64,000 nt of DNA from the NCBI GenBank assembly GCA_963718055.1, contig CAVQXZ010000001.1, forward strand, positions 1,171,605 to 1,235,604, read 5' to 3'. Shown piece after piece: positions 1 to 64,000 of the stretch. Under the pieces are notes generated by a model. That model saw only the letters and a program-made list of their open reading frames with translations, was not told the DNA's origin and did not search any database. Made by a program: the position numbers and the translations under genes. Numbering within the stretch: the stretch's first letter is position 1; every line of letters begins with the position of its first letter. This DNA is from an uncultured Holophagae bacterium (GTDB taxonomy: Bacteria; Acidobacteriota; Thermoanaerobaculia; Thermoanaerobaculales; Sulfomarinibacteraceae).

Positions 1-938
1 CCCGCGCTGGTCATGCAATGCAGCGTGGCGCCGGTTCCGCCAAGCCCGTCCTGCACCGCCCGGAGGTAGTCGGCAACGCATGGCCCCAGGTAGGCGTCGG
101 TGGCTGCCGTCTGGGAGCGGCGAAGCAGCCCCTGGAACGGGCTCAGAGCGCTCGAGCGCACCACGTAGGAGAAGCCCGCCTCTCGCAACAGCGCTTCGAC
201 GAGCTCTTCGTGGCACGGGTTACGCTGGGCGTGAAGCAGGGTGACGCTCGCGCAGTCGAACCCGCGGTCGCGCAGACCGGCGACCCTCGCGGCGGTCGCA
301 TCGAGGTCGAGGGCCTCGACGATCGACCCATCCGCAGCCAGGCGTTCGGGAAGACCCACAGTCTCCTCGGGCAGCGGCTCGGGGCGCTCGATGTGCAGCG
401 CGAACAGGTCTGGACGCCGCTGGTCGCCGATGGCCAGGAGGTCCTCGAACCCCGCGGTGGTGAGGTGGACCATGCGCGCGCCGCGGCGCTCGAGCAGTGC
501 GTTTGTGCCCCGGGTCGTTGCCAGCCGCATCGCAAGCGGTGGAAGCGGGTGGCCGAGCGGCGTTCCGGTGACCAGCCGTGCGGCCAGCAGCGGCGCCTCA
601 TCCCGTGACCTCAGCTCGACGGGCCGGCCCACCGCGAGCCTGGACGGGACGGCGGCTGCCAGCCGGACAGATCCAGTCTGTCGATCCTGATCGACGATCT
701 CGAACTCGGTGTCGTCACCGAGCAATGACAACGAGAATCCGGTCAGGAAACCGGCCGGGACGGATGATCCTCCGCGAAGGTGAATTCTCCCGGAATCGTC
801 GATGCGCTCGATGACGTCGCGGAGCGCGCCGCTCGACAGCACCTTGCAGCTTCGGGTGCGACCGCTCGGATCGATCGCGACGCAGTCGGTGAAGGTGCCG
901 CCGGTGTCGATCCAGACCTGCCAGGGTGCCTCGCTCAA
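1..938 (-). CDS. hydantoinase/oxoprolinase family protein, N-terminal part; the gene continues beyond the left window edge
   Basis: My own minus-strand translation gives LSEAPWQVWIDTGGTFTDCVAIDPSGR...LATTRGTNALLERRGARMVHLTTAGFEDLLAIGDQRRPDLF. This is the typical hydantoinase A / 5-oxoprolinase N-terminal signature. The gene is absent from the ORF track because it is open at the edge. The start is probably TTG at 938 and is uncertain. Confidence 0.7.
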   Translation of the reverse strand, partial: MSEAPWQVWIDTGGTFTDCVAIDPSGRTRSCKVLSSGALRDVIERIDDSGRIHLRGGSSVPAGFLTGFSLSLLGDDTEFEIVDQDRQTGSVRLAAAVPSRLAVGRPVELRSRDEAPLLAARLVTGTPLGHPLPPLAMRLATTRGTNALLERRGARMVHLTTAGFEDLLAIGDQRRPDLFALHIERPEPLPEETVGLPERLAADGSIVEALDLDATAARVAGLRDRGFDCASVTLLHAQRNPCHEELVEALLREAGFSYVVRSSALSPFQGLLRRSQTAATDAYLGPCVADYLRAVQDGLGGTGATLHCMTSA

Positions 939-1234
939 TGCTGTGGCCCGGTGACGAGGCAAGTGCCGGGGCCACCGAGCCAGCTGGCGCGCTCGAGCCT
1001 CGGCGCTGTGTCGTGCACGGTGCTTCCTCCGACCGCGGGATGAGTGTACCTCGGAGCCTCCCCAGCCCGGGAGTGACCTTCACGGGCGGCGCCCTCGGCG
1101 GGGCGCCTCGCCGGGTGGTGCGCGTCAGGCCCTTGCCATCCGGCGGTGCTGGAATCGACGATCGGTGGCCCGCGGCGACTGCGACTTTGGTAGGATCTAG
1201 CGCGATCAGGCCGTCTTGGCCCGGTTGAATCTCG

Positions 1235-2782
1235 ATGCAGCCTCAGAGCGACGTCGTGCCGCCCTGGCCCCTGGAGCCGGCCGCCGCCGGAGACTCGGCG
1301 CGAGTTCGTTTCGCCGCCCTCCCGGCCGTTGTCCGGTGGGCCCTCGCCGTCGCGGCGGTGCTGGTGTTCGCGCTCGCGTTCCAGGGCTCGCGACCGCTGT
1401 GGGAGCCCGACGAGGGACGCTACGTCGCCGTCGCGCTGGAGATGATTCAGCTCGACGACTACCTGGTGCCGCGCCTGCACCACCAGTATCCCCACTTCGC
1501 GAAGCCGCCGTTGACCTACTGGCTGATCGCGGCCAGCCTGAACACCCTGGGCATGAACGAGTGGGCGGTGCGGCTGCCGAACACGCTCGCCTTCACCGCG
1601 ACCGTGCTGCTCGTCTACGCCATCGGCCGGCGCCTGTGCCCGAAGGACGCTGCGCTGGCCGCCGTCGTCTACGCGAGCTTCCTGATGACCGCCACCGCGG
1701 CCAACATCGTCACCTCCGACACCCTGCTCACCGCGTGTGAGGCGCTCGCCGTGTGGGGCTTCGCGAGCTGGTGGTGGAGCCCAGACCGCAGCCAACGGGG
1801 CTGGCTCGTGGTGATGTGGCTTGGATTCGCGCTCGCGTTCCTCACCAAGGGGCCGGTCGGGCTGCTGCCGGTGCTCGGCATCGGGGCGCTGGTGGCGGCG
1901 AGCAGTGGCGTGCGCGGCCTCGGCGCGCTGTTCCCGCTCGCCGGGATGGCCGTGTTCGCGGTTGTCGGTTTCAGCTGGTACGTCCTAGTCACCGTCCGTC
2001 GCCCGGAGCTCATCGGTTACTTCCTGGGCCACGAGTTCCTGGACCGGGTGTTCAGAAACGTCCACGGCCGCAACGGCGAGTGGTACGGCGCGGCCGCCGT
2101 CTACCTGCCGGCCTTCCTGCTCGGCGCCCTGCCGTGGACCGCGGTCCTGGTCGCGCGCCTGTACCATGCCGACCGGGTCTTCCGGCCGAGCTGGTGGCGG
2201 CGCTGCCTGCGCGACGACCCGGCGCTGTTCTTCACGCTGGCCTGGCTGGTGCTGGGTCTGGCGGTGTTCCTGCTCTCGCAGTCGCGGCTCCACCTCTACG
2301 TCCTGCCGCTGTTCACGGCGCTGGCGCTGTCGACCGCCATGGCGCTGCGGGGGAGGTGGCGGTGGACCCCGAGGGTGCTGTACCTGATCGCGCTCTGGCT
2401 CGCCCTCCTGGTCGGGCTGCGGGCCGCGGCCGCACACGTCCCGAGTGAGCGGGACGCCCGCGCGCTGGCGCGCGAGGTGGCGTCGCTCGCCGGCGAGGCG
2501 TACGACGAGATCGTGATCGTCGGCGTGCGCAACCTCTACGGTCTGTCTTTCTACCTCGGCCGCGAGGTGGAGCACGTGGCCTTCTCGGCAGAAGACCTCG
2601 AGCGGGGCGTTGCCCATTCCAACCAGACTCTCGAGCAGGAGCTGGCCGAGGGCGAGCGGCCGGTGTTCGTGGTCGACACCCGGCGGGCGGAGCGCTTCGA
2701 GGAGATCGTCCGCGCCGCCGGCCGCACCCCGCGGCTGGAGGGCACGGTCCGGGGCGTCAGCGTCTACTTCTGCCCCCGCTGA
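1235..2782 (+). CDS. ArnT/PMT-like (GT39/GT83) polyprenyl-phosphate-dependent membrane glycosyltransferase
   Basis: 515 aa multi-TM protein. The N-terminal motif PLWEPDEGRYVAVALEM...FAKPPLTYWLIA is characteristic of ArnT/PMT-family transferases. ATG start. Confidence 0.8.
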   Translation: MQPQSDVVPPWPLEPAAAGDSARVRFAALPAVVRWALAVAAVLVFALAFQGSRPLWEPDEGRYVAVALEMIQLDDYLVPRLHHQYPHFAKPPLTYWLIAASLNTLGMNEWAVRLPNTLAFTATVLLVYAIGRRLCPKDAALAAVVYASFLMTATAANIVTSDTLLTACEALAVWGFASWWWSPDRSQRGWLVVMWLGFALAFLTKGPVGLLPVLGIGALVAASSGVRGLGALFPLAGMAVFAVVGFSWYVLVTVRRPELIGYFLGHEFLDRVFRNVHGRNGEWYGAAAVYLPAFLLGALPWTAVLVARLYHADRVFRPSWWRRCLRDDPALFFTLAWLVLGLAVFLLSQSRLHLYVLPLFTALALSTAMALRGRWRWTPRVLYLIALWLALLVGLRAAAAHVPSERDARALAREVASLAGEAYDEIVIVGVRNLYGLSFYLGREVEHVAFSAEDLERGVAHSNQTLEQELAEGERPVFVVDTRRAERFEEIVRAAGRTPRLEGTVRGVSVYFCPR

Positions 2783-2858
2783 GAAGCGCTGCTCGACCGG
2801 CCATTGGGTCCCGTCGGACGCGCCGCCCTCGTCCCTGACCCGTGCTACCCTGGCCCGC

Positions 2859-3588
2859 GTGAGCCAGGTGGAGTCCCCAGCCGTCGAGCTCTCCGTCGTC
2901 GTTCCGGTGTTCAACGAGCTCGCCAACCTCGATCCCCTGGTGGAGCGCGTGCGCGCCACTCTGAATGCGCTGTCGCTGGCCTGGGAGCTGGTGCTGGTGG
3001 ACGACGCGTCGAGCGACGGCTCCGCTGACCGGCTCGACGAGTTGGCGGCGTCCGAACCGCGCCTGAGGGTGCTGCGCTTCGTCCAGCACGCCGGTCAGTC
3101 GGCGGCGCTTGTGGCCGGCTTCCAGCACGCCCGCGGCCGCTGGATCGCAGTGACCGATGCCGACCTGCAGACCTATCCCGAAGACCTCCCTCGGCTGCTC
3201 GAGCTGGTCGAGCGGGAAGGAGTCGACGCTGCGGTCGGCGTCCGCGAGCAGCGCCAGGACACCGGCTGGAAGCGATTCTCGTCCGCGCTTCGCGAACTGG
3301 GTGCGCAACCGGCTCACCCGCGAGGACATCGTCGACACCGGCTGCCCGCTCAAGGTGATGCGCGCCGAGGCGATCGCCTGCATCATCCCGTTCGACGGCA
3401 TGCACCGCTTCCTGCCGACCCTGCTCCGAATGGGAGGCTTCGCCGTGCGCCAGGTTCCGGTGCGGCACGCGCCGCGCACCGCCGGCCGGAGCCACTACGG
3501 CACCTGGGATCGGGCGGTCCGCGGGCTGCGCGACGCACTCGGGGTGCGCTGGCTTCAGGACCGCCGACTGCGCTGGAAGCTGCGGTGA
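2859..3588 (+). CDS. GT2 polyprenyl-phosphate glycosyltransferase (ArnC/DPM1-like), interrupted by an apparent +1 frameshift near 3285
   Basis: The N-terminal half is in the 2610 frame (LSVVVPVFNELANL...LVDDASSDGS...TDADLQ). The C-terminal half is in the 3157 frame (RFANWVRNRLTREDIVDTGCPLKVMRAEA...FDGMHRFLPTLL...VPVRHAPRTAGRSHYG). Removing one nt (g3285) joins KRFSS to RFANWV. GTG start at 2859 or 2868. Confidence 0.7.
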
Positions 3589-3602
3589 TCCGGAGCCGAT
3601 CG

Positions 3603-4199
3603 ATGCCTGGTCGGATCCGGTTGGCTGCTGCGATGGCGGCGGCCGCGCTGATCGTCGCACTGCCGCTGGCGGCTCAGGGACAACCCTCTCCCGAACAGGA
3701 GGCCGCGACCTCGAGCGCCATCAAGCTGGAGCTCAAGCCGCTGCCCGAGGGGGTGGACCGCGTGCGCCTCGAGAGCGACGGCGCGGGTGGCCACTGGTAC
3801 GTGCTCGAGCTCTCGGGCGGCGGCGTGGAGCGCGTGCGGCCGGATGAGCTCGCGGCGCGAGTGGAGCGCGACCAGCGCCATCGTGGCTTCTGGTTCCGGC
3901 TGCTCAACATCAGCTCGCCGATCGGCTTCGCGTGGGTCGCCATGGGCCTGCTCGGGCAGGTGCTGTTCACGGGCCGGATGCTGCTGCAGTGGCTGGTCAG
4001 CGAGCGCAGCAAGCGGTCGGTCGTGCCCGAGGGCTTCTGGTGGTTGAGCCTGGTCGGGGCCTCGATGCTGCTCGTCTACTTCGTCTGGCGGCGCGACATC
4101 GTCGGCGTGCTCGGCCAGTGCGCCGGCTGGGTGGTGTACGGTCGCAACCTGTGGCTGATCCACCGGGAGCGGCGGTTGCAGGCCGCGGCCGGCTCCTGA
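3603..4199 (+). CDS. membrane protein with a lipid-A-disaccharide synthase N-terminal (LAB_N) domain
   Basis: ATG at 3603 followed by a signal-like MPGRIRLAAAMAAAALIVALPLAAQG. The C-terminus GQVLFTGRMLLQWLVSERSKRSVVPEGFWWLSLVGASMLLVYF...GRNLWLI matches the LAB_N pattern. It lies directly after the GT2 gene. Confidence 0.7.
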   Translation: MPGRIRLAAAMAAAALIVALPLAAQGQPSPEQEAATSSAIKLELKPLPEGVDRVRLESDGAGGHWYVLELSGGGVERVRPDELAARVERDQRHRGFWFRLLNISSPIGFAWVAMGLLGQVLFTGRMLLQWLVSERSKRSVVPEGFWWLSLVGASMLLVYFVWRRDIVGVLGQCAGWVVYGRNLWLIHRERRLQAAAGS

Positions 4200-4248
4200 C
4201 CACGCCGCTCGACGGGTCTCGCCATCCGCGGTGCGGCGGGCGCGACGG

Positions 4249-5475
4249 CTACGACCCGTTCAGTACTCGAGCCAGTCGCCGACAGCCCTCGTCGATCGAG
4301 GCGGCGTCGGCAAACGTGAAGCAGAGGCGCGCGAACTCGTCGCCATCGGCCACCTCGCCGATCTGCTCGTCGGGCGTCGGATAGAAGGCCGCGCCCGGCA
4401 CGAAGGCCACACCCTGCGCGACCGCGCGGTCGAAGACCTCGCGGCTCGACCGCCCGGGAAGGCGGAGCCAGAAGAAGAAGCCGCCGTCGGGCGGACGCCA
4501 CTCGGCGGTTCCCTCGGGAAGGTTGTCGGAGAGGGCGCGCTCCATGGCCGCGCACCTGGTCGAGTAGAGGCCGAGGATGGTTGCGAGGTGCGCATCGAGA
4601 TTGCCGCGGCGGCAGTACTCGGCGACCAGGGCCTGAGTGACGGTTGCCGTGCACAGGTCCTCGCCCTGGCGCATGAGCACCATCGCGCGGATGATCTCGG
4701 GCGACCCGACCGTCCACGCCACCCGCACGCCGGGTGCCAGGATCTTGGAAAACGACGACGCGTAGAGCACCCCCGGCGCGCCCCCGGCAAGCCGCTTGAG
4801 CGTCGGCAGCGGCTCGCCCCGGTAGCGGAGCTGGCCGTAGGGGTCGTCCTCGAACACCGGGATGCCGAGCTCCGCGGCTGTAGCGAGAAGTCGGTGGCGC
4901 CGGTCGAGCGACAGGCAGGCGCCCGTCGGGTTGGAGAAGTCGGGGATCGTGTACAGCAGCTTTGGCCGCCGGCCGGTTGCGGCCTCGCAGCGCGCCACCG
5001 CGTCGGGCAGGCGATCCACCAGCATGCCGTCGCCGTCACACGGCACCGCGACGAAGCGGGCTCCGGCGTTGCGCAGGCTGTGGATGGTGCCGGGGTAGGT
5101 CGGCGCCTCGACGATCACCGGGTCGCCGGGATCGACCAGGACCCGGGCGAGAAGATTGACCGCCTGCTGCGACCCCGACGCGACCAGCAGCTCCTCGGGG
5201 CGGACCGGGAAGCCGAGCCGCTCCGCCATCAGGGCGAGCAGGGTTTCCCGGAGCGGCGCGTAGCCCTCGCTCGGGCCGTACTGCAGCACCTCGCGTCCGG
5301 CGTCTTCGAGAACCGAGGCACAGGCGGCGAAGCGCGCCACCGGAAAGGCGTCCGGCGCGGGCAGGCCGCCGGCGAACGAGATCATGCCGGGCTGGCCCAC
5401 GACCCGGAACAGCTCCCGGATCGGCGACGGCCGCATCGCACGACCCAGCTGCGACAGACGGAAGAGCTCGCTCAT
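4249..5475 (-). CDS. PLP-dependent aminotransferase, class I/II (2-aminoadipate / MocR-like catalytic domain)
   Basis: Starts MSELFRLSQLGRAMRPSPIRELF. Internal SFSKILAPGVRVAW supplies the PLP lysine. This is only the 3-prime 409 codons of track ORF 4249..6420. Confidence 0.85.
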   Translation of the reverse strand: MSELFRLSQLGRAMRPSPIRELFRVVGQPGMISFAGGLPAPDAFPVARFAACASVLEDAGREVLQYGPSEGYAPLRETLLALMAERLGFPVRPEELLVASGSQQAVNLLARVLVDPGDPVIVEAPTYPGTIHSLRNAGARFVAVPCDGDGMLVDRLPDAVARCEAATGRRPKLLYTIPDFSNPTGACLSLDRRHRLLATAAELGIPVFEDDPYGQLRYRGEPLPTLKRLAGGAPGVLYASSFSKILAPGVRVAWTVGSPEIIRAMVLMRQGEDLCTATVTQALVAEYCRRGNLDAHLATILGLYSTRCAAMERALSDNLPEGTAEWRPPDGGFFFWLRLPGRSSREVFDRAVAQGVAFVPGAAFYPTPDEQIGEVADGDEFARLCFTFADAASIDEGCRRLARVLNGS

Positions 5476-5601
5476 CGCTGCAGATTGTACGGCAGGCGCC
5501 GGCGGATGGCGGCAGCCGCGACGCGCGGGTGGACGTTGACGGCAGCGTCGGAATTGTCGATCATCGCTCGCCCGCGACACGCCAGCGGCGGAGGCCGCCT
5601 C

Positions 5602-6261
5602 ATGAAACCCTACGTGACCCCTGGGACCATGCCCGAGAAGACCCGCCAGTGGCTCGATCGGGTGGCTCCGTACAACCGCTCTCAGCTGGAGCTGCGGGCC
5701 GACCGCGCCGCGCTGCTGGTGATCGACATGCAGCGCTTCTTCGTGGACCAGGACGGGCCAGCGTTCACCTGCGGTGCAGAGGCGATCCTGCCGAACGTGA
5801 CAACGCTGGTGTCCGCCTTCCGCCGGGCACAGCGGCCGGTGGTCTTCACCCGGCACGTGCACCACCCGAGTCGCCTGGACGCGGGGATCATGGAGTGGTG
5901 GTGGGAGGGCATGTGCGTGGAAGGCAGCCCGGAAAGCGAGATTCACCCGGACCTCGCGCCTCGAGAGGATGAAAAGGTGGTGCTGAAGCACCGGTACTCG
6001 GCCTTCTTCGACACGGACCTGGCGACGGTGCTGCGCTGCCTCAAGGTCGAAGATCTCGTCATCACCGGCACCATGACCAATATGTGCTGCGAGTCGACGG
6101 CGCGCGACGCGTACTATCGAGACTACCGCGTGTTCTTCCCGGCCGACGCCAATGGCGCCGTCAGCGAGGAGATGCACCTGGCCAGCTTGCTGAACCTGGC
6201 GTACGGATTTGCCTGCATCACGACGACCGAACGAATCCTCGGAGCAATGTCCATGATGTAG
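5602..6261 (+). CDS. isochorismatase-family cysteine hydrolase
   Basis: ALLVIDMQRFF...KHRYSAFFDTDL...LVITGTMTNMCCESTARDA is the typical isochorismatase/nicotinamidase fold signature with a catalytic Cys. ATG at 5602. Divergent from the aminotransferase. Confidence 0.85.
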   Translation: MKPYVTPGTMPEKTRQWLDRVAPYNRSQLELRADRAALLVIDMQRFFVDQDGPAFTCGAEAILPNVTTLVSAFRRAQRPVVFTRHVHHPSRLDAGIMEWWWEGMCVEGSPESEIHPDLAPREDEKVVLKHRYSAFFDTDLATVLRCLKVEDLVITGTMTNMCCESTARDAYYRDYRVFFPADANGAVSEEMHLASLLNLAYGFACITTTERILGAMSMM

Positions 6262-6463
6262 GGCCCGCGGGGCCGGGTGGCGATACAACTCGTGGCCGGC
6301 AGGACCTTCCGCCCCTGGTTTGGCTGGCGGACCCCCCTCATCGATACCACGTTTCGAATTGAAAACCCGAAGTGTCCGCCGTCGTAAACCCTTTGGGGCG
6401 GCTGCCCATCTCAGGGGCAAGGGCGGGCACTTTCTTGAAGAACGTACCGGTGGAGGGAGCTCG

Positions 6464-8692
6464 TTGACTGCTCGACACGTGGCTCTGGTCCTGCCGCTGG
6501 TGGTCGCCCTGCCGGCCTCCGCTGCCCCGGGTGAACCGCAGCTGTCGAGGCCCCGTCAGCAGATTCCGAGGCTCGAAGCTCCGGTCCAGATCGACGGCGC
6601 ACTCGACGAGATCGCCTGGAAGCAGGCCTGGTCAACCGAGCTGCCGGTCGAGGTGAGCCCGGGCGAGAACACCCCGGCGCCGGTCCGCACCGAGGTGCTG
6701 CTCTTCCACGACGACGGCGCGCTCTACGTCGCCTTCCGCGCCTTCGACCCGGAGCCGACGGCGATCAGGGCCCATCTCGCCGACCGCGACGACGCCTGGT
6801 CCGACGACTGGGTGGGGGTCGTGCTCGACACCTTCCACGACCAGCGGCGCGACTACCTGCTGCTGATCAACCCGCTCGGCGTCCAGATGGATAACATCGA
6901 GACCTGGCCGGGCGAGGGTACGACCTGGGACGGGATCTGGGAGTCGGCCGCCGCCGTCCACAGCTGGGGGTGGGCCGCCGAGATGCGGATCCCGTTCTCG
7001 ACCTTGAGGTTTCAACGGACCGACGGCCCGCAGGTGTGGGGCTTCGATGCGGTCCGCGGCTACCCGCGAAGCACCACCGCGCAGATGGGCGCCTTCCCAC
7101 GCGACCGGAACAACAACTGCTATCTCTGCCAGGCGATCAAGATCGAGGGCTTCGCCGGCGTCTCCCCTGGGCGCAACCTGGAGATCGTCCCGACCATGGT
7201 CGCAACCCGCACCGACGCGCTGGCCGAAGACGACACGAAGGTCCTCGCCGAGGGCGACATCATGAGCGAGCTCGGCATCACGGCGCGCTGGGGCTTCACC
7301 CCCAACCTGACGCTGAGCAGCACCGTCCAGCCGGACTACTCGCAGGTCGAGGCCGACGCCCTCCAGCTCGAGGTCAACCAGCCGTTCGCGCTGTTCTTCC
7401 CCGAGAAGCGGCCGTTCTTCATGGAGGGAGCGGACTTCTTCGACACCAGCCTGGATGTGGTCTACACGCGCATGCTCCGCGACCCGGCCTGGGGCGCCAA
7501 GATCACCGGCAAGGAAGGGGCGCACACGGTCGGGACCTACGTCGTCGAGGACGAGGTCACCAACCTGGTCTTTCCCGGCAGCCGGTACTCGGACGCGACC
7601 TCGCTCGAGTCCGGCAACCTGGCCAGCGTCGCGCGCTACAAGTTTGATCTCGACGACCGCTTCACCTTCGGCGTGCTCGGCACCTCCAGGGAGGGCGAGG
7701 ACGGCTACTTCAACCGCGTCGCCGGCCTCGACGCCGACCTCCGCCTGTCCCCGCGCGATCGGTTGCTGCTCCAGGCGATGGGCGCGCGCACCCGCTACCC
7801 CGAGGGCATCGTCGAGGACTTCGACCAGCCCGAGGGCTCCTTCGAGGGGGCAGCGTACAACGCCGAGTACTACCACGAGACGCGAAGCTGGATGCTATGG
7901 TCGGCCCTGCGCGACATCGACGACGGCTTCCGCGCCGACCTCGGCTTCATGCCCCAGGTCGACCAGCGGTTCGGCGAGGTCGGCGCCGGCCTGCTGTGGA
8001 CCGGCGAGCCCGGCGACTGGTACTCGCGGACCGAGCTGCTCTGGAAGGTCAACCACAGCGAAGACCATCAGGGTGACCTGCTGCTCGACGAGTACGTGGT
8101 GAAGTTCAACTACGAGGGGCCGCTGCAGTCGCACGCCTTCCTCCGCCCGAGACACGTGCGGGAGGGTTGGGCCGGCGAGGAGTACGAGTACGACGAGATC
8201 TACGCCCACCTCTGCCTCCATCCCAACGGCAGCAGCCAGGCCTGGCTCGAGGTGATCGCCGGCGGCCGGCTCGACTACGCCGGCAGCCGCGAGGGCGAGC
8301 GGCTGCAGCTCCACCCGGGGTTCTGGTACCGCCTCGGACGCCACCTGCGCCTCGAGCTCGACTACACGGCCGAGCAGATGGACGTCGACGCCGGCTGGCT
8401 CTATGACGCCCGCATCGGCCAGCTCGGGGTTGCCTGGCAGTTTGACTCCCGCACCTTCGTGCGCGCGATCCTGCAGAACGTCGACTACGAGTTCAACACC
8501 GCCGTCGACCTTGCAGGACGGGAGCCGGAGTACCAGCACCTCTTCAGCCAGCTGCTGTTCTCCTACAAGCTCAATCCGCAGACCGTGCTGTTCCTGGGCT
8601 ACTCCGACAACGCCATCGGCGACGCCACGACCGACCTCACCCGCCAGGACCGAACGCTGTTCGTCAAGGTCGGCTACGCCTTCGTGCTCTAG
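6464..8692 (+). CDS. secreted CBM9-like / DUF5916 family protein
   Basis: GGAGGGA lies 6 nt before TTG 6464, followed by the signal peptide LTARHVALVLPLVVALPASAAPG. IDGALDEIAWKQA...LYVAFRAFDPEP...DDWVGVVLDTFHD is CBM9/DUF5916-like, followed by a long beta-rich region. Confidence 0.7.
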   Translation: MTARHVALVLPLVVALPASAAPGEPQLSRPRQQIPRLEAPVQIDGALDEIAWKQAWSTELPVEVSPGENTPAPVRTEVLLFHDDGALYVAFRAFDPEPTAIRAHLADRDDAWSDDWVGVVLDTFHDQRRDYLLLINPLGVQMDNIETWPGEGTTWDGIWESAAAVHSWGWAAEMRIPFSTLRFQRTDGPQVWGFDAVRGYPRSTTAQMGAFPRDRNNNCYLCQAIKIEGFAGVSPGRNLEIVPTMVATRTDALAEDDTKVLAEGDIMSELGITARWGFTPNLTLSSTVQPDYSQVEADALQLEVNQPFALFFPEKRPFFMEGADFFDTSLDVVYTRMLRDPAWGAKITGKEGAHTVGTYVVEDEVTNLVFPGSRYSDATSLESGNLASVARYKFDLDDRFTFGVLGTSREGEDGYFNRVAGLDADLRLSPRDRLLLQAMGARTRYPEGIVEDFDQPEGSFEGAAYNAEYYHETRSWMLWSALRDIDDGFRADLGFMPQVDQRFGEVGAGLLWTGEPGDWYSRTELLWKVNHSEDHQGDLLLDEYVVKFNYEGPLQSHAFLRPRHVREGWAGEEYEYDEIYAHLCLHPNGSSQAWLEVIAGGRLDYAGSREGERLQLHPGFWYRLGRHLRLELDYTAEQMDVDAGWLYDARIGQLGVAWQFDSRTFVRAILQNVDYEFNTAVDLAGREPEYQHLFSQLLFSYKLNPQTVLFLGYSDNAIGDATTDLTRQDRTLFVKVGYAFVL

Positions 8693-8788
8693 GAGCGTGC
8701 GGGGCACAGGCCCCTGAGCGCACTCGTGATGTGGTGGCCGTGGTTGGCCTCTGCCCCACACGCTCCTCGGGATGCGCTGCGCGCATCC
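8690..8788 (+). repeat. family-1 structured intergenic element, copy A (short subtype)
   Basis: TAGGAGCGTGCGGGGCA...TGCCCCACACGCTCC forms a long inverted repeat, followed by the hairpin GGATGCGC-TGC-GCGCATCC. The leading TAG is the stop codon of the 6464..8692 gene. Confidence 0.8.
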
Positions 8789-8822
8789 TGAAGCTCAGCG
8801 CAGACGAACGCACAGACGGCGA

Positions 8823-9692
8823 ATGCGGTTCGAACTCCCCACCGGTTTCCCGAGCTATCATCCGGATCCAGAGGGATGCTGCGTGGCCGACTGGGTGATC
8901 GGCGATGTCCACGGCTGCTGGGAGACCTTGCAGCGGCTGCTCGAGCGGATCCGCTGGGATCCCGAACGCGACCGGCTGTGGCTCATCGGAGATCTCGTCA
9001 ATCGCGGACCGCGGTCGCTCGAGGTGCTGCGCTGGGCGGCGGGGGAGCCGCGGCTCGACGCCATCCTCGGCAACCACGACCTCCACCTGCTCGCCCGAGC
9101 CGCGGGCGCAGCCGGCTCGCGGGCCGAGGACCGGCTCGACGAAGTGCTCGCGGCGGACGATCGGGAGGTCGTGCTCGAGTGGTTGCGGCGGCGGCCCTTC
9201 CTCCACCGCATCGGAGACACGCTGCTGGTGCACGCCGGCCTGCTGCCGGTGTGGGGAGGCGACGAGGTGCTGTCCCTCGCGGGCTCGGCCAGCCAACGGC
9301 TGCAGGCTCTGCTGCCGCTGCTGGCCCGCAAGCCGAAGCCCAAGTGGAGCGCCGAGGCCACCGGCGATGACCGGCTGGCGGCTGCGGTCGCCATCTTCAC
9401 CCGGCTCCGCGTGGTGCGCGCCGACGGGCGGCCGAAGCTGTCGTTCACGGCGGCGCCGGAGGCCGTGCCTGAGGGGTGCCGGCCGTGGTACGAGGGGTCG
9501 CGGCTGGTGGCGGAGGGGACGCGGGTGGTCTTCGGGCACTGGGCGCTGATGGGCTATCGCCGCGAGCCGGGCGCTGTGTGCATCGACTCGGGATGCGTCT
9601 ACGGTGGCCGGCTGACCGCGCTGCGCCTGGATGACGACACCGCCGTCCACGAGCCGGTGGTGGCCGACGAAGTATCAGCAGTGGAGGAGTGA
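8823..9692 (+). CDS. apaH: bis(5'-nucleosyl)-tetraphosphatase, symmetrical (ApaH)
   Basis: VIGDVHGCWETLQRLLERI...LWLIGDLVNRGPRSLEVL...LGNHDLHLL are calcineurin-like ApaH motifs. The start is uncertain: ATG 8823, or the in-frame GTG a few codons before VIGDVHG. Confidence 0.8.
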   Translation: MRFELPTGFPSYHPDPEGCCVADWVIGDVHGCWETLQRLLERIRWDPERDRLWLIGDLVNRGPRSLEVLRWAAGEPRLDAILGNHDLHLLARAAGAAGSRAEDRLDEVLAADDREVVLEWLRRRPFLHRIGDTLLVHAGLLPVWGGDEVLSLAGSASQRLQALLPLLARKPKPKWSAEATGDDRLAAAVAIFTRLRVVRADGRPKLSFTAAPEAVPEGCRPWYEGSRLVAEGTRVVFGHWALMGYRREPGAVCIDSGCVYGGRLTALRLDDDTAVHEPVVADEVSAVEE

Positions 9693-10192
9693 TGCTCGAG
9701 CTACTCGTGATGCGCCACGCCAAGTCGGACTGGGACGCGGGGGCCGGCGACGACCACGAGCGGCCGCTCGCCGAACGCGGCGTCAAGGCCGCGCGCAAGG
9801 TGGGCCGGTTCCTGACCGCGGCCGACATGGTGCCGGAGCTGATCGTCTGTTCGACCGCGGTGCGCGCGCGAACGACGGTCGAGCTCGCCGCCGAGGCTGG
9901 GGACTGGCACTGCCCGGTCGAGCACACACGGGCCTTCTATGGTGCGGATCCTGCCGCGGTGCTGGCCGAGATCGCGTCGAGGGTGGCGCCGCCACGGGTG
10001 ATGGTGGTCGGCCACGAGCCGACCTGGTCGGAGCTGGTGTCGCTGCTCGTGGGTGGTGGCGGCGTGCGCATGGCGACTGCGGCCGTGGCCTGCCTCGAGC
10101 TCCCGGCCAACGAATGGAGCGCGATCGAGCCGGGCGCGGGGCGGCTGGTCTGGCTGGTGACGCCGAAGCTCTTGCAGGCGGCCGGTGCGTGA
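9692..10192 (+). CDS. sixA: SixA-type phosphohistidine phosphatase (histidine phosphatase superfamily)
   Basis: LLVMRHAKSDW...ERPLAERG...VVGHEPTWSEL shows the RHG and H motifs. ATG overlaps the apaH TGA (TGATG), with an in-frame GTG alternative start one codon upstream at 9689. Confidence 0.8.
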   Translation: MLELLVMRHAKSDWDAGAGDDHERPLAERGVKAARKVGRFLTAADMVPELIVCSTAVRARTTVELAAEAGDWHCPVEHTRAFYGADPAAVLAEIASRVAPPRVMVVGHEPTWSELVSLLVGGGGVRMATAAVACLELPANEWSAIEPGAGRLVWLVTPKLLQAAGA

Positions 10193-10285
10193 TGCTCCCC
10201 GGGATCGCAGCCGGCCGGCGATGTGTAGAATGGCGCCCTGCCACCGTGCAGATGGCCGCCCGAGACGTCGGGCGCGGTTGACACG

Positions 10286-11854
10286 ATGATCGACGAAGAC
10301 GTGTCGTTTCCGCTGCGGGTCGCCTCAGTCGACGTGGGGTCGAACGCGATTCGATTCCTGGTCGCTGACTTTGCCAACGAGGCGCAGTTCATCGGCTTGG
10401 TCTCCGAGCGCGTGCCGGTGCGCCTCGGCCACGGCGTCTATCTCTCGGGGCGGCTCGATCCGACGGCGATGGACGCCGCGGTGGCGACGCTGCAGGGCTT
10501 CCACGCGCAGATGGCGGAGCTGGGCGTCGAGCACTGTCGGGCGGTCGCCACCTCCGCGGTCCGCGAGAGCAAGAACGGCGACGAGCTCATCGACCGGGTG
10601 CGCGACGCCACCGGCATCGAGCTCGAGCCGATCAGCGGCTCCGAGGAGACGCGGCTGGTGCACCTTGCGGTGGCCAACCGGCTGCCGCTCGGACGGCGGC
10701 GGTGGCTGCTGGTCGACCTCGGCGGCGGCAGCGTCGAGGTCTCGCTGGTCGACCGGGGTGGGGCCATTTGGAGCGAATCCCACACCATGGGATCGGTTCG
10801 CCTGCTCGAGGTGCTGACCGAGGCGGGCGCGGATCCGGGCCGCTTCCGGCGCCTGCTCGAGGAGTACGTGTCGGTGCTCAGGGTCCCGGCTGCCGTCGGC
10901 ACCGGCCGCATCGCCGGCTACATCGCGACCGGCGGCAACATCGAGACCCTCGCCAAGCTGGCCGGCGCGCGCCCTGATCCGGAGGTCGGCCGGCTGCCGG
11001 TCGACAGCCTGCGGGCGGTGATCGAGCGGCTGGCCGCGATGTCGTACCGGCAACGGGTGGAGGATCTCGGCCTGCGCGAGGACCGAGCCGACGTGGTGCT
11101 GCCGGCGGCGGCCGTCTACCTGCGGCTCGCCGAGCTGTGCCGGGCCGAGGAGATCATCGTGCCCAATGTCGGAGTCAAGGAGGGCGTGCTCCTCGACCTT
11201 GTCGATCGGCTGACGCGCACCCGCGACCACGCCGATCGCCAGGCGCGCGACGTGCTCGCCGGCGCGGTCACGGTCGGCCGCAAATACCTCTTCGATGAGG
11301 TCCATGCCCGTCACGTCGCCGAGCTCGCGTTGGCGCTGTTCGACCAGCTGCGGCCGCTCCACAATCTCGGCAGCGCCGACCGGAAGGTGCTGCAGGCCGC
11401 GGCCCTGCTGCAGGACATTGGTCAGTTCGTCAGCTACAAAGCCCATCACAAGCACTCCTACTACCTGATCTCGAACACCGAGCTGCCGAACTTCAGTCAG
11501 CGCGAGATGCAGCTGGTGGCGACGGTCGCCCGTTACCACCGCGGAGCAGACCCGACCGCCATGCACCGTCCCTTCGCCGAGCTGAGTGAGGATGAACAGC
11601 AGCGAGTGGTGCGGCTCATCGCCATGCTGCGAGTGGCCCACGCGCTCGATCGGGATCACCTCCAGCGGGTGCGCGACCTCCAGGTCAGAATCGGCAGCTC
11701 CTGGGTGACCCTTCATCTCGAGGCCACCGGGGGCCTGCTCCTCGAAGGGTGGTCGCTCAAGAAGAAGTCCCAGCTGTTCGCCGACGTGTTTTCCAGGAAG
11801 GTCCGGCTGCGTTTCGCCGGCGACGAGGTCGACGAGCATGCCGCAGCGTCGTGA
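10286..11854 (+). CDS. ppx: exopolyphosphatase / pppGpp phosphohydrolase (Ppx/GppA family with a C-terminal HD-like domain)
   Basis: VDVGSNAIRFLVADF, LVDLGGGSVEVSL and ATGGNIETL are ASKHA-fold Ppx/GppA motifs. The C-terminus LLQDIGQFVSYKAHHKHSYYLI fits the HD-like domain. Confidence 0.9.
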   Translation: MIDEDVSFPLRVASVDVGSNAIRFLVADFANEAQFIGLVSERVPVRLGHGVYLSGRLDPTAMDAAVATLQGFHAQMAELGVEHCRAVATSAVRESKNGDELIDRVRDATGIELEPISGSEETRLVHLAVANRLPLGRRRWLLVDLGGGSVEVSLVDRGGAIWSESHTMGSVRLLEVLTEAGADPGRFRRLLEEYVSVLRVPAAVGTGRIAGYIATGGNIETLAKLAGARPDPEVGRLPVDSLRAVIERLAAMSYRQRVEDLGLREDRADVVLPAAAVYLRLAELCRAEEIIVPNVGVKEGVLLDLVDRLTRTRDHADRQARDVLAGAVTVGRKYLFDEVHARHVAELALALFDQLRPLHNLGSADRKVLQAAALLQDIGQFVSYKAHHKHSYYLISNTELPNFSQREMQLVATVARYHRGADPTAMHRPFAELSEDEQQRVVRLIAMLRVAHALDRDHLQRVRDLQVRIGSSWVTLHLEATGGLLLEGWSLKKKSQLFADVFSRKVRLRFAGDEVDEHAAAS

Positions 11855-12431
11855 GGGGTCCGCCGCGAGGTGCCAGTGGTGCGGGGATGACCCCCTCTAC
11901 GTTGCCTACCACGATCGAGAGTGGGGAGTGCCGGTCCGCGACGATCGCACGCTGTTCGAGTTCCTGGTTCTCGAGGGGGCCCAAGCCGGCCTGAGCTGGC
12001 TGACCATCCTGCGCAAGCGAGAGGCGTACCGGGAGGCGTTCGATGGCTTCGATCCGGTGCGGGTCGCCGCCATGGGCGACCGAGCGGTCGCCCGGCTGAT
12101 GGCCAACGCCGGGATCGTGCGCAACCGGCTCAAGATCGAGGCGGCGGTCGGCAACGCGCGCGCGTTCCTCGCCGTTCAGGACGCGTGCGGCAGCTTCGCG
12201 GCGTACATCTGGGGCTTCATCGACAACCGCCCGATCCAGAACTCGTGGACGTCCCTCACCGAGCTGCCGGCATCGACGCCGCTCGCCGAGGCCGTCTCGC
12301 GCGACCTCAAGAAGCGCGGCTTCCGGTTCGTCGGGCCGACGATCGTCTACGCCCACATGCAGGCCACCGGCATGGTCAACGACCATCTCGTGAGCTGCTT
12401 CCGGCACCGCCAGGTCGTCGCGCTCGGCTGA
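11838..12431 (+). CDS. tag: DNA-3-methyladenine glycosylase I
   Basis: CQWCGDDPLYVAYHDREWGVPVRDDRTLFEFLVLEGAQAGLSWLTILRKREAYREAF is a near-canonical Tag signature. Overlaps the ppx 3-prime end by 17 nt. Confidence 0.9.
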   Translation: MPQRREGSAARCQWCGDDPLYVAYHDREWGVPVRDDRTLFEFLVLEGAQAGLSWLTILRKREAYREAFDGFDPVRVAAMGDRAVARLMANAGIVRNRLKIEAAVGNARAFLAVQDACGSFAAYIWGFIDNRPIQNSWTSLTELPASTPLAEAVSRDLKKRGFRFVGPTIVYAHMQATGMVNDHLVSCFRHRQVVALG

Positions 12432-12562
12432 GCCGGACGGTCGAGCCCGCCCAACAGGGTGGGCGGCTGGAGCCGGCAGCGGCGCTCCTGCCTGGGCGCT
12501 GCCGAGGACCTGCCGGCCGGCGCCTTGAGTCTCGGCAATGTGGCGCATCCGTTCTATGATCG

Positions 12563-13426
12563 TTGCCGGTGACCGAGCTCCTGCCAACCAGGGACCCGAT
12601 CGACTCGGGCGCTGCCTACTCGGAGCGGTGGCTCTCCGTGCAGGACGGTGTCGAGCTGAGGGTCATGGAGTGGCGGCCGGACGGGACCGGTCAGCCGCCC
12701 CTGTACTTCGTTGCCGGCTGGGTTTCGGTGGTCGAAGGCTGGAGGCCGCTGCTCGAGGTCCTCGTCCGGCGGCGGCCGGTGGTCTACATCGAGACCCGCG
12801 AGAAGCGGTCGGCGAAGATCGACCGCCGCCGCTTGCGAGTCGACGAGTTCAGCGTGCCGCGGCTCGCCGGGGACCTGTGCGAGATCGCCCGTGTCGTCGG
12901 GGCGGACCGGTCGAGCGCCATCTGGTTCGGCAGCTCGATGGGCTCGACGGCGTTGCTCGAAGCGCTCAAGGGCGCCCGGCTGCCGGCGCGCGGCGCCTTC
13001 CTGATCGGTCCCAACGCGACCTTCAACTTCCCGTGGTGGAGCCTCCCGCTGCTGCGGGTGCCGGCCGCCAGCTACTCGGTCGCCAAGCACCTCGTGATCT
13101 GGTACCTGCGCCACTTCCGGGTCGACGCGCGCCGCGAGCCCGACCAGATGCGGCGGTACGAGAGGACCCTGAACGCCGCCGAGCCGGTCCGGCTGAAGCT
13201 GTCGGCGCGGGCGGTGGTCGGCTACACGCTCTGGCCGAGGCTCGAGACCGTGACCGCGCCGGTGGCGATCGCGTACGCCTCGAGCGACGTCCTCCACGCC
13301 GAGAGCGAGGCCAAGTCGATCGTCGCCACGCTGCCGGCAGGGATCGCGGTCGAGTGTCCCTCCAACACCTACATGCACCGCGCCGAGGTGGCGCGGGACA
13401 TCGAGGAGTTCATCGCCGGCCTCTAG
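12563..13426 (+). CDS. alpha/beta-fold hydrolase
   Basis: PLYFVAGW..., the nucleophile elbow GSSMGS, and a C-terminal H (YMHRAE). TTG start at 12563 is uncertain. The stop TAG lies inside repeat copy B. Confidence 0.7.
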   Translation: MPVTELLPTRDPIDSGAAYSERWLSVQDGVELRVMEWRPDGTGQPPLYFVAGWVSVVEGWRPLLEVLVRRRPVVYIETREKRSAKIDRRRLRVDEFSVPRLAGDLCEIARVVGADRSSAIWFGSSMGSTALLEALKGARLPARGAFLIGPNATFNFPWWSLPLLRVPAASYSVAKHLVIWYLRHFRVDARREPDQMRRYERTLNAAEPVRLKLSARAVVGYTLWPRLETVTAPVAIAYASSDVLHAESEAKSIVATLPAGIAVECPSNTYMHRAEVARDIEEFIAGL

Positions 13427-13547
13427 GAGCGTGTGGGCATAGGCTCCTCGGCGCACGCGAGTCGCAGGCCTCTGGGTGTGTGACGAGTCGTGGTTCCTGG
13501 CTGGCCTGCGCCCCGCGCGCGCCGAGCAGGATGCGCTGCGCGCATCA
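13424..13547 (+). repeat. family-1 structured intergenic element, copy B (long subtype)
   Basis: Roughly 85% identical by eye to the reverse complement of copy F. Hairpins are GGAGC..GCTCC, CTCGGCGCACGCG..GCAGGCC // GGCCTGC..GCGCGCCGAG, and the terminal GGATGCGCTGCGCGCATC. Confidence 0.8.
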
Positions 13548-13730
13548 CAAGCAGCACATGGAGAAGCGGCCAGCCACGCCAACCGGATCGCAACCTCGAG
13601 CGAGAGGCCGATGCCCCGCCCGCTGCCGGCGGTTTGCGCGATTCCGTTCGAAGGCGACCCCCGAGCAGCCCGGGCTGGCTGAACCGGTGCCCGTGCCCGA
13701 TGGTGAGGTCAGGCCGTGATCGACGGTCGG

Positions 13731-15827
13731 TCACTCCCGAACGGGTTTGGCGCGGCGCGAGAAGGCGACCACGAATGCGCACAGCGCCAGCAGCGTCAGG
13801 GTGCCGATCAGCTCGCCGGGTATGCCCGCGAAGGCGGCCTCCGGCAGCAGGTGCACGACCTCCTTGGCGGTGAGGCTTCCCGTGGACTCCTTGATCACGG
13901 TGTTGATGGCCGCGTCGATGACCCCCATGATCGCACCGCCGGCGACTAACCCGGAGGCGACCAGGATCCCGCGGTCCTGCCGCGCCTTGACGGTGGCGTC
14001 GTCGGCGCCTCGCTGACGCGACACGATCCAGGCCAGGATGCCGCCGAGCAGGACCGGAGTGTTGAGCTCCATCGGCAGGTACATGCCGAGGGCGAAGGCG
14101 AGCGGCGGCACGCCCGTCATACGCAGGATCAGCGCGAGCAGCACGCCGAGCGCGAACAGGTACCACTGGAGGATCGAGGTCTGCGCTCCGAAGATCCCGA
14201 CCAGGATCGCCTTCATGGCCGACGCCTGGGGCGCGGGTATCGCCGACGTGCCGAACCCCATCCCGGCGGGCTGGTTCGCCATCACCCACATCGCGAGGCC
14301 ACAGAACACCGCGGCAACGAAGGTGCCGAGGAACTTCAGCTTGAGCTGGCGCGCCGGGGTCGCACCGATCCAGTGGCCGATCTTGAGGTCTGACGACAGA
14401 GCGCCCGAGGCGGCGAGCGCAGTGCAGACCACGCCGCCCACCATCATCGTGACGAACATGCCGTTGCCGCCGGACAGGCCGAGCTTGAGCATCACGAAGC
14501 CGGTGACGATGAGGGTGAGCATCGTCATCCCGGACACCGGGTTGGTGCCGACGATGGCGATCGCACGCGCCGCGACCGGCGCAAACAGGAACGCGATGAA
14601 CATCACCAGCGCCGTGGCCACGGCGGCGGATGCGAAGGACCCACCGACCCCCACCCCGTACGAGAAGAAGACCAGAGCTATGACCGCGAAGATCACGAGG
14701 CCGACGGTCGCGAACTGGCCGGACAACGAGCGGTCGACCCGTGGGACCTTGGTGATTTCGCGGCGGTCCTGGTGGCTCATGCCGACGATGTTGGCGCCGA
14801 TCGAGCGCACCATCGATGGCAGCGCTGACAGGATGCCGAGGATGCCGGCGCCCGCGATGCCGCCGACCCCGATGATTCGCACGTAGGAGGCGAAGACCTG
14901 GTCGAAGCTCATCTCGGCGATCGGTATCGAGCCCGGCGCGAGCACGCTGGGGACGTGGGTGCCGATCGCATGCACCAGGGGCACGAGCACGAAGCAGGAC
15001 AGGAACGAGCCGGCGCAGATGATGGCCGAGTAACGGACACCGATGATATAGCCGATGCCGATGATCGCCGCGTTGTTGAGGATCCGCAGAGTCATGAAGT
15101 TCCGCGCCAGCAGGCCGCCCAGGCCGACCGCGCGGAACGAGATCAGCTCAGCCATGGCGTGGAAGGTCGTGACGAGGCCGTCATACAGCGCGCCGATCCC
15201 GGCGGCCATGGCGAGGATCTTGGCCTGCCCGCCGACCCGCTCGCCCGACAGCAGGATCTCGGTCGTTGCGGTGCCCTCGGGCCACGGCAGCTGCCCGTGC
15301 ATCTCGACCATGAAGTGGTAGCGCAGCGGGATCAGGAACAGAATACCGAGACAGCCGCCGAGGAACGAGACCGCGATCACCTGCCAGACCGCCGGCTGGG
15401 TCACGCCGGTGCCGGGCTCGGCAGCGAGCATGTACAGGGCGGGGATGGTGAACACCGCGCCGGCGACGACGTGCGAGGAGTTGGCGCCGATCGACTGGAC
15501 GATGACGTTCTCCAGGATCGTGCTCCTGCGGGAGAACAGCGGGGAAATGCCGATGGCGAGGATGGCGATCGGGATCGCAGCCTCCATGCCCTGCCCGACG
15601 CGCAGCGCGAGGTAGGCGGCCGCCATCGAGAACACCGCGCAGAAGATGAGGCCCATGGTCACCGAGCGAGCGGTGACCTCGTGGATGCCGGTCTCGTTCG
15701 GCACGACCGGGATGTAGCTCTCGCCCGGCCGGAGCGGAGTCCGCGCGTTGTCGGGAAGGCCCTTGATAACGGGTGGGGTTTCGTGTGCCACGGCTGCTCC
15801 TCCCTGGCGGTCCGGGGGAGTGTACAT
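13731..15827 (-). CDS. OPT-family oligopeptide transporter
   Basis: 698 aa with more than 12 TM segments. The N-terminus E..TARSVTMGLIFCAVFSMAAAYLALRVGQ and the overall pattern fit the OPT superfamily. Confidence 0.8.
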   Translation of the reverse strand: MYTPPDRQGGAAVAHETPPVIKGLPDNARTPLRPGESYIPVVPNETGIHEVTARSVTMGLIFCAVFSMAAAYLALRVGQGMEAAIPIAILAIGISPLFSRRSTILENVIVQSIGANSSHVVAGAVFTIPALYMLAAEPGTGVTQPAVWQVIAVSFLGGCLGILFLIPLRYHFMVEMHGQLPWPEGTATTEILLSGERVGGQAKILAMAAGIGALYDGLVTTFHAMAELISFRAVGLGGLLARNFMTLRILNNAAIIGIGYIIGVRYSAIICAGSFLSCFVLVPLVHAIGTHVPSVLAPGSIPIAEMSFDQVFASYVRIIGVGGIAGAGILGILSALPSMVRSIGANIVGMSHQDRREITKVPRVDRSLSGQFATVGLVIFAVIALVFFSYGVGVGGSFASAAVATALVMFIAFLFAPVAARAIAIVGTNPVSGMTMLTLIVTGFVMLKLGLSGGNGMFVTMMVGGVVCTALAASGALSSDLKIGHWIGATPARQLKLKFLGTFVAAVFCGLAMWVMANQPAGMGFGTSAIPAPQASAMKAILVGIFGAQTSILQWYLFALGVLLALILRMTGVPPLAFALGMYLPMELNTPVLLGGILAWIVSRQRGADDATVKARQDRGILVASGLVAGGAIMGVIDAAINTVIKESTGSLTAKEVVHLLPEAAFAGIPGELIGTLTLLALCAFVVAFSRRAKPVRE

Positions 15828-15869
15828 TGTTCGGACCCCCGCCCAACCTCCCGTAAGGGGTGAGGGGTC

Positions 15870-16090
15870 AGGGGATAGGGATGGGCCGTCCCCCCGGCCT
15901 GCTTTTGTCTCCGTGCCCGTCTCCGCGTGTCACGGCGGAGCCAGAAGCGATCGTCACGGCGAAGCCGCAGGCGCAGCCGGAAGCCGGGTGCCCGAGGGAG
16001 AACCGGCGCCCACGTTCCCTCAGGAGGTCCCTCGACTTGCCGCCCTCGCGGGCGGCTCGCTCGGGATGACTGACGGAGGCGGAAGCGGGC
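15870..16090. repeat. family-2 degenerate GC-rich intergenic repeat region
   Basis: CGTCACGGCGAAGCCGCAGGCGCAGCCGGAAGCCGG is the reverse complement of the CCGGCTTCCGGCTTCGCC..AGCTTCGCCGTGACG motif at 49008-49048. It also shares a GGAGACGGGCACGG-type motif with 41.2 kb. Confidence 0.5.
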
Positions 16091-16130
16091 CCGGATGCGG
16101 GTTGGTGACTCATGGGACGTGACCGCTGGG

Positions 16131-16529
16131 TCACAGGTGCACGATCAGCCACGTCCAGTTGAGGAGGATCGCCGCCACGATCGCGGCGCGAATCCATCGC
16201 GGCAGCGGGCGGTCGAGGTGCGGCGCGGTGCCGCGACGCCAGGCCCACAGCGGGGCGATGACGCCGCCGAGCACGAACGCGACTGTTGCTGCAAACACGA
16301 GCGGGTTGAAGGCGACAGCTCCCGGCAGGTCACCATCGAGCAGCGCGAGGACGCTGCGGGTCGCGCCGCACGACGGGCAGGGAACTCCTGTGATCGAATG
16401 GAACAGGCAGGGCCACAGGAACGGTTCGACGATCGGCCACAGCGGCCTCAGCGCCACGAGCGCGAGCGCGAGCCCGCCCCAGATGTAGGCGAGCTGGCGG
16501 TCGGCGACGGTCAGTGGCGTCCACCGCAC
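16131..16529 (-). CDS. DUF2752-like small membrane protein
   Basis: CLFHSITGVPCPSCGATRS is a CxxCG(A/M)TR motif typical of DUF2752, flanked by TM segments. GTG start at 16529. This is the 3-prime end of track ORF 16131..17519. Confidence 0.6.
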   Translation of the reverse strand: MRWTPLTVADRQLAYIWGGLALALVALRPLWPIVEPFLWPCLFHSITGVPCPSCGATRSVLALLDGDLPGAVAFNPLVFAATVAFVLGGVIAPLWAWRRGTAPHLDRPLPRWIRAAIVAAILLNWTWLIVHL

Positions 16530-16540
16530 GAGCGCTCCCG

Positions 16541-17245
16541 TCAGCGGTTGCCGAGCCCGCCGATCAGGGCCGCCCCGAAGACGGTGAGTGTGACCGCAAG
16601 GCACGAGCAGCAGAGGAGGATCGGCAGCAGGACCGCCAGCGCGGCCTTGCCGTACGAGCACTCGTGGGCGCGGGCGACGCCGATGATCTGCAGCGCCACG
16701 AACCAGACCAGAGCCAACAGCCCGCCGCACAGCGGGACCAGGTTCGCAACGTCTGAGGTGTGGGAGTAGCAGATCACCCGCGCCGTGGTCGCCAGCCCGC
16801 GCCTTCCTTCGCCGACGATCAGCAGCATCAGGTGCAGGATGCAGGCGTGGATGGCGAGGCCGATGAGGAGAATGACCGGCATCAGGACGAACAGCCCGAT
16901 CCCGATCGCGACCATCACGCCGGTGCCGATGGCGGCCTCGGCGAGCTCGTCGCGCAGCTCCGGAAAGCCCATCAGCATGAACGGCGACTGCGCGGCGGCC
17001 CAGTAGGCCATGCCGGTCGCGAGCTCGATCCAGGCCATGATCAAGGCGTAAACGAACGGCCGCCCGAGGCCGGCGGGCGCCATGCGGGAGAAGGCGTCGT
17101 CGGGCTTGGTTGCGAACAGTCCGATGGTGCGGAAGAAGCCCTCGACACGGCCGACGCCCGGATCCTCCCAGGGCAGCGCTCCGGGGGAGGGAGCAGCAGG
17201 CGGTGGAGCGGGGAGCGGCGGCGGAAACGGCGTGTTCTCGATCAT
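16541..17245 (-). CDS. Yip1-domain membrane protein
   Basis: Pro-rich N-terminus, then PWEDP..G....F..T....L..P...F and five TM helices. This is typical of bacterial Yip1/YIPF-like proteins. Confidence 0.7.
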   Translation of the reverse strand: MIENTPFPPPLPAPPPAAPSPGALPWEDPGVGRVEGFFRTIGLFATKPDDAFSRMAPAGLGRPFVYALIMAWIELATGMAYWAAAQSPFMLMGFPELRDELAEAAIGTGVMVAIGIGLFVLMPVILLIGLAIHACILHLMLLIVGEGRRGLATTARVICYSHTSDVANLVPLCGGLLALVWFVALQIIGVARAHECSYGKAALAVLLPILLCCSCLAVTLTVFGAALIGGLGNR

Positions 17246-17469
17246 GTTCGCCTCCCAGTGGGAGCCTGGTCAGCGAGTGTAACGTGGAAGACCCACACGT
17301 GGTTCGCGCGTCTTGGACTTTGGTTAGAGGCGAGGCGGTCACCAGAAACGTCCATACACTCACCCGGGCGCGGATCCGGCTTCGCCGTAGAGCTTCGCCG
17401 TAACAAGAGCGGAAGCGGGCGCGGAAGCGAACGTGGCAGGACGCGCGCCTTCTTGCCAGTACGCGGCGG

Positions 17470-18219
17470 TCACGGGCCGGTGCGCAGCTTGGCCGCCACT
17501 TCCTGCCAGAGGGCGGCAAAGGCCATCGCCACCGGCTGTGACGGCATCGTGGCGGCGAGCGGTGCCCGGGTCAGACCCATGCGTTCGACCACGCTCGCCG
17601 ACGGGATGACGGTGCGCAGGAAGGTCGGGTCGGCGAGGCAACTCTCGCACAGCTCGAGGTGCATCGCCTTGCGGCGGTCGACCATCGAGAGGAAGGGCAG
17701 CAGCTCGGTGCGGCCGTGACCGTGCTCGGCGACGAACGCGCGGATCTGCTCGAGGGTGCGGATCGACAGCGTGCTCGGAATGACCGGGACCAGCACCGCG
17801 TCGGCGGCGCGGACCACGGCCTCGGAGACCAGCGACACGCTCGGCGGGCAGTCCATGATCACCAGGTCGTAGCGCGTCGCGAGGGGCTCGAGACGTCGCG
17901 CGAGCTGCTTTCGCGGCTTCTTGGTGGCGTCGAGCTCGAGGTCGAGGCGGCGGAAGGAGAAGTCCGCCGGCAGCAGCGACAGGTTGTCGAACTCGGTCGG
18001 TCGGGCATGCCAACCGAGGTCCGTGGTGTGGTCGACGACGATTCTGGCCCCGCCCTCGAGCTGCGCCGGCACCCGGAGGTAGAAGCTCGCCGCCCCTTGC
18101 GGGTCGAGGTCCCAGAGCAGCGTCCGCGTCCCGCCGAGCGAGGCGGCATGAGCGATGTTGACGGCGGCCGCCGTCTTGCCGACCCCGCCCTTGATGCTCC
18201 AGATTGCCAACGTCCGCAT
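17470..18219 (-). CDS. ParA/MinD-family P-loop ATPase (orphan ParA-like)
   Basis: MRTLAIWSIKGGVGKTAAAVN carries the deviant Walker A KGGxGKT. DLDPQG and VIMDCPPS are also present. The ATG lies 4 nt downstream of the CYTH-CHAD stop. Confidence 0.85.
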   Translation of the reverse strand: MRTLAIWSIKGGVGKTAAAVNIAHAASLGGTRTLLWDLDPQGAASFYLRVPAQLEGGARIVVDHTTDLGWHARPTEFDNLSLLPADFSFRRLDLELDATKKPRKQLARRLEPLATRYDLVIMDCPPSVSLVSEAVVRAADAVLVPVIPSTLSIRTLEQIRAFVAEHGHGRTELLPFLSMVDRRKAMHLELCESCLADPTFLRTVIPSASVVERMGLTRAPLAATMPSQPVAMAFAALWQEVAAKLRTGP

Positions 18220-18223
18220 CGCG

Positions 18224-19762
18224 TCACTCCCCGCCGCCGAACAGCGAATTGTACCGGGACCGGCCTTCGGGCCCGGCGAAGCCCGGGAACACGCTGGCGA
18301 GGTCGTCGCGGAGGCGGTCCTGCCGCTGCTGGAGCGCGCCGGCCAGCCGGCCCATCGCGAGCAGGGTCTCGACCTGGCCAGCGAGCTCTCTCCGGTGCGC
18401 AAACTCGAGCAGCCGCCGCTGCTGGACTCGCACGTCGTTGATGCCGCCGAGGATGTCCTGCAGCAGCTTGAGCTGCTCGACGAGCGGCTCGATCGCGGTC
18501 TCCTCGTACAGGCTGCGGAAGAACTCGAGGAGATAGCGGAGCTTCTTGCCGTCGATGCGGAGGCGGTGCAGGTCTTCGAGCGGTGGGTTCTCGCCGAGCT
18601 CCAGGCCGCGGCGTCGCATGCGCCGATACGCCTTCCGGATTTTCTGCGATGCCAGCTCGCGCACCGGACGGAACGCGATGGGGGGAGGCTCACTGGCGGC
18701 CGGTGGGTCGTCGAGAAACGCCTGCCAACCGTCGAGCAGACTCTGGAAGCGGTCTGAGCGCAGCCCGGCGCGGACCTCGCCGAGCGCGACCTGCCGCTCC
18801 GTCTCGATGACCTCCTGCAGCGGGGCCAGGGCCGCGGCGCTGTCGCCGACCAGGGCGCGGAAGCCATCCATCTCGAGGAGGTAGACGTCGAGGTCGCGGC
18901 AGGGATTGGTCAGCGAACCGAGCCACCGGAACTCCGGCAGGAAGGCATCGAGGCCAGCGGTCGGGAGCACGCCCTTGAGCTGTGCGAGCGCAGCCCGGGT
19001 CCGCCGCGTCGCGACCCGGAAGTCGTGGAGGAACTCGGTGTCGTGGTCGGCGATCACGCCGTCGACGTTCGCGCGCAGGGTGCCGAGCAGGGTGCGCAGG
19101 ACCGACCGCAGCGCGCTGTCGGCGGTCTGAGCTGAATCGAGCTCCAGATTCAGCTTGGAGCTGTAGTCGCCGATGTGGCGGCCGCGGGCGGCCACCGCGA
19201 GCTCTGTGAGGTTGGTGGTGTCATCACTGGTCGCGGCGAGCGCGCGGAGACGCTGGACCAAACCCTCGAAGGTCGCCTCGAAGCCGGGGAGACCGAGCAC
19301 CTCGATCCTCGATATCGGTTCGCCGGTGGCCCGCCCCGAGCTGTCGAGGATGGTCGCGATCTCGAGCTGCAGGAACACCGCGGTGTCGCCGGCTGGGCTT
19401 CGCAAGCGACCGGATTGCCGCTCAACCCGGCACTCGCCGACAGGGAGGAGGGCGCGGATCTCGATGAGGCTCTCGAGTCGCGCGCGGAGGACGGACTCGG
19501 GAAGCTCCCGGGCGAAGCGGACCGAGCCGGTCAACGGGAGTACGTGCGGCGGTTCGCCGCTGCCGTCGATGAAGCGAAGGGCTCGCGCGCCGTCGGTTGT
19601 CTCCTCGGTCAGACGGCCGCCGGACGAGGCGATCCGCCAGTCGAAGGTGTCGAGATAAAGAAAGCGGACCGTCCGGGGACGGTCCGCATCAAAGTCATCG
19701 CCGACTACGCCGCGGAGGGATCGAGCATCCCACTCTTTCGGAAGCCGGAGGGTTGCCTGCAT
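18224..19762 (-). CDS. CYTH-domain plus CHAD-domain protein
   Basis: The N-terminal roughly 180 aa is triphosphate-tunnel (CYTH)-like. The C-terminal helical region has FLHDFRVATRRTRAAL...LHRLRIDGKKLRYLLEFF, the typical CHAD R/K-rich helices. Confidence 0.8.
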   Translation of the reverse strand: MQATLRLPKEWDARSLRGVVGDDFDADRPRTVRFLYLDTFDWRIASSGGRLTEETTDGARALRFIDGSGEPPHVLPLTGSVRFARELPESVLRARLESLIEIRALLPVGECRVERQSGRLRSPAGDTAVFLQLEIATILDSSGRATGEPISRIEVLGLPGFEATFEGLVQRLRALAATSDDTTNLTELAVAARGRHIGDYSSKLNLELDSAQTADSALRSVLRTLLGTLRANVDGVIADHDTEFLHDFRVATRRTRAALAQLKGVLPTAGLDAFLPEFRWLGSLTNPCRDLDVYLLEMDGFRALVGDSAAALAPLQEVIETERQVALGEVRAGLRSDRFQSLLDGWQAFLDDPPAASEPPPIAFRPVRELASQKIRKAYRRMRRRGLELGENPPLEDLHRLRIDGKKLRYLLEFFRSLYEETAIEPLVEQLKLLQDILGGINDVRVQQRRLLEFAHRRELAGQVETLLAMGRLAGALQQRQDRLRDDLASVFPGFAGPEGRSRYNSLFGGGE

Positions 19763-19889
19763 GACTCACTCCCGAACGCGCACCGTCCGAGAAGTGTACG
19801 CCATGCCGCAGCGACTGTGCCTGCCTCCGAAGAATGCGGACGGCGCGGCGGAACTGTCGCCTACTTCTTGGCGGCCGGCTTCTTGGCGG

Positions 19890-20201
19890 CTACCTTCTTC
19901 TTGGCAACCGGCTTCTTGGCACCTTCTTCTTGGCCACCTTCTTCTTGGCAACCGGCTTCTTCGCGGCCACCTTCTTCTTGGCGGCCGGCTTGGCGGCTGC
20001 CTTCTTGACGGCCGTCTTCTTGACGGCCAGCTTCTTCGCGGCCACCTTCTTCTTGACGACCTTCTTCTTGGCAGCCGGCTTCTTGGCGGCTACCTTCTTC
20101 TTGGCAGCCGGCTTCTTCGCCGCCGCCTTCTTCTTGACGACCTTCTTTTTGGCGGCCGTCTTCGCCTTGGCAACCGACTTAGTAGTCTTTGCTTGAGCCA
20201 T
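19890..20201 (-). CDS. histone H1-like lysine/alanine-rich repeat protein (AlgP/Hc1-like composition); the 3-prime end is probably frameshifted
   Basis: [47 protein letters not shown]... The annotated frame ends in the non-repeat tail PRSRLPRRR. Another frame continues the [19 protein letters not shown] repeat to a TAG at 19861-19863. Confidence 0.7.
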
Positions 20202-20345
20202 GTCTACTCTCCGGTTCCTTTCGTGGTGATGTCAAGAGCACAAGGCTGCTTGCAGTTCGATAGTAACACACAAATCGTTCGTTGAACGCAAGCTCCTCAT
20301 GCGCGCTGAACACGAGTGTCGTAGAATTTGAAATTCGGAGAGGAC

Positions 20346-22448
20346 ATGGCCATCACATCGCAAGAGAAAAAATCGATCACACCTGAGTCACCTCAGGCGT
20401 TCATCAATCGCGAGCTGAGTTGGCTGCAGTTTGCACGTCGCGTGCTGCAGCTCGCGCAGGACGGTGAGCTTCCGTTGCTCGAGCGCGTGAAGTTCGCCGG
20501 CATCCTCGGCATGTTGCACGACGAGTTCTTCATGAAGAGGATCAGCGGGCTCAAGCGTCAGATTCGCAACGGTGTGCAGAAGCTGTCACTGGAGGGACGG
20601 ACGCCGCGCGAGGAGTTCGACGTCTGCCGAGCGGAGCTCCTCGCCCAGTGCGAGGAGCTCGCGACGGTCGTCGAGAAGGAGATCCGGCCCGCCCTCGCGA
20701 AGCAGGGCATCGGGATCCACGACTACGCCGACCTGGGCGCAAGCCACAAGAAGGAGCTCGCGCGCTACCTCGAGCGTGCGGTGCTCCCGATCCTGACCCC
20801 GCTTGCGGTGGACGCCGAGCACCCGTTCCCCTTCATCAGCAACCTCGGCCTCAACCTCGCGATCACCATCCGCGAGGGCAAGCGGGAGCGGTTCGTTCGA
20901 CTCAAGATGCCGTCGAACCGGAATCGCTGGGTGCCGCTGGCCGACGGAACCGGTTTCGTCCCCCTCGAGCAGCTGATTGCCGCCAACCTCCGCAAGCTGT
21001 TCACTAAAGGTGAGATCACAGCGTATGGGTTCTGCGTGACCCGAGGCGCGGATGCTGACACCGACCGCCCGGTCGAGGTGGACGACTTCGACCCGATGCT
21101 CTTCCCAGGGAGCATCATCGGCCAGGTCAGCAACGAGCTCAAGGCGAGGAGGTTCGCTGGAACAGTTCGACTTCAGGTCGATGCCCAGATGCCGAAGAAG
21201 ATGCGGACATGGCTCGCCGCGCAGCTCGAGGTCGACGACGCCGACGTGTACTCCGCCAGTCACCCGCTCAGGCTGGTGGACCTCCTGCGCTTCGAGGTCG
21301 AGGGCAGGGACGAGCTTCGCTACCCGCACCACCGGCCGGTGACCCACGCCCGGCTGAAGAAGATGCCGGACGAGCCGGGGGCGATCTTCGACGAGATCCG
21401 GCGCGGCGACATCCTGCTCCACCACCCGTACCACAGCTTCGATACTTCGGTGCTGCGCTTCCTCGAGGTGTCGGCGGCAGACCCCCAGGTGCTGGCGATC
21501 AAGCTCACGATCTATCGAACGTCCAGTGACTCGCCGATCGTGCGTGCGCTCGCCGAGGCGGCGCGTCGCGGCAAGCAGGTCGCCGTGCTCGTGGAGATCA
21601 CCGCTCGATTCGATGAGGCGCCGAACATCGCATGGGGACGGCTCCTCGAGCAGGAGGGCGTGCACGTCGCCTATGGCGTCGAGAAGCTCAAGACCCACGT
21701 CAAGCTGGCGATGGTCGTGCGCGAGGAGAAGGACGGCATCCGCCGCTACGTTCACGTGGGCACCGGCAACTACCACACCGGCACCGCGCGGATCTACGAG
21801 GACCTCGGCATGCTGAGCTGCGACCCCGAGCTGGGCGCGGATGTGGCGGCAGTCTTCAACGAGCTCACCGGTGCCACTCGCTCGGACGAGTACCTCAAGG
21901 TCGTGGTCGCGCCGGAGCAGATGCGCGAGTGGTTTCGCACGCTGATCCGGCGCGAGGCCGAGCACGCCGCCGCGGGGAAGCCTGCTGGGATCACGGCCAA
22001 GATGAACCAGCTGCAGGACCCGGACCTGATCCGCGAGCTCTACCGCGCGAGCCAGGCCGGGGTCCCGATCAGCCTCAATGTCCGCGGGCTGTGCTGCCTG
22101 CGGCCCGGGGTGCCCGGTCTGTCGGAAACGATCCGGGTCTACAGCGTGCTCGGTCGATTCCTCGAGCACGGCAGGATCTACCGGTTCTCCAATGCTGGTG
22201 ACCCCGAGTACTTCATCGGGTCCGCGGACTGGATGAAGCGCAACCTCGACCGCCGCGTGGAGACCATTGCGCCGGTCAAGGACCCGGTTCTCACGGCGGA
22301 GCTGGACGCCATCCTCAAGGTGTACGAGGACGACAATCACTCGGCCTGGGACCTCCGGGCTGACGGCAGCTACGTCCGCCGGCGTCCTGCGAAGGGCGAG
22401 ACGCCCCGTCCCTCACAGCAGGTTTTCGCCGATCACTTCGCTCGCTGA
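20346..22448 (+). CDS. ppk: polyphosphate kinase 1
   Basis: FINRELSWLQFARRVL...PLLERVKFAGI...DEFFMKR is the PPK1 N-terminal signature. Two PLD-like domains follow (KTHVKLAMVVR; HGRIYRFSN). GGAGAGG RBS before ATG 20346. Confidence 0.95.
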   Translation: MAITSQEKKSITPESPQAFINRELSWLQFARRVLQLAQDGELPLLERVKFAGILGMLHDEFFMKRISGLKRQIRNGVQKLSLEGRTPREEFDVCRAELLAQCEELATVVEKEIRPALAKQGIGIHDYADLGASHKKELARYLERAVLPILTPLAVDAEHPFPFISNLGLNLAITIREGKRERFVRLKMPSNRNRWVPLADGTGFVPLEQLIAANLRKLFTKGEITAYGFCVTRGADADTDRPVEVDDFDPMLFPGSIIGQVSNELKARRFAGTVRLQVDAQMPKKMRTWLAAQLEVDDADVYSASHPLRLVDLLRFEVEGRDELRYPHHRPVTHARLKKMPDEPGAIFDEIRRGDILLHHPYHSFDTSVLRFLEVSAADPQVLAIKLTIYRTSSDSPIVRALAEAARRGKQVAVLVEITARFDEAPNIAWGRLLEQEGVHVAYGVEKLKTHVKLAMVVREEKDGIRRYVHVGTGNYHTGTARIYEDLGMLSCDPELGADVAAVFNELTGATRSDEYLKVVVAPEQMREWFRTLIRREAEHAAAGKPAGITAKMNQLQDPDLIRELYRASQAGVPISLNVRGLCCLRPGVPGLSETIRVYSVLGRFLEHGRIYRFSNAGDPEYFIGSADWMKRNLDRRVETIAPVKDPVLTAELDAILKVYEDDNHSAWDLRADGSYVRRRPAKGETPRPSQQVFADHFAR

Positions 22449-22486
22449 TCCGCCGCGGTTGCACCGGCGGGCAGGGGAGACTCGAG

Positions 22487-23407
22487 ATGGCAGATCACAT
22501 GATCCGGGCCATGGCGTGGGGTGGTCGGGTGCGGGTGGTGGCGTGTGACACCACGGCCACCGTGGAGGAGCTGCGACGGATCCACGACCCGTCGCCGGTC
22601 AGCACGGCCGCGGTGGGGAGGATCGCGACTGGCGCGCTGCTGATCGCGTCGATGCTCGAGAAGGCGACCGGCCGGGAGCCGATGGTGACCATCGAGATCG
22701 ACGGCGACGGCCCTGCCGGCAAGCTGCTGGCCACGGCGTCGCCGACGGGCTGGGTGCGGGCGATGGTCGCGAACCCGCTTGCCACCGCCGATCCGAAGAT
22801 CAACGGCAAGCTGAACGTCGCTGGTGTTGTGGGCACTTCCGGCGAGCTCGTGGTGACCAGGGACCCCGGCATCGGGGAGCCGTACCGCGGAGTCGTCCCG
22901 CTGGTGTCAGGCGAGATCGCGCAGGACCTCGCCCGCTACCTGCTGGACTCGGAGCAGATCCCGTCGGCGGTCCTGCTCGGGGTGCACGTGGTTCCTGCCG
23001 GCAGGGTCGGTCACGCCGGCGGCCTGATCGTGCAGCTCCTGCCAGGGGTCAGCGACGAGGAGGCCGACGAGCTGTCGTCGCGCGTGCGCGGGCTCGGCGC
23101 GGTGACCTCGCAGATGGCCGCTGGCGCCGGACCGATGGCGTGGATCGAGAGCCTGTTCGCGAAGGACCTCACCGTTCTGGGCGAGAACCCAGTCCGGTTC
23201 TTCTGCGGCTGTTCGGAACGCCGTGTCGAGACCGCGTTGATGCTGCTCGGGGCCGAAGAGGTCCGGTCGATGATCGAGGACAACCCTGACGGCCCGACGC
23301 TGCTGAACTGCGGTTTCTGCAGGAAGGAGTATGCGGTGTCCACCGCCGATCTGCAGCGCGTCCTGCGCAGCGTGGCGGCGGGCGGCGCCGATGACGACCC
23401 GAATTGA
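22487..23407 (+). CDS. hslO: Hsp33 redox-regulated chaperone
   Basis: C-terminal zinc centre FCGCSERRV...LNCGFCRKEY (CxC...CxxC), with the typical Hsp33 core (GRIATGALLIASMLE, GEIAQDLARYLLDSEQ). Confidence 0.9.
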   Translation: MADHMIRAMAWGGRVRVVACDTTATVEELRRIHDPSPVSTAAVGRIATGALLIASMLEKATGREPMVTIEIDGDGPAGKLLATASPTGWVRAMVANPLATADPKINGKLNVAGVVGTSGELVVTRDPGIGEPYRGVVPLVSGEIAQDLARYLLDSEQIPSAVLLGVHVVPAGRVGHAGGLIVQLLPGVSDEEADELSSRVRGLGAVTSQMAAGAGPMAWIESLFAKDLTVLGENPVRFFCGCSERRVETALMLLGAEEVRSMIEDNPDGPTLLNCGFCRKEYAVSTADLQRVLRSVAAGGADDDPN

Positions 23408-23416
23408 CAGCGCGCG

Positions 23417-23953
23417 GTGAGGGCGTGCGGCGGGGAGCGGAGCTTCCCGAAGAGATGTGGGAGGCCGGCGGTGCAGCGAACGCGACAGCGGGCAGGTGAG
23501 CGGCCAACGAGCCGGGCCGGCGGCAGCGAGCGTTCTCGCGTCCCACCTGAGCGGCGTCTCGCCGCGCTTCTGATACTGGCCGCCGCCGCACTGGCCGCTG
23601 TCGCGTGTTCCTCGGTTGTGACCAAATCTGACGACCCGTGGACCGCGTCGTACGTCGACGACGCCGAGCGGGTGTGGGCCGCCATCCACCGGGCGCTCGA
23701 CGCACTGGGGTATGAGGTGGAGGAGGAGGATCGCGGCGAGGGGAAGATCCGCGCGGCTCAGGTCGCCGAGCGTTCCTATCAGAGTGTCGTGCTCCACATC
23801 GAGGTAATCCAGAAGGCCGAGCTGGTGCGCGTCATCGTTCGGCCATCAGCAGGGGCGACGGGCACCCCCGACGACCACCGGCGGCGCGACGAAGCAGTGC
23901 GCGAGTTCCTCACCGCGCTCGACGAGCACCTCGGCAGGCGCCCCGTTCGTTGA
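23417..23953 (+). CDS. putative lipoprotein of unknown function
   Basis: Hydrophobic stretch LAALLILAAAALAAVAC, lipobox-like. The only in-frame start is GTG 23417, which gives a long Arg-rich leader. No family recognised. Confidence 0.4.
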   Translation: MRACGGERSFPKRCGRPAVQRTRQRAGERPTSRAGGSERSRVPPERRLAALLILAAAALAAVACSSVVTKSDDPWTASYVDDAERVWAAIHRALDALGYEVEEEDRGEGKIRAAQVAERSYQSVVLHIEVIQKAELVRVIVRPSAGATGTPDDHRRRDEAVREFLTALDEHLGRRPVR

Positions 23954-23983
23954 CGGTCAGGCAGGCCGGCAAGCCAGCCGGAC

Positions 23984-24463
23984 TCAGTGCGAGTGGCCGC
24001 CCGCCTCGCCGAAATAGGCCGTGCGGAAGGTGGCGATCAGCGACCGCAGCGCCTCGACGTTGGCCAGATCGGTGGTCTGCTTCGCCTTCATCGCCGCCAC
24101 CTGGATCTTGTGGAGCGTCGTCAGCTGCGCTAAGTACTGCTCCCAGGGCTTGCCGTCCTTGGTCTCGGGCTCCTTGATGCGCTGGCACAGGAAATAGTCG
24201 GCGACGATGTCCTGGATCTCCTGCGCGTGCTGCTCCTTGTTGTCGATCCAGCGGACCAGCTGGTTGTAGTTGACCGGTGTCTCCTTGCCCAGCGCGACGA
24301 TCTGGTTCATCGACTTCTCGACGGTCGTGATGTGCTCTTCGATGAGCTGGACGCGGAGCTCGTCGTCGAAGATCCCGCAAGGGATCTGGCAGTGGGCGTC
24401 TGCCCGGGTGGTGACAGCGAAGGCGAGCGTCGCAATCAGCAGGCCGGTGGACAAGTGACGCAT
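23984..24463 (-). CDS. sodN: nickel superoxide dismutase precursor
   Basis: HCQIPCGIFDD matches the Ni-hook HCxxPCGxY/F. It is preceded by the 23-aa leader MRHLSTGLLIATLAFAVTTRADA. GGAGG RBS before ATG 24463. Confidence 0.85.
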   Translation of the reverse strand: MRHLSTGLLIATLAFAVTTRADAHCQIPCGIFDDELRVQLIEEHITTVEKSMNQIVALGKETPVNYNQLVRWIDNKEQHAQEIQDIVADYFLCQRIKEPETKDGKPWEQYLAQLTTLHKIQVAAMKAKQTTDLANVEALRSLIATFRTAYFGEAGGHSH

Positions 24464-24546
24464 GGGACCTCCTTGGAGAGCGGGTGACTCCCCGTCTCGG
24501 GTGAACCGATCCCCTCGGGACCGGTATTCCACCGCGGCGCGGCCGG

Positions 24547-25839
24547 TCAGCTCTGCGAGTCGTCGAGCTCGACGGTGACGGCGGCGGTGGGCGGATTGAG
24601 CCCGCTCTCTGCCCGGAACACCTTGTTCCGGCCCTGTTGCTTCGCCTTGTAGAGGGCGTTGTCAGCCGAGAGCAGGAGTTCGACCGCGTCCTGCGCGTCG
24701 TCCGGGAAGGTTGCAACGCCGCCGCTGACCGTCACCCGGCCGAGCGGCTGCCCCTTGCCGAACGGAAAGTCGTAGCGTTCGATGCGCTGGAGGATGTTCG
24801 TTGCCGCGCTCAACGCTTGTGCCGGCGACCGGTTCGGCATGATCAGCAGGAACTCCTCGCCGCCGAACCTGCCAAAGATGTCGTCAGCCCGCACCGAGTC
24901 CTGCACCAGTTGAGCGAGGACCCGGAGCGCCTGGTCTCCCGCGATGTGGCCGTTGTGATCGTTGTAGTGCTTGAAGTTGTCGATGTCGAACAGGAACACC
25001 GACACCCGCGCCCCGTGCTGGCGGGCGCCGTACGCGTGCTCGCTGAGGCGGAACTTCAGAGCGCGCTTGTTGTAAATGCCGGTCAGCTCGTCGATGTCGG
25101 CGGCGACCTTGACCTTCCCGTAGACGGTCAGGTTGTTCCAGGTGATCGCCCCGAGCGAGGCGATCGCCTCCATCATTTCCTTCTGCTGGGGGTGGTAGCG
25201 CTGCGGCCGCGAGATCGCGATCACTCCGAGCGCCTCCGCGTCGTGCACCATCGGGGCAGCCACCGCGAACATCGGCCACCCGGGGTTCTCGCTGTAGCGC
25301 GGGTTGTCGAGGGTCTCGCGCCGGTAGTCCTGCCGGTCGAGAGTTTTGCACCTCTCTGCGACGTACCCGATGTGGCCTTCGCCGAAGGACACTTCGGAGC
25401 CGACGCCGAGCCCGCGCTCGGTCGTCGCGCTGGCGGCGACGATCAGTCGGTTCTTCCCTTCCGGCTCGGCAAGCGTCCTCCGCCGGCGGATCAGCACCAC
25501 CGCCTGTTCGGCCCTGAAAATGCGGACCATCGCGTTGAGCAGGACCGGCGGGATCTGGCGGACCTCGGTCTGCGCATTCAGGTCCGCCATCAGCTTGGGG
25601 AGCTCCTTGATGTAGTCGACCAGGAAGCCGAGGTCCTGCTCGATCCTGCGGGCGGTGGCGCCGGGGGCGGCAGGCTCAGGCTCGGCCTTCGGCTCTTCCG
25701 CCAGCTGCCGCCTTGCGGCGCGCAGCTTCGTCCACTGGAGAATCACGACCACCAACAGGATCCCGATCATGACCCCGAGGATGATCTCGATCAGCGCGAC
25801 CTGGGAGATGTCGATTGCAGGCACTCCAACCGTCTCCAA
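24547..25839 (-). CDS. membrane-anchored GAF-GGDEF diguanylate cyclase
   Basis: N-terminal TM helix, then a GAF-like region. DELTGIYNKRAL...VFLFDIDNFKHYNDHNGHIAGD...GRFGGEEFLLI carries an intact GGEEF active site. Confidence 0.85.
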   Translation of the reverse strand: METVGVPAIDISQVALIEIILGVMIGILLVVVILQWTKLRAARRQLAEEPKAEPEPAAPGATARRIEQDLGFLVDYIKELPKLMADLNAQTEVRQIPPVLLNAMVRIFRAEQAVVLIRRRRTLAEPEGKNRLIVAASATTERGLGVGSEVSFGEGHIGYVAERCKTLDRQDYRRETLDNPRYSENPGWPMFAVAAPMVHDAEALGVIAISRPQRYHPQQKEMMEAIASLGAITWNNLTVYGKVKVAADIDELTGIYNKRALKFRLSEHAYGARQHGARVSVFLFDIDNFKHYNDHNGHIAGDQALRVLAQLVQDSVRADDIFGRFGGEEFLLIMPNRSPAQALSAATNILQRIERYDFPFGKGQPLGRVTVSGGVATFPDDAQDAVELLLSADNALYKAKQQGRNKVFRAESGLNPPTAAVTVELDDSQS

Positions 25840-26107
25840 CTGCTTTGCCGCTGCCGTCTACCTCAGGCTGCGCACACGGGATGAGGCTGCGCCCCTCTTG
25901 TGTATCTTATCAGGAGATACGGAAAGCGTGGGACTCACCTCTCGGGCGGCGCCTTCACAAATCAGGGGCGCACGAACGCCGTGAATCAGGGTTGTGAACC
26001 CCAGCAAATTGTGGCATGAACGCGATGCGCTAAGTGACCAGCTATTACTCACGCCGATTCTGACTGATAATATGGACTCGGCAGCGATTCTCGCTAGGGA
26101 GTTCCCG

Positions 26108-27034
26108 ATGGCTGAAAGAAGGCAAAAGACGTACCCTCGCATAGCGCTATCAACACTTGGAGCATCAGATCAAGCAATTCGTGAGCACTATGATGTGGGT
26201 AACGAGTTCTTTCAACTTTGGCTTGATGAAACCATGACCTACTCTGCCGCAATGTGGAAGGATACCCCCGCTTCTCTGGCGGACGCACAGACACGGAAAC
26301 GCGCGTACCTTATTCGGTTGGCTCGCGCCGCAGGGCGCGAGAGGGTGCTTGACGTGGGGTGCGGCTGGGGCTCATGCCTCGATGACCTCATCAGTCACTA
26401 TGGGGTGGGGCATGCGGTGGGCCTCACTTTGAGTCCAGCTCAGGTGGAGTGGATTGAAAGCAGAAAGCTCCCCCGTGTAGAAGTGCGTCGTGAGAGTTGG
26501 GAAGACCACGAAGCAACTGTTCCTTACGATTCGATAATCTCGATAGGGGCCTTTGAGCACTTTGTGAGACCTGAGCACACAAGCGACGAGCGGATTTCCG
26601 TCTACCGAGAGTTCTTCAGCAAATGCCACTCCATGTTGAGACCCGGTGGTTGGTTGGCTATCCAAACACAGGCCTACATGCTAGGTGGGTACTGTGCCGG
26701 TAGTCCGCTCTCGGCTGTCTTTCCCGAATCTGACATGCCGAGACTCTCGGAAATCGCGGCTGGTTTTGATCACCTCTTTGAGTTGGAGTCTCTTACAAAC
26801 GACCCGCAGGATTACTACAAGACTCTTGAAGCATGGGTCGCGAGATTTCATGAGAATCGAGATCGGATCATTGCCGTCTCGAGCCAGAGTCTCTACGAGA
26901 AATTCTCACGGTTCTTGAAAGGTGGCCTCAAGGGGTACGCGAGTCAAGTTTTCATGCTCTTGCGGTTCTCCCTGAGGCGAGTCGATTCTTGTTACCCGGG
27001 ACGCAGCTCCGGAGCGGGTATCGGCACGGTTTGA
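26108..27034 (+). CDS. cyclopropane-fatty-acyl-phospholipid synthase family SAM methyltransferase
   Basis: HYDVGNEFFQLWLDETMTYSAAMW...AQTRKRAYL...VLDVGCGWGS...ISIGAFEHF is the CMAS (CFA/mycolic acid synthase) family pattern. GGGAG RBS before ATG 26108. Confidence 0.8.
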   Translation: MAERRQKTYPRIALSTLGASDQAIREHYDVGNEFFQLWLDETMTYSAAMWKDTPASLADAQTRKRAYLIRLARAAGRERVLDVGCGWGSCLDDLISHYGVGHAVGLTLSPAQVEWIESRKLPRVEVRRESWEDHEATVPYDSIISIGAFEHFVRPEHTSDERISVYREFFSKCHSMLRPGGWLAIQTQAYMLGGYCAGSPLSAVFPESDMPRLSEIAAGFDHLFELESLTNDPQDYYKTLEAWVARFHENRDRIIAVSSQSLYEKFSRFLKGGLKGYASQVFMLLRFSLRRVDSCYPGRSSGAGIGTV

Positions 27035-27158
27035 ACACTGCGGAGTGCTGGCATGGTTCGAACAGATGGGTAAGAGGTGATTCTGCTGACTCGTGATTTC
27101 ACACGAACTTGCGTGGACGCGCGCGGTGGAGTCATAAGATTGGAATCAAGGCGACGAG

Positions 27159-36144: not shown

Positions 36145-36473
36145 AGGAGACTCCCACGTTAGGGATAGGGAAGGCATAGGGGTTCCCTTTCCCACGGCTG
36201 GAGTCTACCACCCGTTGGGAGGGGGGCCGGTGGGCCGTATCGCGCCACAATAAATCTGAACGAAGGGTGGATTGTCGCGCCATGAAGAATCCGACCGAGG
36301 GAAGCTGCGGTCGGGAGGCTTCGATGAACGCAGCCGACCGGCGAGCAGGCGCGGAGGTTGAGGGAGAGCTACTGGAAGGCGCCTACGTCTCGACCGCCAC
36401 CGACGCCATCGTCCACCTTGACAATGCGATAAAGTGATACGTGGCACCTATGTATGATTTATGTGGAAACCAT

Positions 36474-37154
36474 ATGAACAGTAGTCAGGTTGCTCCAATG
36501 CGCTCCACTCGAACCAATTGGCTTGTGCTCGCTTCAATTGCCTCACTGGCGCTCCTGGTCATTTCCGGCTGGAGGCCGTACGACCGCGCCACCTGGCTCA
36601 TGGAGGTGGTGCCGGTGATGATCGCCCTCCCGGTCTTGTGCCTCACGTACAAGAGATTTCCGCTGACTTCTCTGCTCTACGTGTGCATCTTCGTCCATGC
36701 AGCGGTGCTCATGCTCGGTGGCGCGTACACGTACGCCCGAGTTCCGCTCGGCTTTCAACTCCAAGATCTGTTCCACCTCGGCCGTAACCCGTACGACAAG
36801 ATCGGCCACTTCTTCCAAGGCTTCGTTCCAGCGCTCGTGGCCAGAGAGATCCTCCTGCGAGGCCACTACGTGCGAGGTCGTCGAATGCTGGCCTTCCTTG
36901 TCGTATGCGTCGTTCTCGCCGTCAGCGCGACCTACGAGTTCATCGAGTGGGGGGCGGCGCTGGCGCTCGGTCAGGGCGCTGACGAGTTCCTCGGAACACA
37001 GGGTGATCCCTTCGATACACAGTCGGATATGTTCTTCGCTCTTGTTGGCTCCGTCGTCGCCTTGGCCTTCTTCGCTCGGCTACAAGACGGTCAGTTGAAA
37101 CGCATGGGCCAAGTCGTCACGGAGAAAGGTCCCCGGCACGCCATTCCGCCCTGA
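36474..37154 (+). CDS. DUF2238 (YjdF-like) inner-membrane protein
   Basis: WLMEVVPV...YKRFPLTSLLY..IF.H...MLGGAYTYARVPLGF...RNPYDKIGHFFQGFVPA...EFIEWG matches the DUF2238 pattern. The start is uncertain: ATG at 36450, 36474 or 36498. GC is lower than the surroundings. Confidence 0.7.
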   Translation: MNSSQVAPMRSTRTNWLVLASIASLALLVISGWRPYDRATWLMEVVPVMIALPVLCLTYKRFPLTSLLYVCIFVHAAVLMLGGAYTYARVPLGFQLQDLFHLGRNPYDKIGHFFQGFVPALVAREILLRGHYVRGRRMLAFLVVCVVLAVSATYEFIEWGAALALGQGADEFLGTQGDPFDTQSDMFFALVGSVVALAFFARLQDGQLKRMGQVVTEKGPRHAIPP

Positions 37155-37381
37155 AGAGGTGTCCGGCAGGCGATGCCGCCATCGTGCCCAGGCGGTTTCC
37201 GAATCCAGCGAAGCGTGATACCCGCGGTGAGTGACGGCGGGCTCGGCCGCGCAGCGTTCGACGAGCCGTTGGACGGACCCCTCCCCAAATGAGATAGCAT
37301 TCACTGGAGAAGGGCCTGCGACCGAGCGGGCGCCGTGGCAGATGCGGCAAGCCGCGACGATCACGGCGGAGGGAGGCAGTC

Positions 37382-38188
37382 GTGGCGAGAGCGCTTCGCG
37401 TGGTGTGGCTCGCTCTCCTGGTGGTATCGGTCGGGAGCGCGCAGGAGCTCTACGTGCCGGCGGCTGCGCACACGAGCGGCGCCGGCGGCACGGTGTGGCG
37501 CACCGACCTCGAGGTCAAGGCGCGGGGGGGCGAGCCGGCCTCGTTCACCGTCGAGCTGCTCGAGGAGCGAACTGCCAACCCCGATCCGCTCTCGGCGACC
37601 TTCTCGCTGGCGGCGGGCGAGAGCACCCGCTTGGTCGACGTGGTCGACACGGCATTTGGCTTCTATGGCAGCGGCGCGCTCCGGCTGACCGCAAACGAGG
37701 GAGCGATCCTGGCGACCTCGAGGACCTACAACACCAACCCGAACGGGACCTTCGGCCAGTACATCCCGGCGTTCGAGGCCGAGACGGCGGCCGAGCACGG
37801 TCGCGACTACGTGCTCCTGCAGCTCTCGAGCTCGGAGTCGTACCGCACGAACGTCGGCTTCGTGAACACGACCGGCGAGTCGCTTGCGCTCGAGGTCGAC
37901 CTGTTCACCTCCTCCGCCGTCCTGCTCGGCTCGGTTCCGGCCACGCTGCGCCCGTATGAGATGCGCCAGATCCCGGCGGTGTTCACGCAAGTGACTAGCG
38001 AGTCGGTCGAGGACGGCTATGCCGTCGTCCGGACCACGACCGAGGCCGGCCGGTTCTTCGCCTACGCCTCGGTAGTCGACAACCTCTCGGGCGACGCGAT
38101 CTTCATCCCGGCCCAGCTCGACGGACCACTCGCGGCCCCGCCCGAGCCTCGCTTCGTCGTCTTCGAGGCGTTCATGCGCCCCGGGTGA
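37382..38188 (+). CDS. secreted beta-rich domain protein, conventional ORF terminated by TGA 38186-38188; possibly only the N-terminal part of a longer readthrough product
   Basis: GGAGGGAGG RBS before GTG 37382. Signal peptide MARALRVVWLALLVVSVGSAQE. The ORF ends ...RFVVFEAFMRPG-TGA, in the middle of a thioredoxin-fold strand-loop. Confidence 0.65.
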   Translation: MARALRVVWLALLVVSVGSAQELYVPAAAHTSGAGGTVWRTDLEVKARGGEPASFTVELLEERTANPDPLSATFSLAAGESTRLVDVVDTAFGFYGSGALRLTANEGAILATSRTYNTNPNGTFGQYIPAFEAETAAEHGRDYVLLQLSSSESYRTNVGFVNTTGESLALEVDLFTSSAVLLGSVPATLRPYEMRQIPAVFTQVTSESVEDGYAVVRTTTEAGRFFAYASVVDNLSGDAIFIPAQLDGPLAAPPEPRFVVFEAFMRPG

Positions 38189-38193
38189 CCGAT

Positions 38194-38231
38194 CTGCGCG
38201 GCCGCCGGTCCGGTGGTCGACCAGCTCGCAG
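38194..38231 (+). other. hairpin downstream of the in-frame TGA (candidate bacterial SECIS-like structure)
   Basis: Folded by eye. The outer stem is 38194-38198 (CUGCG) pairing with 38227-38231 (CGCAG). The inner stem is 38204-38210 pairing with 38219-38225, with one C.A mismatch. The apical loop is CGGUGGUC at 38211-38218, beginning 22 nt after the UGA. Confidence 0.3.
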
Positions 38232-38788
38232 GTGAGTACGCCGACGATCCCGTGGTCTTCATCGAGTACGACGTCGACAACCCTGCCGGCAACCGCGTCA
38301 GCCGCTGGTGGGCGGCCTGGGGGAGCGGGGGCTCGGTCTACCTGCCGCTGATCATGGTCGACAGCGGGAACGAGATCAGCAACGGCTCCGTCGCGTTCGC
38401 CCAGCGCTACCGGGCGATGGTTGACGCGGCCCTGCAGCGGCCTGCGGCGGCACGGCTCGACGTCAACCGCGAGCGGGTCGGCAACTCGTTTCGATTCGAG
38501 ATCGCGCTCACGAACCTGAGCGATGTGACGCTGAGTGCTGCCAACAGCGCGACGCTGCACGTCATCGTGTACGAGGAGGCGCACGTTGGCGACACCGACC
38601 GCTGGGTGCGGGCCGCGACGTTCCGGTCGATTTCCAACCTGGCGCCGCAAGCGACGGCGACCTTCGCGGTGGAGATCGCTCCCGCGGGCGTCGTGGACTG
38701 GGACAAGGTCCACTCCATCGTGCTCGCCGACTATCGCCCGGGCGGGGCCAGCGGCGCCTACGACACCCTGCAGGCAGCCCACCAGTAG
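38213..38788 (+). CDS. thioredoxin-fold domain plus Ig-like C-terminal domain; in frame with and probably continuous with 37382..38188
   Basis: The same reading frame as the upstream ORF. Codons 38189-38212 (PICAAAGP) are also open. PICAAAGPVVDQLAGEYADDPVVFIEYDVDN...GGSVYLPLIMVDSGNE aligns to the thioredoxin layout: CxxC helix, beta3, then the cis-Pro strand. The GTG 38213 start falls inside a helix, so it is probably artefactual. Confidence 0.5.
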   Translation: MVDQLAGEYADDPVVFIEYDVDNPAGNRVSRWWAAWGSGGSVYLPLIMVDSGNEISNGSVAFAQRYRAMVDAALQRPAAARLDVNRERVGNSFRFEIALTNLSDVTLSAANSATLHVIVYEEAHVGDTDRWVRAATFRSISNLAPQATATFAVEIAPAGVVDWDKVHSIVLADYRPGGASGAYDTLQAAHQ

Positions 38789-38908
38789 CCCAGCACGCCC
38801 CCGCGGCGCCAGGCTCGCCCCGTCAGATGATTCGAGGGGAGAGCGGACATTCCGCCATCGCGACGCTTCACCTCGGGTCGCTCTGGGGCGGTAGGACATG
38901 ACCTGTCG

Positions 38909-38939
38909 ATGAAACGGGCCGGCGGAATGCCGCCGGCCC
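38909..38939 (-). terminator. candidate intrinsic terminator for the 38968..39759 gene
   Basis: On the minus strand, GGGCCGGCGG-CAUU-CCGCCGGCCC is a 10-bp GC stem followed by GUUUC. The U-tract is weak. Confidence 0.4.
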
Positions 38940-38967
38940 GTGGCGCGCAGGGCAGGTAACTGGATGG

Positions 38968-39759
38968 TTACTCGACGTCGAAGGTCTGCAGCTCGACCGG
39001 GATGATCGGTCCCAAGGTGTACTTGATCGCAAGTCCGTCGGTGATCGCGGCCTGGTCGCAGGAGTACGGGAGGTAGTAGGTCGCGTCCTGGCCCTCGTCC
39101 TCGATCCCCACCGTCGCCGACGCGCCGTTGTCCCAGGTCGGGTCGCCAAAGACCGTGTCCGCGTACTGGAACAGGATGTCGCCGTTGTCGCAGAGGATGG
39201 CCTCGAAGGTCGCGCTGCCGGTGTTGCTGTAGTGGGGGCGGTTGTACCACTCGAACACGGCACACTGAGTGTCGCAGTCGGGGTGTGGGCACGGGTTGAA
39301 CGCCTGCCAGTAGACGTTGCCGGTCTGGGAGTCCATGTCGTCCCAGAACGCCATGATGAGCGGCGCATCCGGGCTGGTGACGGGCTGGGGGCACGTGTTA
39401 CCGGCCCAGAGGTCGCCGGTGGTTACTCCGACTAGGAGGCCGCCGTTGTTGCCGACGCGGATCATGTTGGTGCCGACGCCGTAGAAGGGGAAGGCGAACG
39501 GGAGGGTGACGTTGGTCTCGTCGTCGTCACCCAGTCCCAGTGCGGTGCCAGTGGCTGAGATGTCGACCAGACTGTAGGTCGGCGGCAGGCCGGTCGCCTC
39601 GTTGTTGTCGATGAATTGATAGCCGAATCCGTCGGGTCCACCGGTCGCCTCCGGACCCCCCGGGTTGGGGGTGGATGGCTCGCCCTTGCCGGGGTCTTCG
39701 GCGAAGCTCGGTACGGTGACGACGAGGGTGAGAGCGACGAGAAGGCATACCTTTTTCAT
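38968..39759 (-). CDS. secreted protein of unknown function
   Basis: GGGAGGA RBS before ATG 39759. Signal peptide MKKVCLLVALTLVVTVPSFA. Gly/Pro-rich linker, then a Cys-containing beta-rich domain. No family recognised. Confidence 0.65.
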   Translation of the reverse strand: MKKVCLLVALTLVVTVPSFAEDPGKGEPSTPNPGGPEATGGPDGFGYQFIDNNEATGLPPTYSLVDISATGTALGLGDDDETNVTLPFAFPFYGVGTNMIRVGNNGGLLVGVTTGDLWAGNTCPQPVTSPDAPLIMAFWDDMDSQTGNVYWQAFNPCPHPDCDTQCAVFEWYNRPHYSNTGSATFEAILCDNGDILFQYADTVFGDPTWDNGASATVGIEDEGQDATYYLPYSCDQAAITDGLAIKYTLGPIIPVELQTFDVE

Positions 39760-39994
39760 AAGATCCTCCCTCTGAACTGCTTCGAAGATATCGCCAAAGG
39801 GCGGAGGGGTCAACATCTTCATCCAAAACCGGTTAGTAGGCTGCGCTGTTTTCTCCTCCGGACGTGACGTGGATCTTCGTGACTCGTGCCGTCGGGCAGG
39901 GGCGTGGGCGCGGGCACGGGCAAGAAGGGCGAGCAGAAGGAGAAGAGCGCCTGGACTTCCGGCGCCCTGGGTGTCGGTCGTGCTCTGTAGGTGG

Positions 39995-41041
39995 TTACGG
40001 AACGGTGAGCGACCAGTGCAAGGTGTCGCCGGACTCGAAGCCGTCGGCGAACACCGGCAGCTCGCATCGCTCGAAGACCAGCAGGGCGGTTTCATCGGCG
40101 ACGGCGACCGCGTAGTCGCTGCCCACGCCCACGGAGGTGATCATCTCCGGCGGATCGTAGGAGCCCACCTCCACCGGCGATGACGGGTCGTTCAGGTCCA
40201 TCACGCGGAGACCCCCGATCCAGTCCGCGACCCACGCGGAGCTGCCGGCAATTGCGATCTCGCCGACGAAGTCCTGCGTGGCGACGAAGCCGATCTCGAC
40301 CGGCGCCGTTGGCGTGCTCACGTCGATGACGCGGAATCCTCCCAGCGTGCCCACGTAGGCGTACCCGCGGTACACGGCGACTTCGCCGACCCAGTCATCC
40401 GGGAAATCAAGCGAGCCGGCCTCAAAGGGTGCTGACGGGGTGCTGACATCGATCACCTTGAGGCCGCCTGGTGGCGATCCGAACGCGTCCAACCAAGGTA
40501 GGTAGGCGTACTGACCCGCAACCGCGACGTCCGTTAATACCGGGGAAGTACCGAACTGCAGCTCGACGAAACCCGTCTCCGATGGTGAGGACGGGGCGCT
40601 CACGTCGAGAACGTAGAGACCCATCGGGAAGCCGTTCGTGACGTAGGCGTACTGGCCGGACACATCAAGGGCGTCGGTATACAACAGGTCGAGAGTCCCC
40701 TCGACGTGCGGCAGCGACGGGGTGCTGACGTCGACTACGAAGAAGCCAAAGGCGGTGACAAAGACATAGCCGTTGGCAGCAGAAAGGTCGCCCGTGTTGT
40801 AGCCGAAGTCGAGGCTCCCGACCACCTCGGGCGACTCGGGGTTCGACAGGTCGGCCACCATGAGGGTCGACTCGTGACCCACGTAGGCGTACGGCTCCTC
40901 CACGCTGACCAGGCTGGCCGCGTCGTCGGGCCACTGGCCGAGAAGCTCCGGGCAGTCCTGGGCGAGTGCAGACGTCGCGAGCAGGCACACAGCGAATCCC
41001 ACAAGCGCCGCCAACCGGACCATCGGCCGCTGGCTCTTCAT
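39995..41041 (-). CDS. secreted LVIVD-repeat beta-propeller protein
   Basis: Signal peptide, then about 7 repeats of the form G.YAYV.....L.V.DVS.P..P..VG (for example LMVADLSNPESPEVVG, FVVDVSTPSLPHVEG, LYVLDVSAPSSPSETG, LKVIDVSTPSAPFEAG, FRVIDVSTPTAPVEIG, LRVMDLNDPSSPVEVG). Confidence 0.8.
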   Translation of the reverse strand: MKSQRPMVRLAALVGFAVCLLATSALAQDCPELLGQWPDDAASLVSVEEPYAYVGHESTLMVADLSNPESPEVVGSLDFGYNTGDLSAANGYVFVTAFGFFVVDVSTPSLPHVEGTLDLLYTDALDVSGQYAYVTNGFPMGLYVLDVSAPSSPSETGFVELQFGTSPVLTDVAVAGQYAYLPWLDAFGSPPGGLKVIDVSTPSAPFEAGSLDFPDDWVGEVAVYRGYAYVGTLGGFRVIDVSTPTAPVEIGFVATQDFVGEIAIAGSSAWVADWIGGLRVMDLNDPSSPVEVGSYDPPEMITSVGVGSDYAVAVADETALLVFERCELPVFADGFESGDTLHWSLTVP

Positions 41042-41199
41042 GGTGTCCTCCTTGAGAGAAGGGCTGTTGACCTGCCCGTACTATAGACCTCGACAGCGAA
41101 GAAGTCATGAGGCAATCCTGGGGTCGCCCGGCGCTGCGGCTGTCAGCACGGCGTCCTTCCCGCGGGGTACTCCCTGCCGGTCGAAGCCCGGCCACTCCA

Positions 41200-41315
41200 C
41201 CTCAGGCCGTGCCCGTCTCCGTGCCCGTGCCCGGATGAGCTCTTCAGTTCTAGTGTGGCCCTGTCGGAATCCGACGCCGAAACGGATACGGAGCCGGAGA
41301 CGGGCACGGAAAGGA
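41200..41315. repeat. family-2 GC-rich intergenic repeat region with an internal inverted repeat
   Basis: CCGTGCCCGTCTCCGTGCCCGTGCCCGG (about 41206-41233) faces GGAGCCGGAGACGGGCACGG (about 41290-41310). It shares the GGAGACGGGCACGG motif with the 15.9 kb and 49.1 kb regions. Confidence 0.45.
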
Positions 41316-41397
41316 GTGGAAGAAACAGGGCGCCGGGAGGCCCGGCCTCGATGCGCGCGCTACAATCGCCGGCATCGACGACGGACGGAGGCTCCCG

Positions 41398-44300
41398 ATG
41401 TTCCACAAGCTCTGGTTCTGGGTGGCGTTCGTGCTGTTCGCGGCGGCGTGCGCGGTGTTCGGGATCGTGAACTTCCCGAAGGCGTTCCCGATCGTCACGC
41501 TCGATCTGGCCATGGACCGAGAGGCGACCCTCGACGCGGCGGCCGGGCTCGCCGACCGCTTCGGCTGGGGTCCGGCGGAGCGGCGCCACGCCGCCTCGTT
41601 CGACGTCGACCGCGGCGTCCAGAGCTTCGTCGAGCTCGAGGCCGGCGGCAGGGAGGCGTTCTCGCGCATGCTCGCCGAGGGCCTCTACTCGCCCTACACC
41701 TGGCAGGTGCGCCACTTCGCCGAGTTCGAGACCAACGAGACCTTGATTCGCTTCACGCCTGCCGGCGCTCCCTTCGGGTTCGTGGAGACCATCCCCGAGG
41801 AGGCCCCGGGGGCCGCCCTCGAGCCCTCCGCCGCGCGGGTGATCGCCGAGGCGGCCGTGACCCGCGACTGGGGGATCGACCTGGGGAACTTCGAGCGGGT
41901 CGAGGACGCGAAGGAGGTGCGGCCCTCCGGCCGGGTCGACCACACCTTCGTGTACGAGCGACCGTCGCCGACCGTGGGCGAGGAGGGACGCTATCGGCTG
42001 CGGCTGGTGGTCACCGGCGACCGTTTCACGGAGCTGACCAACTTCGTCAAGGTGCCGGAGGCCTTCGAGCGCCGCTACGAGGAGATGCGTTCGGCCAACA
42101 ACGGCATCGCCACCGGCGCCGCCGTCGCGGCGGCGGTCCTCTACGTGATCGGCGGCTGCGTCATCGGCCTGTTCCTGCTGCTGCGCACGCGCTGGGTGCT
42201 GTGGAAGCAGGCACTGTGGTGGGGGCTCTTCATCGCCGGGCTGCAGGCGCTGAACGTGCTCAATCAGTGGCCGCTGGCGTGGATGGGCTACGACACCGCG
42301 GTCTCCGCGACCAACTTCGCGCTCGAGCAGATCCTCCAGGCGCTGCTGCAGCTCCTCGGGATGGGGATCCTGCTGACGGTGTCGTTCATGGCCGCTGAGA
42401 GCCTGACCCGGAAGGCCTTCCCGCACCACCTGCAGCTGTGGCGGTTGTGGTCGCCGGGCGTCGCCGGCACCACGTCGGTGGCCGGAGGGACTGTGGCCGG
42501 CTACCTGCTGGTGAGCTGCTTTCTCGCCTTCGACGTCGCGCTCTACTTCTTCGCCAGCCGCACCCTGGGCTGGTGGAACCCTTCCGACGCCCTCTACGAC
42601 CCCAACGTCATCGCCAACTACTTCCCGTGGCTGTCGTCGATCGCGATCTCGCTGCAGGCCGGGTTCTGGGAGGAGTGCCTGTTCCGCGCCATTCCGATCG
42701 CCAGCGCGGCGCTGCTCGGCCAGCGCTTCGGCGGCAAGAAGTGGTGGATCCTCGGGGCGCTGGTGGTGCAGGCGCTGATCTTCGGCGGCGGCCACGCCAA
42801 CTACCCGGCGCAGCCCGCCTACGCGCGGCTGGTCGAGCTCATCCTGCCGGCGATCGGCTTCGGAGTGCTGTACCTGGCGTTCGGCCTGCTGCCGGCGATC
42901 GTGCTCCACTTCGCCTACGACGTGATGTGGTTCGCCATTCCCCTGTTCGCGGCGTCGACGCCCGGGATCTGGCTGGATCGGGCGCTGGTCATCGTGCTGA
43001 CGCTGGTCCCGTTGTGGATCGTGCTGGCGAGACGCCGGCGCGCCGGGGGGTGGAAGGAGGCGGCGATGGCGGACCGGAACCTGGCGTGGCAGCCGCCGCC
43101 AGCAGTGGAGGCGGAGCGCCCCGCGGCCGTGCCGGCCGCCGTCGGTCTCGGCAAGCGCGTTCGCACCGTCCTCGGAGTCGCCGGGGTCGTCGGCATCGCG
43201 GCCTGGTTCGGCCTCGCCGATCTCAGGAGCGACGTGCCGGCGCTCGCCCGGGATCGCGCGGCGGCGCTGGATGCGGCCCGCGGCGAGCTCGAGGTGCGCG
43301 GCATCGCGCTGCCCGAGGGCTGGCGCGAGCTGGCATCGGTCGAGGGACGGCCCGCCCTGGAGGACCGCTTCGTCTGGCAGGAGGGCGGCGACGAGGCGTA
43401 CCGCGGCCTGCTCGGCAGCTACCTGCCGACGCCGCAGTGGCTCGTCCGCTTCGCGTCCTTCGAGGGCGATGTCGTCGAGCGGGCCGAGGAGTACCTGGTG
43501 TTGGTGGGGCCGGACGGCGACGTCGAGCGCTTCCAGCACCGGCTGCCCGAGTCGCGATCGGGCCCACAGCTCGAGGCCGATGCCGCCCGCGAGCTGGCGA
43601 AGCGGGCTCTGATCGATCGGCTCGGGCTGGACGCCGCGCGGCTGGACGAGGTGTCCGCCGAGCCGGAGAAACGTCCCGAGCGGGTCGACTGGCGCTTCGT
43701 GTTCTCCGACAAGGCGGCGTTCCCGATCGAGAAAGGGGACGCGAGGGCCGCGGTCGAGATCGCCGGCGACGAGGTCGTCGACGCCTACCGCTTCGTTCAC
43801 GTTCCGGAAGACTGGGAGCGCGACGAGCGCAACCGCGACAGCGCCGGGCAGCTGGTGCGGATCGCGTGTACGGTGCTGGCGATCCTGATCTTCGTCGCCG
43901 GCGCGGTGGCCGGCGTCGTGCGCTGGAGCAAGGGCCGCTTCGCCCCGCGGACCTTCGCGCTGTCGATGGCGGCCATCTTCATCCTCGGCCTGATCGGCCT
44001 CGCCAACAGCTGGCCGTCGATCACCGCGCAGTTCTCCACCGCCCAGCCCTTCGCCCTGCAGGCAGGGATGATCGTGGCCGGCGCGATCCTGCTGCTGGTC
44101 GCGTCGGCGACCGGGGTGTCGCTGGCGGTCGGTCTCGTTCACCGCTGGATCCCGCGCCAGCCGTCACCGTTGCGGGCCGTCGATGTGGTTGTCGCGTTCG
44201 GCCTCGGCGCCGCCGTCGCCGGCATCGCCGCGGCGGCCGGCAAGGCCGCGGCTCGCCTCGACCCGACCTGGCCGTCGTTCGAGGCGGCCGGCGCGCGGTC

Positions 44301-44736
44301 GCCCTTCCTGGCCGGCGCGCTCGATCCGATCTCGAGCTGGATCGTCGGCACGGCGCTGCTGCTGCTGATCATGGTCTTCGTCGACGTCGCGTCGCGAGGG
44401 TGGACGCGCTGGCGGGTGCCGATGTCCGCGGCGCTGCTGGTCGCCGGCCTGGTGCTGGCCGGCACCGATCGCGTCGAGACCGTTCCGCGCTGGCTGGCGG
44501 CGGGGGCGGTGACCGGGCTGCTGCTGTGGCTCGCCTACGTGCTGGTCCTGCGGCGCCACCTGGCGCTGCTGCCGGTCGCCGCAGCGGCGATGTCGTTCCT
44601 GTCGATCGTGCGGGAGGGCATGTTCCGGGCGTTTCCCGGCGCGCTCGCTGGTTCGTTGACCGCGGGGCTGCTGGTGCTCGTCGTCGGGGTCCTGTGGAGC
44701 CGCCTGCTGACCGCCGACAGCCAGGCTCCGCCCTGA
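41398..44736 (+). CDS. giant CPBP (CAAX/Abi) family intramembrane glutamic endopeptidase with an internal duplication
   Basis: CPBP motifs WEECLFRAIP (EExxxR, about 42670), FGGGHANY (FxxxH) and LHFAYD (HxxxD/N). Two homologous roughly 190-aa ectodomains, each followed by a multi-TM block. Confidence 0.8.
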   Translation: MFHKLWFWVAFVLFAAACAVFGIVNFPKAFPIVTLDLAMDREATLDAAAGLADRFGWGPAERRHAASFDVDRGVQSFVELEAGGREAFSRMLAEGLYSPYTWQVRHFAEFETNETLIRFTPAGAPFGFVETIPEEAPGAALEPSAARVIAEAAVTRDWGIDLGNFERVEDAKEVRPSGRVDHTFVYERPSPTVGEEGRYRLRLVVTGDRFTELTNFVKVPEAFERRYEEMRSANNGIATGAAVAAAVLYVIGGCVIGLFLLLRTRWVLWKQALWWGLFIAGLQALNVLNQWPLAWMGYDTAVSATNFALEQILQALLQLLGMGILLTVSFMAAESLTRKAFPHHLQLWRLWSPGVAGTTSVAGGTVAGYLLVSCFLAFDVALYFFASRTLGWWNPSDALYDPNVIANYFPWLSSIAISLQAGFWEECLFRAIPIASAALLGQRFGGKKWWILGALVVQALIFGGGHANYPAQPAYARLVELILPAIGFGVLYLAFGLLPAIVLHFAYDVMWFAIPLFAASTPGIWLDRALVIVLTLVPLWIVLARRRRAGGWKEAAMADRNLAWQPPPAVEAERPAAVPAAVGLGKRVRTVLGVAGVVGIAAWFGLADLRSDVPALARDRAAALDAARGELEVRGIALPEGWRELASVEGRPALEDRFVWQEGGDEAYRGLLGSYLPTPQWLVRFASFEGDVVERAEEYLVLVGPDGDVERFQHRLPESRSGPQLEADAARELAKRALIDRLGLDAARLDEVSAEPEKRPERVDWRFVFSDKAAFPIEKGDARAAVEIAGDEVVDAYRFVHVPEDWERDERNRDSAGQLVRIACTVLAILIFVAGAVAGVVRWSKGRFAPRTFALSMAAIFILGLIGLANSWPSITAQFSTAQPFALQAGMIVAGAILLLVASATGVSLAVGLVHRWIPRQPSPLRAVDVVVAFGLGAAVAGIAAAAGKAAARLDPTWPSFEAAGARSPFLAGALDPISSWIVGTALLLLIMVFVDVASRGWTRWRVPMSAALLVAGLVLAGTDRVETVPRWLAAGAVTGLLLWLAYVLVLRRHLALLPVAAAAMSFLSIVREGMFRAFPGALAGSLTAGLLVLVVGVLWSRLLTADSQAPP

Positions 44737-44810
44737 GCGGCGGCGGGCTCGGGGAGGGATGTGCGGCCGGGGGCCGTCGAACCGGACCGTGCTGCGCCCG
44801 TAGTACCGGC

Positions 44811-46266
44811 ATGATCGCTGCGGTCGTCGTCGCCCTGCTCCTCGCCGCCGCGCCGGCGCCGGCGTCAGAGCCATCGGGAGAGGCGGGTCTGCCAAAGGGC
44901 CGCCTCGTGGAGGGGGTCGCATGCGCCGCGGACCCCACTCAGTCGTACTCGCTCTTCCTGCCCGACGGCTACGATCCCGCTCGGCAGTGGCCGGTCCTGG
45001 TCGTGCTCGATCCCGGCGGCAGGTCGGTACGCGCGGCCGAGCGCTTCGTCGAGCCGGCACGGGAGCTCGGCTGGATCGTCGTGTCGTCCGACGACACCCG
45101 CAGCGACGTCGGCATGGAGCCCAACCGGCGGGCGGTCAACGCGCTGTGGCCGGAGATCCACGAGCGCTACGCGATCGACAGGAGGCGGATCTACCTGGCC
45201 GGCTTCTCGGGGACCGTCGGCGTGGCGTTCCTGCTGGCTCGCGAGACCGGCGCGATCGCCGGGATCATCGCGGCCGGGGGCCGCTTCATCGAGGAGGTGT
45301 ATGCGGGCAACCGGGCGGCCGTGTTCGCCGCCGCGGGCGACGCCGACTTCAACTACCAGGGGATGCGGGCGGTGCACGCCCGCATGCTCGAGGACGGGGT
45401 CCCGAGCCGGTTCGAGGCCTTCTCCGGTGGGCACGAGTGGATGCCGCCGGAGGTCGCGCGGCACGCCGCTCGAGTGGATGGAGCTGCAGGCGATGCGGCG
45501 CGGGCTGCGGGCGCGGGACGACGGCCTGCTCGATCACATGCTCGCGGCCGAGCTGGCGGCCGCCGCCGCGCTCGAGTCGGAGGGCCGCGGGCTCGAGGCG
45601 ATGGGCGTCTACCGGGCGGTCGTCGCGGGCTTCGAGGGGCTGCGCGACGTGTCGCAGGCCAAGGCGAGGGTGACGGCGCTCGAGGCCGACCCCGAGGTCA
45701 CGCGCGCCGCCGCGCTCGAGCTGCGCTGGAGCGAGCGCGAGCAGTGGGAGCGGGAACGGATCAACTCGACGCTGCAGCGCTTCCTCGCGACCGAGCCGGC
45801 GCCGCCACCGGAGGTGCTGGCCGCCGAGCTCGAGGTCGCGCGGCTCGAGCGCCAGGCGGAGGGCGATGAAATCGAGGCTGCCACCGCCCGCCGCGTCCTC
45901 GCCCACCTGGTCTCGAACCTGGCGTTCTACCTGCCGCGGGAGCTGCTGGCCGCCAGGCGGCCGAGCCACGCCGCCTCGGCTCTCGGCGTCGCGTGCCAGA
46001 TCGAGCCCGACAACCCGGTGTACTGGTACAACCGCGCCTGCGCCCTGTCGCTCGCCGGTCGCAGGTCACCGGCGCTCGACGCGCTCGAGCGCGCGGTCGG
46101 GGCGGGCTTCGCCGACGCTGGCCTGATGCGGAGCGATCCCGACCTCGAGGCCGTGCGGGACAGCGACCGCTTCCGCGCGCTGGTGGCCGCGGTCGGCGGA
46201 ACACCGGGCGAGGGCGGAGACGCGAAAGAAGTCGAGCCCTCGAGAACCAGCGGATCAGAGAAGTAG
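44811..46266 (+). CDS. secreted alpha/beta-hydrolase (esterase-like) fused to a C-terminal TPR-like domain; apparent +1 frameshift near 45468
   Basis: Frame A: signal peptide MIAAVVVALLLAAAPAPASE, then YSLFLPDGYDP...PVLVVLDPGG...IYLAGFSGT...FSGGHEWMPPEVARHA. Frame B continues LEWMELQAMRRGL...NPVYWYNRACALSLAG...LMRSDPDLEAVRDSDRFRAL (TPR-like). The joint is at about 45450-45470. Confidence 0.6.
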
Positions 46267-46473
46267 AGAAGCTCCTCCTCCCACCCGTTCAGAACCGCAG
46301 AGGCCGCGGAGAGCGCAGAGCCGACGCCGGAAAGTTCAGATGACCCACCCCTGCGTCCTCTGCGCCCTCGGCGGTTTGATCGATCCGCGTTCACGCGCCG
46401 AGGCCATGCCACGAAGAACCCACCGCACCTTGCGCGTGGTGCAGTGCGCATCGTTCGTGTGCCCGTCTCGGAA

Positions 46474-47223
46474 TCAGACGGCCAGACCGTGTCCGGGGAG
46501 GCCGTCGCGGCACAGGCGTTCGATGGCGGCGCGGGTGCGCTCGGTGAGGGCCGCGCGGTCGGTCACGCCCAGTGCGGCGGTGGGAATCGGCTCCCCGAAG
46601 CGGACGGTCACGGTCGTGGGCGAGACCAGCCGCGCGTTCGGAGGCAGCGCCGAGCGGGTGCCGAGAAGCGCGACCGGCAGGACATCAAGGCGGGTCTTGA
46701 GCGCAAACACGAAACCGCCCCGCTGGAAGGGCAGGAGCCCCCGTTCGGGACCGTAGGTCTCCTCCGGGAACACCAGCACCGACCGGCCATCCTCGACCCG
46801 CCGCAGCGTGTCCGCGAGCATCCGGCCGGCGAGCTGGCGGTTGACCCGATCGATCGGCGTGTGGCCGAGCATCCGCATCGCCCAGCCCAGCACCGGGATT
46901 CGGAACAGGCTCTGCTTGGCCCAGAAGACAGTGCGCCAGGTCGCGGGGAGGACGGCCATCAGGACCGGGATGTCCAGCGCCGACTGGTGGTTGGCCATCA
47001 CGACAAAGCGGCGGCTGGGGTCGAGCCGGTCGAGACCCTCGACCCGGACCGGGCAGCCGGTGCCCCAGACGCAGAGCCGGCCCCACAGCCGGGCCATCCG
47101 GTGGGCCACGGGATCGCCGCCGGGCAGCTTCGAGATCAGCAGCGCCGGCAGCGTGCAGCCAATCGTGGCCATGGCGCCGACGAGCCATGCCCATCCGGTG
47201 CGAACGACGGCCCGGATCCTCAC
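46474..47223 (-). CDS. plsC: 1-acyl-sn-glycerol-3-phosphate acyltransferase
   Basis: VVMANHQSALDIPVL is the HX4D block, with LVFPEETYG and FQRGGF also present. GTG start at 47223, downstream of repeat copy C. Confidence 0.8.
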   Translation of the reverse strand: MRIRAVVRTGWAWLVGAMATIGCTLPALLISKLPGGDPVAHRMARLWGRLCVWGTGCPVRVEGLDRLDPSRRFVVMANHQSALDIPVLMAVLPATWRTVFWAKQSLFRIPVLGWAMRMLGHTPIDRVNRQLAGRMLADTLRRVEDGRSVLVFPEETYGPERGLLPFQRGGFVFALKTRLDVLPVALLGTRSALPPNARLVSPTTVTVRFGEPIPTAALGVTDRAALTERTRAAIERLCRDGLPGHGLAV

Positions 47224-47251
47224 GGTCGCCCATTGTAGATCCGAGCTCGGC

Positions 47252-47348
47252 GCGCGCAGGGCAGAGGCCATTCGATGCGCTGGTGAACCTACGTCGGTCT
47301 CGAGGCCTCTGCCCTGCGCGCGCCGAGATTGATGCGCTGCGCGCATCC
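47252..47348 (+). repeat. family-1 element, copy C (lacks the TAGGAGCG end)
   Basis: GCGCGCAGGGCAGAGGCC ... GGCCTCTGCCCTGCGCGC is an inverted repeat, followed by GATGCGCTGCGCGCATCC. Confidence 0.7.
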
Positions 47349-47496
47349 CAATGCCGACGGTCTCAGCGGATACTGGCACACATGCGGCGATCCCAGTTTG
47401 GCGGATTCTCCCGGCAGTCAGGGTGTTCTTCCGCCGTGATCACACTGCACCACCATTGCCTCTACCATCAATCATGAGAACTCCCTCCCATCGTCA

Positions 47497-47595
47497 GGAT
47501 GCGCGCAGCGCATCCCGAGGAGCGGGCGGGGCGCAGGCCACTGGTAACGACGTCATCAAGAGGGCGCACGGGGGCCTCCGCCCCGCCCGCTCCTA
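47497..47595 (-). repeat. family-1 element, copy D (short subtype)
   Basis: The reverse complement reads CTGTAGGAGCGGGCGGGGCGGAGGCC...GGCCTGCGCCCCGCCCGCTCCTCGGGATGCGCTGCGCGCATCC. Its TAG is the stop codon of the 47593..48966 gene. Confidence 0.8.
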
Positions 47596-48966
47596 CAGCT
47601 GGCCGGCGGTTCCCCAGCGCTTGAGCGACCGCAGGTACGCCGGATCGTCGTAGCGGCGGAGATCGAAGGCGGGCGCGTAGTCGGGCAGGGCGTCGCCGGT
47701 GATGTGCGCCGCGAGCAGCTCCGCGGTGGCCGACGACGCCATCAGACCGAAGCCCGAGAGAGCGCCGTGCAGGAAAGCGCCGGCGACCGGCAGCGGGCAG
47801 GCGAGCGGTCGGTTCTCCCGCGTCTTGGTGTAGTAGCCGCCGTCGACGAACGGTGTGGGCAGGTGATCGAGGTAGGCGGCGAGCGCCGGGACCAGCCGGG
47901 TCATGCCGCGCAGGGCGATCTCGGCGTAGCTCGGAGGCAGCTCGATCGGGAAGGTCTCCGGGACGTCGCCGACGTGGTACGGCCAGAGGATGATCACGTG
48001 CTCGGCGCCCTCGGGCCTCATGTGGACGCCGGCCGGCATCTCCCCGGTCAGCCAGCTCGTCGCCGGATCCTCCCGCAGCAGCGCGGCCTCCTCCTCGGTC
48101 CACGACAGGCGCTGGGGGTCTTCCCAGATCAGCAGCGGCACCTCGCGGGGGACGACGCCTAGGTGGTCGCGGAATGACATCTTGACGTGAAGCTCGGAGT
48201 ACACCGGGAGCTCGAGCCCGAGCAGGCGGCTCACCGGCTGGAGGAACGGGCCCGCCGCGTTGACGAAGCAGCGGGTCGCGATCGTCACGTCCCCGGCGGG
48301 CGTCGCCACTCGCGCGCCGGCGACGCGGCCGCGATCGACCTCGATCTCGGTCAGGTGTCCCTCGAGCAGGCAGACGCCGCTCGAGCGCGCCCGGTCGAGC
48401 TGCTCCATGCCGAGCTGCTGTCCCGAGAACCAGCCGCAGCGCCGCGTGTGGAGAACGGCGCACACGTCGGGTGCGAGGTAGGGGAAGAGCTCGCGGATGA
48501 GCCCCGGGTCGACGATGAGGTCGGCGCCGTCGGGCTGCTCGAGCCAGCCGTCCGGCCGGTGGCGGACGTAGGTCGCACGCTGGCTGCCGGCGCCGTGCAC
48601 CCGGAGCGGGCCGGCGCCCTGCGCCGAGGCGCGGCCGCCGATGCTGCGATAGGCCGCGGCGCGCTGCGGGTCGCCGGTGGCGTAGATGTAGCCGCGCCGG
48701 TTGAGGAGGAAGCGGTTCCCGCAGTCCGTCGCGAGCTCCTCGAGCAGGTCGATCGAGCGGTTCATCAGCCGGACCATGGCGTCGTCCGGCCCGGGCCACC
48801 AGTTGCGGTAGGCCTCGGTCGACTTGTCGCTGGTCAGTGTCAGGGGCGGCCGCTCGTCGACGAGCACGACGTCGCGGACACCGTGGTGAACGGCGAGCTG
48901 GTAGGCGGCCGACACCCCGGCGATGCCGGCCCCGCAGATCACGACGTCCGCCGTGCGTGCTGTCAC
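47593..48966 (-). CDS. FAD-dependent oxidoreductase (DAO family)
   Basis: DVVICGAGIAGVSAAYQLA....V.LVDE is the GxGxxG dinucleotide-binding fold. Length and pattern fit glycine/D-amino-acid/sarcosine oxidase-like enzymes. Confidence 0.8.
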   Translation of the reverse strand: MTARTADVVICGAGIAGVSAAYQLAVHHGVRDVVLVDERPPLTLTSDKSTEAYRNWWPGPDDAMVRLMNRSIDLLEELATDCGNRFLLNRRGYIYATGDPQRAAAYRSIGGRASAQGAGPLRVHGAGSQRATYVRHRPDGWLEQPDGADLIVDPGLIRELFPYLAPDVCAVLHTRRCGWFSGQQLGMEQLDRARSSGVCLLEGHLTEIEVDRGRVAGARVATPAGDVTIATRCFVNAAGPFLQPVSRLLGLELPVYSELHVKMSFRDHLGVVPREVPLLIWEDPQRLSWTEEEAALLREDPATSWLTGEMPAGVHMRPEGAEHVIILWPYHVGDVPETFPIELPPSYAEIALRGMTRLVPALAAYLDHLPTPFVDGGYYTKTRENRPLACPLPVAGAFLHGALSGFGLMASSATAELLAAHITGDALPDYAPAFDLRRYDDPAYLRSLKRWGTAGQL

Positions 48967-48984
48967 GGTGACCTTCTTAGCACA

Positions 48985-49130
48985 TTCGGACGCGAGAACG
49001 GGAACGGGAATCCGGCTTCCGGCTTCGCCTTCAGCTTCGCCGTGACGAGTCGCCCTTTGGCTTGCGGCTTCGCCAAGTGGCTACGCCGTCACGGGTCGCC
49101 GTGACAGGCGGGGACGGGGACGGAGAGGGG
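48985..49130. repeat. family-2 GC-rich intergenic repeat region
   Basis: CCGGCTTCCGGCTTCGCCTTCAGCTTCGCCGTGACGAG, GGCTTGCGGCTTCGCC, CGCCGTCACGGGTCGCCGTGACAGGCGGGGACGGGGACGGAGA. Related to 15.9 kb (reverse complement), 17.38 kb and 41.2 kb. Confidence 0.5.
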
Positions 49131-49186
49131 GCAACGGTGACGCTGACCGGTCACGCGTCGCGTGGCGTGTCCAGCGGGGGCTGTCG

Positions 49187-50800
49187 CTACGGCGTCAGGA
49201 CGCCGCCGGCGGGCCGCGGCGTGGTGCGTCGCACGCCGACTACGCTCCGGTTGCGCAGCCAGCCGGCCCGCTCGGGCGAGCCTCGTTCGATGAACTCGAA
49301 GTCGGAGTCGAGCTCACCGTCCTCGTCGAGGTCGGCGAGGAAGATCCCGTAGCCGAGGTGCTCGAGCGTAAAGGAGGCGGTCCAGCCCGAGTGCGGGTCC
49401 CACATGAACAGCGACAGCTCGTCGCTGCTCTCGACCGTGATCTCGCCCTCCAGCGGGTAGCTCGTGTTCGTGGTGAAGTCCCAGATGCCCTCGAAGCGGT
49501 GCCAGGTGCTCGGGTCCGTGGGGTCGGGCGGGTGCACGGTCGAGCCCGCCTGCAGCAGGTAGTCCGCGATGCAGTAGCCGGCATCGGAGAGCGCCGTGAA
49601 GGTGTTGGCCAGCACGGCGACCGCGAAGCGGTGCTCGTGCTCCCAGATCAGGGAGGCTCCCCAGCCCCAGATGTTGCCGCCGTGCTCCCTGACGGTGAGG
49701 TTGCCGAAGGGCTCGATCAAGACGCCGTAGCCGTAGCTGTAGCCGGGGATGAGCTCCAGGTCCACCTGGGGGCTCTGCATCTGGCTGGCGGAGGAGGGGG
49801 CGAGGACGGCGCCGCCTCCGTCCATCAACGTCAGCGCCCAGCGGACGAGGTCGCCGGCGGTCGAGAAGGCGTAGCCGGCCGGTGCGTAGACCGCGTTGTC
49901 GTAGTCGTCCGGGACGTAGATCATCTCGAAGCCGCCCGGCCAGGTGTGGTGACCGTAGCTGTAGTCGCCGTCCGCGACCACGGCGGCCGGGTCGAAGGTG
50001 GTCCGCGTCATGCCGGCCGGCGCGAACACGTGCTGCGGCATGTACTGGCGGTACGGCTGGCCGCTGGCGCGCTCCGCCACCAGCCCGGCGAGGTTGAAGT
50101 TCGGGTTGGAGTAGTTCCAGAACACGCCCGGCGGCGCATGGAGCGCGACGTCCTGCTGGTGGGCCGCCCACTCGGCGAGCGCGCCGTCGTCGGTGGGGCC
50201 CACCGGGTCGAAGGGGAGGTCGGGGTACCCGGAGCTGTGGGTCAGCAGATGGCGGACCGTGATGCGGTCGGCCGGCCACTGGCCGCCGAGCTCGAGCTCC
50301 GGCACGTACGCCGTCACGGGATCGTCGAGGACCACGGTCCCGAGCTCGACCTGCTGCAGCACCGCGGCCGCGGTCAGCTGCTTGGTGATCGAGCCGATCC
50401 GGAAGTAGGTCTCCGCGTCCACCGGGTCGCTGCCATTCCGGCGCTTGACCCCGTAGCCCCGCTCCAGGATCAGCGCGCCGTCGATCGCCACCGCGACCGA
50501 GGCGCCAGGAGTGCCCACGGCCGCCATGTTCTGGGTCACGCACTGGTCGACCGCGTCGTCGAGCGTGGCAGCGCCCTGGTGGGCCTTCAGGAGGGCGGGT
50601 GGAACGAGCGCTGGAATCGGACCGGGGCCCGGCAGGGCAGATGTGGCGGGGACGAGCTGGGCGGCAGTCTCGGTCGCGGGCGGGTCAGCCGGGGAGGCCG
50701 CGGAGGCGGCTGCGGCGGGCAGCTGGAGCAGCGCGGCCAGACCTGCGACGGTGAGGCAGGCCGCAAAGCGGACCGGCGGACGAGGTTCGAGTCTGTCCAT
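49187..50800 (-). CDS. secreted serine hydrolase, beta-lactamase/PBP4* (class C-like) family with a C-terminal extra domain
   Basis: Signal peptide. FRIGSITKQLTAAAVLQ is the SxxK motif, with a YSNPNF-type (YxN) motif downstream. Confidence 0.85.
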   Translation of the reverse strand: MDRLEPRPPVRFAACLTVAGLAALLQLPAAAASAASPADPPATETAAQLVPATSALPGPGPIPALVPPALLKAHQGAATLDDAVDQCVTQNMAAVGTPGASVAVAIDGALILERGYGVKRRNGSDPVDAETYFRIGSITKQLTAAAVLQQVELGTVVLDDPVTAYVPELELGGQWPADRITVRHLLTHSSGYPDLPFDPVGPTDDGALAEWAAHQQDVALHAPPGVFWNYSNPNFNLAGLVAERASGQPYRQYMPQHVFAPAGMTRTTFDPAAVVADGDYSYGHHTWPGGFEMIYVPDDYDNAVYAPAGYAFSTAGDLVRWALTLMDGGGAVLAPSSASQMQSPQVDLELIPGYSYGYGVLIEPFGNLTVREHGGNIWGWGASLIWEHEHRFAVAVLANTFTALSDAGYCIADYLLQAGSTVHPPDPTDPSTWHRFEGIWDFTTNTSYPLEGEITVESSDELSLFMWDPHSGWTASFTLEHLGYGIFLADLDEDGELDSDFEFIERGSPERAGWLRNRSVVGVRRTTPRPAGGVLTP

Positions 50801-51012
50801 GGCAGGATTCTACGGCCGTGGCGGCTCTTTGTTCATGGCCTTTCCGGGGGATCGCTCACCGTGTTTTTTCGGTGTTGCAGGCCACCGGGGTTGTGCTATC
50901 ATCACGCCTCGGAGCAGCACCGAGATTGACTCGCAGCACACGGTTGGACGGAATATTCCGTCTGGGCTGCGGGTTCACGAACGTCGGTTGCATTGAAAAG
51001 GAGGAGGATAAC

Positions 51013-52416
51013 GTGAGAAGCAGCATCGGACGCCTGTTGATCCTGGTCGTGGCCGTGGGCTTGGCCGGAGCCTGCGCCTCGGCGCCACCCCAACCCCAAT
51101 ACACCCCCGGCTCGATCGACCCCGCCTACTGGGTCAAGAAGGTCGATCAGTTTGCCCTGATTGGCGACGGCTCGCTGTCGATGAGCGACAAGCACGAGAA
51201 GATGCTCAAGCTCGACATCGCCCAGGCGGTGCTCGACAGCATGAACCAGACGATACCCGAGAAGGACTACAACGGGACCTTCGTCGCCTTCGGGCGCGGC
51301 GAGTGCGGCTCGACCGGGAAGACCGTGCTGGCCGTCCCGCTCGACACCTACTCGAAGGGCGCCTTCAACGGCGCGATCGACAACTTCAACTGCGCCGGCG
51401 GCAACAGCCCCCTCAACAAGGCGGTGGACCTCACGAATGCCGACCTCTCCAAGGCGGTCGTGCCGAGCTCGCTGGTGATCGTCAGCGACGGTCTCCACAT
51501 GAACAACAAGGAGATCGAGGCGGCTGGCCAGCTGGCCTCCGCGTTCGGAGACAAGCTCGCCATCTTCGCGGTTCAGGTCGGCGACAAGAAGAAGGGCACC
51601 GAGCTGCTCAAGCAGGTGGTGGCGAAGGGCAACGGTGGCTACCTGATCAACGCCGCCGAGTTGACCGACGCGGCCGCGATGGAGAAGTTCGTCGAGGACG
51701 TGCTGCTCTATCCCGACAGTGACGGTGACGGCGTGGCCGACTACCTCGACAAGTGCCCCGGCACCCCCAAGGGTGTGAAGGTGGACGCGGTTGGCTGCCC
51801 GCTCGATACCGACGGTGACGGCGTGCCGGACTACCTCGACAAGTGCCCCGGCACCCCCAAGGGTGTGAAGGTGGACGCGGTTGGCTGCCCGCTCGACAGC
51901 GACGGTGACGGCGTGACGGACAACATCGACAAGTGCCCGAACACCCCCAAGGGCTGCAAGGTGGACGCGGTTGGCTGCCCGATCGACACCGACGGTGACG
52001 GCGTGGCGGACTGCTTCGACAAGTGCCTTGACACTCCGAAGGGCCTCGTTGTGGACGAGACCGGCTGCGTGCCCGCGGGCTTCATGGTGGTGGGCGAAGT
52101 CCTGTTCGACACCAACAAGTGGAACATCAAGCCTGAGGGGCAGGCCGAGCTCGACAAGGGCGTTGCGTTCCTGTTGAAGAACCCGCAGCTCAAGGTCGAG
52201 ATCCAGGGACACACCGACAGCACCGGCGCGGCGGCGTGGAACGCCACGCTGTCCCAGCGGCGCGCCGAGTCGGTGATGAAGTACCTTGTGAGCAAGGGTG
52301 TGCCCGCTGGCCAGCTGACGGCCAAGGGCTTTGGGCCGGCCAATCCGGTCGCGCCCAACGACACCAAGGAAGGTCGCGCCAAGAACCGCAGGGTCGACTT
52401 CATGAAGGCGAACTAG
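51013..52416 (+). CDS. OmpA-family lipoprotein with a vWA-like domain and four thrombospondin type-3 calcium-binding repeats
   Basis: GGAGGAGGA RBS before GTG 51013. Lipobox LAGAC. DGSLS is a DxSxS MIDAS-like motif. There are 4 repeats of D.DGDGV.D..DKCP.TPKG.KVD..GCP. The C-terminus has OmpA motifs F..NKW.I....L......LK..P...V.I.GHTDS.G....N..LS..RA.SV, then NRRV. Confidence 0.85.
   Translation: MRSSIGRLLILVVAVGLAGACASAPPQPQYTPGSIDPAYWVKKVDQFALIGDGSLSMSDKHEKMLKLDIAQAVLDSMNQTIPEKDYNGTFVAFGRGECGSTGKTVLAVPLDTYSKGAFNGAIDNFNCAGGNSPLNKAVDLTNADLSKAVVPSSLVIVSDGLHMNNKEIEAAGQLASAFGDKLAIFAVQVGDKKKGTELLKQVVAKGNGGYLINAAELTDAAAMEKFVEDVLLYPDSDGDGVADYLDKCPGTPKGVKVDAVGCPLDTDGDGVPDYLDKCPGTPKGVKVDAVGCPLDSDGDGVTDNIDKCPNTPKGCKVDAVGCPIDTDGDGVADCFDKCLDTPKGLVVDETGCVPAGFMVVGEVLFDTNKWNIKPEGQAELDKGVAFLLKNPQLKVEIQGHTDSTGAAAWNATLSQRRAESVMKYLVSKGVPAGQLTAKGFGPANPVAPNDTKEGRAKNRRVDFMKAN
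51721..52080 (+). repeat. four tandem 90-bp coding repeats (TSP3 repeats); the first two are nearly identical
   Basis: Units start at 51721, 51811, 51901 and 51991. Units 1 and 2 differ at only a handful of positions. Confidence 0.85.
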
Positions 52417-52440
52417 CGGTTCGTCTCGACCGACACGACA

Positions 52441-52470
52441 GGACCCGGCGATCGCGCCGGGTCCTTTTTC
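52441..52470 (+). terminator. rho-independent terminator after the OmpA-family gene
   Basis: GGACCCGGCG-AUCG-CGCCGGGUCC is a perfect 10-bp stem, followed by UUUUU. Confidence 0.75.
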
Positions 52471-52492
52471 TATCTCCTTGCTCGAGGGGTCG

Positions 52493-55400
52493 TCAGGCCG
52501 TTGATCGGGTTCCGATGTCAGCACCGGAACCATCCTCGGGTCTGGGCTGCGGTTCGGCGAGCGCCACGCGGACGGCCTCGGCGAGGGTCTCGGCTCCGAA
52601 CGGCTTCTGCAGGAACTTCATGCCGTCGAGCCGGGAGTCCGGTCCGAGCGGCACGTCCTGCGCATAGCCTGACATCACCACCACGTGCATCTGCGGCCAC
52701 CGCTGGCGCAGCTCGCGGGCGATCTCGGTGCCGGACGCGTCCGGGAGCATGTAATCGGTCAGCAGCAGATCGAAGCCCGGGACCGGTGGCAGGTAGATCG
52801 ACTCCTCCCGGCTCCCGACGGTGACGACGTCGTAGCCGAGCACGCGGAGCAGCTCGCGCAGGCTCGAGCGGACCGCGGGGTCGTCCTCGACGACGAGGAC
52901 CCTTCGGTCTTTGGCGCCGTGGTCATGCGTCACGATTCTCGGCGCCGGCGTCGGCGCCGGACCTTGCTCCTCGGCGAGGGGCAGCGAGACGCGCATGGTG
53001 GTGCCCTCGCCGACGTGGCTCTCCAGGTCGATGGTGCCGCCGAGGCGGGTGACGATGCTGTGGACCACGGCCAGACCGAGGCCGGAGCCCTTGCCCGGCT
53101 CCTTGGTCGTGAAGAACGGCTCGAAGAGCTGGTCGCGGATCTCCTCCGGAATCCCCTCGCCCGAGTCCGCGACCTCGAGCCAGGCGTGGTCGGCGTCGCG
53201 GCCGGTCCGCAGGTACATCCTGCCGCCCCGCGGCATCGCGTCGCACGCGTTGACGGCGAGGTTCATGACAACCTGCTCGATCTGTCCCCGATCCGCCACC
53301 AGCGGCAGGTCGATGTCGGCCGGCACGAACACCAGATCGACATTCTCCCGAAGCAGCCGGTGCAGCAGCCGCACCGTGCCGTGGACGACGTCGTTGAGAT
53401 CGAGTGCCTCGTCACGGGCGGCGTCGCGGCGCGAGAACAGGAGGAGCTGGCGAGTCAGCTGGGATCCCCTGCGTACGTACTCGTCAAGCTCGAGCAGCCG
53501 AGCGGAGCTCTCAGAGTCCGAATGAAGGCGCTGCCGGAGGAGCTCGATGACGCCGAGCATCGCTTGCAGGAGGTTGTTGAAGTCATGCGCGACGCCGCCG
53601 GCGAGACGGCCGACCGCCTCCATCTTCTGCGCCTGGAGCAGCCGCTCTTCAATCTGTTTGCGCTCGCTGACGTCCTGCTGCACCGCGATGAGCTGGTGGA
53701 TGTCGCCGGCGGCGTTGCGAACCGGAGTCACCGTCAGCTCCTCGGTGTAGAGACGACCGTCCTTGCGCCGGTTGAGGAGCTCTCCGCGCCAGACCATCCC
53801 GCCGGACAGCATGGCGACGATGTCGTCGCGCAGCCTGCCGTCGCCGTCGCCGGACTTGAGCCTCCACAGGTTCTGACCGACCGCCTCGCTCGCCGGGAAG
53901 CCGGTGAGCTCGGTGAATGCGTAGTTGACCCACTCGATGGTCCCGTGCGGATCGGTGACCGCCACCGCATTGGCGGCGGACTCCAGCGCCGTGCTCTGCA
54001 GCAGCATGCGGCTGGTCGTTCTCTTGAGCTCGCTGATGTCGATCATCGTGCCTTCGAAGGCGATCGGCTTGCCGTCCTGATCGCGATCGAGGTGCATGTT
54101 GGCGAGCACGCTCACGGTCGTGCCATCGATCCGCCTCATTCGGAGCTCGTGGTTGCGGAGCTCTCCCGCGCGTTCGATCTCTTCGATGAGCTTTTGGCGG
54201 TCGGCGGGGTCGGAGTAGAACTCGATCGCCGAGCGATCCATCGCCTCGGCCGCGGAGGAGCAGCCGAAGATCCTCGCGAAGGCGTCGTTGCAGTCGGTGA
54301 TCCTGCCGTCCAGCGTGGACCGGTAGACGCCGGCCAGATTGCGCTCGAACAGCGACCGGTAGCGCGCCTCGCTCTCGCGCAGGGCCGCGTCGGCCCGCTT
54401 GCGGTCGGTGATGTCCGTGAACACCACGGCGATCGTCGCCGGAGCGGTCTGAAACGCGTGGACCTCGTAGGCACCTTTGATCAGCTCATCCCTGTAGATG
54501 ATCTGCTCGGTGTGCCATGGGATCCCGTCTGCAGCGGCGGCCCGGTACCGCTCCGGAACCTCGGTCATGGCGAGCGGCGGGAACGCCTCCTCGATGGTCT
54601 TGCCGAGGTAACGCTGGCAGTTGACGCCGAGGATCCGGTCGGCGGCAGGGTTGGCGCCGGAGAAGATCAGCCGGCCGTCATCCGTGAGGCGGTACAGCAG
54701 CACGCCGAGCGGGATCGAGCTGACGATGCTGCGGAACCTCTCCTCGGACGCCTGGAGCCGGCTTTCGGTGATCGAGCGCTGCGCGTTGGAGACCGCCTGC
54801 GCCACGTGGTCCGCCACTTCGCCGGCAAACGCGATCTCGGCCGTGTGCCAGGTTCTGGGCTGGCCGACGTGCTCCAGGCAGACGACCCCGACAACCCGGC
54901 CGCGGATGCGGATCGGCGCGTCGAGCATCGAGGTGATCCCGAGCGGGAGAAGGTAGTCCTCGGCGAACTCCCGCGTCCTCGGGTCGGAGATTGCATCGCT
55001 CGCATCCACGACCCGGTCGCCTTCCAGGGCGCGGAAGTAGCTCGGGTACGCGAACGAGGACAGCGCCGAACCGGTCTCGTGTGCGCCGGAAGCCGCGATG
55101 TAGAGATCGGCGCAGCGCAGCACCTCGCCGTCCTCCTCGAGGAACCAGACGCTTGCACGGGCAGTTCCGGTGGCTTTCGATGCGATCTCGGTGATCGCCC
55201 TCAGCGCGACATCGAAGGGGCCGTTGGCGACCGCCTCGTGGGTCGCGATCTTCACGATCGCTGCATGGTGCCTCTGCTGGCGCTCCATGCCGTCGCGCCT
55301 TTCGTTTTCGAGGGCACGCTGCTCGGTGATGTCCTCGAGCTCACCGATGACGTGGCGGATCTGACCGTCGTTGCTGCGGATCGCGGAGAGGGTGGCGCGC

Positions 55401-56464
55401 CCCCAGAGCCACGAGCCGTTCCGGTGGCGAACGCGCAGCGCAGCGTGCGCCGCGTCGATCTCGCCGGCGAGGAGCCGCCGCAGCTCTGGAACGAACTCAG
55501 CCAGGTCGTCCGGCTGGCAGATCTCGCGCCAGCTCATCTGCAACAGCTCGTCCTCGGTGTAGCCGAGCATGTCTTGGACGGCGCGGTTGGCGCGCAGCAC
55601 CAGGCCGTGGGCTCCCCACAGGACCTTGCCGATCGCCGTGTTCTCGAAGGCGCTGCGGAACCGCTCCTCGGATGCGGCCAGGGCGGCCTCGGCACGGGCG
55701 CGGGCCGTGACGTCAGAGAGGTTGAGCAGCAGGTGGGTGGTGGCGCCGTCGACATGGGCGACGCCGCGCACCTCCATCGTCGCCCACCGGCCGTCGCTTG
55801 CTCGAATCCTGATCTCGAGGACCTCGGGTCGACCGGGCGATTCGAGCCCGCGCTCGATCGCGGCGCGCGCGGTCTCGAGGTCGTCGGCGTGGATGATGTC
55901 GAAGACCGGTTCTCCGACGATGTCATCGAGCCGGTAGCCGAGGATTCGCTCCACCGAGGGGCTCACGAAGCGGAGCGTCCCGTCCGGTGCGAGGACGCAG
56001 AGCACGTCCGAGGAGTGCGTGATGAGCGCCGGGACGATCCGATCCTCGGCCGTCGATGCAGCACGGGGGCGGCCATCGTGCGCCGGTACTCCGGTGCCGA
56101 CGACGGCGCCGCGCGGATCCTTGGCGCCGATGTGCCGGAATGACCATGCCGCCAGCTGGCAGCGGCCACTGGCGTGCTCGAGGAGCAGGTTCCAGCTGGG
56201 ATGGGGTTCGGACGCCCCGTCCGCAACGTGGCGACGCACTTCGGGCAGGAGGTCGCCGCTCAGGAACTCCCACAGGTGGCGGCCGCCGAGCTCGTCAGGT
56301 GTGCGCCCGACCGCGTCCGCAAACGGGCGGTTGCAGCTCTGGATACAGCCCTCACGGTCGGTCAGAACGACCGAAATCGGAAGCCAGTCGAGCAGCTCCT
56401 GAACGGAGAAGATCGCGGATTCCTCAGACGGTCCGGTTTCGGAGCGCTCCGTCATTCGCTTCAC
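52493..56464 (-). CDS. multi-PAS/GAF hybrid sensor histidine kinase with a C-terminal receiver
   Basis: 1323 aa. Several PAS units and a GAF region. H-box [17 protein letters not shown]-box [15 protein letters not shown], then [14 protein letters not shown]...[13 protein letters not shown]...VVMSGY...QKPF. Confidence 0.9.
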
Positions 56465-56588
56465 CTCACAGAAATGTGTCCGCAGCGGCCTGGAGAAATA
56501 CGCCTACGAGTTCGTACCGCATTGGCCTTTTCGGCGGGCGTGGTTGCCCGAATCGTTGTCGGACGGCCACTGCGGCATGAACTCCCCA

Positions 56589-56687
56589 GGATGCGCGCAG
56601 CGCATTCAGAGGAGGGTGTGGGGCAGAGGCCAGCCACAACAACCTCGTCAGAAGCTCGCTCAGGGGCCTATGCCCTGCACGCTCCTA
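56589..56687 (-). repeat. family-1 element, copy E (short subtype)
   Basis: The reverse complement is roughly 85% identical by eye to copy A. It sits in the divergent intergenic region between the kinase and the STAS gene. Confidence 0.75.
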
Positions 56688-56841
56688 GCGGCTGCCATCG
56701 CCGGCCCGCGCTCGGGCCGCCAGGGCACGCCGAGGGCTGCGCCCGGCCGGGAATGGATCGACGCAGGTTGTGCGATAATGCCTGTGATCACGTAATAGCC
56801 TGACGGTTGATCGAGCGCCGTCTGAGCTCTGGGAGCTGACG

Positions 56842-57183
56842 ATGGAGATTGTGAAACGACAGGTTGCAGGCGTCTCGATTCTCGATCTGAACGGCAAGCT
56901 CACAATTGGCGCTGGGGATGTCGCGCTGCGCGGCGCGCTGCTCGCCGAGCTCGAGGATGGTCACACCAAGATCGTGATCAACCTTCAAAACGTCACGGTC
57001 ATCGACTCGTCCGGCCTGGGCGAGCTGATCCGGTGCAAGGCGACGGCCGCGACGAAGAACGGCGAGATCAAGCTGCTGCACGTCAACCTGAAAGCGCGCA
57101 AGCTGCTGACGATGGCCCATCTTGTCGGCGTCTTCGAGATGTTCGACGACGAGCAGATGGCCGTCGCCTCGTTCGCCGGCTGA
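56842..57183 (+). CDS. STAS-domain anti-sigma-factor antagonist (SpoIIAA-like)
   Basis: 113 aa. ILDLNGKLT.G.....L......L.......IVINL..V..IDSSGLGELI is the canonical STAS phosphorylatable DSSG motif. Confidence 0.85.
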   Translation: MEIVKRQVAGVSILDLNGKLTIGAGDVALRGALLAELEDGHTKIVINLQNVTVIDSSGLGELIRCKATAATKNGEIKLLHVNLKARKLLTMAHLVGVFEMFDDEQMAVASFAG

Positions 57184-57296
57184 AGGCGCGCCATAGCCCA
57201 CTCCCGGCGAGCGAGGAGGACGCCCCTCGCAGCCGGAGACTGCTCCGCTGGGAGACGTCGCACCTCGCGTGACCGGGCAACCGTCGGGGCGCCGGC

Positions 57297-58799
57297 TCAC
57301 GCCAGGTCGAGGGTTCTCTCCACTGCGCGCTTCCAGCCCTGGTAGGCGTCCTCTCGGCGGTCCGCTGACCAGATCGGGTCCCAGCGACGGTCGACCTTCC
57401 AGTTGAGGCGCAGCTGCTCGAGGCCCGACCACAGCCCTGACGCGAGCCCGGCTGCGGACGCGACTCCGAGCGATGTGGTCTCGGCCACGCGGGGGCGTAC
57501 CACGGACACGCCAAGGATGTCGGCCTGAAGCTGCATCAGGGTGTCGTTGGCGGTAGCGCCGCCGTCGGCCTTGATCAACTCGAGCACGATGCCGGAGTCG
57601 CGCTCCATCGCGTGGAGCACGTCGCGGGTCTGGAAGCAGATCGCCTCGAGCGTCGCGCGCGCGAGATGGCCGCGCTCGCTGTATCGGGTGAGCCCGACGA
57701 TCACACCGCGCGCGTCGGACCGCCAGTACGGGGCGAACAGGCCGGAGAACGCCGGCACGAAGTAGACGCCGCCGTTGTCCGGGACCCGCTGGGCGAGACC
57801 CTCGATCTCGGCTGCGCTGCGGATCAGGCCGATTTGGTCGCGCAGCCACTGCACGGCGGCGCCGGTGACGGCAACCGATCCCTCGAGCGCGTACACCGGT
57901 GGGCTCCCCTCGAATCCGTAGCAGACCGTCGTCAGCAGCCCGGCCTGCGACGGCACGATGTCCTGGCCGGTGTTCATGAGCATGAAGTTGCCGGTGCCGT
58001 AGGTGTTTTTCGCCTCGCCGGGCTGGAAGCAGGTCTGACCCACGGTGGCGGCCTGCTGATCGCCAAGGATGGCACGGATCGGCACCCGGCCCTCGAACGG
58101 GCCATGCTCGCTCGTCTCGCCGAACTCCGACGTCGACGGCCGGATGGCGGGGAGCATGGCGCGCGGGATGCCGAACGTCTCGAGCAGTCCCTCGTCCCAC
58201 TGCAGCGACTTCAGGGACATCAACATCGTGCGGCTGGCGTTGGTGATGTCGGTCGCGTGGACGCCGCCGCGGACGCCGCCGGTGAGGTTCCACAGCAGCC
58301 AGCTGTCGATGGTCCCGAACACCGCCTGGCCGCGGGCGGCGGCCTTCCGGACGCCCTCGACATGGTCGAGGATCCAGCGGATCTTGCCGGCCGAGAAGTA
58401 GGTGGCGGGGGGCAGGCCGGAAACTGCCCGGATCCGGTCAGCGTGACCAGCCGCCTCCAGCTCGCGCATCAGCTGGTCGGTACGCGTGTCCTGCCAGACG
58501 ATGGCGTTGCACCACGGCCGGCCGTTCTCCGGGTTCCAGACCACCGTCGTCTCCCGCTGGTTAGTGATGCCGATCGCGACCAGGTCGGATGCGTTGAGCT
58601 TGGCGCTCGCCAGCGCGCCCCGCACCACGGTCGCGGTGCGCTCGACGATCTCGAGCGGATCGTGCTCGACCCAACCGGGGCGGGGCAGGATCTGCTCGTG
58701 CTCGAGCTGGCGGCTGGCGATCGGTGTCCCGTCGCTGTCGAAGACCATGAAGCGCGTGCTCGTGGTTCCCTGGTCGATCGCGCCGACGAACTCAGGCAT
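57297..58799 (-). CDS. glpK: glycerol kinase
   Basis: [18 protein letters not shown]...[10 protein letters not shown]...[14 protein letters not shown]...[10 protein letters not shown] is the canonical GlpK signature. ATG at 58799. Confidence 0.95.
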
Positions 58800-58997
58800 C
58801 GCCCCCTCCTCGCGGTGGTTGCAGCCATCCTGACAGAGCTGCTGCCGGCGCGCTAGGGCGGGCGTGGGCGTCATGCCGGGGTCCGCGGTGGACCCCGGGC
58901 TGCCGAAGGGAGGCCGGCTCCAGGTCGCGGTCGGCGTCGGGCTCGAGTACGCTGGCGCCGACGGCTGGCGGTGACGGCCCGAGATTGGAGAGTGCCC

Positions 58998-59567
58998 ATG
59001 GCCCGCCATGTGTGCCCGTGGTGGATCGGCTACTTCCTGCTGGTTCCCTTTCGAAAGTGGTGGCAAGACCCGCGGCGGATCCTGGAGCCGTGGGTGGGGC
59101 CGGGTATGACGGTCGTAGATGTGGGCTCGGCGATGGGCTACTTCACGCTGCCGCTGGCCGAGCTCGTCGGTTCCAACGGCCGGGTCGTCGCGGTCGACCT
59201 GCAGGCGAGGATGCTGCGCACGCTCGAGCGGCGCGCACGCCGCGCCGGGCTGTCGGACCGGATCGAGATGCGCGGCTGCACCGCCGACAGCCTCGGGTTA
59301 GCCGACCTCGCCGGCCGCGTCGACTTCGCCCTCGTCTTCGCCGTCGCGCACGAGGTTCCGGACGTCGCGAGGCTGATGGCGGAGCTCGCCGCGGTGCTGT
59401 CGCCGCAGGGACGCGCGCTTCTGGCCGAGCCATCCGGTCATGTGTCGGCGGAGGAGTTCGCCGCCTCGATTGCGGCGGCGCGGTCCGCGGGGCTCACCGT
59501 GGAGGCGCAGCCGACGATCGCGCGCTCGCGCGCCGTGCTCCTGGCGGCCGGTCCCGGCGGGCTCTGA
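58998..59567 (+). CDS. class I SAM-dependent methyltransferase
   Basis: [11 protein letters not shown] is the N-terminal motif common in this small methyltransferase family. Also [11 protein letters not shown] and VVAVDLQ. GGAGAG RBS before ATG 58998. Confidence 0.7.
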
Positions 59568-59613
59568 GCGGGCTCAGGAACCCCAGCTCGTCGGTGGCGT
59601 CGGCGAGGATGAC

Positions 59614-60327
59614 CTAGAGCCCGAGGTGGATGGCGACGCCGCAGGCGAAGATCGCGAGGCCGGCGAGGGCGTGCGAGTAGCGCTCCAGGCCGCGCGTCGG
59701 GAGCCGGCTGAGGCCGAAGGACAGCAGCAGCACGATCGCCAGCATGGTCAGGATGGTCGCCGCGCCGAACACCCCGGCGACCAGCGCGACGCCGAAGGCG
59801 CTCTCCGCCGCCGCGGGGTACATCAGGATCGGGATCAGGGGCTCGCACGGGCCGAACACGAAGATCGTGAACAGCACCCAGGGGGTGAGGGCCGGCGCCG
59901 CGGCACCCTGGTCATGCGGGTGGAGGTGGGCCCGCTCGTGGTCGTGCACGTGGACGTGAGTCTCCCCGCCGGAGTGGGCGTGGACGTGGCTGTGCGTGCG
60001 GTGGCGGGCCGCGCGCCGGATGCCCCACACCATGTAGACGAGCCCGAAGGCGGTGAGCAGCCAGGCCGCGACGTCGCCGCGGGTGGACTCGATCCCCTCG
60101 ACCCTGGCAACGGCGACGCCGAGGGCGATGCCGATCGTGCCGAGCACAATCGACGATCCGACGTGACCGAGGCCGCACAGCGTGGTCACCAGCACCGTGG
60201 TGGCCTTGGACCAGCCGCGGGCGCGGGCGAGGACGACGAACGGCAGGTAGTGGTCGGGGCCGAGCAGCGTGTGCCCGACGCCGATCGAGGCAGCGAGGAT
60301 GGTCAGGGCGACGAGCTCCGGTGACAT
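59614..60327 (-). CDS. His-rich-loop metal transporter, Ni/Co type (NicO/UreH-like)
   Basis: About 6 TM helices. GHTLLGPDH is an HxxxxDH-type motif in TM1. The central loop is HRTHSHVHAHSGGETHVHVHDHERAHLHPHD. Confidence 0.6.
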   Translation of the reverse strand: MSPELVALTILAASIGVGHTLLGPDHYLPFVVLARARGWSKATTVLVTTLCGLGHVGSSIVLGTIGIALGVAVARVEGIESTRGDVAAWLLTAFGLVYMVWGIRRAARHRTHSHVHAHSGGETHVHVHDHERAHLHPHDQGAAAPALTPWVLFTIFVFGPCEPLIPILMYPAAAESAFGVALVAGVFGAATILTMLAIVLLLSFGLSRLPTRGLERYSHALAGLAIFACGVAIHLGL

Positions 60328-60363
60328 TCGCTGTCCGCTCCCTTCGGCCGGCCCGTCGGCCGC

Positions 60364-60390
60364 GTATTACGAACTGAAAGTGAGTATTAC
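60364..60390. promoter_or_regulatory. direct repeat GTATTAC-N13-GTATTAC in an AT-rich patch upstream of the metal transporter (candidate operator or promoter)
   Basis: The only AT-rich stretch in the 60328-60466 leader. The two heptamers start 20 nt apart, about two helical turns. Confidence 0.25.
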
Positions 60391-60466
60391 CACAGCCGGC
60401 GCCGGCTCGTCACGTCGCACTGCGTCATAGGGTGCCGGCGACCGGTGCTGCGGCACGGACTCCTCC

Positions 60467-60593
60467 GGATGCGCGCAGCGCATCCTTCTCGGCGCGCGTG
60501 GGGCGTAGGCCAGCCAGCGACCGCGACACCTCACGCACACTCGGAGGCCTACGACCCGCGTGCGCCGAGGGGCCTATGCCCCTCACGCTCCTA
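60467..60593 (-). repeat. family-1 element, copy F (long subtype)
   Basis: The reverse complement CTCTAGGAGCGTGAGGGGCATAGGCCCCTCGGCGCACGCG...GGATGCGCTGCGCGCATCC aligns along its whole length with copy B. Its TAG is the stop codon of 60591..61082. Confidence 0.8.
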
Positions 60594-61082
60594 GAGGTCG
60601 ATGAGCCCCGGTGTTACGGCCGGCCCCGCCTGCGACGCCTCGATCGGCGTGATGAAGGTGGCGTCAGTCCGGCTCAAGGTTCCCAGCGAGGTGGGTCCGA
60701 TCGGCTCCATCGTGGTCGTGCCGGTGATGTTCGAAGGCTCGTAGGCGTTGATGGTGTCAGGCGAGATCACGGCACCGCCGGCGGTCGATCCACAGCGCAC
60801 CTGGGTCCAGCCGCCGCGGATGATCGTGTTGCCGCAGTGCTGGCGGCCGGCGGCCTGGAAGTTGTTGAGGTAGGCGAGCACGTCGGAGCAGGACTCGCCC
60901 TCGCCGACGGTGACCTCGCACGGTCCGGTGAACCGGAAGTTGGTCAGGCAGCAGACCCCGCCCTGGCCCTGCTGAACCTGGCCTGAGATGGTCTGAGCCG
61001 AGGCCACGACGGCAGCTAGAAGGAGCACGACACCGATGCCAGCCGCTCGTCGAGACGATAGGTTCGTGATCCTGTGAAGCAT
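60591..61082 (-). CDS. small secreted Cys-rich protein of unknown function
   Basis: Signal peptide GIGVVLLLAAVVASAQ. Seven Cys lie in the first 70 mature residues. No family recognised. Confidence 0.5.
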   Translation of the reverse strand: MLHRITNLSSRRAAGIGVVLLLAAVVASAQTISGQVQQGQGGVCCLTNFRFTGPCEVTVGEGESCSDVLAYLNNFQAAGRQHCGNTIIRGGWTQVRCGSTAGGAVISPDTINAYEPSNITGTTTMEPIGPTSLGTLSRTDATFITPIEASQAGPAVTPGLIDL

Positions 61083-61220
61083 CGTCGCATCCCCCTCTCA
61101 GCTAACCGCGAGCCGTCGGGATCTCGGCCAAAAGATACCACCGCTGGCAGATGAACGCGATTGCGATCGGTAGGGAGTCCGAGCTTGCGATCGGCTCCCG
61201 GGACGACGTCCTCACGTCAA

Positions 61221-61324
61221 GGATGCGCGCAGCGCATCCATCTGAGAGCGCGCGGGGCAAGGGCCGATCGGATGGACCAGCTTCACGGCCGCGCCCCGGC
61301 CGGCCTTTGACCTGCGTGCTCTCA
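61221..61324 (-). repeat. family-1 element, copy G (divergent)
   Basis: The reverse complement reads TACTGAGAGCACGCAGG...GGCCCTTGCCCCGCGCGCTCTCAGATGGATGCGCTGCGCGCATCC. Its TGA is the cydB stop codon. Confidence 0.65.
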
Positions 61325-62350
61325 GTAGCTGTGCTCGTCGAGCCGGACCTTGCCGCGGAAGGTCCAGTAGATGATCCCGGTGTAGGCGAGCACGAAGGGC
61401 ATGCCGACCAGGGCGATGATGAGCATGATGGTCAGCGTCTTGGGGCTCGAGGCCGCGCTGAAGATGGTGACCGAGGCGGCCGGGTCGTTGCTCGCCGTCA
61501 CCAGGTTGGGGTACAGCGCGAGCCCGAACAGCAGGGTCAAGGTCGCGATCGTCACACAGCTCGAGATGAAGGCCTGGGCCGGCCGCCCCCAGTGCAGGCA
61601 GCGCGGGATGTTGGCGACGGCCAGCACGTTGACGATCACCACCACCGCCGCCAACGGCCAGCGCTCGAAGTTCGCGGTCGCCCGCGGCACCAGTGCCAGC
61701 GTGTACATCGTGGTCAGCATGTAGGCGACCAGGAAGAGGCCCCAGCTGCGCCACATCCAGTCGCGCAGCCGTGCCTGGAAGGCCCCCTCGGTCTTGAGGT
61801 AGAGGAAGAGCCCCCCGTGCATCGCGAACATGGCGACCGTCATCAGGCCGACCAGCACCGGGTATGGGCCGAGCTGATCGAGCAGGGTGCCGGTGAAGTT
61901 GCCCCGCTCGTCGAGCGGGATGCCGAGGATGGCGTTGCCGACCGCGACCCCGAACAGCAGGGTGGCGAGGGCGGAGCCGCCGAAGAAGCTCCAGTCCCAG
62001 AAGCGCCGCCAGCGCGGCCGCGAGACCTTGGATCGGAACTCCATCGACACCGCGCGGAAGATCAGCGCGAACAGCAGCAGCATGAACGCACTGTAGAAGC
62101 CGGAGAAGACCGTCGCGTAGGCCTCGGGAAAGGCCGCGAACAGTGCCCCGCCGAAGGTCACCAGCCAGACCTCGTTGCCGTCCCACAGCGGTCCGATCGA
62201 GTTCATCGCGATCCGCCGCTCGTCGTTGGTGCTGGCCACGAAGGGGTGGAGGATGCCCACGCCCAGGTCGAAGCCGTCGAGGATGGCGTAGCCGGTGAGC
62301 AGCACGCCCTCGAGCGCGAACCAGATCACGCACAGTGTGGCCCAGTCCAC
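61322..62350 (-). CDS. cydB: cytochrome bd ubiquinol oxidase subunit II
   Basis: The N-terminus W....[13 protein letters not shown] and an 8-9 TM pattern are typical of CydB. It directly follows cydA. Confidence 0.9.
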
Positions 62351-62363
62351 TCCGGACCTCCTC

Positions 62364-63884
62364 TCAGCGAGCCCCGCCGGCTCCGGTCAGCGAGCCCGAG
62401 TGATCCTGCAGCCGCGCCGCCGCCGCGAGGACGTCCGCGCGGCCCGCACCTCCGGGCGGCTCCAGCGGCTCCGGACCGTGGCGGATCTTGGAGTCCAGCA
62501 CGTACAGCCAGACCGCGAGCAGCGCGAGGTAGATGAGTCCAAAGCCGACGATCGACGCCAGAACCTGCGACGCCTCCACGGAGGGGCTGACCGCGTCGGC
62601 GGTGCGCAGGCCGAGCGACTCGTCGTAGTCGACCACTCCGTCCGGACCCACCACCACGTCGCTCTCCTCGGTCCAGCTCACCGGTGGGTGGACGATCCAT
62701 GGCTGTCGACCGACCTCGGCCGCGACCCACCCGAGCTCGTTGGCGAGCACCGGGCCGACCACCGCGAACACGAACACCCACAGCAGCCAGCGCGTCTCGA
62801 AGAGGCGCTTGCGCCAGTGCAGGAGCGCGGCCGCGACGGTGAGGAGAATGAACAGCATGCCGAGGCCGATCATGACGTGGTAGCTCGCGAAGCTGAGCAG
62901 GACCGGCGGGCGGTCGGCCAGCCGGAAGCGGTCGAGGCCCACGACCATGCGGTCGAAGTCGTCGTGCACCAGGAAGGAGAGCCCGCCGGGGATCGCCAGG
63001 TTGAAGCGGATCGTCTCGGTGGCGTCGTCGGGCAGGCCGATCAAGCTGAGGTCGGCCGGACCGGTCTGGTAGTGGGCCTCGAAGGCGGCCAGCTTGGCCG
63101 GCTGGTAGCGGTAGACGCCTCGCGCCTGGAAGTGGCCCGAGACGACCGCGGCCAGCGAGGCCAGGGTCGCGAACAGCAGCGCGCCCGCGAACGACCGCTT
63201 GGCGAACTCGATGTGGCGGCCCCGGAGCAGGTAGTAGGCCGAGATCGACATGATGAAGAACGCGCCGAGGATGAAGGCCCCGATCCAGACGTGGACGAGC
63301 CGGTGGACGCTCGACGGGTTGAAGACCAGCGCCCAGAAGTCGACGATCTCGGCGCGCAGCACCGGCTCGCCGTCGATGATCAACGGCCGGCCGTCGCGCA
63401 GCAGCGGCACCACGTGGTGGCCGGCCGGGGTCTGCTGCCAGCTGTTGGCGACGACGATCCAGACCGAGGAGAACACCGAGCCGAGCGCCACCATGCAGGT
63501 GGAGAAGAAGTGCATCCGCGGCGAGATCCGATCCCAGCCGAAGACCAGCAGCGCCAGGAAGCCCGACTCGAGGAAGAACGCGAAGATCCCCTCGGCCGCC
63601 AACGCCGAACCGAAGACGTCGCCGACGAAGCGGGAGTAGGTGGCCCAGTTGGTGCCGAACTGGAACTCCATGACGATCCCGGTGGCGACGCCGATCGCGA
63701 AGTTCAGCGCGAAGATCCGGGTCCAGAAGCGGGCGGCGATCTCGAAGACCCTGTCTCCGGTCGCGAGATAGCGGCCCTCGAGAAAGACCATCACCACGCT
63801 CATCCCGATGGTCAGTGGAGGGAAGAGGTAGTGGAAGGCGATGGTCAGCGCGAACTGCAGGCGCGAGAGCAACACGACATCCAT
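62364..63884 (-). CDS. cydA: cytochrome bd ubiquinol oxidase subunit I
   Basis: [23 protein letters not shown]...[12 protein letters not shown] is the canonical CydA signature (haem b558 ligand region and Q-loop end). It carries a roughly 40-aa Gly/Ala-rich C-terminal tail. Confidence 0.95.
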
Positions 63885-63911
63885 GGTCCAGTCACCTCGG
63901 TGGTTCGAACG

Positions 63912-64000: not shown

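Follow-up and report, generated by a model that had tools for sequence, protein, structure and literature searches.

A conserved CHAD–ParA gene pair as a candidate system for positioning polyphosphate granules

Is a ParA-like ATPase encoded immediately beside a CHAD-domain protein, and close to ppk1, part of a system that positions polyphosphate (polyP) granules? To our knowledge, polyP granules occur universally among bacteria, with even spacing on the nucleoid in several species and links to survival of starvation and to exit from the cell cycle. AlgP of Pseudomonas aeruginosa, which is needed for even granule spacing (PMC9239181), is the only protein so far linked to polyP granule positioning, and no ATPase is known to act with it. 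Reviews describe both the positioning machinery and its energy need as unknown (PMC13052382, PMC13556221); the 2025 reviews and a 2026 study leave the machinery, and whether energy is spent, still to be discovered, and the reviews of 2025–26 know of no ATPase with this role. No characterised polyP-specific ParA system is described in the literature, in agreement with the initial annotation of the locus.

The locus lies within the window analysed here, a 64-kb stretch of DNA (64,000 nucleotides) from an uncultured Holophagae bacterium, which contains only one ParA gene and one CHAD gene (Table 1). The initial annotation described ppk1 as divergent from a three-gene minus-strand unit, transcribed in the order H1-like gene, CHAD gene and ParA gene, and read the four as a polyP granule module. 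All four genes are where it placed them, and its interpretation is supported, with granule positioning itself the part that we infer. The CHAD gene ends with a TGA stop, followed by CGCG and then the ATG of ParA, leaving exactly 4 nt between the two genes, as originally read; in relatives the junction is likewise +4 or is an overlap of the TGATG or ATGA form. Judged by these arrangements the CHAD–ParA junctions are translationally coupled, and stop–start coupling of this kind points to synthesis of the two proteins at a constant ratio and perhaps to joint action in a complex. At the other end of the unit, no match to a sigma-70-type promoter was found in the interval between the H1-like gene and ppk1. 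The latter has an alternative TTG start at 20328, and its product contains all four Pfam domains (PP_kinase_N, PP_kinase, C_1 and C) and exceeds the NCBIfam cut-offs of NF003921 (874.5 vs 701) and TIGR03705 (731.8 vs 465.85). The Ppx and ApaH genes that had been noted upstream are real; the Ppx/GppA-family protein scores under the NCBIfam equivalog cut-offs and its gene is separated from the end of ParA by 5.6 kb, and we treat it as context only.

Table 1. Coordinates of the features discussed, numbered from the first nucleotide of the window.
Feature	Coordinates	Strand	Basis or remark
ApaH	8772..9692	+	NF001204, 259 bits vs cut-off 176
Ppx/GppA-family phosphatase	10286..11854	+	Pfam Ppx-GppA, E 2e-46
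ParA/MinD-family ATPase, 249 aa	17470..18219	-	Pfam AAA_31, E 7e-31; CbiA, E 2e-11
Deviant Walker A KGGVGKT, residues 10-16, including signature lysine K10	18172..18192	-	Direct read
CHAD–ParA junction, 4 nt (CGCG)	18220..18223	-	Direct read
Two-domain CHAD protein, 512 aa, proposed cargo adaptor	18224..19762	-	Pfam CHAD, E 4e-58
CHAD domain, residues 221-451, polyphosphate-binding module	18410..19102	-	Pfam PF05235
N-terminal CYTH/TTM-fold domain, residues 1-205	19148..19762	-	AlphaFold2 and Foldseek
H1-like AKKP/AKKK-repeat protein	19862..20201 (ORF as read 19890..20201, 103 aa)	-	Sequence read
Intergenic region between H1-like gene and ppk1 (divergent)	20202..20345		Blocks conserved among close relatives
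ppk1, polyphosphate kinase 1	20346..22448	+	Pfam and NCBIfam

The linkage between CHAD and ParA is conserved. All seven genome loci with ParA identities of at least 49% (range 49 to 96%; L001–L007: Holophagae, Thermoanaerobaculaceae, Acidobacteriota, two alphaproteobacterial MAGs and one actinobacterial MAG) have a CHAD gene directly 5′ of ParA and in the same orientation; they represent Acidobacteriota, Alphaproteobacteria and Actinomycetota. Among 78 evaluable metagenome loci, CHAD is directly upstream of ParA in 61 (7/7 at ParA identities of at least 60%, 35/48 at 50–59%, and 19/23 at 46–49%); the loci span GC contents of 0.35 to 0.74. When loci were sampled from the CHAD side, ParA was again found directly downstream. 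A neighbour-joining tree of 95 ParA proteins has CHAD linkage as the dominant state of one large clade, with the unlinked cases confined to a few subclades, singletons and outgroups, and the pairwise distances of the ParA and CHAD proteins co-vary (Pearson 0.87). The ATPase is not strictly tied to CHAD, since about 20% of its close relatives are unlinked and have as neighbours glycogen phosphorylase, prfB with dtd, or an aminotransferase. The initial annotation had proposed counting how often ParA lies directly 3′ of CHAD next to ppk1, and had named the lack of a conserved CHAD linkage, or an adjacent parB, as counting against it; neither of these was found, and the CHAD part of the arrangement holds at the frequencies given above, whereas ppk1 is near the pair at only about 1 locus in 6 (L001–L004, L021, L026–28, L046, L055, L083, L101, L107 and L112). 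The H1-like gene is present in L001, L003 and L021, and missing from L002, L004 and L026. The conserved core is a two-gene module of CHAD protein and ParA; ppk1 and the H1-like gene, which had been included in the module, are lineage-specific neighbours and not core parts of it.

Neighbourhoods beyond the pair vary, yet polyP genes recur, divergent ppk1 among them. PPK2 and a Na/Pi cotransporter are found beside CHAD, ParA-CYTH and His_Phos_1, and an operon with the order His_Phos_1-CHAD-ParA-Ppx-Ppx-PPK1 occurs at just 38% ParA identity. Natural ParA-CYTH fusions are present among the closest cluster representatives (P0252, P0256, P0262, P0265, P0278 and P0387); their CYTH domains are recognised by Pfam (E 6e-9 to 3e-20) and carry the canonical motif EIEFK, and the CHAD gene persists upstream of them. 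Sister ATPases either have glycogen phosphorylase as a neighbour or form fusions with sucrose-phosphate phosphatase, a pattern suggesting that this ATPase clade has also been redirected to the machineries of other storage polymers.

The CHAD domain of the window protein (197.5 bits vs a PF05235 cut-off of 25.6) aligns end to end with Chlorobium CtCHAD (3e0s, 6qv7; E 4e-42) and is of the long, two-bundle type. Seven of the eight polyP-binding residues of CtCHAD tested by mutagenesis are kept (H246, R249, R253, R289, R409, Y410 and K432), and the eighth, R438, is replaced by E429; the retained contact residues support polyP binding by this domain, as predicted from the alignment. The protein had been described initially as a CYTH-CHAD fusion, in which CYTH domains act on triphosphate or polyP-type substrates. 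The CHAD assignment and the CYTH fold both stand. The AlphaFold2 model (mean pLDDT 91.5, pTM 0.85) predicts an eight-stranded tunnel CYTH/TTM fold for the N-terminal domain, and all 37 Foldseek matches in the PDB at E ≤1e-3 are CYTH/TTM proteins (5a65, 2gfg and YgiF 5a60, among others; TM 0.45–0.6). Neither Pfam nor NCBIfam recognises CYTH (PF01928) in the N-terminal 200 aa, and Pfam CYTH is also unmatched in the 120 closest CHAD-protein homologues listed, where CHAD is the sole Pfam domain. The ExExK motif is absent from the window protein, strand 1 of which reads QATLRL, and from six aligned relatives; strand 1 in relatives is LFRF, YRFQ or TIEF. Since ExExK is missing, the domain is probably non-catalytic, and the proposed action on polyP is inapplicable to a protein whose CYTH domain is degenerate in this way. 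ParA/MinD ATPases usually partner with a cargo-bound protein that stimulates the ATPase, mostly through a charged N-terminal peptide; no obvious peptide of this kind is present in the CHAD protein, because the fold starts at residue 2, and this weighs against the positioning model set out below.

[quoted passage not shown] Its N-terminus, read from the sequence, is MRTLAIWSIKGGVGKT, and it scores 107.9 bits with AAA_31 (cut-off 27) and 44.1 with CbiA (cut-off 25.4). The deviant Walker A motif noted initially is confirmed by direct reading and is unvarying in an alignment of 10 ParA sequences (A1), where it occurs in the context SIKGGVGKT with both K10 and K15 invariant; the Walker A′/Walker B aspartates D37, D39 and D123 are likewise invariant. 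The positions of R182, R183 and K184 are occupied by a basic residue in at least 96% of family members, R218 is also conserved, and the pI is 8.9 for the window protein (family median 9.1). ParA probably binds DNA or the nucleoid through the conserved basic residues around R183. The basic loop FRVKPKVKGGGK, conserved in the family, is changed to LRVPAQLEGGAR in the window lineage, which counts against the positioning model set out below. A C-terminal membrane or amphipathic helix is absent from the family, and the window protein ends in ...WQEVAAKLRTGP. The protein falls under the cut-off of every NCBIfam named family, including RepA and SopA, with 90.9 bits vs 180 for ParA_partition (NF041546), 65.4 vs 157.85 for BcsQ (TIGR03371), and 37.1 vs 212.9 for MinD (TIGR01968); a MinD identity is rejected on this score and on the lack of a membrane-targeting C-terminal helix. 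No parB adjoins ParA, whether in the window or at the other loci examined through their called genes, no bcs (cellulose synthesis) genes were found in any locus, no carboxysome genes were seen near ParA, and across 69 loci there is no conserved small partner ORF 3′ of ParA.

The H1-like ORF reported initially is present, with Lys/Ala/Pro repeats, 45% Lys+Arg and a pI of 12, and it proves to be frameshifted. Relative to close relatives there is an 11-nt insertion in the repeats near 19921, so the last 9 codons of the ORF are out of frame; the conserved stop of the gene is at 19862–19864. Analogous Lys-rich proteins are encoded 5′ of CHAD at L050, L056, L066, L076, L090, L101, L111 and L112. Small Lys-rich proteins directly upstream of CHAD are found in at least four lineages, either as repeat-only proteins or as HhH domains with a Lys-rich tail, and eight of the nine K-rich ORFs in L001–L100 are in this position. 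Like AlgP and the PhaF/PhaM-type tethers, the window protein is a Lys/Ala/Pro-rich H1-like polypeptide tied to a storage-granule system, here encoded directly upstream of the CHAD–ParA pair. Unlike AlgP, it is repeat-only (about 103–113 aa), has no N-terminal domain, occurs only in some lineages, and fails the H1-like (hist_H1_lk_Burk, 33.9 vs 80) and HC2 (30.8 vs 40) cut-offs.

Reading cargo from gene neighbourhood is an accepted route for ParA/MinD ATPases (PMC10241942). A coupled pair conserved across several phyla makes this ParA the best current candidate for an ATP-driven polyP granule organiser, and we lean, by analogy, towards a model in which the CHAD–ParA module positions polyP granules by a ParA-type diffusion ratchet. 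The adaptor, with its degenerate N-terminal CYTH/TTM-fold domain and C-terminal CHAD domain, would sit on the granule surface. As in ParABS and McdAB, an ATP-bound ParA dimer would occupy a polyanionic matrix, for which nucleoid DNA is the likeliest candidate; the granule-borne CHAD protein would bind ParA and stimulate its ATPase, and the resulting local depletion of ParA from the matrix around each granule would cause the granule to move up the ParA gradient. PolyP granules would in this way be kept apart, evenly spaced and equally inherited. The Lys-rich H1-like protein of the Holophagae genome probably links polyP to DNA in the manner of AlgP. A broader proposal, to which we are more tentatively inclined, is that this is a widespread ParA/MinD system in which a CHAD adaptor serves ATP-driven polyP granule positioning and partition, with ParA-CYTH variants and, frequently, a Lys-rich DNA/polyP binder. 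S. elongatus spaces its polyP without the help of the sole ParA-family ATPase that it encodes, so ParA-based polyP positioning cannot be universal.

Among known systems McdA-McdB is comparable in having a small ParA-type ATPase without a specific-DNA-binding N-terminal domain, one adjacent gene for a cargo-bound partner, and as cargo a cytoplasmic inclusion that carries a protein coat, is observed on the nucleoid and often has its own genes nearby. The differences are that the partner here is a folded 512-aa protein with CYTH-fold and CHAD domains encoded upstream, whereas McdB is small, disordered and encoded downstream; that what is positioned would be a granule of inorganic polymer; and that the window ATPase retains the Walker A signature lysine. 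McdA is no closer to the window ParA in sequence (E 1.5e-11) than is Soj, and with neither a small McdB gene immediately 3′ of ParA (69 loci) nor carboxysome genes, the module is not an McdAB system. With ParABS the window ParA has in common its superfamily, a deviant Walker A and, probably, attachment to the nucleoid by way of conserved basic residues around R183; it differs in having no ParB and in scoring under the cut-off of the partition-ParA model. The phosins and CYTH-CHAD proteins (Ralstonia eutropha PptA, Escherichia coli YgiF, Chlorobium CtCHAD) likewise have long-type CHAD domains with conserved basic polyP-binding residues, and YgiF has the same N-terminal TTM and C-terminal CHAD architecture. 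Unlike these, the window TTM domain has lost ExExK and is invisible to the CYTH profile, and translation of its gene is coupled to that of a ParA ATPase, an arrangement undescribed for characterised phosins.

The strongest alternative is that the module is dedicated to polyP, with ParA acting as a spatial or temporal regulator (like MipZ, MinD, FlhG or BcsQ) and not as a nucleoid positioner, for example by setting the site of granule nucleation, limiting fusion or size, or gating the access of PPK and PPX. The matrix could then be polyP itself rather than DNA, and the CYTH-fold domain a sensor of polyP ends. The polyP context is equally strong for this reading, and the basic ParA family, with its conserved Lys-rich loop, could bind any polyanion. 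The fusion of ParA to a canonical CYTH domain, with its tripolyphosphate-binding tunnel, hints at direct coupling to polyP chemistry and not at a passive adaptor, and the CHAD protein has no N-terminal peptide of the ParB or McdB kind. However, the nucleoid serves as matrix for most of the small ParA-type ATPases characterised so far that have no membrane helix, and it is also implicated by the DNA-binding proteins, HhH or H1-like, that recur next to the module. We consider regulation of this kind unlikely, if still a serious competitor, and note that the available data do not separate it from granule positioning.

A further explanation is that the locus encodes a signalling unit, in which the CYTH-CHAD protein is a polyP-regulated class IV adenylate cyclase or triphosphatase and ParA links energy status to chromosome partitioning or division. 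This is the published reading of the conserved folD-ppk-parA-CHAD cluster (ACAci) reported in Acidithiobacillus (PMC6416229, Fig. 3; PMC10892726, Fig. 1). At the level of gene families that cluster contains the same three; its CYTH domain is described as keeping the active-site residues, its parA was assigned to the partition of chromosomes or plasmids, and granule positioning was not proposed. The canonical motifs of the ParA-CYTH fusions are consistent with signalling, but cyclase or triphosphatase activity is unlikely for the window protein because its CYTH-fold domain, like that of the 120 homologues, is under the Pfam threshold and ExExK is missing. The ParA lacks a ParB to work with and falls well short of the partition-ParA model in score, and stop–start coupling suggests proteins made at a fixed ratio, perhaps in a complex. 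We regard signalling as quite improbable.

The idea of an ordinary ParA for chromosome or plasmid partition, or of a BcsQ-type protein, lying beside CHAD by accident would agree with the public names of the family ('chromosome partitioning protein', 'cellulose biosynthesis protein BcsQ') and with ParA and Soj proteins as the closest PDB matches by sequence, but is very hard to credit, being contradicted by the missing parB, the sub-cut-off scores, the absence of cellulose synthesis genes nearby, and a CHAD adjacency that, recurring in three phyla and most metagenome loci, cannot be chance.

The CHAD–ParA pair therefore gives a concrete and testable candidate, in many phyla, for the positioning of polyP granules. 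Earlier work on Acidithiobacillus had depicted a ppk-parA-CHAD cluster; the granule-positioning interpretation is new. If it is correct, this would be the first ParA/MinD positioning system for an inorganic-polymer storage inclusion, adding to the family a new class of cargo and a new type of adaptor, a folded CHAD/TTM protein, and it would correct the annotation of a ParA family now named for cellulose biosynthesis or chromosome partitioning.

The layout proposed in the initial annotation is present in the window (GC ~69%): three minus-strand genes with exactly 4 nt between the CHAD TGA and the ParA ATG, a divergent ppk1, and, upstream, the Ppx/GppA-family and apaH genes that were taken to reinforce the polyphosphate (polyP) theme. 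The closest relatives are Holophagae MAGs (Acidobacteriota), in which the ParA/MinD-family ATPase (ParA) is 96% (locus L003, PQAJ01000025) or 93% (locus L001) identical. ParA and CHAD genes each occur once in the window, across which no Rfam families or tRNAs were found. Neither Pfam nor NCBIfam gave a match for two sizeable ORFs, at 9631..10281 (+) and 12538..13719 (+), amid apaH, ppx and an OPT transporter gene.

Coordinates of the CHAD-ParA locus in the window and of related genes in comparison loci
Feature	Location	Strand	Details
ParA gene	window 17470..18219	-	249 aa; N-terminus MRTLAIWSIKGGVGKT; Pfam AAA_31 E 7e-31
CHAD gene	window 18224..19762	-	512 aa; Pfam CHAD E 4e-58, residues 221-451
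H1-like ORF	window 19890..20201	-	103 aa; AKKP/AKKK-type repeats almost throughout
ppk1	window 20346..22448	+ (divergent)	above NCBIfam PPK1 cut-offs
Ppx/GppA-family gene	window 10286..11854		upstream
apaH	window 8772..9692		upstream; bona fide
ParA-CYTH fusion	L102 6001-7566		504-530 aa (range of the three fusions); overlapping CHAD gene precedes
ParA-CYTH fusion	L103 6001-7515		overlapping CHAD gene precedes
ParA-CYTH fusion	L105 3157-4749		overlapping CHAD gene precedes
HhH (HHH_5) protein with long Lys-rich tail	L101 5865-6359		immediately upstream of CHAD-ParA
HhH (HHH_5) protein with long Lys-rich tail	L111 4992-5543		immediately upstream of CHAD-ParA
HhH (HHH_5) protein with long Lys-rich tail	L112 5473-5925		immediately upstream of CHAD-ParA

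How often a ParA gene lies immediately downstream of a CHAD gene, a count that the initial annotation called for, was determined in two collections of loci. A scan with ParA as the query against one genome per species returned 20 loci, and all seven with at least 49% ParA identity (two Holophagae, one Thermoanaerobaculaceae, one Acidobacteriota, two alphaproteobacterial MAGs and one Jatrophihabitantaceae actinobacterium) carry a full-length CHAD gene on the same strand that ends at the ParA start, with junctions of +4 nt, TGATG or ATGA; CHAD was not found at genome loci with 36–46% ParA identity (Novosphingobium, Hahellaceae). For metagenomes, a ParA alignment was the query, the best 80 loci (46–91% identity) were taken, and CHAD was detected with an HMM built from CHAD proteins in the 78 loci with upstream sequence sufficient to judge. 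A full-length CHAD gene (N-terminal and CHAD domains) is directly upstream of ParA in 60 of these, and 445 nt upstream in one further locus, giving 61/78. Locus GC spans 0.35–0.74 among metagenome loci with the pair, which is therefore phylogenetically broad, and both loci sampled from the CHAD side have ParA directly downstream. The CHAD-linked state occupies a single large clade of a neighbour-joining ParA tree, with unlinked ParAs forming a few subclades (six by glycogen phosphorylase, three between prfB/dtd and four after an aminotransferase) and singletons. Pairwise distances of ParA and CHAD co-vary across 54 loci (Pearson 0.87, Spearman 0.54). A search downstream of ParA turned up no conserved small ORF resembling McdB. 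The granule-positioning proposal of the initial annotation could have foundered on an unlinked ParA or an adjacent parB; the linkage is conserved, and no ParB gene adjoins ParA in the window.

The association extends to gene fusions. When 1.84 billion cluster representatives were searched exhaustively with HMMER, 393 proteins reached E ≤1e-30, and the best 150 of these 393 include many ParAs extended at the C-terminus. Six of 20 extended ParAs tested consist of ParA and a canonical CYTH domain (Pfam CYTH E 6e-9 to 3e-20, EIEFK motif), further extended ParAs have a degenerate CYTH-like extension, and one (cluster representative P0284, locus L104) is fused to sucrose-phosphate phosphatase (sucrose-6F-phosphate phosphohydrolase). 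For three fusions the flanking sequence was long enough to judge (L102, L103 and L105), and in each the fusion gene's start is overlapped by a CHAD gene. Each of these loci encodes a pair of CYTH-fold domains: that of the CHAD protein is degenerate, and that of ParA is canonical in L102 and L103 and likewise degenerate in L105. The N-terminal domain of the window CHAD protein gives a weak in-register hhalign match to the ParA-fused CYTH (E 0.065) and no significant BLASTP match; we therefore dismissed the idea that the fused CYTH is the relocated N-terminal domain, the weak match pointing to two distant CYTH-fold domains. The ATPase is thus linked to CYTH and CHAD domains in two ways, through adjacency and through covalent fusion, and together these constitute the strongest evidence available from sequence alone that it may act with them.

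The CHAD domain aligns end to end with Chlorobium CtCHAD (E 4e-42), whose polyP-binding residues were defined by mutagenesis (Lorenzo-Orts et al., PMC6537752). By this alignment seven of eight CtCHAD polyP-binding positions are conserved (H246, R249, R253, R289, R409, Y410 and K432), and the position of CtCHAD R438 is E429 in the window protein. Pfam, NCBIfam and PDB sequence searches detected no CYTH in the N-terminal 200 residues, and none of 120 homologues of the CHAD protein carries a CYTH annotation. An AlphaFold2 model of the N-terminal domain (67 sequences) is confident (pLDDT 91.5), and all of its significant Foldseek matches are CYTH/TTM proteins (thiamine triphosphatase, BH2851, E. 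coli YgiF and class IV cyclases). Sequence detection having failed, it was the predicted structure and its fold matches alone that identified this domain as having a CYTH fold. The strand 1 ExExK motif is absent from the window protein and from six aligned relatives, suggesting that the domain is probably non-catalytic. The CYTH-CHAD fusion of the initial annotation is thus borne out in its CHAD domain and modelled fold, and needs qualifying as to the missing motif and CYTH profile match.

ParA has the signature (K10) and catalytic (K15) lysines, with D37, D39 and D123 invariant, and has neither an N-terminal extension nor a C-terminal amphipathic helix. Against NCBIfam models it scores 90.9 bits for partition ParA (cut-off 180), 65 bits for BcsQ (cut-off 158) and 37 bits for MinD (cut-off 213), and it likewise fails the RepA and SopA cut-offs; the closest solved structures, the 'ParA family protein' 8ray, Soj 1wcv and McdA 6non (E 1e-19 to 1e-11), are equally distant from it. 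Identities as a chromosome or plasmid ParA, BcsQ, MinD or McdA were dismissed on these profile cut-offs and on gene context. At least 96% of family members have a basic residue at the positions of R182, R183 and K184, R183 presumably aligning with B. subtilis Soj R189, a DNA-binding arginine. A basic loop shared across the family, FRVKPKVKGGGK, is replaced by LRVPAQLEGGAR at ParA residues 48–59 (about 18043..18078) in the window and in the relatives nearest to it, and the lineages with the altered loop are the same ones that have the AKKP-repeat protein.

Clustering of all flanking ORFs yielded lineage-specific neighbours alone and no universal neighbour besides CHAD. ppk1 is present in 11 of ~69 loci of the neighbour search, lying divergently near CHAD-ParA among the acidobacterial loci and at a few others, and a metallophosphoesterase gene and a His_Phos_1/SixA-like gene are each found in a few loci. 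One locus has the order PPK2, Na/Pi cotransporter, CHAD, ParA-CYTH, His_Phos_1, and in a relative with only 38% ParA identity the genes His_Phos_1-CHAD-ParA-Ppx-Ppx-PPK1 form a compact operon on one strand. The variable neighbours of the pair are recurrently phosphate or polyP genes. The ppk1 adjacency described initially is real in the window and the acidobacterial group; being lineage-limited, it makes ppk1 a frequent companion of the unit and not a defining part.

Several other features of these neighbourhoods were recorded. Genes flanking ppk1 in the window (22487..25839) encode Hsp33, nickel superoxide dismutase (at 23984..24532) and, at 24547..25839, a GAF-GGDEF protein, and in the distant locus L112 (1-1894) Sod_Ni and GAF-GGDEF genes are likewise beside ppk1 and CHAD-ParA, so this synteny is conserved. 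The segment 26000..32600 has a GC content of 0.54–0.59 (vs ~0.69), codes for a cyclopropane-fatty-acid-synthase-like methyltransferase, a PilZ-methyltransferase fusion, a REC-histidine kinase and a hybrid histidine kinase of 910 aa that has two kinase cores, and may have been acquired horizontally. A subclade nested in the CHAD-linked ParA clade (L029-L032, L039 and L047) has no CHAD gene; its ParA gene follows an HDOD-REC-GGDEF gene and immediately precedes one for glycogen phosphorylase (Pfam Phosphorylase E = 0; in L029, ParA at about 6001-6747 and the glgP-like gene at 6827-9334). The ParA of P0284, with its sucrose-6F-phosphate phosphohydrolase fusion, is related, and the clade may have been re-targeted to carbohydrate storage. 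The nearest outgroup ParAs (Novosphingobium loci L008, L009 and L011; 7995-8765) lie by PspA and a sigma-54 activator, upstream of rimP-nusA-infB-like genes, and that of L010 (5968-6759) adjoins a DUF3419 gene; no cargo is evident beside the ParAs of L008-L011.

The H1-like gene, a Lys/Ala/Pro repeat gene between the CHAD gene and ppk1, gave sub-threshold matches alone to HC2 and H1-like profiles, and its H1 similarity is therefore compositional. Relative to L003, and also to L001/L021, its repeats contain an 11-nt insertion (AAGAAGAAGGT) after which the final nine codons are read in the wrong frame (region 19862..19925 of the window); L001, L003 and L021 share a stop at 19862-19864. This is either a real repeat slippage variant or an assembly error. 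The AKKP-repeat gene is restricted to those three closest relatives; L002, L004 and L026 lack it and have a ppk1-CHAD gap of 176–199 nt. Elsewhere, a 66-aa MSKVVKKK... protein is encoded upstream of CHAD in four low-GC loci and a 44-aa Lys-rich protein in L090, and the HHH_5/Lys-tail proteins occupy the position of the window's repeat-only gene. Eight of nine K-rich ORFs in L001-L100 lie directly upstream of the CHAD gene. This recurrence points to a polyanion-binding basic protein as a recurrent, non-homologous accessory of CHAD-ParA, which recalls AlgP (polyP granules) and PhaF/PhaM (PHB granules). What survives of the H1-like gene as first described is a set of Lys repeats upstream of CHAD, in a frameshifted, lineage-restricted gene that falls below the H1 profiles.

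Noncoding blocks at 19763..19861, between the H1-like and CHAD genes, and at 20202..20330, upstream of the H1-like gene and including …TTACTATCGAACTGCAAGCAGCCT…CTTGACATCACCACGA…, are nearly invariant in L001, L003 and L021, unlike the divergent coding sequence around them, and may be regulatory elements. Neither block gave a sigma-70 consensus, and no sigma-70-type promoter was detected in 16400-20500. Scanning of 16400-20500 gave nine terminator-like sites vs 2.3 expected. A 10-bp GC-rich hairpin followed by TTTCTTTATC at 19664..19687 (-), on the coding strand within the CHAD gene 5' coding region (codons ~26-36), may represent an attenuator or have arisen by chance.

Binding to polyP and decoration of its granules are established properties of CHAD domains (PMC6537752; Tumlirsch and Jendrossek 2017, as cited by other papers). 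ParA/MinD ATPases form ATP-dependent dimers and bind the nucleoid or membrane, a cargo-bound partner stimulates the ATPase to cause release from that surface, and the genes usually lie beside cargo genes (PMC11407121, PMC10241942). The parts of the CHAD-ParA pair, their coupling, their conservation and their context are direct observations, and we consider a functional dedication of the ATPase to polyP, by way of the CHAD protein, very probable. We lean, with modest confidence, towards diffusion-ratchet positioning of granules as the role of ParA. The CHAD protein would be the granule-bound partner, ParA-ATP would coat the nucleoid, and hydrolysis stimulated at granules would generate depletion zones by which granules would be spaced and partitioned, with the Lys-rich protein adding a passive polyP-DNA tether. 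Two observations are weak points for this mechanism, namely that the family basic loop is partly lost in the window lineage and that the CHAD adaptor has no charged N-terminal peptide. The main alternative, a more doubtful explanation which keeps the polyP assignment and the evidence for it, is that ParA regulates granule nucleation, size or enzyme access, the matrix possibly being polyP itself.

Papers of 2019 and 2024 depict a folD-ppk-parA-CHAD cluster in Acidithiobacillus, labelling parA a chromosome/plasmid partition gene and interpreting the CYTH-CHAD protein as an adenylate cyclase (PMC6416229, PMC10892726). No link between a ParA and polyP granules was found in the literature searched, and an earlier passing remark may exist elsewhere. 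A 2025 review lists AlgP as the sole polyP positioning factor and marks ATP dependence as 'unknown', and a 2026 mBio paper describes the polyP granule positioning mechanism as 'yet-to-be-discovered'. The CHAD-ParA pair, which public databases mis-annotate, is conserved across phyla; it is a ParA/MinD system of a known general kind for which the proposed cargo and adaptor type are new.

Follow-up and report, generated by a model that had tools for sequence, protein, structure and literature searches.

The question raised by positions 37382-38788 of the window (the whole 64-kb stretch of DNA that was analysed) is whether two ORFs separated by a single TGA codon form one selenoprotein gene, a gene whose UGA is recoded in another way, two separate genes, or a gene broken by a mutation or a sequencing error. 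The ORF at 37382..38188 (GTG start, 268 aa) and the ORF at 38213..38788 lie in a common frame, the TGA at 38186-38188 is the sole break in the frame from 37382 to 38788, and the eight codons between the two ORFs (38189-38212, PICAAAGP) are open. The shared frame, the single TGA and the eight open codons, from which the initial annotation had started, were all confirmed from the sequence. The TGA stands in the context G-[TGA]-P-I-C, and the read-through peptide across it is ...FVVFEAFMRPG-*-PICAAAGPVVDQLAGEY.... From the data presented below, it is very probable that a single gene at 37382-38788 encodes an exported multidomain selenoprotein of about 47 kDa, with the active site Sec269-Pro-Ile-Cys272, for which we infer selenocysteine (Sec) insertion, export, redox function and substrate. 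The positions needed for the argument are as follows.

37382..38788, + strand: predicted selenoprotein gene, complete (GTG start, 468 codons including one Sec-UGA, TAG stop at 38786-38788)
38186..38188, + strand: putative Sec codon UGA, residue 269, aligned with the N-terminal nucleophilic Cys of CxxC
38195..38197, + strand: Cys272 (TGC), putative partner (resolving) Cys of UxxC, invariant in orthologues
38213..38215, + strand: GTG, called start of the 'second ORF', within the 3' arm of the predicted SECIS stem; rejected as a start

Conservation of the TGA codon and of the downstream frame

The orthologous loci came from metagenome-assembled genomes (MAGs) of Acidobacteriota (Thermoanaerobaculia/Holophagae) and from metagenomes. 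At the identical codon, TGA was found in 44-45 of about 50 non-redundant orthologous loci, over a range of about 93% to about 45% protein identity, and TGC/TGT was found in five (L002, L007, L012, L013 and L107); among the species-representative genomes of Acidobacteriota, 14 of the 18 have the TGA. Its recurrence in so many independent loci goes far beyond chance. The comparison of homologues proposed in the initial annotation thus found both forms at the aligned position, TGA as the majority and TGC/TGT as the minority. Full-length protein homologues (P0001, P0021-25 and P0027) all have Cys at this position, in the motif G-C-P-[VI]-C, and the full-length Cys orthologues (462-478 aa) align from end to end with the product of 37382..38788. 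Dozens of other database homologues (93% to about 47% identity) are about 268 aa long and end in ...FMRxG. The position of Cys272 is occupied by Ser in UxxS/CxxS relatives.

The open frame after the TGA is exactly 199 codons long in nearly all loci, and GC3 is about 0.91 on both sides of the TGA at 38186-38188 (0.905 downstream, in frame). In close pairs, dN/dS was 0.12-0.35 downstream of the TGA and 0.12-0.28 upstream; the values of the pairs window-L091 and window-L092 (above 0.7) were dropped because the ungapped codon alignment is invalid at such divergence. Judged from these sequence comparisons, the 199 codons downstream of the TGA are under purifying selection. Most of the other genes in the window have TGA as their stop, so that the genetic code here is the standard one. 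The neighbouring genes are kept only in the closest relatives (L003, L001 and L083), and with synteny limited to these three no partner gene can be inferred.

Domain structure of the predicted protein

The predicted protein consists of a signal peptide, an N-terminal region, a thioredoxin-fold module containing the TGA codon, and a C-terminal beta-sandwich, at the following positions.

37382..37444, + strand: predicted signal peptide (MARALRVVWLALLVVSVGSAQ) with a basic n-region, a hydrophobic core and an A-x-A-like SAQ
37445..38110, + strand: N-terminal region with two tandem beta-sandwich subdomains (residues about 22-129 and 143-243; AF2, pLDDT 91.5)
38150..38437, + strand: predicted thioredoxin-fold module, b1-U269xxC272-a1-b2-a2-b3-b4-a3 (from the AF2 topology of P0001, with an offset of +6 residues)
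38450..38785, + strand: predicted C-terminal beta-sandwich (Ig-like; strands at 351-461 in the AF2 model of P0001; no Pfam match)

In the AF2 model, the signal peptide is an isolated N-terminal helix (residues 2-15) of low pLDDT. A signal peptide is predicted in all orthologues and in relatives of the short architecture as well, suggesting that the protein is exported. When the N-terminal region was searched with Foldseek, one convincing PDB match was obtained, the function-unknown protein TM1070 (1nc7; TM 0.75 on the target), and the same domain is also fused to Kelch, BNR, PKD, VCBS and BACON domains in other proteins of Acidobacteriota. The whole-chain Foldseek search of PDB with the model of P0001 gave generic beta-sandwich proteins only (TM <= 0.22). 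The C-terminal beta-sandwich accompanies the thioredoxin-like module in all architectures.

The AF2 model of the Cys orthologue P0001 (pLDDT 92) has strand 253-259, the CxxC, helix 264-279, strand 285-291, helix 299-307, strands 317-320 and 325-328, and helix 333-345, that is, a b-a-b-a-b-b-a topology with the CxxC at the N-terminus of helix a1. The profile of the module (A6) matched thioredoxins in PDB at E=3.6e-5 to 1e-3, and in its alignment the TGA column falls on the first Cys of the thioredoxin WCGPC ('sgC-pvC' over 'WC-GPC'). The alignment with the thioredoxin active site, which the initial annotation had proposed, is therefore borne out both by the PDB profile matches (best E=3.6e-5) and by the topology of the P0001 model. 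An invariant L-P directly before b3 (A6 columns L70 and P71) contains the putative cis-Pro.

Scores against the curated families were low. In Pfam, Thioredoxin (PF00085, 12.2 bits, cut-off 23.5) and Redoxin (PF08534, 11.8-13.5 bits, cut-off 26.6) were below threshold, and the best match was DUF1223 (PF06764; 16.0-19.3 bits, E = 0.0013-0.013, gathering cut-off 30.7). NCBIfam release 20 (E <= 10) gave noise-level thioredoxin and glutaredoxin equivalogs only (<=17.6 bits against cut-offs of >=84), and its curated selenoprotein models NF047660 (HUIPC), NF040730 (SaoT), NF045500 (GOS_C) and NF041057 (DsbG-like) gave no match.

A conserved hairpin downstream of the UGA codon

We searched the region 3' of the UGA for a structure that could serve as a bacterial SECIS element, and found the following candidate.

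38200..38218, + strand: predicted bacterial SECIS core (8-bp stem 38200-38207/38211-38218, apical loop GUC at 38208-38210)

In the window, this hairpin is extended by a C38199-G38219 pair and a lower stem (38194-38196/38222-38224). It is the minimum free energy (MFE) structure of the region and lies 19 nt after the UGA. In the 44 aligned loci, 96.9% of the cells of the stem columns (15-22/26-33) are paired, vs 25-56% in slid controls, and in the extended set compensatory changes occur at five of the eight stem pairs, a number reached by none of 500 shuffles. The loop has the form G-[U/G]-N, with U or G at position 24 in all loci. The Gly codon in the loop is GGT in 24 and GGG in 19 of the 44 loci and GGC in none, whereas GGC makes up 54% of the Gly codons of these genes. 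The published bSECIS consensus comprises an apical loop of 3-9 nt with a G within its first two positions, an upper stem of 4-16 bp, a spacing of 16-37 nt and an MFE of <= -7.5 kcal/mol (PMC13188914); all four published criteria are satisfied in 44 of 44 loci, the window hairpin having a stem of 8-9 bp and the spacing of 19 nt. The Rfam searches (gathering mode for the whole window, E-value mode for 38100-38320) returned no relevant model.

The initial annotation had drawn a hairpin after the UGA as a candidate SECIS, and such an element is indeed predicted, but the conserved hairpin is a different one. The structure drawn previously (38194-38198/38227-38231 plus 38204-38210/38219-38225) can be drawn, with one C.A mismatch, but is not conserved: 57% of its cells are paired, one of its pairs forms in none of the orthologues, and the controls score at least as well. 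It was therefore rejected. The folding energy of single sequences in the hairpin region is unexceptional (z = -1.7 to 0), and the case for the SECIS therefore rests on the comparative evidence. The hairpin is itself coding and is kept in three of the five Cys-form loci, and part of its conservation could therefore reflect the encoded peptide (A-G-P/T-V/A) or a recent Sec-to-Cys conversion.

Like the SECIS of the fdhF type of Escherichia coli and the bSECISearch consensus, the window hairpin lies directly 3' of the UGA inside the ORF and has a small apical loop with the dinucleotide GU or GG, and its spacing, stem and MFE are within the consensus. Counted from the U of UGA, its loop G and U occupy positions 23 and 24, as they do in fdhF. 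It differs from the fdhF type in its minimal loop of 3 nt, or 5 nt with the closing G-C open, and in its stem, which has no bulged U.

In the mechanism that we propose, the UGA at 38186 would be decoded as Sec, and the mRNA hairpin at 38200-38218, 19 nt downstream and with the loop G-U-C, would serve as the bacterial SECIS and recruit SelB.GTP.Sec-tRNA(Sec) to the ribosome. Translation would then proceed for 199 further codons, giving the rest of the thioredoxin fold and then the C-terminal beta-sandwich, and the protein would be exported via the Sec translocon. Sec269, at the N-terminus of helix a1, would be the attacking nucleophile of a thiol/selenol-disulfide oxidoreductase, and Cys272 would resolve the mixed selenenylsulfide. 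The existence of UxxS/CxxS relatives suggests that only the first position of the motif is indispensable.

Sec machinery and alternative decoding of the UGA

No tRNA-Sec was found with ARAGORN in the 64-kb window or in 60 related loci, and no sel gene was found with Pfam among about 40 ORFs of the window. In tblastn searches of the window and the loci (1.67 Mb) with SelA, SelB and SelD of E. coli, only an EF-G-like GTPase in L005, which is not SelB, was detected. Since linkage of these genes to the locus is not expected, their absence was not counted against Sec. Two loci give indications, from their sequences, of Sec decoding in related DNA: L057, from an Acidobacteriota MAG with a paralogue of the N-terminal domain, has an AhpC/TSA peroxiredoxin gene in which TGA takes the place of the peroxidatic Cys codon and which has a hairpin with a GGUC loop, and L091 has a second TGA-containing thioredoxin-like paralogue 3.7 kb from an orthologue. 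Acidobacteriota have been documented as Sec users (PMC12013277, PMC13582414, PMC1794560).

Of the other readings, the one that survives best, although it is improbable, is that the UGA is recoded to an amino acid other than Sec, either by hairpin-stimulated near-cognate read-through (to Trp, Cys or Arg) or to Cys by an opal suppressor resembling tRNA-Sec. The searches above demonstrated no Sec machinery in the 64-kb window and the 1.67 Mb of loci, and there are precedents: a tRNA-Sec-like tRNA(Cys) (selC*) in several anaerobic phyla and unusual allo-tRNAs in Acidobacteria, some of which are possible nonsense suppressors (Mukai et al., PMC5389517). However, selC* was not reported in Acidobacteria in that study, and the UGA occupies the redox-active Cys of CxxC, the classical position of Sec/Cys exchange. 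The hairpin agrees with the bSECIS consensus of the SelB type, down to its spacing and the G[G|U] rule for the loop, and a known type of selenoprotein, the peroxiredoxin, has TGA and a similar hairpin in a related MAG. Moreover, a UGA that gave Cys would have little reason to persist in about 90% of the orthologues instead of TGC/TGT.

Still less likely is that the locus makes two products by design, a secreted beta-sandwich protein of 268 aa and a separate protein of 191-199 aa, translated from the GTG at 38213 or by termination-reinitiation. In its favour, gene callers yield just this pair of ORFs for the window and likewise for more than 100 clusters in the database, and many paralogues carry the N-terminal domain, an autonomous fold, without the thioredoxin module. 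Sec insertion in bacteria is moreover always in competition with termination, so that a certain amount of truncated product is likely anyway. However, the stop falls exactly on the column of the catalytic Cys, with strand b1 upstream and helix a1 downstream, so that neither product would hold an intact thioredoxin fold, and the Cys orthologues are single fused ORFs. The first start codon after the TGA is not conserved (+4 to +57), supporting the earlier view that the GTG at 38213 is implausible as a start; it lies within the hairpin stem in the window, and an SD-like motif precedes the first in-frame start in only 2 of the 44 orthologues and is absent before the window GTG. The second product would also be without a signal peptide, whereas the module is predicted to be exported in every other architecture.

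The last reading, a pseudogene or mis-sequenced gene whose TGA arose from TGC by nonsense mutation or through an error in base calling or assembly, is effectively refuted by the comparative data and has next to no probability. TGC and TGA are indeed one base apart, obvious frameshifts occur just downstream in the related long-read MAG loci L016 and L035, and the initial annotation reported three apparent frameshifts elsewhere in the window. The same TGA nevertheless recurs in 44-45 independent loci, which represent many species, samples and assemblers and extend to protein identities of about 45%, with dN/dS of 0.12-0.35 downstream and the frame of 199 codons preserved. The choice between a selenoprotein and a mutation or base-call error, which the initial annotation had put side by side, is thus decided by comparative data (conserved TGA, Cys as the minority, purifying selection and a covarying SECIS) in favour of the selenoprotein.

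Relationship to known selenoprotein families

The UxxC selenoproteins of the thioredoxin fold listed in Table 1 of PMC13188914 include Sec-thioredoxin (PF00085), thiol:disulfide interchange protein (PF13098), DsbA-like (PF01323), Redoxin-family (PF08534) and thiol-disulfide isomerase-like (cd02966) proteins. The window protein resembles them in the thioredoxin fold, in the predicted Sec at the N-terminal Cys of CxxC at the start of helix a1, in the presence of Cys-containing homologues, and in the SECIS hairpin that follows the Sec codon directly within the coding region; an extracytoplasmic location, as predicted for the window protein, applies to several of these families too. It differs from them in having no significant match to their Pfam/NCBIfam models, in its distinctive motif F-E-x-F-x-R-x-G-U-P-x-C, in its architecture (signal peptide, two TM1070-like beta-sandwiches, thioredoxin module and an obligatory C-terminal beta-sandwich), and in that Sec forms appear commoner than Cys forms in its family. 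HUIPC (NF047660) is likewise a thioredoxin-like UxxC protein in which Pro and Ile separate Sec from Cys, but the order is H-U-I-P-C there and G-U-P-I-C in the window protein.

By sequence, the nearest family to the thioredoxin module is probably DUF1223 (PF06764), an uncharacterised thioredoxin-fold family, the match to which spans the TGA (profile positions 3-145 of 202). The start of DUF1223 has a similar 'strand-E-x-F-...-C-x-x-C'. Because the score is below the curated threshold, the window protein is not a member of DUF1223 and is at best a distant relative. DUF1223 is absent from the selenoprotein families of PMC13188914, and our literature search found no paper linking DUF1223 and selenoprotein. 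The family of the window protein is itself absent from the selenoprotein lists compared, and is set apart by its scores against the Pfam/NCBIfam models; we regard the window gene as a genuine and apparently undescribed member of the UxxC thioredoxin-fold selenoproteins.

The wider family and its implications

Proteins with the thioredoxin-like module and the beta-sandwich form at least 353 clusters at 50% identity. Among the best 150 family representatives, 115 look like split Sec forms from their ORF pattern, and over 100 clusters in the database show the same split into two ORFs. Five relatives of another architecture, on contigs of only 50-60% GC, have this TGA and hairpin too. Whether these belong to a large, exported and as yet unrecognised redox selenoprotein family, with the motif 'FE-x-F-x-R-x-x-[U/C]-x-x-[C/S]', with Sec as the ancestral and predominant state (about three quarters of the representatives), with at least two architectures over 50-68% GC, and mis-annotated as two ORFs, is an evenly balanced proposition.

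Most of the known bacterial selenoprotein families are dominated by Cys forms. Sec forms that are apparently both in the majority and ancestral here, with repeated loss from Sec to Cys, suggest that this exported protein needs selenium for catalysis. The UGA lies at a domain boundary, and the selenium supply could therefore set the ratio of the truncated form, consisting of the beta-sandwiches only, to the full-length form. With 8 bp, a G-U/G-N loop and a 19-nt spacing, the conserved hairpin is minimal, and it is a natural candidate for a compact SECIS.

As current annotations show the gene as two separate 'hypothetical proteins', they reveal neither its catalytic residue nor its domain fusion, and a Sec-aware HMM of the family would correct the annotation of many MAGs of Thermoanaerobaculia and Holophagae. 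Our literature search found no paper tying Thermoanaerobaculia or Holophagae to selenocysteine; with the present result these groups, abundant in metagenomes from wetlands, sediments and soils, join the likely selenium users. If the family is indeed dominated by Sec and extracytoplasmic, this would point to selenium-dependent reactions beyond the cytoplasm in Acidobacteriota and in other bacteria of sediments or wetlands.

Conservation of the in-frame TGA

The ORF at 37382-38188 (GTG start, 268 amino acids) and the ORF at 38213-38788 share a common frame and are separated by the TGA at 38186-38188 and eight open codons, with nothing else in between. This arrangement, described in the initial annotation, was reproduced from the window sequence, the ORF list and the translation, and read-through of the TGA gives the peptide ...EPRFVVFEAFMRPG-[TGA]-PICAAAGPVVDQLAGEYADDPVVFIEYDVDN... 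The GC content of the window is 67.8%, and GC3 in the frame of the gene is about 0.91 in both halves around the TGA. Since TGA terminates most other genes of the window, it is an ordinary stop here and the genetic code is not reassigned.

We searched for homologues using the fused protein with Cys substituted for the stop. Dozens of clusters were short (262-288 amino acids, mostly 268 or 271; identity from 93% to about 47%), and fewer were long (P0001, P0021-25 and P0027; 462-478 amino acids, query coverage 95-100%). In the alignment, the short proteins all stop exactly at ...FMRxG and the long ones all run on as G-C-P-[VI]-C. The aligned codon was then read from the DNA of species-representative genomes and metagenomes. 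The genome matches were Acidobacteriota MAGs throughout (labelled Thermoanaerobaculia, Thermoanaerobaculales or Holophagae), the nearest at 86-87% identity, and their codon was TGA in 14 of 18 loci and TGC/TGT in the other four. Over all non-redundant orthologous loci, TGA was found in 44-45 versus TGY in five, so that both of the states that the initial annotation had proposed to look for, TGA (Sec form) and Cys (Cys form), occur at this position.

Downstream of the TGA, P-x-C follows, and in nearly all loci the next stop comes after exactly 199 open codons. The dN/dS values of close pairs over these codons (0.12-0.35) match those over 60 upstream codons (0.12-0.28). In a neighbour-joining tree the Cys forms split into four or more clades, each lying within Sec forms, and thus Sec looks ancestral for the orthologue group of the window gene, with repeated Sec-to-Cys replacement. 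In orthologues from the 'MFD' MAGs (L016:10754 onward, L035:10737 onward, L015 and L003), the frame is lost or truncated soon after the TGA, or neighbour genes fall into several tblastn pieces; these cases look like assembly indel errors rather than biology.

A conserved hairpin downstream of the TGA

In the window, a 9-bp stem (CGGCCGCCG/CGGUGGUCG) closed by a GUC loop is predicted. It differs from the hairpin drawn in the initial annotation, which is 57% paired across orthologues, with one pair that never forms, and which is rejected as the SECIS for lack of conservation. Across 44 Sec loci aligned without gaps (A2), pairs form in 96.9% of cells of the 8-bp core of the new stem (columns 15-22/26-33 of the alignment, positions 38200-38207/38211-38218 of the window), compared with 25-56% in slid controls, and compensatory changes are seen at pairs 17-31 (GC in 21 loci, CG in 18) and 15-33. 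When five relatives of different architecture and one paralogue were included (A8), compensatory double changes appeared at five of the eight stem pairs, which none of 500 shuffles reached. The bacterial SECIS consensus has a loop of 3-9 nt, a stem of 4-16 bp, a spacing of 16-37 nt, an MFE <= -7.5 kcal/mol and a G at loop position one or two, the usual form being N1-G-[G|U]-N-N2 (PMC13188914). All 44 Sec loci agree with this consensus, with the loop G[G/U]N, a spacing of 19 nt and MFE of -8.8 to -17.1.

The loop Gly codon (positions 22-24, the last two bases being in the loop) is GGT in 24 loci, GGG in 19 and GGC in none, and GGC makes up 54% of all Gly codons in the same genes. The avoidance of GGC is an RNA-level constraint that fits the G[G|U] rule. 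Among the Cys forms, the loop Gly is changed to Glu (GAG) with loss of the loop G in L012:10814 and L013:5054, the stem is weakened in L107, and the hairpin is kept in L002 and L007; the changes in the first three are consistent with a relaxed RNA constraint after Sec-to-Cys replacement. Single-sequence folding energies were unexceptional (z = -1.7 to 0) and Rfam contained no model matching the hairpin region; the case for the putative SECIS is comparative.

Protein architecture

In Pfam the region across the TGA scored below threshold, DUF1223 reaching 16-19 bits and Redoxin and Thioredoxin each about 12 bits, and NCBIfam release 20, which holds curated selenoprotein family models, gave noise only. 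A profile of the module (A6) matched thioredoxins in the PDB at E=3.6e-5, with the TGA column at the first Cys of WCGPC. The AlphaFold2 model of the Cys orthologue P0001 (61% identical, pLDDT 92) predicts an N-terminal all-beta region followed by a thioredoxin fold and a C-terminal beta-sandwich; its middle part is modelled as strand-CxxC-helix-strand-helix-strand-strand-helix, in which the Sec/Cys position opens helix a1. A whole-chain fold search with this model was uninformative. In the model of the window's 268-amino-acid N-terminal ORF (pLDDT 91.5), a signal-peptide helix precedes two tandem beta-sandwich subdomains, whose sole convincing structural match was the uncharacterised protein TM1070 (1nc7). 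From sequence and models, the product is best described as a putative exported protein of several domains, whose thioredoxin-type redox centre reads Sec-Pro-Ile-Cys. The gene neighbourhood is conserved in the closest relatives only and therefore gives no clue to function or substrate.

The N-terminal tandem beta-sandwich domain (window 37445-38110; loci L018-L079) belongs to a family that is large in these Acidobacteriota MAGs and has no Pfam entry; its motifs are WRTDLxVKA and YASVVDNxSGD, and one match is labelled Methylomirabilota (L066). A single genome holds several paralogues, with Kelch, BNR/Sortilin, PKD, VCBS, BACON or cellulase domains as fusion partners.

Possible Sec decoding in the lineage

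No selA, selB, selD or tRNA-Sec was found within the 64-kb window or 1.67 Mb of related loci; a marginal SelB match in L005 was an EF-G-like GTPase. Two further genes came from a de novo search for TGAs that lie in frame between stretches of coding signal:

L057, gene about 329-930, minus strand, TGA at + coordinate 787: AhpC/TSA peroxiredoxin (Pfam E=1e-38)
L091, ORF 7767-8708, minus strand, TGA at + coordinate 8450: second TGA-containing Trx-like gene

The former, from Acidobacteriota MAG184, which carries a paralogue of the N-terminal domain, belongs to a known class of selenoproteins and appears in the raw ORF list in two pieces, on either side of the stop; its TGA lies at the peroxidatic Cys (FYPGDFTFV-U-ATE), with a GGUC-loop hairpin 17 nt downstream. 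The latter (LAEHFTNIY-U-TSC-AIAGPAV) has a signal/TM segment and no Pfam match, is distantly similar to the window module (BLASTP, 32% over 94 amino acids), and shares its contig with a Sec orthologue 3.7 kb away; its hairpin is of the type seen in the window gene (GUC loop, spacing of 19 nt). Sec use is documented in Acidobacteriota (PMC1794560, PMC12013277, PMC13582414), and our literature search found nothing on Sec use in Thermoanaerobaculia or Holophagae. The two genes and this literature provide indirect support for Sec decoding in the lineage.

Interpretation of the TGA

The conserved TGA, the Cys in the same column, the purifying selection downstream and the comparative evidence for a SECIS support the UxxC selenoprotein reading of the initial annotation, and we consider it highly probable that UGA 38186-38188 encodes Sec. 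The SelB-type hairpin, together with the fact that TGA has persisted instead of giving way to TGC, makes recoding to another residue less probable; a tRNA-Sec-like tRNA(Cys) of the kind reported by Mukai et al. (PMC5389517) would be one example of such recoding. Separate translation of the downstream part is unlikely, as the first in-frame start after the TGA varies from codon +4 to +57 among orthologues, an SD-like motif accompanies it in two of 44, and neither product alone would hold an intact thioredoxin fold; in the window this start, GTG 38213, sits in the 3' arm of the hairpin, in line with its earlier dismissal as implausible. A sequencing or base-call error, a recent nonsense mutation or a pseudogene is refuted by the TGA in 44-45 non-redundant loci, the 199-codon open frame, the downstream dN/dS of 0.12-0.35 and the nesting of Cys forms in the tree.

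Other features of the window

A low-GC island (25900-31450; GC 52-60% versus 68% for the window), which may be horizontally acquired, contains three plus-strand genes, and a cytochrome bd/DsbD_2 group (59614-63884) lies 21 kb from the selenoprotein gene:

25994-27034, plus: CMAS-type cyclopropane-fatty-acid-synthase-like methyltransferase
27159-29891, plus: hybrid histidine kinase
29934-31406, plus: PilZ/methyltransferase protein
62364-63884, minus: cytochrome bd oxidase subunit I
61322-62350, minus: cytochrome bd oxidase subunit II, followed by a small ORF
59614-60327, minus: DsbD_2-type membrane protein

The wider module family

In other organisms the module, made up of the Trx-like domain and the beta-sandwich, also lies right behind a signal peptide and is followed by BACON/CLIPPER-type domains. 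Some of these short-architecture relatives are CxxC (e.g. P0111, Anaerolineales MAG) and some CxxS. Nine clusters from the first search had ORF calls starting just past the motif, and five were examined on DNA (locus GC 50-60%):

L160:5974, short-architecture relative with TGA
L161:2847, short-architecture relative with TGA
L162:607, short-architecture relative with TGA
L163:2971, short-architecture relative with TGA
L164:1733, short-architecture relative with TGA

All five have the TGA in the same column (motifs U-G-[IL]-S or U-G-I-C) and keep the ...GCCGG-UCC-GG... hairpin at 19-nt spacing. Judging by the UxxS forms, a resolving Cys is dispensable.

An exhaustive search over 1.84 billion representatives with the post-TGA polypeptide as the query gave at least 353 clusters (defined at 50% identity) at E <= 1e-3, of which 290 also pass E <= 1e-10. 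Among the best 150 of the 353 (P0121-P0267), 115 ORFs start just past the Sec column, in every case with M, V or L, and 34 span it (CxxC 20, CxxS 5, CxxN 1, other 8); the TGA was confirmed on DNA in five of five start-past-column ORFs tested. If the 115 split representatives are Sec forms like these five, the counts suggest that the module family would be Sec-dominated. To our knowledge, such dominance is unusual for a selenoprotein family.

A 2026 review that tabulates the families of prokaryotic selenoproteins, both known and predicted, includes many thioredoxin-fold UxxC entries (PMC13188914), with no DUF1223-like entry and none with the motif of the window gene, and none of its NCBIfam/Pfam models matches the window protein; the family may be listed there under a generic name, e.g. 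'Redoxin family protein' or 'thiol-disulfide isomerase-like protein'. Specialists would regard the mechanism as standard and routine; the novelty lies in the family, its architecture, the lineage and the apparent Sec dominance. The family is sizeable, mis-annotated and possibly Sec-dominated, and the window protein is putatively exported.
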